From Flectonema sp. DT1601 (Eukaryota): a DNA stretch of 64,000 nucleotides. Positions 1 to 64,000 of the stretch are shown in pieces. The translations under genes and the position numbers were made by a program. The stretch spans positions 1,054,001 through 1,118,000 of the forward strand of contig OZ025793.1 in assembly GCA_964019425.1 (NCBI GenBank), read 5' to 3'. The notes beneath the pieces are model-generated. The model did not search any database and had not been told where the DNA came from. It worked only from the letters and a program-made list of their open reading frames with translations. Numbering within the stretch: the stretch's first letter is position 1; every line of letters starts with the position of its first letter.

Positions 1-21661: not shown

Positions 21662-22816
21662 ATGTTATCTACGACTCTGTTGAGTGCTGTGGGTGTTGTC
21701 AGCAACTCTTTTCTTCTGCAAAATGCTGCTGATGAGGGTGTGCACTATCCTTGGGTGGGACTTGGCACAGGTGGATACGGATTTAATGTCTCAGTACCAA
21801 AGCCAGAGTGTTGGGCAGAGACAAATGGATGTGGAGAAACAGCTGAGAAAGCAATTGATTTGTGGTTGAAATTAGGAGGTAAGCGTATTGACGACGCTGA
21901 TTCTTATTTTCATCAAAACTACACTGGAAAGGCTCTGGCAAAGACAACTGTTCCTAGAGACCAATACTTTTATTTATCAAAAGTTGGACCATCTAACTCA
22001 CTCGGCTACAACGATACCCTCATGCAGGTAGACGCTATGCTTCACCAAACTGGACTTACTTATGCTGATGCGATCTTAATCCACTGGCCAATCTCTGGAC
22101 AGCAGGGATCAATTGCTCCAAAACCATCTACAGATCCATTTTGTCAAAACGATAAGCCAACATACAATGAAAAAAACTGTCGCTTAAGCACATGGAGAGC
22201 CCTTCTCAAGGTTTGGAAAGATGGTAAGGCTCGTGCTGTGGGAGTGTCAAATTTCAATGTTACACACATTCAGGAGATTATTGACGCTGGGTTACCACTT
22301 CCAGCTATCAACCAGAGGCCATACAACCCTCACAGGTCTGGAAGCTCAAGAGACATCACTGAATTCTGTAAGAAACACAACATTCTATTCAACGGTTATT
22401 CTCCTTTAGGAACACCAGATATTGTACAGAATGGAGGTTCAAGAGGTGCTCATCCCTTCCCTCCATCTGTAGGTACTCCAACATTGCTCGAGGAGCCAAT
22501 TTTGAGACCGATTGCGAAGGCTCACGGAATTACTGCTGCGCAGGTTATTCTTGCTTGGCATTGGGCTAAGGGTATCCCTACCAACCCTCGTTCAGTAAAC
22601 AGCACTCATATGACACACAATTTGGAATCACAAAGTGTAGTTCTCACTGATGATGAAGTCGCTCAAATTGATACTCTAAAAGAAGATTGGTGTGATCTTG
22701 ATCCTACTTGGTATGAATGCGCTGCTAGAAATGGAATCTGTCCCCCACAATGCTGCACTACTCCTCCTTGCCATGCCGAGGCTGATGGCAGCTGCTGTGG
22801 TTCAGCTGACGAATAG
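21662..22816 (+). CDS. Aldo-keto reductase with probable signal peptide and Cys-rich tail
   Basis: VGLGT, RIDDADSY (Asp/Tyr), LSKV (Lys), LIHWP (His), ARAVGVSNF, GYSPLG, AQVILAW, NPRS. Confidence 0.9.
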   Translation: MLSTTLLSAVGVVSNSFLLQNAADEGVHYPWVGLGTGGYGFNVSVPKPECWAETNGCGETAEKAIDLWLKLGGKRIDDADSYFHQNYTGKALAKTTVPRDQYFYLSKVGPSNSLGYNDTLMQVDAMLHQTGLTYADAILIHWPISGQQGSIAPKPSTDPFCQNDKPTYNEKNCRLSTWRALLKVWKDGKARAVGVSNFNVTHIQEIIDAGLPLPAINQRPYNPHRSGSSRDITEFCKKHNILFNGYSPLGTPDIVQNGGSRGAHPFPPSVGTPTLLEEPILRPIAKAHGITAAQVILAWHWAKGIPTNPRSVNSTHMTHNLESQSVVLTDDEVAQIDTLKEDWCDLDPTWYECAARNGICPPQCCTTPPCHAEADGSCCGSADE

Positions 22817-23476
22817 AATGTCAGCTGTTTTACTTTAACTAACTTTATTACCCTTTCGCGTCATTTGCACGAATAGAGATAAACCTTATTTCGTTTCTTA
22901 TATGATGGTCACTACTTGTGAGGTCGATTTGTTTATTAGTTTTCTTTTTGGTAATCGCGTCTGAAGAATGTGAGAGCCGCGATAATATTTTCGTGTGTTC
23001 AATTTTATGAAAAGTTAGTGATCAGGTCCGATTAGTACCGGTGTTTCTTTTGCTTTTCTCTCTCTTTTTTATTATTGTTTACTGCTATGGTGCGTACAAA
23101 CACATCAGATTAAATCTCTGACCTTTTTGTACCTCCTCTTTTTTATAAAAAGACTTTGTTGCTATTGACAATAGTGTTAACAGCAAGCAAGGCAAACCAG
23201 CTGCATTACCGTTATCGTGCTTAGAACAAAAGCTCGATATTTTGTTTGTGGTGCTGTCTGTCTGTCTGTTTTTTTTTCTCTACGATCGTTTATTTGTTGT
23301 TTACACAAATGTGTTCCAATAAGGATCGCGTTGTGATTGAATTGTTTCTTTATGATGTTGTAAATCACTAATCAACTCTACAGAAACCACAATGGATATT
23401 TATCGTTCTGTAGTAGTAGTGGTGATGCTGAAAAACATTTTATTTTTAAAACAGTTTATCACTTTAATCGTAAATC

Positions 23477-25702
23477 ATGGCTGAGGGAGCGTGGTCATCA
23501 TACCAACAGAAATCACCAACACTGAGAGCTCTTCAAGAGATGAGTGTCGACAGCGCGGTTCCAAGATACGCTGCCACGTCTGAAAGTCCGAGTGTCAGGT
23601 CATTGATGGGAACATCACTTTCTGCGCCACCTGTTGTACCAAAATATGGAAACTTTCAGAGTGTGTTAAAAGATAGTATTCCTCTACCACAACAACAGAC
23701 TTCTGCTGGACCAGTTATTAATAGTTCAGTGAGACAGCTTTCACCATCAAGAAGACCAATGAGCCCACCAGTTGGGTTAACAAGTCCTTCAATTCCAAAT
23801 CATCAACTACCTCCAGTTCCTCCTCATGCTTCTGCGTCTCCTGCGCAAATGATGGCTCTGCAAGACGAGTCGCAGGCTGCTGTGAAGGCAGCTGAAAATA
23901 CGAAAATGTTAGTAACGATGCAGCACCTGAATGACAAGGCGAGGATCGACGAGCTTGAAAAAAGACTACGTTCTTTGGAAACTATTCCGGCGGCGGCGCA
24001 GCCACAGGGGGCAGCACCACATCAACAAATGGTATATCAACCAATCGCAGCACAGACTTTAACACCTCCTGTGCAGGGACTAGCCCCATCAACACCCCCT
24101 GTGATGACACTGGCACCAACTCCAGTAGCGGCAGCAGCAGCAGCAGCTCCCATCCAAGCTGCACCTGTTTTACAACCAACAGCTGGCAGTGCGAATTTGG
24201 AGTCGACGAACATCAGCAACTTGTTGGCTTCTCTTCAAAAGGAAGTATCTGAACTTCGTGAAGATCACAATACTCTAAAAGAACAATGTCGTGAACTACA
24301 TTCTGATCACAGTGAGTTACTAGACTCTCATGAAAATTTAAAATCGCAGTGCTCTAACCTACACACTGAGTTACAGGAAAGTACTTGCGAAGCCGCAAAG
24401 ACGGAGAAATCACTGAAACAACTTGAAGAAGTTCACGAAGCATTACAAGAGCAATGCAGGGAACTTCATACGGAGTGCACAAGTTTAGAAACCAGTCACG
24501 ATAGTCTTAAAGAAGAGTGTAGACAATTACACACTAATGTTGAGGAGTTAGATCATGACTTTTCTAAGTTAAAGAATGACTGCGGAGAGCTACACACCAA
24601 CCACGAACAACTGGAGACCAACTACGAGGGTTTAAAGGAACAGTGCAGAGACCTACACAGTGAAGTAGCATCACAACAAAGTGTAATTGATGAAGTGAAG
24701 GGTGAAGCAACAAAAGCAATTAGCATGGCCACTGAAAGTGATGAAAAGAATGCCGCGAACCACCAGGTGACTCAGAATGAGATGACATCTATTAACGAGA
24801 AGTTATCTTTTATTGAACAAAACATTGCTGAAGCTTCTGAAGCTGCACAAAACACTCTTCAGCACAGCATTCAATCATTACAAGAAGGAGCTGCTAATAT
24901 GTCTGAAGAGACAAAGATGTCTGTTGAAGTTCTAACACGAGCATTAGAAGCCAGTACTACTTCTCTGAAGGAAACAACAGAAAACTTAACGACTCTAAGA
25001 GAACAGTGCAGTGATCTTCAATCAGGTCATGAAGAGTTACGTACGGAGTTTGAGTCACTAAAGTCTCAATGCACTGATCTTCACAGCGACCAGTTAAAGT
25101 TAGAAGGTGCTGTTGGCGATCTGGATAAGAAGCAAGATGAAGAACGGAAAGAAATAGCTGACAAACTTGATGTTTCTGAAAAGGAACTCAGTTCTCAAAT
25201 TGAAAAGATTTCTGAAGCCCTTCGTAAAAATGACATCGGCGCAGTTCTAAACCTCCGCAATGAAACTGAACGTAACCTTCAAGACCAACAACACAAGTAT
25301 GAATCATTAGCTGCTCAATTGGATGCATCACTGACGGGATTATCAGCAACTAATACAGCACTTCAAAGACTTAATGACAGATTGAATTATGTAGACGAAG
25401 CTCTTGATGGTTTGCGGGGAGACAAAAAGCAACACATTGCCCTGTTGCAACAGAAGCAGCAACAGCAACAACAACAACAACAACAACACCAACCAGGATT
25501 AGTCCAACATCAAGGACAGACAGGACCATCGTACAATAGGTCGCTGTCACCTCAGCGACCAACTGTGTTGGCGTTGTCTGCTGGGATGCCTTCAGGAGTA
25601 CCACCAACTCCACTTGTTAGTGGAATCCTCCCTCAGCAAACAGCTGATTCTCGTGTTCGTGAGCTTGAACGTCGTCTTGGCCTTCCCAACTACTCTGTTT
25701 AA
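23477..25702 (+). CDS. Coiled-coil protein with 21-aa Cys/His repeats, Pro-rich N-terminus and poly-Q
   Basis: Eight LxxxCxxL(H/Q) units; CAA/CAG tract at about 25448-25487. Confidence 0.85.
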   Translation: MAEGAWSSYQQKSPTLRALQEMSVDSAVPRYAATSESPSVRSLMGTSLSAPPVVPKYGNFQSVLKDSIPLPQQQTSAGPVINSSVRQLSPSRRPMSPPVGLTSPSIPNHQLPPVPPHASASPAQMMALQDESQAAVKAAENTKMLVTMQHLNDKARIDELEKRLRSLETIPAAAQPQGAAPHQQMVYQPIAAQTLTPPVQGLAPSTPPVMTLAPTPVAAAAAAAPIQAAPVLQPTAGSANLESTNISNLLASLQKEVSELREDHNTLKEQCRELHSDHSELLDSHENLKSQCSNLHTELQESTCEAAKTEKSLKQLEEVHEALQEQCRELHTECTSLETSHDSLKEECRQLHTNVEELDHDFSKLKNDCGELHTNHEQLETNYEGLKEQCRDLHSEVASQQSVIDEVKGEATKAISMATESDEKNAANHQVTQNEMTSINEKLSFIEQNIAEASEAAQNTLQHSIQSLQEGAANMSEETKMSVEVLTRALEASTTSLKETTENLTTLREQCSDLQSGHEELRTEFESLKSQCTDLHSDQLKLEGAVGDLDKKQDEERKEIADKLDVSEKELSSQIEKISEALRKNDIGAVLNLRNETERNLQDQQHKYESLAAQLDASLTGLSATNTALQRLNDRLNYVDEALDGLRGDKKQHIALLQQKQQQQQQQQQQHQPGLVQHQGQTGPSYNRSLSPQRPTVLALSAGMPSGVPPTPLVSGILPQQTADSRVRELERRLGLPNYSV

Positions 25703-26388
25703 GAATACAAATAAATAAATAATTTTGAAAGTGAGACACAAATAATCTCAGAGTAGTGTTCATAGATCTGTTCCTGTAATGAGTTTGTTTTTATTTCCAT
25801 TCTGTTGGAACCAACTACCTTCCTTTTTATTATTTTGTCTAGGGTTTATCTCGGCTATATGGGGAGCAGTTACTCTCATTTATTTGTGTTTTTATCTGAA
25901 TATCCCCACCCGTTGGATAGCCTCCAATAGCTTAGAGATGGATGGGAAATGTATGTAAAGTATCAATTCATATTATTTATTATTTCTCTCTCTTTTTTTT
26001 TCTTCTTTTCTAAAAAAAGAATATTTCGGGTTTGCGTTTTCCAATAAATTTATGTTGCTAACAACGATACAATTCCCGTTAACTGTAACTTTTGTCTGTT
26101 TTCATTTTCTTGTTGATTGATTCCCAACTGTAACAACTACTTTTTTATATTTATTATTTTTTTTATTTCTTTCGTTCAACATTCCAACTATCGGTCTTCT
26201 TTGGCAACTCTTTGTTGACGAGGCTTTTTTTTATAGGGAATATAGCAAATTTTCCGAAAAAAAAAAAAAAATACCTTTGCATATTCTCGTTTTTTGTACA
26301 TCTTCATATTTTAGATTTTGAAAAAAAAAAAAAAAACAACTATCCCCCTGGACAATAATTGTTCCTTGGTGCTTTTTCTTGTTTTCGT

Positions 26389-26422
<34 letters not shown>

Positions 26423-26725
26423 ACATTTTAGATGGAAGAGGAAATGTCATAATATGTATTAAAACTTGTTTCGTAGCTGCTGTATATGTACCCAATTAAG
26501 TAACACGTTGTTAGTGAGTGATTATCTTATATCAAAGGGTTATTCATCATCTTAATCGTTTCCAGATATAAAAAATATGCTTTTAGGAGAAATCCATTAT
26601 TCAATATTTTTCATTGGGTGCTTACAGTGTTTTTATTTATTGATTTCACAGCCCTCCACCCCCCCGGTCAATACCTTAACTCATGCCATCGATTTGAGCA
26701 ACTTAGAAATTAATATAACGGGACA

Positions 26726-29431
26726 ATGGATGAGGCGAAGATACGAGGAGTATTCAAGTTGCCCAGCGGTGAGGTATTTGTTGGAGGTAAGATATGGGGA
26801 ACCCCACCACTGTGCGAGTGTACCAGAAGAGGAGGAGGAAAATTATGGATGTTTAGAAAATATTTTGGTATAGAATTTGAAGACGGCCAAGCACCTGAAC
26901 TTTTTAAACTAACCAGAGTACACCTTGAACCATCATGGAAAGTTTATATTCAAAAAAATTCATTTTCAGTACCTCCAGTGTGTAATGCAGAACTTCGTAT
27001 TGTACCCGTCAACGACAGTAAAATCCCTTCAAGTGTTGTATTCACCGAAGGAAAACTCGGATGGGAAGCTAGCCGAGCAATACAATTCCTCTGGCAAGCC
27101 TGTAATGATGAGCTCAGCGAGAAAGCCCAAGCTCATATCTCATGTAATAAGTTCTATGACGTGATAACTACATTTTCAAAATTACCACTTGAGGAACACG
27201 TTACAGTCATATCTGGAAGTGAACGTAAATCTGGCAAACTACTTTTAAACATCGATGGAGCTATACGAATCTTATCTATGCGTGGAGATAATTTATACAA
27301 TATTCTTCTTGACGATATTATAAATATAAAATCATCAGGACAAGACATCATACTCTCAGTACACACAAAGTCTGGTACTAAGAATATAACCCTCTCTGGA
27401 ATCAGCAACGTTGATCACGTTAAAGACATCCTTCTTAGGAATTGGTGTCTGGTTTGCAATACTGAAGTTAATTTTAAATTACACAACAGAGAACATGTGA
27501 CGAATGACTTTTGTCCTTCACCTGCGAGGAAAAGTAGGAATTCAGTTTTTATGGCTCGCAGTAAAGAGATTCCTGACACTGTATGCTTCTCATTGAAAGA
27601 AGTTTTTTCATTGTTAGAAACGTTTCAAACTATCGACTCTGATGGGAATGGTGTGATTGGAAAAGAGGAATGGATTGCTTCATTAGGACCGGTGTTTAGA
27701 AATACACAAATCCCACACGCAGTTTTTTCAGTCTTTGATCATAATAATGATGGAAGCATATCATTCCCTGAATTCTTATTCGGCTGTAGAATCCTACATC
27801 TGGGTTCGTGGGAAGACCGTATTCACTACCAATATAGAATATTCGACCCCAAGGGTACTGGATGGATGACTTTTGAACATTTTGTTGGAATCGCAAAAAC
27901 ACTTAACGAAGTAGTCGGTCTAAACATACCAGGTGGTAACGTATCAGAATACTGCAGAGCTGTTTTTTCACACCTCGATGTCAGAAAAAGTAATAAAGTA
28001 GATATCACTTTACTACGGGACACTCTCCAAGAAGATCCATCTTTTTCACAAGCATTTGAAGGACTCGCATTAGCTAGAGAGAGATCTTTCAAACAGAGTA
28101 AGGAACACAACGGTCATCTTATTTGGTTTGGTCAAATTAGAAATAAAAAATCACAATGGCTAGAATGTACTGCGATCTTAATGGGTATAAAACTATCAGG
28201 AGATTTTAAAGCGAAATTACTTGAAAAGCAGGGACCGCCTCCGAAGAAGAGTTCGGCGTTCATTTCTAGTTTTACAGAAAAAGTGAAATGGGAGATTGGT
28301 TCACAGAAGGTTTACACGGGAAAGTTAAAGAAAGTTCCGTTAAAAGGACATCATCCTCAAAATGGACATGCTCTTAACAGATATGAAAGCTACTTCGTAG
28401 ATTACAACCCTCGAGTCTTTCTAGCTATCCAACAACGGTTTGGGATAACACCCGAAGAATACAAACGGAGTCTTGGAATTGAACAGCTTCAGTCCAGTTT
28501 ACTACTTGGGTCATTATCAAATTTAAGTAGCATGGCATCATCTGGGAAGAGTGGAGCTTTTTTTTACATGTCTCACGACGGTAGGTTTATACTAAAAACT
28601 ATTGATAAAAGGGAAGCTAAAATCCTAAGAGACTTCTTACCCGCTTACTACGATCATGTGATGGATGACTCAAATGATGGAACACTACTAACGAGGTACT
28701 TCGGATTACATTTATTGTGGATTGTGGGAGATCCTAAATACTTCTTAGTAATGGATAATGTTATGCAACCACAAGAAAACTACGCAATTCAAATCAGATA
28801 CGATCTGAAAGGATCAACGGTTGGCAGGTCGACACCTGTTGCCAGCAGGGGTAATAACGTCGCACTCAAAGACCTCGATTTCAAAAGAAAACTACAACTT
28901 GATGGTGACATGCGAACCCGTCTAATGCAACAAATTCGACAAGACTCGGGACTCCTTCACAGGAATCACTTAAACGATTATTCACTTCTAATTGGAATTC
29001 ACACCTCTGAAACACCAATTGACCCACCCGAGCACTATGATGAGCGAGAGCCCTTTTTCCGCCGTTTTCGAGGTGGTATGCTCAGCCGTGATCGACGTGA
29101 GATATACTATGTTGGGGTGATTGACTTATTGACTCTTTTTGGAGCACGTAAAAAGGGTGAGTACGCTGTAAAAACTGTGTGGTATCGAACAGGAAAAGTC
29201 TCATGTGTCCCACCTGAAGACTACAGAGAACGTTTCGTACAGTATGTTGAAAGTATATTTCCTCCTCTTATTCACCTATCGCGGAGGTCAGTTAGTCCTT
29301 CTGCTGAATTATCAGCTCCAGCGTATATGCCAGTTAGGCAAACTACGACAGCTTCAAGTGTGAATTTAGATTTCTTTTCATCTCCAACGAAGAGAGAGCC
29401 TTCTTCATCGTTCCCATCGTTCCCGTCATAA
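26726..29431 (+). CDS. EF-hand-containing phosphatidylinositol phosphate kinase (PIP5K family)
   Basis: EF-hands: DSDGNGVIGKEE, DHNNDGSISFPE, DPKGTGWMTFEH. PIPK: GKSGAFFY..DGRFILKT, VMDN, YDLKGS, LKDLD, DYSLLIG, GVID. Confidence 0.92.
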   Translation: MDEAKIRGVFKLPSGEVFVGGKIWGTPPLCECTRRGGGKLWMFRKYFGIEFEDGQAPELFKLTRVHLEPSWKVYIQKNSFSVPPVCNAELRIVPVNDSKIPSSVVFTEGKLGWEASRAIQFLWQACNDELSEKAQAHISCNKFYDVITTFSKLPLEEHVTVISGSERKSGKLLLNIDGAIRILSMRGDNLYNILLDDIINIKSSGQDIILSVHTKSGTKNITLSGISNVDHVKDILLRNWCLVCNTEVNFKLHNREHVTNDFCPSPARKSRNSVFMARSKEIPDTVCFSLKEVFSLLETFQTIDSDGNGVIGKEEWIASLGPVFRNTQIPHAVFSVFDHNNDGSISFPEFLFGCRILHLGSWEDRIHYQYRIFDPKGTGWMTFEHFVGIAKTLNEVVGLNIPGGNVSEYCRAVFSHLDVRKSNKVDITLLRDTLQEDPSFSQAFEGLALARERSFKQSKEHNGHLIWFGQIRNKKSQWLECTAILMGIKLSGDFKAKLLEKQGPPPKKSSAFISSFTEKVKWEIGSQKVYTGKLKKVPLKGHHPQNGHALNRYESYFVDYNPRVFLAIQQRFGITPEEYKRSLGIEQLQSSLLLGSLSNLSSMASSGKSGAFFYMSHDGRFILKTIDKREAKILRDFLPAYYDHVMDDSNDGTLLTRYFGLHLLWIVGDPKYFLVMDNVMQPQENYAIQIRYDLKGSTVGRSTPVASRGNNVALKDLDFKRKLQLDGDMRTRLMQQIRQDSGLLHRNHLNDYSLLIGIHTSETPIDPPEHYDEREPFFRRFRGGMLSRDRREIYYVGVIDLLTLFGARKKGEYAVKTVWYRTGKVSCVPPEDYRERFVQYVESIFPPLIHLSRRSVSPSAELSAPAYMPVRQTTTASSVNLDFFSSPTKREPSSSFPSFPS

Positions 29432-29560
29432 GAGATTGCTGTCTGATGTTTGTGTTTTAATTACTCTCACATGGCAGAAATCTCGCCATCTGCGGGACAC
29501 CTTTTCTCGTAGTTTCTCCGATAGCCTTTCCGGCAATAAATTTGCATTGAGTTCGATGCG

Positions 29561-29591
<31 letters not shown>

Positions 29592-30389
29592 AATAATTAT
29601 CACCCCTCGGTTGCAAAAAAAAAAAAACAAAAAAAAACAAAAAAAAAAACATAAAATCTTCTTGTCCTTGTATAGAACGAAAAAAAAATAATAAAAAGAG
29701 TAGGAAAACGTTAAAAAACAGGTTCTCTTTTAAGGAGAGACCAATTTTACTGAAGTACTTTATTGTGCGACATATTCAGCTGTGTAAGTTGGGAATTATT
29801 ATTATTTTTTTTTTTTTAAAAAATATTCTTTGTTTTAATACTTCAATGCGTCATAATGGTTCTTTGGATTGTATACCGCGGCGTACTTAACTTGAACTGC
29901 CTGCAAAACCCTTTTTTTTTACTCTTCTGAAAGCTTAGATCAAGCCCCCCCAGGCAATGTGATCCCAACATACTTCAATAATTGCATAGTAAATTCATTG
30001 TTGTGTACTGTAAATTTAAAAAAAAAGAAAAACAATAAAAAAAAAAAATGAAATTGAGGGGGAAAAAAGAAAAAAAAAAAAAAAAAAAAAAAAAGTTGGA
30101 GAACGAAATTTGTGAAAGAAGAAAGCTATTGTTCCTGTATAATTAAACAAAAAAAAAAAAAAAAATAATAATGGAAAAAAAAAAAACTTGTGTCTCAATC
30201 TCCCTGTTCCCATGACGTTGTTCTTCGAAGTGATTTATAATAATTGATATAAATTGATGTTTTTAATAAAACAGAAATTTACTTATAATATGATGCTCTC
30301 TAAGAAGTTAATTATGGTTGAAAACGATATATAAATTAACTTCTAATTATTTCAGTGAATCCATGACGTGACCTCCTCACAGTACCAAA

Positions 30390-32627
30390 ATGACAGACGT
30401 TGTAATCTGGAAAGGTAACGAAGAGAGTGAAAAATGTGATAACATTTCGTGTGGAAGAGCGTTCTCCCTGCTATCAAGAAGACACCACTGTAGGAACTGC
30501 GGAGGACTATTTTGCAACAGCTGTACTCAGCAAAAGATAACAATACCAAAAGGTGAGAGTAGTAGGAGAAGAAAGGTCTGTAAAGAGTGCTATACTAAAT
30601 GTCAAGCAAACTTAGCCGTTCCAAGAGGCCTGGACAGTTATCACTGCAGTTGTTGTATTCGATTGGGTGGTAGTAGAGCTGAACTTGTTGCTGCTGGTTA
30701 TACTGTTCATGCTGATCAGGTTGCTGAAGGATGCTCTTGGAAAGTTGTGTCTAATTCCCTAACATCAAATACAGCTTATTACTTATTAGTTAGTGTCGGA
30801 GACCCATCACCTGAAGCAGCGCTCGAAACAATGTTTGATAATGGAATGCGTGCAATTGAAACACACAATGGAATAACAATTCATGGTGCTATGTATAGTT
30901 TAATACAATCACAATTACGACATATTGAATGTTGTATTGAACAGCTTCCTAAACAGTCGACATTTCCCAAACACGTTGTGTTTACTGGTTTTGGTATTGG
31001 GGGATCCCTCGCAACGATTGCCATGATGGAGGTATCCGCAACTCTCTCAAATAGTTCATCATATGTTCTTGAAGCTTTAACATTCGGTGCTCCTTCATTC
31101 CTAGCAAGTGAACTGACAGATAAACATAAGAATCATGGACCTGTACAGAGAAAGATTACTAATTTTGTTCTTAATTTCGATCTCATTCCGAGAATGCTGT
31201 CGCTATCGGCTGAAAAGCAACGCGACGTGCTGAAGCATCTCGAGCATTCGGGAAAGAGTGTTCGTGATACAGGTCCTATTTATTATCCAATAGGGACTAT
31301 TGTATTTATACAATGCTCTACTGACCTTCCATGTATTAGTTTGAGATGTAGTTGTGGTGTTGTACAACCACATGCTGCTGCTGCTCCAAGAAACGATCCT
31401 GGGATGAAATTGCTACAATTCCTACCTCTTGAGAAGTTTGCTGATATTTCTATTCCAAAAGCTCTTTTTGATCATAATCTAGGGCTGTATTCTGCTTCTG
31501 TCCGTCTTGTTGCCAAAACTGGTTGGGGTTGCTTGCCCTCTAAGCACTCTCCTTCACACAAGAATCATCATCATGGTAGAAACTTATGTAAAGGAATGTT
31601 CTACAATACTTCACAAAGATCTGTTCATGTTATATCACCTGATAACTCAATAGAAATAAAACCACATCAAGAGAGTTCCTTACAAATAGCAGATAATAAA
31701 GTAGTGCTTGAAGCAGGTGGGACTGGTTCTTGTCTTGTTGATATTGAAGGAACTAGTTCAGTAGTTGAATTAGATGTGAGAGTTAGAATGATGCAGCATT
31801 CGTATATTTCAGCTCCAAGTAAGTCGTCGAGTTTATCATCGACATCACCACCGGTATCGCCATCTGGATCATCGCGTACGCCACGAACTAAAGATTGCTG
31901 TGATCTGTTCTTTGAAGTAGCAGCCGGAGATGTGTGTCACTGCCCGTTCATTATAGATTCATCACACATCTATCCAGTTTGTATACGTATTTCTAGAGGA
32001 CTACTGATAATCGTTTATCATAATCCTGGAAGACCAACCATCTGTAAACCATTACGAACACTTGATACTTTAACAACACCAATAAGGTTTAAATCATCAA
32101 ATACAGATGTCTGGTCAGTCATAATGAGATTCTCATATGAAAACAATCAAAAACAATACATCAGAATCTGCTTCAGAGAGAGTAGCCAAGCTTGTCAACT
32201 ATACGATTTATTAAAACACCTTGTAGTAGCAACTACAGAGTGCGATGAAACAATCATCTCATTAAGTGATGTAAACGTATTCGTGAATGGTGATAGAGAT
32301 TTAGAATCCCTCAGCAGTTCTTCTACCCACTCAGAAATAGCACCATGTATGGTGCAATATAAAGGTGATTCTTGTTCTTGGAGTTTAACAGCAAGCCCCG
32401 TTCTCGGAACAGTTATTTGTCGATATAACAATGAATGCTATAATAATCCTGAACCTGTGTATGACGAAGATGGAAACTTCACTCGTGCGCCGTCTGCAGC
32501 AGCAGCTGATCGATGGTTGGCTTTGCACTGTCTGAGTCACAACATTGCATCACAAAACCTGCCTGTTTGGAGATGTGAAGTTACCGATTCTGAATACCCA
32601 CCTTTGATTGAGATGCTTGGAAAATGA
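30390..32627 (+). CDS. FYVE zinc finger plus class-3 lipase-like domain (probable pseudoenzyme) and possible PH-like domain
   Basis: FYVE: RRHHCRNCGGLFCNSC...KVCKEC. Lipase_3: IHGAMY, VVFTGFGIGGSLA, TFGAP, DLIPRM, DH. Confidence 0.85.
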   Translation: MTDVVIWKGNEESEKCDNISCGRAFSLLSRRHHCRNCGGLFCNSCTQQKITIPKGESSRRRKVCKECYTKCQANLAVPRGLDSYHCSCCIRLGGSRAELVAAGYTVHADQVAEGCSWKVVSNSLTSNTAYYLLVSVGDPSPEAALETMFDNGMRAIETHNGITIHGAMYSLIQSQLRHIECCIEQLPKQSTFPKHVVFTGFGIGGSLATIAMMEVSATLSNSSSYVLEALTFGAPSFLASELTDKHKNHGPVQRKITNFVLNFDLIPRMLSLSAEKQRDVLKHLEHSGKSVRDTGPIYYPIGTIVFIQCSTDLPCISLRCSCGVVQPHAAAAPRNDPGMKLLQFLPLEKFADISIPKALFDHNLGLYSASVRLVAKTGWGCLPSKHSPSHKNHHHGRNLCKGMFYNTSQRSVHVISPDNSIEIKPHQESSLQIADNKVVLEAGGTGSCLVDIEGTSSVVELDVRVRMMQHSYISAPSKSSSLSSTSPPVSPSGSSRTPRTKDCCDLFFEVAAGDVCHCPFIIDSSHIYPVCIRISRGLLIIVYHNPGRPTICKPLRTLDTLTTPIRFKSSNTDVWSVIMRFSYENNQKQYIRICFRESSQACQLYDLLKHLVVATTECDETIISLSDVNVFVNGDRDLESLSSSSTHSEIAPCMVQYKGDSCSWSLTASPVLGTVICRYNNECYNNPEPVYDEDGNFTRAPSAAAADRWLALHCLSHNIASQNLPVWRCEVTDSEYPPLIEMLGK

Positions 32628-33275
32628 TTTATCCGACTTCCTGATATTTTTTTTTTTTTTTTTGTTTTTGTTTCATTTTATTTGATTCGATTACTGATTG
32701 ACTTCTCTCACTACGTTGGGGTGAAATTAGTCAGAAACAATAATACATTAGTTGCTGACGAGGGTTGTAAAATTCACACGGTCGACACTATCCTATCGTT
32801 CTGTTTTCAGGAAGTCTTATCGCAAATCATTGACCACGCACTAGTGCGCACAAGTTTTCTTTCTTTTTTTTTTTTAAATTTCAATCGTGTTCCAGGTTTC
32901 ATCCTTTCATTTACTTCTGGCCATTTGTTTGTTTTCCCCCTGATTGTGTTACTGTGCAATAACCCTTTTCCTTCCTCCGAATCTGGGGAAAAAAAAAAAC
33001 GACTTCGTCTCTATGCCTTCTCTTTTGTCTGATTCGAAGCAAAAGTAGTGCCGGTTTTTGTTCTTTTTACCGACTGGTAGCATAGAAAAAAAAAAAAAAA
33101 AAAAGTGAAATAAAATATAAAAAAAGACGCTAAATTATTGTTGTCTTTTCAAAGAGTTTTTTTTTTTTTTATATGACATTGTTGTTTGCTTTTTTATTTT
33201 ACTTTCTCTCCTCCACAGGACCTTAAAGAAAAAGAAAAAAAAACTGAAAGTGAAAAATAAAATAAAATAAAAAAC

Positions 33276-34587
33276 ATGGAAATATTAAATCAAAGGCTTT
33301 CCAAAATAGCAACAACAATAACAGATATAAACGACTATTATGATTTGGTCCCTGTTGACAATGATGATGGTATCCTGGGATCAGGAGGCTTCGGGATTGT
33401 GACCAGACGTCAGAAGAAAGGAGTTCCAGGACAAGAAAGAATCCCTGACACTAACGTAGCTATCAAAGAATTACAAAAAGAAACTTTATCGACACCTAAA
33501 AAGATGAAACACATGATGGTCGAACTGACTGTGATGGAACACTGCTCACATCCAAACATTGTTAAATTATATGAAATATTTCACACTAGTTCCACCATAT
33601 ACGTCGTAATGGAATTGTGTGCAGGTATTGAACTATTGAAGCTACTTTTAGACAGAGTTAATCCATTACCAGTGAGTGACTCAGCTATAATCGTGAAACA
33701 GCTACTCAGTACGCTACAGTATCTCCACAGTCAGCATATTGTACACAGGGATATTAAACCAGAGAATATATTAGTTGATCCTCATGATTTACACATAAAA
33801 GTTATCGATTTCGGATTAGCTAAATATTTCGGTCCTACCAACGCTGATTATCCTCATACTCCTGGAGCAGCGACACCAGTTTATGATGGAAGTAACGTAA
33901 TTAGTTCAACACCTTGTGGTACTTGTAATTATCTCGCATTTGAGGCTGTTGTCGGTATTCTTGATGGAGGTCGGCCGTGGTTCACTACCCGTCAGGAGAT
34001 TACTAAATTAGATACGTATGCAGTTGGTGTAATCTCACATGTTCTTCTCACGTTCAAACTTCCATTCCAGCCTCTCATTACTTGCGATGATCTCTCCCAA
34101 CGTCTTCATGAAACTAAAAAACTGCATGATGCCGGTCTCCGTTTCCCAGCAAGTGCCAGATCCGTTCCGACAGAAGCTCTTCAGGTATGTTGTTGTTTAC
34201 TTCAATATATTCTGAGTAAGTGATTATAAATATTAATTAATTATCAATTAGTTCGTGAAGCTGCTACTTAACCCCGATGCCAGAAAGCGACCAACGGCTA
34301 TGTTTGCTCTCGGTCACAAGTGGTTAGAGAATATCGTCGTACCAGTACGAACGTCTTGTGGTTCGATTACACAACTCCCGAATGCAAATAAAAATTTAGT
34401 ATTCAGCAAACCCGGAGGTAAAGGTTCTCGTATGTCGTTAAGCAACTCCTCAACTCAAGATTCTCAAAGTGCTCCTCCAGACTTTCTGGGAGAGGCAGAT
34501 GAATCAGAAGAAGAACCTATCAAGATATCTGGAAATGGTTTTGAAGAATTGTTACTGCGACTCAGAAAGAGCGAAGATGACGAGTGA
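33276..34587 (+). CDS. Ser/Thr protein kinase (CAMK-like), spliced, 414 aa
   Basis: GSGGFG, VAIK, HRDIKPEN, DFG, CGT; exons 33276..34184 and 34252..34587; exon 2 supplies subdomain XI (LLNPDARKRPTA..ALGHKW). Confidence 0.92.
34185..34251 (+). other. Spliceosomal intron (67 nt, phase 0)
   Basis: CAG|GTATGT...ATTAG; removal completes the kinase domain. Confidence 0.85.
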
Positions 34588-35167
34588 ATTCATTAAAAAG
34601 CAACCCTCACTGTTTTCAAGCTGTAACGACCAGGGCATGGGATGCTCAACCTGTAGTGCGTGGTCCCCGGGTCAATTTGACTTGACAGCATTTCTTTCTC
34701 TGGTAGTTTATTTAAAGCATGCGATTTTGTGTCGACAGAATCCAGTTATAATGATTCATGTCTAGTTTGTTGCGTGTTAACCTTGTTATTTATCCAAGTC
34801 CCCTCAAGTGCTCATGAGCTTTATAAAAAACTGTTACGGTAACGGTAACATAGGCAAGTGGCGCTCAACTATGTTCACTTGTCCTCCCGCTGACAGTCAA
34901 GATTGTCGGAGAAATTGTTGTTCCAGAATCAAATTACCCCTCACCTGTATCTGATGATGTTATATTGTAATTGTGATTATATTTAAATCAACTCGTCCTT
35001 GTTTATTTAGTTCAATTATTTCATTACTGAAGCTTGAGAATCGTACATACTGAATGTGTGAAATCAATTGTATTTTCTCTGTTAAAAGCAATCAATAAAT
35101 ATGATATAAAGTGAGAATCTACTTCCTTTTATTATAACATCTTTCACAGCACTCTAACTAATATAAA

Positions 35168-36666
35168 ATGACTCAGTCGATGGATTTAGGACTTAGTATC
35201 GAGCAGAGATTAGCTCGTCCAGACAGACACGGACAACCTCTGGCAAAGAAGATTTCTGATATAAACGACTTGTACGAAATCGTGACTGATCCGAGTGACT
35301 CTCAAGGACCTGGTGTCTTAGGATCTGGTAGTTACGGAGTAGTAAAGAGGTACAAGAAACGTGGCCTTCCAGGTCAAGAAAACATCCCTGACACGGCAGT
35401 CGCTATTAAAGAAATTGAAAAGAGGAGAGTAATGACATCTCAGAAAACTATGAAACACATTATCGTAGAACTAGTTGTGTTGAAGAAACTCTCTCACCCG
35501 AATGTTATTAGGCTATTCGAAGTCCTTCATGACGAGAATAAGATCTACGTCGTCATGGAAACCTGTCCAGGAGGAGAGTTGTACTCTTACATTGCAACTA
35601 AAAGAACACTTCCTCCAAGAGAGGCGGCGATCATTTTGAGACAGGTGTTGGAGGGGTTGAAATATATTCACGCACAACACATAGTTCATAGAGATATCAA
35701 ACCTGAGAACATCTTAATTGACAAGTCTGATCTGCACATTAAAATTATCGATTTCGGTCTCGCCAAATACTGCGGACCAACTTCATCAGAATTTCCTCAA
35801 AGCCCGAGTCCTGGTATGGCTATGATGCAGGAGACGTCATTACCTAGTCCTGCTATCGCGTCAACACCGTGTGGAACTGAACTCTACTTAGCACTTGAGG
35901 CTATTGTCGGTATCCTTGATGGTAAGATCGGTACTAACAAACCTTGGCTCAGTACACGATCCCGTCTCTCAAAAGTAGACGTGTATGGAGCTGGTGTTAT
36001 CACATACGCAATGCTTACTGGAAAGCTTCCTTTCCGCTCTGCTTACCGTCAGGTTAGAAGAACTGTAGAAGAACGTCAGCGTCGCCTTCAAGATTTAAAG
36101 AACAAAATCAGCAGCGGTCTCAACTTTCCAGAATCTGCAAAAGATCTTCCGGTAGAAGCGCTTGAGGTATGTTTTATTTTATTACTTTATCAGATCATCT
36201 AATTATAAATTACTCAAATTCCAAACAGTGTGTTAGAGAACTGATGCACAATGATATCGAATTCCGTCCATCAGCTGACAGAGCATGTCAATTAGAATGG
36301 ATCAGAGATGTTGAAATACCAATGAGACAAGTTAGAGGAACAACTATCATACCAGCAGCACTTAAGAGTGTTGCTCCTCAAAACAATGAAGGAAAGGAGT
36401 TTAAACTTCCTGGAAGAAGATCTGGAAACAGACCTGGAAATGCTCCAATCCCAGCTGGACCATCTCCTGTCGTTAAAGCAGGTGAGAAGGAAGTGGCTCC
36501 GATTGAATTTATTGCAGAAGACGACGATGAGGGTGAGGCTTGCCCTGGCACAGCTGACCCAAAGAATTTCAAAGACGGTTGGGCGCAACTCATGCGTAAC
36601 GTCCGTGAGGAAGAAGATGACGACATCGAAGAAAAAATGGAAGGAGAGGGAAAGAAGGATAATTAA
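35168..36666 (+). CDS. Ser/Thr protein kinase (CAMK-like), tandem paralog, spliced, 478 aa
   Basis: GSGSYG, VAIK, HRDIKPEN, DFG, CGT; exons 35168..36166 and 36229..36666; shares PGQExIPDTxVAIKE with the upstream kinase. Confidence 0.92.
36167..36228 (+). other. Spliceosomal intron (62 nt, phase 0)
   Basis: GAG|GTATGT...AAACAG, at the same protein position as in the paralog. Confidence 0.88.
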
Positions 36667-37735
36667 TTCACGAACACTACACCTTCTCTAGTACACTCAA
36701 CTCCGCTATCGTTGTGGTCGTTGATAAACTGGGATATTTCTGCCCTCAGGTCTCTGCTGCCTTCATCCCCAGGTCCTTTTTCTAACTGGTAGCGATCACG
36801 GGGATTGAAGTTAAAAAAAAAAAATAAAAAAAATTTCAAAGGGGTCTCGCATAACAATAAAAAATAAAAATAGTGTCTACCCAGTTTCCCCTGACCTTAG
36901 TCTTGTACTTTTTTGCGTTTTTCGTGTTTTCAGTCTCTTCCCTTTTTTTTTTTCCTTTTTTCTGTTATCACGTAGTGGTACTTTTTTTTGGTTGTTTTTG
37001 GCAGCTGAAAAGTGCCAGCCTGCTGAAGTATGGTCTTTTTCAGGGTGTGTTGCAAAAAAATAAAAAGAAAGCAAAAAACAAACAAACCACTTCTAAATAA
37101 AAGAAGTGCCCAGCAGCTTAGACTGAATTCTTGCAGCATTTGCGCTCCCCCCACCTGGAAGATTCTCGCCCGTTGTTGTTTTAGGTATCAGTTATATTTA
37201 GTTTAGCCCGTTTTATTGTCTTTTTTTTTTCTTTCTTTCTTTCCTTGTAGTTTCTCGAGGCGTAACTGTGATATATCTCCGACATGGGAGATCAACAGTT
37301 TTTATCTCCTGTGCTTCTAATGCAATAGTAATAGGGAAGAGGGTCACAAATACGATTTCGGACCCAGAAGAGAAATATGAGAAATAATTTACATCCGGAA
37401 CCTAACTATTTGTGAAAAAATGATGTACTGGTGTCCACTAACCAATTCGTTGACGCGTTCAGTGGCCCAGCTTTAAAGTTGTGTGGCTGCTGAAATAGCA
37501 CATTCCCATGTCCCTTTCCCCCCCAATTTTTTTCTTTTCAACACTGCAATTTGTCATCGCGAGCAGCGGGGACACTGATTCCTCGACAACCGAGTATTGA
37601 CTACGATGATGCGATCTAACATATTAACATTCCTCTACAGGTCAACTACTAACAGTAATGATAATCTACTCTACATACTTATTCTTGTAAGATAAAATGA
37701 ATGCTATTTTTAGGCGCTGGTAGAAACACAAAAAC

Positions 37736-39123
37736 ATGGTACGCAAACTATCAGACCTCGAGTGTATAGAAAGTGAAGGACGTCGGATAGTCGAACTTAT
37801 AGCATCGCAGTGTTTGGAAACGTTAAACAAATGTTGGGCTTCAGTAAAAGATGTAACTTGTAACATAGAAGGAAGGAATCGAGAACAATTAACATCAACA
37901 GAACTAACTGAGGAAGTTAATGAACAAAGTGATCGAATAACAATCTGCCTTGATATCGATGGAACAATGTTATGTACTAATTTCGATGAGGATGAAGACG
38001 TAACTCAAGTGAACACCAGAGCTGGTCTAAGAGAGATGCTTGAAAGACTTCTAGACATTGAACCACAAGTCGAGATTGGCATATTCACAGCAGCTTCCCC
38101 TCTCTACGCCAAAGGTGCTCGTCGTCTTATAAACGATTTGGTCTGCGGGTTTACGGAAGACGTCTTCGACTTCTGTGTCTCTCACGACCCAGGAAGTGGA
38201 ATATTCACCGACACAAAGAAAGACTTATCAATAATAAAAAAAGACTTCTCAAAAGTTCTACTTGTTGATAACGATCCATCTGTTGTTGTTCATCCTCAGA
38301 GTACTGTTATTATACCAGAGTTTGATTACGATCCTAGAGGTAGAGATCCTGTTTTGTTAGATCTCGCTGAAATGATAAATGACTTGTCTCTTAGTGGTCT
38401 TACTGTGCCTGAGTTTTTGAAAGAGAAGGCTGATTCCAACTTCATATACGCTCGGGAGGGGTTGTACTACCTTCATAGGTATTGTGCGGAATGTAGCAAA
38501 CCAGAAGCTGAAGTACAGCTTGTGATCGATTCGTCGTACGACACGTGGGATTTGTACTGCTCTATCTGTTTTTCGGGTTTGAAAAAATCAAACACGCGGT
38601 CGTGTAATGGAACTCATTCAACCAAACCACAGACAACTGAACCTGTTCTCGATGAGAAACCTTCAGCTGCTCCTGTTGCTGTCAAAGAAATTCCAAAAGC
38701 ATCTGCGGTTCCAAAAAAAACACAACTTCCTTCTGAGACTGAGGAAACCACTGCCCCTAAAACAGCCAGCAAACCATCAAAGCCTCAAGCAAAAAAAACT
38801 GTATCGGCAGCACCTGTTGCGCCTAAAAAGAAAGCAGCTCCAAAGCCGTCTGTTGTAAGAGTGGTATGTTATTTTTAAACAAGTTTTAGTATAAATAAAA
38901 GCATCAATACAATATCAACAAACAGGTTACGTCAACTGGCATCCCAGACAATCTCCGATCAGCATTTCTTGATGACTCCGACCCAGCAGGTTGGGAGATC
39001 GGAACCGTCTCTGAAGCGGATGGTAAATCGTTTGCAACCCGAAAAGAGCTGTCGGTGATATCATCGGGCGGAAACCAAGAATGGCCTGCTCTTGGAGGGA
39101 GTAAGAAATCAGTAAAAAAGTAA
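37736..39123 (+). CDS. FCP1/NIF-family HAD phosphatase with zinc ribbon, spliced, about 441 aa
   Basis: ICLDIDGTM (DxDxT), RAGLREML, IFTAA..YA, KKDLS, LLVDN; CAEC...CSIC; exons 37736..38863 and 38926..39123. Confidence 0.85.
38864..38925 (+). other. Spliceosomal intron (62 nt, phase 0)
   Basis: GTG|GTATGT...AAACAG followed by an in-frame 65-codon exon. Confidence 0.75.
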
Positions 39124-40130
39124 TTTTCAATCTGTTTATTATAAAAATCTTGTTCTTATCTTTCCACACTAACTAATTTAAAACATTTTTAGTTTTTCTT
39201 TTACTCCGTTCGGTATCGCTGTGCTTATTGCAATAGTGTATTTTCAAAAAAAAAAAAAAAAAATGATACAACCTTTTTTTATGTTACGATTACTTACCAA
39301 GTCTTCACACAACACTTCCTTTGTGGAAGTCTGATTGTCTTTATTAAAAGAGGGCTTCTTTTGAAATTCTTGTTCTTGGAAAAAAATTATTTTTTTTAAT
39401 TTACGATTTTCAGGAATACACACCTTTTACACAACATGACTCAACCAACGTTGGGAGCTGGCGCACCAGACACTAGGTGTGTATTTCTGTTGTTCTTCGT
39501 TTGCGGTTTTTGTTGTATCGCTCCTTAATCAAATTAAATTAGTAAAATTTAAAAAAACAGTCAACTGACTTCACAGCAGATTCAGTCATCGCAGGCGCCT
39601 CAGTCGTTGCAATCAAAGAACGTTGCGGCTTGCGTTGCGTTTTGTCATAGCGCGTATGTTTTTGAGTTTTGTTTTATTTCAATTCGTCATAATTTTTTGG
39701 GCAAATCTCTTTGTTAGACAAAAAAAAAACAAAACAGCCCAATTTGCAGCGCGGCGTGTAAAAAATTCGCCTAAGGTACGGCGTACACAGGCTTATATAT
39801 ATGACACAGCTGGAAAAAAGAATAATAAGGAAAGAAAGAAAAAAACAAAAAAACACACAACTAACTACTTTCTAAAAAGTAATTAAAATAACTACACCCG
39901 GACCTTTGCTTTCGGCAATAAAAAAATCGAATTGTTATTATAATTTTTTTATTATTATTTTTTTAAAAAAAAATATTGTTGTTGAAGACTTAAACACAAC
40001 CATTACTACTACATATTTACACAGCGAAAAAATAACAATATTTTTTTTTCCAATGTGTGATAAAAAAAAGTACGAGCTCTACGCGGCTACTATTTATATT
40101 TGTTTCATAGGGCTCCCCTTCCCCAACAAA

Positions 40131-41300
40131 ATGCCCTCCCTCAAGAGCTCAACACAAGACAAAGGATGGCTTAATGTGATTCCTAAGCCATGTAGGATAT
40201 CGGTTCACATGAATATGGATAACAGTATGGGAACAGGTATCATAATGGTTGCAGGAAGGACTTCAGTTAAAGAAATATTTAGTGAAAGCTGCAAGATGGA
40301 TGGTGTAATTGACATCAATCCAAAGAATGGTTACGTTGTTGAACATGATGGAATCGTGATGACCTTTATCGGAGAGCTCGAACTCGCTCCTAAAAAAGGA
40401 AAACATTCAATCAACGAATTCATATCAGAAACTGTAACCGTCTCACAGGCTGGTGTACTTAAAGAAGGTCAGCGATTTACCTACAACTTCCCAAGTGTAT
40501 TCTCACCTTATGACAGTTATTCTGGTCAAAGATTAGCTGTAAAATACTACTTGAGAGTTACTATAAAAAGGAAATTAGTTCCTAACGTCGTTCACTCACA
40601 AGAGGTGTGGGTACGTTGTAGTCAATCACAACTTTCACCATCACTGTGCCCTAGCTTGTTAGCAAAAAGTAACGGCAATTCATTATGGAAGGCACCTTAT
40701 AGAATATATGGTAACGCAAATCGACGGAGTATAGTTCACAGCACCGAAACCACTGATGACCAAATCACCTCCAACTCCAGCGAAGAAGCACTGCTATCCG
40801 GTGGTACCGAATCCGACGTCAGCCAAAAGAATAACTTCACCCGGTATCGAACTGAAATTTCTGAATGTCCGATTCAATTGTCAATTTGTCTACAGGATCG
40901 GGTTAATGTTTCATTGTCTTTTGAGCGTAACGTATACCACACGAAGGATGTCGTGAGGGGAGCGATTGCATTTTCGAGACTTGATAATTTTAATCTTACG
41001 GTTGCCCAACTTCAACTTCTCAGAAAAGAAATCTCTGAAGGTAATACCTTAACCACAGAGACGTTATTTACATCAGAGCTGCTCGATGGAGCTCCGCGAT
41101 GTGATGATCCTATTCCACTGTCGTTTCCTTTGAGAGGAATTAAAACACTGACGCCTTCATTGTTTTCAGTCATTGAAAAAGCATCCGTTAGACACTATTT
41201 ACAACTAATTCTCTTCGATGGAGATGAACCTCACATCGCAGAGGCTGAAATTTATATTTGGAGGGCACCTGATAGAGAAGAGTCAATCGCTGGTCCGTGA
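40131..41300 (+). CDS. VPS26: Retromer subunit VPS26-like protein
   Basis: VEHDGI..FIG, PYDSYSG..VKYYLRVTI, YHTKDVVRG, ELLDGAP, IPL, LTPS, SVRHYL, EIYIWR; probable ATG at 40131, after an AG ending at 40110. Confidence 0.85.
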   Translation: MPSLKSSTQDKGWLNVIPKPCRISVHMNMDNSMGTGIIMVAGRTSVKEIFSESCKMDGVIDINPKNGYVVEHDGIVMTFIGELELAPKKGKHSINEFISETVTVSQAGVLKEGQRFTYNFPSVFSPYDSYSGQRLAVKYYLRVTIKRKLVPNVVHSQEVWVRCSQSQLSPSLCPSLLAKSNGNSLWKAPYRIYGNANRRSIVHSTETTDDQITSNSSEEALLSGGTESDVSQKNNFTRYRTEISECPIQLSICLQDRVNVSLSFERNVYHTKDVVRGAIAFSRLDNFNLTVAQLQLLRKEISEGNTLTTETLFTSELLDGAPRCDDPIPLSFPLRGIKTLTPSLFSVIEKASVRHYLQLILFDGDEPHIAEAEIYIWRAPDREESIAGP

Positions 41301-41978
41301 TGTATTACTGTCTGTTTATTCTAATGTTCAAAGTAAATGTTGATTTCACTTTCGTGTGACTGTGATCGTACAGATTTAATTCTTTTTTCCCCCCTTCCCC
41401 TATTTTGTGTGCATGTTCACTGTTTTTTTCTTTTTTTTTAATAGCCCCCCAGCGATTTCCTTGAGTGTTCCTTTATGCCTAAGCGACACACAAGCCAGCG
41501 TATAATAGCTTTACACGGTTGGAATGCCACTCATATTTTTTTTCTTAGCTGTAGACTTTAAGGTCAATAATTCTATTGACCTTTATTCTTCAAGCTTTGA
41601 ATAACTCATTCGTTCAATAGTGATGAGACAACTTTAGTACCGTTTCGTGTAAGGTTCTCTTAAACCGTGTTGGGAGTTCCTACAAAAAAAGCGCTCTTCG
41701 ATTTTTATATCCCCGCGTGAGTTGCATGTTAAGCAATGAGAAAGAAAAAAAAATTAAAAAAAAAATGAAAAACAAGAAGAAGAAGAAGAAAAATAATGCG
41801 GTCAGGTTCAGTCAGTAAAAACGTTTTTATTATTGTGAAGGGGGAAAGTTATGATTTTTTTTTGATTTCGTTACTTTGATTTTTTTTTAGTTACACAACT
41901 ATGGGTAATCTCACAGAAGACGTTTCTAAAATAGTACGGACTTTGTAACAAATTCTCATTCTTATAGCGGGGCACACA

Positions 41979-42965
41979 ATGAAATCACCCGTACCTACAA
42001 CTGAGGATGGCACTGCACGATCAAGACTGCTTTTTATAACTGCGGCAATGTTTGTGTCTTGGGGACTGCATGACTTTTTGCAAGAGTCAGTTTTTCGTCA
42101 ACCGGGGTTTACATTCGGATTATTTATGGCTTTTTGTCTGCAGACTACAGCGGTGTTGGGAGCAACAGCGACATCTTTATATAATAAAAGACCAAAGCGG
42201 AGAGAACCATCGCCATCGATCTCACCTGTTGACGTTGTAGAGGAAGAACCACCAAGTTGGCAAAAGAAAATTATTTTTTATTCTCTATTAGCCTGTTGTA
42301 TCGCATTAGCGAACGGACTCAGCAGCACGGCATTAAACTACGTTAATATGCCAGCGAAGGTGTTATTTAAATCGAGTAAGCTAATCCCTGTAATGATAAT
42401 AGGAATACTAATGGGAATCGAATCGTATCGACTTATCGACTATCTATGTGGTGCTTTAATTTGCGCTGGTTTAATAGTATTTTCCCTAGCTGAGGTTAAG
42501 GTCGCAGCTCAGTTTTCAACTGTCGGTATTATGGTCTTACTCGGTGCAATCGTCGCTGATGCGACTGCTCCGAACCTTCAAAAAGTTTTGTTGGTTAATC
42601 TTAAGCAAACAAAAGAAGAAGTTGTTTATTACACCAACTGGCTGTCTTCGATATTCACACTAGCAACGTTAATCACGAGTGGTACCTTTCTACCTGCATT
42701 AGTGTACTTAAGTGGGAATTTGACGGCTTTGGGATTATTAATAGTACAAAGTATTATGGGTTATCTAGGAATCCTTTCTTTTATTATGGCTATAGAGGAA
42801 TTCGGTCCTCGTACGACGGTTATCATCGCATCAACGAGGAAGATGTTAACGATTACTGTTTCTTATCTTTGGTTTCAAAAACCGTTCAATTCATTTCATT
42901 TTTTGGGTATTGCTCTGGTTTTGGGTACCGTTACCTTCCAATCACTATCGAAGACCAGGAAATAG
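41979..42965 (+). CDS. SLC35B/UAA-family nucleotide-sugar or PAPS transporter
   Basis: Multiple hydrophobic segments; LQE, ALNYVNMPAKVLFKSSKLIPVM, STRKMLTI. Confidence 0.88.
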   Translation: MKSPVPTTEDGTARSRLLFITAAMFVSWGLHDFLQESVFRQPGFTFGLFMAFCLQTTAVLGATATSLYNKRPKRREPSPSISPVDVVEEEPPSWQKKIIFYSLLACCIALANGLSSTALNYVNMPAKVLFKSSKLIPVMIIGILMGIESYRLIDYLCGALICAGLIVFSLAEVKVAAQFSTVGIMVLLGAIVADATAPNLQKVLLVNLKQTKEEVVYYTNWLSSIFTLATLITSGTFLPALVYLSGNLTALGLLIVQSIMGYLGILSFIMAIEEFGPRTTVIIASTRKMLTITVSYLWFQKPFNSFHFLGIALVLGTVTFQSLSKTRK

Positions 42966-43288
42966 ACGTCGATTATGTTCTCAATCGTGTCACAGACCCT
43001 CGTCGTGTATTTCTGCATGGCAGCAATATTAAAAAAAAAAAATAATAATTAGACCCCACATTGTGATAAGGATAACCAAAGTACCTATTTTTACCCCATT
43101 TCAGTGTTTTTTTGGTTTTCACTTGCGATGGGGCAGTTTATGTCCTGAAAAAACTCTAGCAGCTGCAACCAGATGCAGAGAGCGTGACGGGAGGTTTAGA
43201 AAACATTTTTTGATGATTAGTCGCCCTGTCAAAGAAGTTTATTTTTCCTTAAACAGTTTTTTTTTGTATTTACACACACAACACACAC

Positions 43289-44572
43289 ATGCTGAAGTTA
43301 ATGAAATGTGGGCTGGATACCTGCAAACGTGTCGTCAAACGAAGGAAGTTAGAAGGTGAAGACAAGTGGTACTGCTACCAACACCTCGAGTTTATGGAAG
43401 AACCAGAAGAAGAATTGAAAGAAGCAATCATTGAAGACAACACATGCAAAGTTTGTAAGACAGATGGAGACTCAAACAAATTAGTTTTATGTGAGCAACT
43501 CGGTTGTGGTATTAAGCAACACACTTATTGCTGTGAGCCTGAGTTGCACTTCATGCCTCCTGGTCCTTGGTATTGCAGTGATCACGTACCTGCCTGCGGA
43601 TTAAAATTCGTCCCGGAACCAGGAGATAAAATCCAAGTTCTATTCCGAGCTGAAATGAAATGGTGGCCTGCAGTTGTAATTCCACGTGATGCTGGTTATC
43701 TTCCGAAAAGTATTTCACGACGTGGAGGAGGAGCAATGGAGGGTCCAATTAATAAAAAGAAACAGCGTACAAAGTCAGCAAACTTCTCAAAAAGTCGATC
43801 ACCTCGTATGATCATTGCTGCCTATTTTGGAGAACCGCTTGGAAAAAAGACCGAATTTACATACCTCCGACTTGATTGGGATCAAGTCAGATATTTTGAT
43901 CCGAATGCTGCATGCTTTCAGAATAAGAAAACTCTTGCGGTGGTGTTGGCAGTTGAAATGGCTCGGAGGTTTGACCTAGACTTAAATCAGAACGATAAGC
44001 TGACGTTTATTCCGTCTCCTGCATCAAGCGTCTTACCTCCTCCGTTAGAATCACAACCGAGATTCTTGTTGTGGTTGATAGAACAGGAGAAAGACTTGAA
44101 CAGCTTTTGCATCGAACACAACATCAAATATACAACAACAAGGAGATGGTTCTCTGGACAAGAACTCACAGCCACAACAGAAGCAACAGAAGTTCTAAAC
44201 GTCATTACGTCAGTCTTAGAAAAATTACCAAAACCTGACACAACGAATTTCTGTACGACTGTAGTTGCGCTATCCGAAGACAATGACACACCCGATATTA
44301 ATGAAAAGGCTCTTCCTCCGATACCTCCTCTTGTAGCGGCATGGCCTCTGATTGAACCTCACTTATGTATACCAAGGGAAGCATATTTTACAACGTATGG
44401 GCTATCTCAGTCGCAATTAACCTCCTGGAAATACCGTAAGTGTTCTACACCTGAAGATAATTATATATTTTCAGTCATTAGGTCTATTCTACATTGGAGA
44501 CTACCCAGTGGTGCTGTCGAGTCGTTAGAAAACGGTTCGAAAACTTTTGAAGAACTAGTCTCTGTTGCTTGA
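43289..44572 (+). CDS. PHD finger plus PWWP/Tudor-like chromatin protein
   Basis: PHD: CKVC..LVLCEQLGC..QHTYC..PPGPWYCSDH. Then GDKIQV..KWWPAVV. Start may be 43301. Confidence 0.8.
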   Translation: MLKLMKCGLDTCKRVVKRRKLEGEDKWYCYQHLEFMEEPEEELKEAIIEDNTCKVCKTDGDSNKLVLCEQLGCGIKQHTYCCEPELHFMPPGPWYCSDHVPACGLKFVPEPGDKIQVLFRAEMKWWPAVVIPRDAGYLPKSISRRGGGAMEGPINKKKQRTKSANFSKSRSPRMIIAAYFGEPLGKKTEFTYLRLDWDQVRYFDPNAACFQNKKTLAVVLAVEMARRFDLDLNQNDKLTFIPSPASSVLPPPLESQPRFLLWLIEQEKDLNSFCIEHNIKYTTTRRWFSGQELTATTEATEVLNVITSVLEKLPKPDTTNFCTTVVALSEDNDTPDINEKALPPIPPLVAAWPLIEPHLCIPREAYFTTYGLSQSQLTSWKYRKCSTPEDNYIFSVIRSILHWRLPSGAVESLENGSKTFEELVSVA

Positions 44573-44860
44573 ATAGGACTTGTCTCTGACGCGTTATTTA
44601 TTTTAGACTTTCTTATATGCGTTTGAATACAACGTTTTTTTTATATTTTATTTATTTGTCTTTCCTCTCTATACTCTCACCATTCGTATTGGAAGGTTAC
44701 ATATGCACAGACTGATATATTCAGCCGCTTTCCTTAAAACGACATATTTGAGTTGCGGAGTTGTTACTCCAGATGATTTGTTTTAATTGGTTAAAATTGG
44801 TTTATTATTTGATTTCCTTTCCAAAGTATTCAAGCCCAAGCATAAAAAAAATAAAAACAA

Positions 44861-45406
44861 ATGGACCACGATACTATAATTTGTAGAAGGGAAACACTAA
44901 TTGGAAAGTGTGAGTTTATGACTCCGAAATCTGAAGGGATGAGATCAGATGCGTCGTTTTCGAGATCACCACCTCCGTCAGTACCGTCATTGGCACTGAA
45001 ATTAAATGAGTTGGAGAGACTTCCAATTGAGCCGGTGAGACCTCCATCAGCCAGACTATCACCTCGTGTCACAGAGGTAGCACAATATGTGAAAGGGGTC
45101 TTGAAAGATATTCCGAGAACTACTCAGAGATTTACTCCTCCAACTGATAAGTTAGACATCATTGATGTGTCCAATGAGGCTCAAGATGTTCTCGCGTCAC
45201 TTAAAAACAATCATGCGAATGACGATTTATCATCGCTCGTTACCAATCTCAACGTCGAATCAAAAATAGCATCAAATAATTTCACATCACAAAACGACAC
45301 CATGGCTGCACAGATTGCTTCCATTAGAACCATGCAAAAACAAGTTCAAGATTTCTTTACTCATAGTAAAAACATGGCTCATCATGCATTCCCAGGTCTC
45401 GGATAA
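44861..45406 (+). CDS. Hypothetical protein
   Basis: 181-aa ATG-initiated ORF with coding-like composition on the gene strand. Confidence 0.6.
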   Translation: MDHDTIICRRETLIGKCEFMTPKSEGMRSDASFSRSPPPSVPSLALKLNELERLPIEPVRPPSARLSPRVTEVAQYVKGVLKDIPRTTQRFTPPTDKLDIIDVSNEAQDVLASLKNNHANDDLSSLVTNLNVESKIASNNFTSQNDTMAAQIASIRTMQKQVQDFFTHSKNMAHHAFPGLG

Positions 45407-45620
45407 AGACTCAGCGATATATTGTACTCTTTTAACCCACCTCTTTACGAGGTTTTGTTAATTATAACTTTTTGTAGTAGATTAAAAGTCCCCTCCCCTT
45501 TGCTGACTGTGTTAACATTAACACAGAAGCCTGTATTGTAATTTTTTTTGATTTGCAAGTGAAAAATAGAACTGAAAATTGCATTTTTTTTTTTTTTTTA
45601 GGTTGAGAACATTACGAAAA

Positions 45621-48600
45621 ATGTTTTTGGTAGTGTTCATTCTGTTGTTTGCTTCAGTGGTAGGGTATGATGTAGAAGGGGCAGGGTCGACACTGACATG
45701 TGGACTAATGAGGGACCTTTATGAGGAATTCGGAACCCCTGGTGGTTACAATTGTATTGGATCTGGATCTGGAAAGACAAAAGTATTTCAATCAGAAACA
45801 ATGTACGCAGTATCAGAATACCCGCTGTTTGCAGACGAAGCAGCACAACACGGCGTTACTAGCCTTCCTCTAATAGCTGTTGAGGTAGCGATCGTTTATA
45901 ATCTTCCGAAGACTTCACGTCTCGTGATGTCACCTTCAATTTTAGGAGCGATCTTCACTGGAAAAGTAACAAATTGGAATGACTCAGAACTTGGTATCCT
46001 AAATGGTAATGAAATATCACTCCCAGATGAGAAAATAAAAATAACCGTCAGAAGCGGAGGGAGCGGAACGACATTTATGTTCGTAGACGCCCTTCGCAGA
46101 TTTGGTTCCATCCCAGCGGAGGATGTCAATGCAGTGTTTTGTGACGCAGTCGGTATTGAAACATGCAATAGATTAAACTACACAACGGTTGCGAAGACTT
46201 CAGATGTCGTTAGATTCGTAAAGGAAACTCCTTACAGTATCGGATATGTTGGAGTTAAGACTGCGATACAAAATAATCTTCCATTCGTTGGCATCTATTC
46301 AAATGGTGAAGTTCAACTTCCAACAGTTGAAAGTGGACTCGCAACGCTCGACGGTCTCATACCAGAATACTCAATCCCAACTGAGATACCAATTAACGGA
46401 TATCCAATCGAAGGTTTAGCATTTATCATTTACAGAGAAAACATCGCCACACCTGAAACATGTCAAGAAATGATCGCTTTGAATAATTTCATGAGAGATA
46501 TTTACAGCAATCAGTTTTCTTCATCTCTTTATGGAGCTAACTGGGTAGTTCCGATGACAGCTTCGGCGATAAATTTAATATTACAAAGGCTTGAGAATTG
46601 GAAAAAAACTGGAATGGCAGCGTGTGACGTTACCTTTGATCATTTAATTCCAGTATGGGGTCCTTTATCGAAATCACAGTACTACCAAATGCAAGTTAAT
46701 GCACATGGTCGGAGGTATCCTGGTGTTCGGGCACAGATAATTGATCAGCCTTCCTCGAGTGATCCCTTCTTCAAGGGTGTTGAAATATTGCAAATGCCGC
46801 TCAAAAGCCTTCTTGACCAAACAATAACACTAAACACCGGAGAGTACTCCCACCACCTTTTTGGAGTGAGAGAGTTGGTTTTTGTACATCACCAAGGTCC
46901 AGATGCTCATATTCCTGTGAGACTCTCGTATGATGTGATCCGCTCTATTGTTAATGGTTCTATAAGTAGTTGGGATCATTCGTATTTAGCAACTCATAAA
47001 AATGCTTTTACTGGACTTCCGACATCGGGAAAACTGCGATTTATACTGGCGGAGGAATACGTATCGATGAGTGAAGTCATTTCAAGTGTCTTGGACCTCC
47101 CGGTGGTGTCACTTCGTTATGAACTAGTTACGGCTTCTGAGTTGAATGATTTGGTTGAAGATCCTCATGTAATCACATGTGTTGATTTGGATCGTAGTCC
47201 TTCAGGAGCAGGTGTTATTCTTCCTATTGTTGATGATGAAGAACGAGTTCCATTTAGATTTCGAACATCAGATTTTCAAATCCTCTCAAATGGAACTCTA
47301 ACAGTCAATCATCAAGAAGCAATTTATCCTTTTTCTTACATTCTAATTCATCAGGTCCCGCGGTCAATCGTTATTGATCAGGGAGCTTATACAAAACTGA
47401 CTGGATCTTTTATGGATCCTTGCCTGGAGTACATTGCGGGTGAAGTTATTCCATACTTACAGTTTAGCTCAGCCTTTGGTGGGATTTCAGGGGCACCAGC
47501 GGCGACTAACCGAGAAATTAACACAATAAGCTGTAATGGCGAATTACTCTTCCCTCCTGGAAGCACGATAAACATTTTAGTCATAACGCTTCCTGCAGCT
47601 GGAGCAACTCTTTTATTAGTAGTAATTATCGTAATGTACTTTAAGAGAATGTTAGGTAAGTCACAAGGTGAGATAAAGTACCTTATTGATAATAACAAAC
47701 TAGCCGTGGAAATTGCAGAAGCCATCGCTGATATGCGACTCGAAGCCATTGCGTGGATTTCTGAATTAGAAGACCCGGATAAGTTACAAGAATGCTTTGG
47801 AAAGATTATTACAAATCTATTTGAGTACAGGAGATATTTACCAGACACTATTCTTTATCAAAGTGATAGAGAGTCACGTGAAAGTATTCGTATGGTAGAG
47901 CCTCCTGAAGATGATTCCTGTGTAACTATTGTCTTTACTGATGTTCAAGAGAGTACTTCTCTGTGGGACGCATTATCGGAATCGATGGCTGCAGCTCTTC
48001 GTGTTCATCATGGAGTTATTCGGGAAGTTATTAAAGAATGTGATGGTTATGAAGTGAAGACGATCGGAGATGCTTTCATGGTAGCATTCAGAACACCTCT
48101 GGACGCTGTCAAGTTTGGAATTCTAGCTCAGCAACGTCTATTAGTAGCTGAGTGGCCCAGCAGTATTCAAAATCTGGGTATTTGTGAAACAAAGTGCACT
48201 CCTCAAGGTCAGAAATTATGGTCTGGTCTTCGAGTTAGAATTGGTATTCACTGCGGAGCTGTAACATCAGAAGAAGACACAATCACAGGTCGTAAAGACT
48301 ACTACGGACCAACTGTAAACAAAGCATCTCGTGTCGAAGCTAAATCAATGGGAGGAGTCGTCATGATAAGTGAAGAAGTTTACAAAGCAGTTTTCGGTGA
48401 GATCCAATCAATGAACATATCTGTTCAGGCAACTGGTGACCACGAGCTGAAAGGAATTACAGGAAAGCATCCATTACATTGCTTAGCGCCTACTGAATTA
48501 GCTGCTAGATTAGAACTGTCAACTCAACTTCGTCCTCCAGTTGATAGAAAAATCACCGTGAGTATCGCTAGTTCAGAGTCTACTAAGAATATTCCAAAAA

Positions 48601-49460
48601 CTAAATTAGCTGCTCACTTCAAGTCTGTCACTGGCAGTGTCATGTTCGCTGAGTTAAAACACAGCAGAGAAGTTATGTCACCTGGCTTACTTAACTCTGT
48701 TTGTACTGCCTTTGTCGATATGATTGATGTAGCAGCAGACCGTTACGATGGAACTATTCATACACATCTTGGTAATGGTTTACTAATTGGATTTAATACT
48801 GGCACCAAACAATGTTCTAACTTTATGCAGTCCGCATGTAAGTGCGCAGCGTTTCTCGCCTCAAAAGAACCCGCAATGGGAACCCTGCGAATGGGATTAT
48901 CTGCTGGGATCTTTGCCTCTGGTAATGTCGGTGTTAGAAAAAGAACTGCGACCCTGTCCTCTCCTCATGTGAGTATCGCAAATATGCTTTGCGCGACGGC
49001 TAATGATTTAGGTGCGACAGCTTTGTTTGCAGAGATGCCTGATTGTCCATCGATTGCTAAAACAGCTGGTGTGAGTGGAGTTGTTCGTCCCCTAATGAAG
49101 TGGACGATTGACACTACAAAGGTTGCAGTGATTCATGAACTTAATTGTGAGATATTTGACGATTGGGCTTACTCATACGATCCGAACTGGGGACAATCAT
49201 CAGCCGTCGCATCCATATTTGAAGAAATCTGGACTAAGCGAGAACAAACAAATGTAATGGACATGGCTGGCTTTATCACTGCCGCGGATGCAAATCCAAA
49301 AGATTTAGTTCTTGGACGCATTGCACGAACCCGTCCAGCAGAATACTTTAATATGTATAGGTTGGTTCAAGCAGCATCACCTGAATTAGTAGGGGGTAAG
49401 TTTTCCACTCCAGTCCTGGATGCTATCAGCGGAGCTGAAAAAAGTACAGATAAATTTTAA
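45621..49460 (+). CDS. Receptor-type adenylate cyclase with PstS-like ectodomain
   Basis: Signal peptide MFLVVFILLFASVVG. PstS motifs: GAGST, GSGSG, IFTGKVTNWND, RSGGSGTT, SIGYV, YPI. TM at about 47574-47642. Class III cyclase: VFTDVQEST, YEVKTIGDAFM, LRVRIGIH, DYYGPTVNKASRVE. Degenerate second cyclase domain follows. Confidence 0.92.
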   Translation: MFLVVFILLFASVVGYDVEGAGSTLTCGLMRDLYEEFGTPGGYNCIGSGSGKTKVFQSETMYAVSEYPLFADEAAQHGVTSLPLIAVEVAIVYNLPKTSRLVMSPSILGAIFTGKVTNWNDSELGILNGNEISLPDEKIKITVRSGGSGTTFMFVDALRRFGSIPAEDVNAVFCDAVGIETCNRLNYTTVAKTSDVVRFVKETPYSIGYVGVKTAIQNNLPFVGIYSNGEVQLPTVESGLATLDGLIPEYSIPTEIPINGYPIEGLAFIIYRENIATPETCQEMIALNNFMRDIYSNQFSSSLYGANWVVPMTASAINLILQRLENWKKTGMAACDVTFDHLIPVWGPLSKSQYYQMQVNAHGRRYPGVRAQIIDQPSSSDPFFKGVEILQMPLKSLLDQTITLNTGEYSHHLFGVRELVFVHHQGPDAHIPVRLSYDVIRSIVNGSISSWDHSYLATHKNAFTGLPTSGKLRFILAEEYVSMSEVISSVLDLPVVSLRYELVTASELNDLVEDPHVITCVDLDRSPSGAGVILPIVDDEERVPFRFRTSDFQILSNGTLTVNHQEAIYPFSYILIHQVPRSIVIDQGAYTKLTGSFMDPCLEYIAGEVIPYLQFSSAFGGISGAPAATNREINTISCNGELLFPPGSTINILVITLPAAGATLLLVVIIVMYFKRMLGKSQGEIKYLIDNNKLAVEIAEAIADMRLEAIAWISELEDPDKLQECFGKIITNLFEYRRYLPDTILYQSDRESRESIRMVEPPEDDSCVTIVFTDVQESTSLWDALSESMAAALRVHHGVIREVIKECDGYEVKTIGDAFMVAFRTPLDAVKFGILAQQRLLVAEWPSSIQNLGICETKCTPQGQKLWSGLRVRIGIHCGAVTSEEDTITGRKDYYGPTVNKASRVEAKSMGGVVMISEEVYKAVFGEIQSMNISVQATGDHELKGITGKHPLHCLAPTELAARLELSTQLRPPVDRKITVSIASSESTKNIPKTKLAAHFKSVTGSVMFAELKHSREVMSPGLLNSVCTAFVDMIDVAADRYDGTIHTHLGNGLLIGFNTGTKQCSNFMQSACKCAAFLASKEPAMGTLRMGLSAGIFASGNVGVRKRTATLSSPHVSIANMLCATANDLGATALFAEMPDCPSIAKTAGVSGVVRPLMKWTIDTTKVAVIHELNCEIFDDWAYSYDPNWGQSSAVASIFEEIWTKREQTNVMDMAGFITAADANPKDLVLGRIARTRPAEYFNMYRLVQAASPELVGGKFSTPVLDAISGAEKSTDKF

Positions 49461-52400
49461 ATAAATACGGCTCTTCGTTCCTTGTTGTGTTCTTTTTGTA
49501 GTCAGGAAAAATTATTTTATGCAGTGTATGCGTTAACTGTCATTTAATATAATTCTGAGTACTCTTGTGAATGAAAGAGTCTCACGATCCGTGAGATCCA
49601 CCTCAAAGAGAAAGAAAAAAAAAAAAAAAAAGACGAACAAGAAATAAGGACTAGTGGGAAGCTTGTAACGATTCGCGTGTGCAGTTTTCCTCTTACCTGT
49701 GTGGGGTAATATGAATCCGACATTTTTTTTTAAAATCACCGTTAGCTATTGGATTTTGGAATCTGGGATAAATATAAATAATTAAGAAAATCACTTATTT
49801 TCTTGGGGTGAGTCAAACTCCGAAAAAATAGAGATTTTTTTTTTTTTTTTTTTCCCCTTCTTCTACTTTCTTTTTTTTCTGTTTTTAGAGCAGCGTTGAA
49901 CAAATAAAAAAAAAAAAAAAAATAATAATAATAAATCTCACTGTCTTGTAACAGGAATGTAAGGTGGATTTTTTGTAGCACCTTATTTAAAATTCAATCT
50001 CTAATTTACGACCCGTCAAACAACCAAAAAAATTATTATTTTGTAGACTTGGACTTGAAGACTTGTTCTGTTTTTAAATTTATAAAATAAAAAAAATATA
50101 AAAAAAAAACCTGAAAATTATGGTTTTTTGGAAACACTTGTTTTTTTTTTTTTTTGTACTTCTTCTTCTTCCACTACGGCGTTTGCAGGGAGTTTTACCA
50201 AAATACTAACATTACTTTTTTTTTTTTTATAGTCAACTATTTTTGCTAAAATTGGTTTAACTTTGATACGACGATATAAAATATGCTCAAACAAATTTTT
50301 ACTCTAAGAAAAAGGCAAATCCAGTTGTGTGGGTTTATTGACAATTTATTGACTCTCACCCCCACACCTGCTGTCAAGGTAAATGGGAAGATATCATCAT
50401 AATTATGGTTTTTTCTTATTTCGTACGTAAATTTCGCTACGTGCGCCTGCTTTGCTTTCATCTTTCCAATTCAACAAAACAAATATTGCAATTTCTTTTG
50501 AATTGTCTTCTTTGACTCTCATTGGGAATGCAAACTGGATGAGGTTAAAACCACTGTTATAAACGGATAAGTTTTTTTTTTCTCGCCGGTTCGGACGTAG
50601 TTTGGGGAATCTACTTCCTCTGCTACTATGTCTTCTTGTGTAATGAAAAATAACTGAAAGCAAAAAAAAAAGAGATGGACTGTACAACACAAAATAAAGA
50701 ACAAGGGTAACTGTGATACGATCTTTGATGTCTTTAGTACTGCAAAAGATCTTCGTACTTAGTACGGTATCGGGTGTTCTGCTTAGGGATCCTCACGGAA
50801 GCCACAATTTAATAACGTGGCTTTTTATTTTTATTAGTTTAGTGAGATACTTTATCACTTCTACGTAGTGTTGTATTCTTTTATGCTGCTGTAGATACGC
50901 ATCCATATTTTTTTAGTTGGCAGCTGCTTTGCTGCTGGCTGTTATTGGTTTTTTTTTTTTAATTTCACATCCTGGAGTCCATATCCCGAGACTGCAGAGT
51001 TTTTTTTTTTTTTTTTTTTTACTAAAAAAAAAAAAAGAAAAAAAAATAAATGAAGAAATTTCTTTTGTTGTTTTTTTTTTTTTTTCCGTCCGTTTCTTCT
51101 GAGAGGTGATTACTTTTTTTTTCTTCTTTTTTTCTGTTAGTTATTGTTTTGGTTTCTACATATTTATCTCGTTCGCTTTCCAAGATGAAAGTGATAACGG
51201 AACACACATCTCTTTTTGCTGCTGATGCTTTGCTTTTGCTCATTCTCGACCAACAGCAAAAAGAACAGCAAAAACTCAGCGTTTGTATAACTGGGGACAC
51301 TCTATAGCAGCTATTTATCTTTGTTATTTTTGAGCATTTGCTTTATATTATTGCTCTCTTCTCCATCCGGCCAGATTTTCTCTTTTTCTCTTTTTCTCCT
51401 TTTGGACTCTTAGTCACCACAGTAATACTTCTTGCTAAAATCACGGTATTGTATATTCCATTTTCTGGCAGCAGCATGAACATGCTTTGCTTCGTAAACG
51501 ATTTGATAGTTACTTTCTTTCGCAAGAGCTATGCAAGCGCGGATTAGTAGTGCTTTTCTTAATAGTGTGGGGGATCAGAAGTTCGAAAAATCCCCCGACT
51601 GCACACAACTTCTTTTTTAGAGCAAGCCTCTTTAGTGTCACCTGTCCTCTGCGAAAAAAAAAAACAAAAAAAACAGACGTTTTGGGTACAATAGCCTCAT
51701 ATGGAGAGGGGTCTTCTTTTTTTGAATTGAAAACCTCTATATAAATTATTAAAATACTTTTACAATACAATTACATATTGTTTGGCGGATATAAAGTTGT
51801 GACAAAATAGAAGAAAGAAAGCTGAACAAGAAATATCATGAAACCCCTTACACATTTCTTCATCTACTGAACTAGCAGCTGCCGCATGGCCTCTTGCTCA
51901 AACGGATGAGTTCGGTGAGCGTGATGAGTGACCCTAATGTTGCTTCTAGCTTCACCTTGTATTTAGTAGCTGGCTGCCCGTCGTCTTTCCTTCGACTTTA
52001 CTTGTACTTTCCATCCATTTTTTTATTTATTTATAATTAATAATTATTATATATTTTTTCTTCTTTTTTTCTTTCCTTTCTCAACGGTTGGTAGTTTATT
52101 TTTATTTTTATTTTTATTATTATTTTCTTCTTTTTTTTTTTTTTTGATGTTAAGAAATTGAGACAAAACAACCTGTCTTACATCTAACTGCGTTATAATT
52201 TTACTAAGTAGGTAACCCATCTTCTTAACCCTGAAGTAAATAAGTATGACACCTTTCTCTAGTAGTTCTTTGGAACTCTTTTAAGGTTTCTTTCTCCATT
52301 TTTCTTTTATTGCCTTTTTTTTGCTTAGTAGTGATAGATCAAAATCGATAATTCCTACGTATGCGAATATGCCACGGCTAACTTTGCTCTCTGCTTGTCA

Positions 52401-55400
52401 TACTTCCCTCGATTTAACATTATTACTTGTCTTTTAAGTATTCATATTACGTTGTTAAATCAACCTCGCTTTAATAGGTTTGGGGACGATTTCTGTTTCA
52501 TTGTAACAAATTTCCCTTCCATTAAACATTTTTTTTTAAAAATAATTTTTTTTTCCCCTCCTTCCTTTCCACAATACACATGAAGCAAGTAGACAGCCTA
52601 TTGGTTGGTAAATTGTCTTATTGATGTGGTTATTTTGTTACTGAAGTAGGTGATCATAGCAACGTAGTGTTGATTTAATCGCTTACGGCAGTATGACTAC
52701 CGACATCTTTTTTTTAACGAATGCATGTATTTCTTACATGCATGCGGGTTTGCGGGCTTTCGGGTGCAATGTCCTAAATCTGAAAAAGAAAGTAGGAAAA
52801 TCCATGTAACAAACACAAACCATTAGTTGCTTTGTGAGAAAATTAACCTAGGTGATCCTTTATTTTTTTTATTTTTATATACCACAAGCTCACCTAAAAA
52901 GTTTAGAGAAAACAGTATACACTACGGTCATGGCCTTGTGGAGCATTTTTTCACACTAGGAGATGTATTCAAATCCGTTATTATTATTATTTTTTTTTTC
53001 TTTTGCGACACAAAATTCTGTAAAGTTTATGGCGTTCCATGTTATTGTTCCACCAACAAGCCTTATCAGTTTTATACCCTCTATTGACCGTTCCTTGCTT
53101 GGCATAGGACGGTACTGCTTTTTTCGAATCGTAGAGGGAAAAAATTCGTTTCTGAATGATGTGAAATTTTTTTTTTTTCTTCCGTCGTGTGTTTTAACAA
53201 CTGGAATCTTATGCAGCAAGAATTCGTGATTCAATTTTCTTTTTTAAAAAAAAAAAAAAAACTTTGAATTCTTTTTGCGAATTGCGCATAGTCGAAGCTT
53301 CACACGTCTCACAATCTTATTAAAGAACAGAAAATACTAAAAAAAAAAAAAAAAAATCTTTTCACTTCTGACTCAGGTCCCATCTGGCGTGGGGATTTAT
53401 ATTGCGATATTTGTAAGTACATGCGAGAGTCTTTAATGTTGTTCTAATGTTCCTTGCTGCTGTGACCGAGGTCACTTAATGTAGGGCGAGGAGTAGAGGA
53501 CAGCCCTCCCCTTGTTCGTGCTTTGGTTGTAAAACGACCTAAGCCCTTCATGTCGTCATTCATTATTTCTTCTTCCGTTGTTGTTGTTGTTGTTTTTTTG
53601 CCTCTCCAGTTACATATTTTGTGTTGATTTTTTTTATTTTTTTTAAAAACGAAAAAATGTAGATACTCGGCGAACCCTTTACATATTATTTTTTTCAGCA
53701 CTGCGACTACAACGTTATGTTATTACAATTGTACCTTGTGGAGTGACCAACGTCACATCGCATCGGGGACCTTATTTTCATTGATCCTTATACTTTATAT
53801 CATAGTGATAGTACTCCTTTCCCGCGATTAGATACCAATTGCTTCCTTGGTGAACGTTCCCAGGAGGATATAGAGATGCTACCTCATTCAAATAATTGGG
53901 TTCAGGCCAGAGAGGCTTGACGTTATTTTTTTTCGTTTTTTTTTTTTTTACTTTGTGCCGTGCAGTTATTAAAGCAGTATCACGAGATCTCTCTTTTTTT
54001 TTTTTTTTTTTTTTTTTGCCCCTTTTTCCTTCCCCATCCTACCCCTTCCTATGTTATAATTTTTTGACAATGGAAGTGCTCTGTTTGATAGCAGGGAATA
54101 ATTGTTGTGCATATAATGATTCCTCATCCTTGTACAACAGTTTGCTTGTTGCGAATTTAAAGGGAAAACCATACCATTCCTTTGTTAGTTACCCACCCTA
54201 CGGATTATCGCGTTCCTCGGCGAAAAAAAATCTATTTATATTCACCAATCACAAATTGCCTCATTTTTATTTTATTTTTTGTACCTACCAAAACCCTTTT
54301 AAGTGATTTGCGTTTCGATTAGTTGAGCTCCTTCACGACCCGTATTTTTCGACTAAAGAAAAAAGGAGTTTATGTTATTGATAGCCATACACTGCTCGAG
54401 TGAAAATATTAGAAAATATTTCCAGGAAGAAAAAAAAAACTTTTGTTTTCACAAATGTTGCGATTTTCTTTTGAAATTTTGCAAAGTCTAACTATGCGGC
54501 ATTATTGTACTGCGCAAGGGGTTTTTCTTTCAGTGAAAGAATACTGTGCGCGGTCATCTTTGTATTGAGGTTGTGAATTTGTTTTAAATTAGTTTGGCAA
54601 GTGAATTAGTTAACTACCTTTGTCACAGTTCAACCTTTCTTGTATAGTTTTGCGACAAGGATCTGCCCCCCGCCCAATTATTGTTTCTGCATCTTTACCT
54701 CAAAACCTTTTTTTTCATTTAGGTATCCTACTTACGTTTGTTTTCCCCCCAGCTACGGTTGTTATTTTGATACAAGTTATTTCTGGTCGTGTTTTCATCT
54801 TTTCTTTTCATCGACGTTTTTTTTTTTTTTTTTTTTTTTCATTCTTTCATTTATTTATTATCAACCTGCGGAGAACGCTTTCCTGAATTGAAAGTGTTCA
54901 GCAACAAAACAATACATCACTCTCGAACAATGTTACTAATCTACTCTCCACACGATATGGTGAGTTCTTATGTCTGCTTTGTGGCTGTGGCTGGAGCAAT
55001 GGGTCTGCCACTGAACACTAAACATATAGAGAACAATTGTTGGCTTTACTGAAAATTTCTAAGTAATTCACATCTATTTATTTCTTTTTTCCCTACTTGC
55101 GGATTGCTTTGATTGTTTTTATTCTTCGTCTTCCACCACGTTATATCTCTCGTTGATTGTGCACAGATACACACAGTGTAGATATTCTTATTTTTTCGTC
55201 CTCTCCATTTTGATACACATAACGTGTCGGTGACTTCTCATTCTGTTATTAGCGTAATACGATTTGACCTCACACACAAAAAAAGATTAATCTGCATGGG
55301 GCAACTTCCGCCTTGAGATAATGCAGGCAGAAAGTTTTCTGCATCGGTAAGTGTTTTAATTTTTTATGTTCCCCCTCCCTTTTTTTTTTTTTTTTTTTGA

Positions 55401-58400
55401 AAAAAAAAAAAAAACTCAAGGTGTACTATTTTGACTATTTTTTATTTGGTTTTTCTAAAGTACCTCGTTGTTAATTCTACTACCCAGCAGGATTTTTTCT
55501 GAACGATTTTTATGAATAAGGATATAAGTCGGTTTACGGTTTTAATCATTTTTATCACAAATTTCGTGTAGTTGAAGTTAAATCCAATTCTTTTTTTTTT
55601 ACCTATGCCTTGTTTTTTTTTCAGCTTGCTTAATCCACACTGCGCTTTTGTAACAAAGGAATGTATCATTGGCGTAGTAGTCAAAATTATATATTAGTTA
55701 ATGTTTGTCTTGTCTTTGATTTTATTTTGCAAAAAAAAAAAAAAAAAAATATTGTTCTGCTTTTAGTCAAAGATGCCTTGCAGTAACCACATGTATTACA
55801 CATCCTTTCAGAACACCCGACAACACTTTGAAACGCTTTTGAACAGACCTTTCCACTCAACGAGGAACGCTCCTTCTGTATTTCAAAAAGAAAAAAAAGA
55901 AAAAAGGGAAAATCCGTTTTGTACTTATAAGCATATGTCACCCACAGGTAGTGTCCTCGGAACTGATTTTACTTTTTTTTTGTTTTTTTTTGTTCTGTTG
56001 ATAAAAATTATAAGTATCTGTGTTTTTACATGGAAAATAGTTAGCCTCCTACAAGCTGTTTTACTTATGGAACTTGAAAAAAAAAAAAAAAGTGTCGGAA
56101 GCTTTTGTATTTTTCGTCCTCAATTTGGTTCTAAAAATGAAATATTATTGCGCATTGTATTCTCATACACTCATTGGCAATGGCTATTATGAAATGAAAT
56201 CATAATTTTATTTACATCTTTATTCCCCTCATCTACGAACGCCTGCTGTTCTACTTTATGGTTTCGGAAGAAGCTTTCTGCCAGTATATTTATCTACCCT
56301 GTGGATCACTGTTTTTTATTCATCTTGTTTTGCTAAAGTTTATTTAGAAAGCGTTTTTTCACTATTTCGGACGTCTTGCTTCAGCCATCCTGCTAATTTA
56401 TAATGCACTGACTGAAGCTGCGTAGGATCTTTTACCTTTAACCTGAATTGCGAGAGTGATTTTGGTTATGCTGTTCTTGTATGTTCGTATTTTTATATTT
56501 ACGGTTACTAGGATACACTCAGATCTTCCTCTCTGGATCTAGTATGCCCCCGTGCCGAAGCTAATGAGATAGACCTTTCTGGGGATTAGGTTCTATCCAA
56601 AACCTTGGGCTTGCCACAACTAACAAACTAAATGCGTTTTTTTTCTTCACAATAAACTCATATACTAACTTCCCTTGTACTTTTGTCAGGTGAGACTTTA
56701 TGATAAATGGTGCTGTTCTGGTAACCCATCTGAATTATTTAAAAATTCCTTTTTCAGATTGTGTGATGCCACTGATTTTTTGATCACCTCCTCTTTTAAT
56801 TTATTTAACAGAACTGACTTAATCTTGTTGATCACTCCATCGCTATCCATTCTTTTACCCAAATCTATATCTTAATACTCGCAGATAGCGTGAGTCGCAT
56901 GCGCACTGATGCGCGTTTTCTAGTAACCCCCAAGCTACTTTAGAAGGCTTGTCTTAAGTCAAATAGATGCCTGAAACCTTATCTGGCATTGAAAGCTTAT
57001 TCTATTCGTAACTGGGGTTATGTGTTGTCTTTATTGTTCAAATTTTTGAAACTGACTCTTCTGCTTTTTCTGTAGTGACTAAGATAATACCTGATGCAAT
57101 TTACTTGTAAACTGAGTTAAAAAAGTAGCTCTCAGTCGTATGACTACAAAAATGTCAAACTCCTGCTTTCAACTTTGCAACTGATAAGTCGTGTTCAATA
57201 CAACTGACTTTACAATCGACTTAGTAGATGTGCGATGTACTCCTTTTTTTTAATTTTCGGCAATAAAAACAAATATTCCAAGAGTTGTCCAACTTTCCTA
57301 AGCAAAGAGGCTGTTCTCCCCCTCTAATTGCTTTTTCTGATTATGGCTAAAAAATTCTCTCCCCGATGTTCCTGTCGTGGCTGGGCAGCATCTATTAGCA
57401 TTGCAGAAAGCATGAGGCTTAATGTACCTCAAAGAAGACTTATTCTGTCGTAAGTTTTTCATCATTAACAGAAAAGATGTGTTCTCTTTACTGTAACTAC
57501 TGTGAAAGATGGGGTTTCAATAGTATTCCACCTTTGTAATTAAAACAACGGTTTGCCTTCAGACATCGTCATAAAGAAACTAATATAAATAAAAGGGTTT
57601 GATTTTTTAAATTTTGTCCTTTTTTTTTTATATTTTTAAAAATCTTTTTTTTTTTTTTTTTTGAAATGTCGTTTGTCTGGGTGGGGTTTTTGCTTTTCTT
57701 TTACTTCTAGTCGAAGCTGTGAGACTGCAATCTTCGCGATTGGGTCCTTACTGATGCGGGCTACTGAGACTCCCTCGTAGTCATCAGTTCTGTATTTGCT
57801 ACCTAACTTACGTCTACTTCCGATGTGGAAGAAAGCACCCCTCTATTGCCTTAATGGATCGCGTTATGTGTTCTTTCGTTATCTAGATTCTATGAAGTGT
57901 TGTTCTAAATTTCTTCTTACTGTATGAAGAAGACGTAGTCGTTATTTTTATGTTTTCTCTTCGTTTTATTGGTGCTGTTACCTCCCTTTGTGAGGTCACT
58001 GTTACCATTCCTATACTTATTATTATTATTATTATTATTATTTTCTTTTTATTATATTTAAGTTAGTGGATGTTTTTAACCCCCTAACAACGAACTCACA
58101 CGTTTGTTAACTACTTATCGATAATCCTCTCTGACCTGATCTTTAGTCCTCATTGGCTTGCATATGTGGTTTTGGGGCCTGAGAATTCACTTCCCAAAAC
58201 AGCTTCTTAATCAGTCGTCATCTGTCACCTATTGGCGGCCGGTATTAAAGGTGGTTGCAGACAAGGTTACTCGGTAGTCGCTATTGAAAATAAATATGGA
58301 AACTTGCTCCCTATAGAAATTGTTGTTCCTTTTGAGCTTAAGAATGCAGTATCAAAGTATCTCTGTAGTTCTGTTACCAGATTTTCAAAAAATTATTCTC

Positions 58401-60036
58401 AAAAGCAATTAGTGATTGTTACTAACATAGCACAAAATAGAGACGTCCCGCTTTCTGCATCAAAAAAACCACATAAAATTATTCTTGCAAGGCGTAGCAG
58501 CCATCGATTGTTTCTTCCCTTTTTTTTTCTTTCAATCGCATATTTTCCAACCACTTACAGTATGCTAACACTGGTGTTACATCTTGCCAGTACCCCACTG
58601 TGTTGTTAGGCATCACGTGCCACTCAGAGTGAGAAAAGAGGTATCGCTCTCTTCGATTGCAGAGTTTATATATAACACGGTGTTTGAGATTACGTAGTCA
58701 AAGAAGTCTGACAGATGTTTGCCACAGCTGATGTCATAAGCAAACGTGTAGCTAACGTGACTTAGTTCTTTGTGTGGGATTCGCTCCCATGCGAACATCA
58801 GTTTTCTTATTCACTTTCCTTCTTTTTGTGTTGGTTTGTTTGGTTTTTTTTGTTACAAAACAAGAACTGCCTCATAGTTTCTCTTTTTTTCTCCTTTTTT
58901 TTTCTTAAAATTATTTTTTTTGAAAGAAAGGGAAATCTATGTGAGCGCGAAAAAAAAAAAAAAAATTAAAATTAAAATAAAAAATCCATTATTGTTCTGA
59001 TTTGAGCAATTACGTGGGTAAAAGTGAGCAAGCAACAATATCATCTGCATCTGCGCAGTAAATACAGTTTTTTTTTTTTTTTTTTTTTTTTGAAAGGAAG
59101 CGCTGCTTCTTTTCTTAAATCCCTTTCCGACAGCATGTTGCACTCGCAGGATTAGATCATAATATTACCCATTGGTGAGAGGCTTCTTATTATTATACTT
59201 TACTGCTGTGGTTCTCTCTCTTTTTTTTCCTTCTTCCAACTTCTGTTCTTTTTAAAAGCGGACATTCGCAATCGCTGAATCCGTTGAGAAAAAAAAAATT
59301 AGTAGTCAATGCAATGGTGTGTTTTTGCACGCCAATAGTAAATTTAATCGCTTCCGCAACATGCGGATGATTAGATTTTTCAATTCCCTAAGAACAGCCA
59401 CCTCGTTATTCACGTATGGTACAGCTATTACTCCTGTTTTCTTTTTTTTGTTTCTGTTAAGTGGAGTCTTCTGTATGTTTGCATATTGCAGGTTGAGGGA
59501 TTTTGTTTGAGGGTGCTAAACTACGGCGACTTTTTTTTTCTTTCCCCTCGATTTTTTTTTTTTTTTTTGGAGTTATATTCTTCTCCTTCCTTATCTTCCT
59601 TTAGTTGGTTGGTACAAGGACAATCAACATTAAAAAATAAATTAAAAATAAATGAAAAAAGGAAACTCCATTTGTTTTTTTAACTTTTTACCGTTTTCGG
59701 CACAAACAATTCTTTTCTTTTTTCTTGTTAGTAAGCAGCTGTTTTTGGATCTTCTCGATCTCTGTTGTTTCTGGTGACATTAAAAAAAAAAAAAAAAAAA
59801 AAAAGAATGTTGGCGTATTGCTCAACTACTGTCTTAGTCGAACCCAACGAGGTTCGCGCACCCATGTTCATGAAGAAGGATGAGTTGAATGTTGGATTTT
59901 GAATAATATTATATTTTTATCAGGTAGCACGAGGTATTGTTCGTAAATGCGATTTCACTCAACAAGACACCATGATATGATCTAACTTCTTATCTCATAT
60001 TCTCAGGATACTCACTCACTAAGACAGTTATAAAAA

Positions 60037-60695
60037 ATGGGAGACACTACAACGAATCTACAGGTGACCAACTCAGAACTGGTATGAGTATTTCATCTGT
60101 TGATATGTTCTTTTTTTTTTTTTTTTTTTTTTGCCTTTTTAATTTCTCTTTGTTGCATCGTTTTTATAATTCTTTTTTTTGTTTCCCCCCAGCTCTCGTT
60201 TTTCAATTCAAAATGGGTGAGTCGACTACAGCTATGATGTCAACCAATTCTGAGCTGGTATGATGCAGCACTTTTGTTAAATTTTATACAAATTTTCTAA
60301 ATGTTAAAAAAACAAAACACATTCAGGTTACCCATATCGACAGCATGAAGGAAAAGCGTTCTGAGCTAGACAGATTCATCCAGAAAGAAGAAGAGGTATG
60401 TGACCTGGATTATTTAACAGTACGATATTGACGTTTTTTTTTTGATTACCAATAATATAACAATCAGGAAAAAGCTCGTATTGTCAACGATTTGAGAATC
60501 CTTAATGAACGCCTTGCCAGAGTTGACGAAGGTCTTGCAAGAAAATATGCTGCTAGACAGGAATACGACAAGACAATCGCTGAGACTGAAAACGCATTTA
60601 GCAAGATTATTGATAGCTCGCGGACGCTTCTTCACGTGCTTAAAAGAGAGAGCACAACCCTCAGCAAGAAGCACGTCTCTGATAATTGGTCTTAA
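60037..60695 (+). CDS. SSNA1: SSNA1/DIP13/NA14 microtubule-associated coiled-coil protein, 113 aa, with alternative first exons
   Basis: Exon 1a 60037..60081 or exon 1b 60213..60257, then 60327..60395 and 60468..60695. Product ...TNSELVTHIDSMKEKR...ERLARVDEGLARK...EYDKTIAETENAFSKIIDSSRTLLHVLKRE matches SSNA1. Confidence 0.9.
60258..60326 (+). other. Spliceosomal intron (69 nt, phase 0) after SSNA1 exon 1b
   Basis: CTG|GTATGA...ATTCAG; keeps the SSNA1 frame. Confidence 0.85.
60396..60467 (+). other. Spliceosomal intron (72 nt, phase 0)
   Basis: GAG|GTATGT...AATCAG; joins QKEEE/EKARI as in SSNA1 EEEDEK. Confidence 0.88.
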
Positions 60696-61339
60696 GAACA
60701 TGGTTGGCATCTTAGGTACGCAAGCATTTCCTTAGTTCCGGGAAAAAATCTTGGAGAAAAAAAAATACATATAAATAGCAAAAAAAGAAAATTTCAAACA
60801 GAAAAAAAAAAAAAAACACTTCTCCTCTTAGATCTTTTTTCTTTTTATTTCTTTTACTTCTTGCCCATATTCCCTGTTCCCCTTGTGTTGTTAATGGATT
60901 TCCCTTATGAAGTATAAAAGAAGAGTTTTGGCAGAGGCAAACCTCAAATGTTTCGAATTCCAGTCTTTAATTTTTCCCTTTTTTTTTCTTCTTGGGGTGC
61001 GATCTGTCTTTTAGGTTCTTGAGTGAGTAACTGGTCCAACTACACCAGTAGGCATGTTGACACAGACAGGCTTTCAATTCAGTTTGCCAACTCCCCGCAG
61101 ATGCATCTATCAGCTACATGCGTCTCTTTGCTGTGTCAAGGAACGAAATAATTATTTTTTGGTGTTGCTTTTCCCCTGCCAAGTCCCCGCCACTTATTCT
61201 GTACAGTTGTGCTTCCGCCATCCTCGATTTTTCTCGGAATCTGTTTTTTTCGTGAGTTGTTTTGTTAATACGTGAGTACCTTATTGAAAAAGGTAGTTCC
61301 TTTCCTCCACAGTCACGAAAAAAACAACTTTAACCCAAG

Positions 61340-61906
61340 ATGGTGTTGTGGGAAGCTATAGTTATAATCCATCCAACTGTGGCGAGGGAGCAGCTGGCGA
61401 ACACGTTGAAGTCTTTTTGTAGAGTTCTACTTGAAGACGGTGGCGTTATTAGAAAACTCAGAAATGAAGGTATCATGAGAATGCACAGAGGTATGCATAC
61501 AGGCCCTATGGATAAAAGAAGAATGTACGTACCAGCAATCCATCAGTGGAGAATTCATGAACCTGTTGATGAGAAAATGTTCTTTCATGGAAGGTACATG
61601 GTGATGTTATTCGACGCTTCAGTAGACTCGGCGATGCATTTTCAAGAACTTGTAAACAACAATCAGTTTACTCTTGAGTGGCAGATTCGTCATCGTTCCA
61701 AACATCATCCGCTCGCTGCCTTTAAAGATCCCCACGACTATGAAATCGGTCACGATCTCAACAACGTATCCGAAGAAGAAGAAGAACTCCTACAATCTCA
61801 CAAGGGATGGAGCGAATGGAAAGGATTTCAGGCATCGAGATGGTCCAACTACCTCGCTCAACAGCCGGGTGGTACTTCAGAAATTACTACAGCGAGTTCA
61901 GCATGA
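61340..61906 (+). CDS. MRPS6: Mitochondrial ribosomal protein bS6m-like
   Basis: WEAIVIIHP...GGVIRKLRNEGIMR...GRYMVMLFD follows the S6 pattern; NEGIMR recalls kinetoplastid bS6m. Confidence 0.75.
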   Translation: MVLWEAIVIIHPTVAREQLANTLKSFCRVLLEDGGVIRKLRNEGIMRMHRGMHTGPMDKRRMYVPAIHQWRIHEPVDEKMFFHGRYMVMLFDASVDSAMHFQELVNNNQFTLEWQIRHRSKHHPLAAFKDPHDYEIGHDLNNVSEEEEELLQSHKGWSEWKGFQASRWSNYLAQQPGGTSEITTASSA

Positions 61907-62319
61907 ATATGACGTTGTTATTGTCGCTGATAACAATTGGTGAAAATAGACCGCTATCTATATAGTAGTTTCTATTAATGAGTAGCTACCAACACTGCGC
62001 AAGATTAGTTTTTGTACTGATATAAGCAGCTGTCCATCATGGCATTGTCCTGCCTGAATCTCGTCTGAGCCAGTAACCAGGAGTTGGTTACTTCTTTGGC
62101 TATTGCCTGGTAAAAGTATTTGCTAACAAATGAGTTAGTTCTTCTCGAAGAAAAGAACATCAAGCAGTGTTATATTTTGCAGTTCGGCAATCCTTAAAGA
62201 AGTTTATTTTGTCCAGTAGTTTTTTTTTTTTTTTAAACATCTTTCCCCTCTCAGATATATTACGGTGAAAAATCAATGTTAGATTCCGAATTAATGTACT
62301 TAATTTATCACCCATCAGT

Positions 62320-63009
62320 ATGTCTTCAAGAAAGCTTAAATGCATCAAGCAGGCTCATGACTTCGATTGCGGACTAGCTTGCGTAGCGATGGTAACAACT
62401 TACTTAACAAACGCTGAATCCCCCGAGAGTGAATTATCAAGAGTCACTGATGCTTTTATCGATATGGAAATCTGTGATAGTGACAGCTACACGAGAGGCA
62501 TATGGACAATTGAACTTTATTATTTGTTAGCTGAATTACTGGGAGAAAGAGAAAGAAAACTACAACTGAGTACAACTGAGATAATTAGCAACGCCTTAGC
62601 TCTGCTTCCCTTCTATGAACAGGATATTGGGGTTGACACTGCTAGGGTCTCGGCATTGTACTCAAAATTAAAATCTGAAGGGTCATTGCGACTACTAATG
62701 CGCAGGAAGAGTGTTGCTGAGATTACGAGGGATACTCTTGCTGGTTCTGTTTTTATATTTCTAGTTGACATCCTCATATTAAAATGTCGTAGTTGCAGAT
62801 ATTTCTCATTCTCAAATACTCCAACTGAAGTTGGTTCCTATCATGGACACTGTATTCTAGTTACTTCTATTGATCGTAAGAATGGTACCGTAACTTACCA
62901 CGATCCGAGTGCCGAATGCGACTCTTGTAATTGTGAGTTGGAAAACTTTGAAGCTGCCAGATCAGCTCCTGGAACAGACAATGATGCGATTCGAATATCG
63001 ATTTCTTGA
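62320..63009 (+). CDS. GUCD1: GUCD1-like protein (Guanylate_cyc_2 family, C39 peptidase-like fold)
   Basis: IKQAHDFDCGLAC, IWTIELYYLL, YHGHCILV, YHDPS, FEAARSAPGTDND. Confidence 0.85.
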   Translation: MSSRKLKCIKQAHDFDCGLACVAMVTTYLTNAESPESELSRVTDAFIDMEICDSDSYTRGIWTIELYYLLAELLGERERKLQLSTTEIISNALALLPFYEQDIGVDTARVSALYSKLKSEGSLRLLMRRKSVAEITRDTLAGSVFIFLVDILILKCRSCRYFSFSNTPTEVGSYHGHCILVTSIDRKNGTVTYHDPSAECDSCNCELENFEAARSAPGTDNDAIRISIS

Positions 63010-63102
63010 AGTACATACCTAAACAATATTAATAGACACTACACTTGTAAGACTGAAGTTACCCTAGAGGCGGACACGTTTGGTCTCCTCGCTAATTTGA
63101 TG

Positions 63103-63132
63103 TCGCAGTTGGGGCTGGCGCCCCAACTGCGA
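63103..63132. other. Perfect 13-bp GC-rich inverted repeat (hairpin)
   Basis: TCGCAGTTGGGGC-TGGC-GCCCCAACTGCGA. Confidence 0.8.
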
Positions 63133-63742
63133 ATTCTTTTTGTGCAAACCTCCGTCGTTAAAATATAATATAAAAAAAAATATTAAAAAGATTTCAGGAA
63201 TGAAGCTTTTCCACTCCCTACTTATTATTATTATTATTTTTTAATTTTTTTCTTCTTTTTATTTTTGTTTCCCTAACAAACTATTAGTTTATTAACTCCT
63301 CAGTCATTCCTTAGTTGTAAAATACATCGGAAGAGTGAAAAGAGGTTTTTTTTTTTTTTTTTTTTTCCTGCACCGACAAAGTCGGAGAAGAAACTATTCA
63401 GATTAAGAGCCGTTTATTTATTATGTCATGTTATCTATTTCCCTGTGCTCCAGTAATACTGTCAGCGATCAACAAAAATATAAAGGCTTTATCTGAATGG
63501 TTTTCTTTCTTACACATCCCTGACTAGTTTATTTTTCTATCCCTATTCCTGTTCCTTAAACACACTATTTCTTTTTGTTCAAAATCCTTTTGTAATTTAT
63601 ACTTTGACTAAATAAAATATAGGTTGGTATGTCTTCTTGCCTTTTTTTTTGTTGTTTGAGACGGTAGTTTGTGGTAGTTGTCGTTATTTTGATTCTATTT
63701 TGTGTGATCAAATATCCATTTTTTTACAAGTGGTTGCCAACC

Positions 63743-64000
63743 ATGATGCGTCGGTTAGAAAAACCAGTTCTTGAAAGAAGAGCAGCGAGTGGTACAATGC
63801 AAGCACCAGTATCACCTGAATACAGAGCTTTACCGCCGAAAGTACCAAGTAAGCAAACTGTACATCAAACACCGCCTCGTGGACTGTTGAAGGCAGGGGG
63901 TCGGGTTACGAGTAAAAGCCCTGAATTAATTTTTGAAAGGAGAGAAGGCGGTAGTTCCAAATCCCTTCCAAATGCGGTATCTGATCAGGTGATGCTGTCA
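63743..64000 (+). CDS. Hypothetical protein, 3'-truncated
   Basis: ATG at 63743 after an AG at 63730; frame open to the window end (MMRRLEKPVLERRAASG...). Confidence 0.6.
   Translation, partial: MMRRLEKPVLERRAASGTMQAPVSPEYRALPPKVPSKQTVHQTPPRGLLKAGGRVTSKSPELIFERREGGSSKSLPNAVSDQVMLS

What the first reader, a model, noticed from the sequence alone, without database searches (positions are those of the whole stretch)
59985..60330. SSNA1/DIP13 has two duplicated, apparently mutually exclusive first coding exons
Seen: exon 1a (60037-60081, MGDTTTNLQVTNSEL) and exon 1b (60213-60257, MGESTTAMMSTNSEL) are both exactly 45 nt. Both end CTG|GTATGA, and each has its own pyrimidine tract and AG upstream (60006 and 60192). 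Joining 1a to the 60192 acceptor adds 20 nt and reaches a TGA, so both cannot be included via that site. TNSEL is conserved despite different codons (ACC AAC TCA GAA CTG versus ACC AAT TCT GAG CTG), suggesting selection on both. Known: the SSNA1 N-terminus mediates head-to-tail fibril assembly and microtubule binding. Inference: two isoforms are chosen by alternative SL trans-splicing or alternative starts, which is unusual for a euglenozoan.
Basis: partly seen in the sequence, partly recalled or inferred. Interest (0 to 1): 0.75.

Follow-up and report, generated by a model that had tools for sequence, protein, structure and literature searches.

The report
Two swappable first exons in SSNA1
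A marine flagellate's gene for the microtubule-binding protein SSNA1 carries two intact, anciently duplicated first exons that likely give the protein two alternative front ends, as seen in transcripts of a related species, and the choice is likely made by where the spliced-leader RNA is attached rather than by two promoters.

Summary
The window is from a diplonemid; its SSNA1/DIP13 gene has two 45-nt first coding exons (1a, 1b), either of which gives a 113-aa protein with the shared exons 2-3. Both look selected: differences pile up at third codon positions, the flanks no longer align, and 1a keeps the family's ancestral motif better than 1b. A Flectonema neradi transcript protein matches the 1b product but for one residue. 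Diplonema japonicum has two transcript isoforms of one gene that differ only up to the same exon boundary, so two first exons are a shared diplonemid feature. No RNA run was listed, so use of 1a here, and the selecting mechanism, are inferred. The all-one-strand gene cluster and pyrimidine-rich acceptors, unlike the A-rich cis acceptors of this window, favour alternative spliced-leader addition (about 60%) over cis mutually exclusive splicing, two promoters or a silent copy. The swap spares the fibril-junction residues, which lie in exon 2. Alternative first exons and alternative trans-splicing are each known; the combination was not found in print for euglenozoans in my searches.

The parts
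59981..60006 (+). pyrimidine-rich stretch and AG acceptor upstream of exon 1a (likely SL addition site A)
   Evidence: pyrimidine 0.78, A 0.22 in -25..-3; top 8% of 208 background YAGs
60007..60036 (+). predicted 30-nt 5' UTR of isoform A, no ATG
60037..60081 (+). exon 1a coding part, 15 codons, ancestral-type N-terminus (LQ.TN.EL)
60082..60326 (+). predicted 245-nt intron of isoform A (GTATGA...CAG), contains exon 1b
   Evidence: junction not observed in RNA
60111..60192 (+). T22 run, pyrimidine tract and AG acceptor upstream of exon 1b (likely SL addition site B)
   Evidence: pyrimidine 0.87, A 0.09; top 2.4% of 208 background YAGs
60193..60212 (+). predicted 20-nt 5' UTR of isoform B
60213..60257 (+). 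exon 1b coding part, 15 codons, derived-type N-terminus
   Evidence: 14 of 15 residues match the F. neradi transcript protein P0001
60258..60326 (+). 69-nt cis intron, A-rich 3' end
   Evidence: junction implied by P0001
60327..60395 (+). shared exon 2, 23 codons; holds the positions matching C. elegans Y15, R18, L19
60396..60467 (+). 72-nt cis intron, A-rich 3' end
60468..60695 (+). shared exon 3, 75 codons and TAA
   Evidence: 100% identical to P0001
59924..59933 (+). candidate 10-nt non-coding micro-exon (unsupported; needed only by the cis-splicing rival)
   Evidence: donor GTATTG, 73 nt before 60006; similar layouts at 5 of 20 other gene starts

Best explanation
The SSNA1/DIP13 gene has two intact duplicated first coding exons that likely yield two 113-residue isoforms differing in 6 of the first 10 residues, likely chosen by which of two acceptors receives the spliced leader. 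Leader addition at 60192 would leave 1a upstream of the mRNA (isoform B); addition at 60006 would keep 1a, whose donor would skip the pyrimidine-rich 60192 site and use the A-rich cis acceptor at 60326, removing 1b inside a 245-nt intron (isoform A). The two tails would tune bundling, microtubule affinity or location of the same coiled-coil fibril rather than switch fibril formation on or off. Shown: anatomy, open frames, selection pattern, B junction in a near relative, two first-exon isoforms in D. japonicum. Inferred: use of 1a in this organism, SL sites, function.
For: Selection on both: differences by codon position 5/3/10 of 14 (Fisher p 0.01); 6 of 8 shared residues use different codons; flanks unalignable (891 of 1000 shuffles reach the score, each side); random placement of 18 substitutions keeps ATG, GT, open frame and 9 or more identical residues in 18 and 38 of 200,000 trials. 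1a carries the ancestral motif better than the expressed 1b (13.7 vs 2.2 bits) and is 10 of 14 identical to the R. humris N-terminus, so it is not a decayed copy of 1b. F. neradi P0001 equals the 1b product except residue 5. D. japonicum Trinity isoforms i1 and i2 of one gene differ only up to the same boundary, 0 differences in the next 90 residues. All 18 ORFs of 200 aa or more lie on +, fitting co-transcription; essentially all D. papillatum mRNAs carry SL (PMC10161547, passages). All 7 inferred cis acceptors are A-rich (0.48-0.61; 8% of 208 background YAGs reach 0.45), whereas 60006 and 60192 are not. Precedent for SL addition inside an intron: PMC11613528 section 7.
Against: No read or transcript shows the 1a junction or any SL site here. 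Both isoforms with one body are seen in 1 of 7 named diplonemid species; the others show one type each in this collection, and D. papillatum has two separate genes (14 differences in 90 residues). The 245-nt intron is far longer than the 7 others found (60-72 nt), which were picked by a GTATG search at ORF ends, so the cis set is small and biased. The nearest-YAG sites of 20 gene starts look like background (median A 0.28 vs 0.26), so a trans-acceptor signature is not established, only the absence of the cis one. Orthology of 1b to the other B-type exons is unresolved (7 of 14 to D. ambulator, 3 of 14 to D. japonicum i1, 7 of 14 to the A-type R. humris). The AlphaFold model shows helix from residue 2 (pLDDT 83 for residues 1-10), not a disordered tail.
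Confidence: 0.6

Rival explanations
1. True cis mutually exclusive splicing: one SL site upstream (for example 59923), a short non-coding exon (59924-59933), whose donor is spliced either to 60006 (1a) or to 60192 (1b).
For: 59934-60006 is 73 nt, the size of the other introns, with a TCTAAC 20 nt before the AG; frameshift and stop on joining 1a to 60192 would penalise double inclusion.
Against: Donor GTATTG differs from GTATG in the 8 other donors listed (those were selected on GTATG); 60006 and 60192 lack the A-rich cis signature; a GTA/GTGAG 55-85 nt upstream plus a nearer-upstream AG occurs at 5 of 20 other gene starts, so the layout is common by chance.
Confidence: 0.17
2. Exon 1a is a silent or rarely used 5' repeat, like the tandem 5' gene-end repeats of D. 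papillatum; only isoform B is made.
For: PMC10161547 section 7 reports dozens of genes with tandemly repeated 5' UTR/CDS pieces, and one array shown not to be in mRNA. Only the B form is in the protein collection for F. neradi (cluster of 1).
Against: Third-position bias, unalignable flanks, kept ATG, length and donor; 1a is the more ancestral sequence; A-type N-termini are expressed in R. humris, D. japonicum and D. papillatum.
Confidence: 0.11
3. Two promoters, one before each exon, as for alternative first exons of animals, with SL added afterwards.
For: A 10.5-kb stretch without long ORFs precedes the gene and could hold a start site.
Against: Unbroken one-strand cluster; only 131 nt between the 1a donor and the 1b ATG, mostly a pyrimidine tract; D. 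papillatum genes are thought to be co-transcribed (PMC10161547, passages).
Confidence: 0.08

Closest known systems
Alternative SL trans-splicing in trypanosomes (T. brucei isoleucyl-tRNA synthetase, T. cruzi LYT1; cited in PMC6597758, passages)
   Same: Two pyrimidine-tract/AG sites in one gene, likely giving proteins with different N-termini in a co-transcribed cluster.
   Different: There the N-terminus is lengthened or shortened within one frame (recalled; the passages say inclusion or exclusion of targeting signals), and conserved cases are rare (PMC6821157, abstract). Here a homologous exon with its own ATG and donor replaces the other, which needs cis-splicing as well.
SL-exon2 and intra-intronic SL isoforms of trypanosomatid PAP1, RBP20, DBP2B (PMC11613528 section 7)
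   Same: Cis- and trans-splicing compete within one gene; SL can be added inside an intron.
   Different: Those isoforms lose exon 1 without a replacement; here the intron holds a second complete, selected first exon.
Tandem-exon-duplication substitutions, alternative first exons and mutually exclusive exons of animals (PMC8373072, PMC5740500; search listing only)
   Same: Homologous same-length exons used one at a time.
   Different: Chosen by promoters or by cis-splicing after a shared upstream exon; neither is shown here.
Tandem 5' gene-end repeats of D. papillatum (PMC10161547 section 7)
   Same: A copy of the 5' coding piece lies just upstream of the gene; a plausible origin for the duplication.
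   Different: Those copies include UTR and intergenic DNA at 47-96% identity in the figured case and are not in mRNA; here only coding positions and the donor are kept.
SSNA1/DIP13/NA14 family (C. elegans SSNA-1, PDB 9DSM; T. brucei DIP13)
   Same: About 110-aa single coiled-coil protein; E 4.6e-5 to 9DSM, 59% to an animal SSNA1-like protein.
   Different: T. brucei DIP13 uses one mapped SL acceptor (PMC3282761, passages); no alternative first exons were found in my searches.

Membership tests
SSNA1/DIP13 | sequence homology over the whole coiled coil | tested here: met
   hits named SSNA1 / deflagellation-inducible protein at 85-100%; 9DSM E 4.6e-5. The local Pfam copy gave no SSNA1 family; hits carry precomputed PF27720, unnamed in the output
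SSNA1/DIP13 | about 110 aa, all alpha-helical | tested here: met
   113 aa, helix 2-111, pLDDT 93.7, model of P0001
SSNA1/DIP13 | self-assembly and microtubule binding | not testable with these tools
   needs protein work
alternative SL trans-splicing | pyrimidine tract plus AG before each start | tested here: met
   pyrimidine 0.78 and 0.87; top 8% and 2.4% of 208 background YAGs
alternative SL trans-splicing | gene in a unidirectional cluster | tested here: met
   18 of 18 ORFs of 200 aa or more on +
alternative SL trans-splicing | SL observed at both acceptors | not testable with these tools
   no RNA holder listed
classical mutually exclusive exons | homologous, same-length tandem exons with own donors | tested here: met
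   45 nt each, GTATGA donors, 9 of 15 residues alike
classical mutually exclusive exons | shared upstream exon cis-spliced to either | tested here: inconclusive
   only a weak micro-exon candidate
classical mutually exclusive exons | double inclusion unproductive | tested here: inconclusive
   stop via 60192, but in frame via AG 60221
promoter-driven alternative first exons | separate transcription start before each exon | not testable with these tools
   no cap or nascent RNA data
silent 5' repeats of D. papillatum | copy decays evenly, flanks included | tested here: not met
   third-position bias and unalignable flanks
silent 5' repeats of D. papillatum | copy absent from mRNA | not testable with these tools
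   no RNA holder listed

The most novel reading that the evidence does not exclude
Diplonemids run alternative first exons without alternative promoters: the spliced leader picks one of two duplicated coding exons, and a composition code (A-rich cis acceptors versus pyrimidine-rich trans acceptors) lets the upstream exon jump over the downstream one. In SSNA1 this switch is older than the Diplonema-Rhynchopus-Flectonema split and gives two microtubule-binding tails for different structures or life stages.
Probability: 0.35. Interest if true: 0.75.

Novelty: new variant of a known kind. Interest (0 to 1): 0.56.

Why it matters
Euglenozoans are thought to lack gene-by-gene promoter control, and conserved proteome diversification by alternative trans-splicing is reported to be rare in trypanosomes (PMC6821157, abstract). 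A conserved exon swap driven by SL-site choice would be a clean counter-example and a 300-nt test system for how one spliceosome tells cis from trans acceptors. It also offers natural N-terminal variants of SSNA1, whose tail function is unsettled.

Tried and rejected
No whole genome is held. No RNA holder was listed, so no reads were laid; this is no evidence either way. Metagenome scans found no related locus (589 pattern matches, none confirmed; 0), so no relative's genomic DNA was seen. A search for short fragments with residues 1-50 found nothing. Rfam: 0 matches in the window. The repeat finder gave only low-complexity A/T runs among the families shown. Foldseek on the single-helix model: 0 matches, uninformative. 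A tree of the shared 98 residues was mostly unresolved (3 of 14 inner branches starred; D. japonicum i2 left out as identical to i1), so it cannot date the D. papillatum paralogue. E. mutabilis isoforms differ in body and C-terminus, not at the N-terminus. N-myristoylation of the MG starts was set aside because D/E follows Gly (rule recalled). Earlier scan notes: nothing relevant in 5 look-ups. Five intronless ORFs of the window sit in single-member clusters, so the host is only shown to be close to F. neradi in this one protein.

Full report
Observation. Each exon joined to exon 2 (60327-60395) and exon 3 (60468-60695) gives 113 aa; the products differ in 6 of the first 10 residues. Joining 1a to 60192 shifts frame and stops at 60235; of the 5 AGs between the 1a donor and the 1b donor, two keep frame (60221, giving 125 aa; 60254, giving 114 aa), both GAG sites inside 1b.

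Identity. Exon 3 found 15 proteins among 17 candidates; the best is 100% identical and labelled Flectonema neradi, the next are from Rhynchopus, Diplonema and Lacrimia and are named SSNA1 or 13-kDa deflagellation-inducible protein. The host is therefore a diplonemid close to F. neradi in this protein; five other window ORFs have no 90% neighbour. All 18 ORFs of 200 aa or more are on the + strand.

Are both exons alive? The F. neradi protein equals the 1b product except residue 5, which supports the 1b-exon 2 junction in a near relative. For 1a the evidence is indirect but consistent. Differences between the exons fall 5/3/10 on codon positions 1/2/3 (p 0.01), 6 of 8 shared residues use different codons, and 60 nt on either side align no better than shuffles; a crude neutral-decay simulation (uniform substitutions, no indels, designed after seeing the data) kept this much in 18 and 38 of 200,000 trials. 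A profile from 99 of 117 non-diplonemid homologues ranks 1a first of 4166 frames, well above 1b: 1a holds the ancestral LQ.TN.EL pattern and cannot be a worn copy of 1b.

Relatives. Nine named diplonemid proteins from 7 species were found. D. japonicum has two Trinity isoforms of one gene, 112 and 114 aa, that differ only up to the residue matching the end of exon 1 and are identical over the next 90 residues. N-termini fall into an ancestral A type (1a, R. humris, D. japonicum i2, D. papillatum 113 aa) and a looser B type (1b/F. neradi, D. ambulator, D. japonicum i1, R. euleeides), while bodies follow species (R. humris A and R. euleeides B differ at 2 of 90). That is the pattern alternative exons predict. 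Against over-reading: only 1 of 7 species shows both forms with one body; D. papillatum has a second whole gene (14 of 90 differences); L. lanifica's one protein fits neither type; and 14-residue comparisons cannot show that 1b is orthologous to the other B exons. The seven euglenid-type outgroup proteins printed plus P0009 all start with the A pattern.

Mechanism. Seven cis introns were inferred in the window, found by G|GTATG at ORF ends and by restored frames; they are 60-72 nt long. All 7 acceptors are A-rich in -25..-3 (0.48-0.61), a level that 8% of 208 background YAGs reach; 60006 and 60192 have A 0.22 and 0.09 and pyrimidine 0.78 and 0.87. The nearest YAGs of 20 gene starts differ from the cis set (A, p 0.0006; 0.003 without this gene's introns) but not from background, so what is shown is that the two sites do not look like cis acceptors. 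In D. papillatum essentially all mRNAs carry SL and genes are thought to be co-transcribed (PMC10161547, passages). In trypanosomes SL sites follow pyrimidine tracts and polyadenylation is placed about 100 nt upstream of the active tract (PMC6597758, passages); if that holds here, use of 60192 would cut the RNA near exon 1a, making the choice exclusive by itself (inference). SL addition inside an intron is documented in Leishmania (PMC11613528 section 7). I put this model at 0.60, cis exclusion after a micro-exon at 0.17, a silent copy at 0.11 and two promoters at 0.08. The weak point is the 245-nt intron that isoform A needs. Both alternative donors read GTATGA while the 6 other donors read GTATGT, which may be inheritance or regulation.

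Function. The 9DSM chain is 124 aa for a 105-aa protein; taking a 19-residue offset (my inference, it puts Y15, E18 and E20 of the 3E mutant in register), residue n here matches C. elegans n-3. The variable residues 3-10 then match the tail that is disordered and forms luminal density between fibrils (residues 1-8), TNSEL matches the helix start, and the junction residues Y15, R18, L19 map to exon 2 (PMC12350680 sections 7-8). SSNA-1(11-105) still forms fibrils and branches microtubules, while 18-105 binds them less (section 9). A short N-terminal extension changed the location of T. brucei DIP13, which has one mapped SL site (PMC3282761, passages). So the swap likely tunes bundling, affinity or location. 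My AlphaFold model of P0001 draws a helix from residue 2 and does not confirm a disordered tail in this protein.

Comparison and novelty. Tandem exon duplication, alternative first exons and alternative SL addition are each known. Ten searches listed no paper on alternative first exons in a diplonemid or in SSNA1; SSNA1 with diplonem* gave 0 papers; the 7 readable supplements of PMC10161547 do not mention the gene, its Additional file 1 was too large to read, and PMC13615690 has no mention. The library lacks most subscription journals. PMC2904332 (abstract) is a nematode case of alternative trans-splicing that makes a shorter transcript. The D. papillatum paper describes tandem 5' repeats that are not in mRNA; these are the main rival and also a plausible origin for the second exon. 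Verdict: a real, selected, probably conserved pair of alternative first exons; a new variant of a known kind; interest 0.56.

Noticed in passing
window 49461-59980: About 10.5 kb T-rich on + strand with no convincing ORF or Rfam match between the adenylate cyclase stop and SSNA1; may be a very long 3' UTR or intergenic DNA.
   Followed up: partly
window introns 711-774, 1306-1365, 34185-34251, 36167-36228, 38864-38925, 60258-60326, 60396-60467: Cis introns are 60-72 nt, start GTATG and end in an A-rich, not pyrimidine-rich, stretch.
   Followed up: partly
window 33276-36666: Two tandem protein-kinase genes, each with an intron at a matching position near the 3' end.
   Followed up: no
window 12112-17403: Intronless 1763-aa ankyrin-NACHT-pentapeptide-WD40 protein, an NLR-like layout.
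   Followed up: no
window 45621-49460: Receptor-type adenylate/guanylate cyclase with a periplasmic-binding-protein-like ectodomain.
   Followed up: no
window 26726-29431: EF-hand plus PIP5K fusion.
   Followed up: no
window 61340-61906: Ribosomal protein S6 family gene, probably mitochondrial, directly downstream of SSNA1.
   Followed up: no
protein P0008 versus P0004: D. papillatum has a second SSNA1 gene with a 26-residue N-terminus, on a contig of the same length as the first.
   Followed up: partly
proteins P0027, P0125, P0127: Euglena mutabilis SSNA1 isoforms of one Trinity gene differ in the middle and at the C-terminus, hinting at alternative internal or last exons, or close paralogues.
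   Followed up: no
protein P0007: An unnamed Rhynchopus-like gene call starts at the position of the exon 2/3 boundary and reads through an extra in-frame insert, suggesting the same intron plus one more.
   Followed up: no
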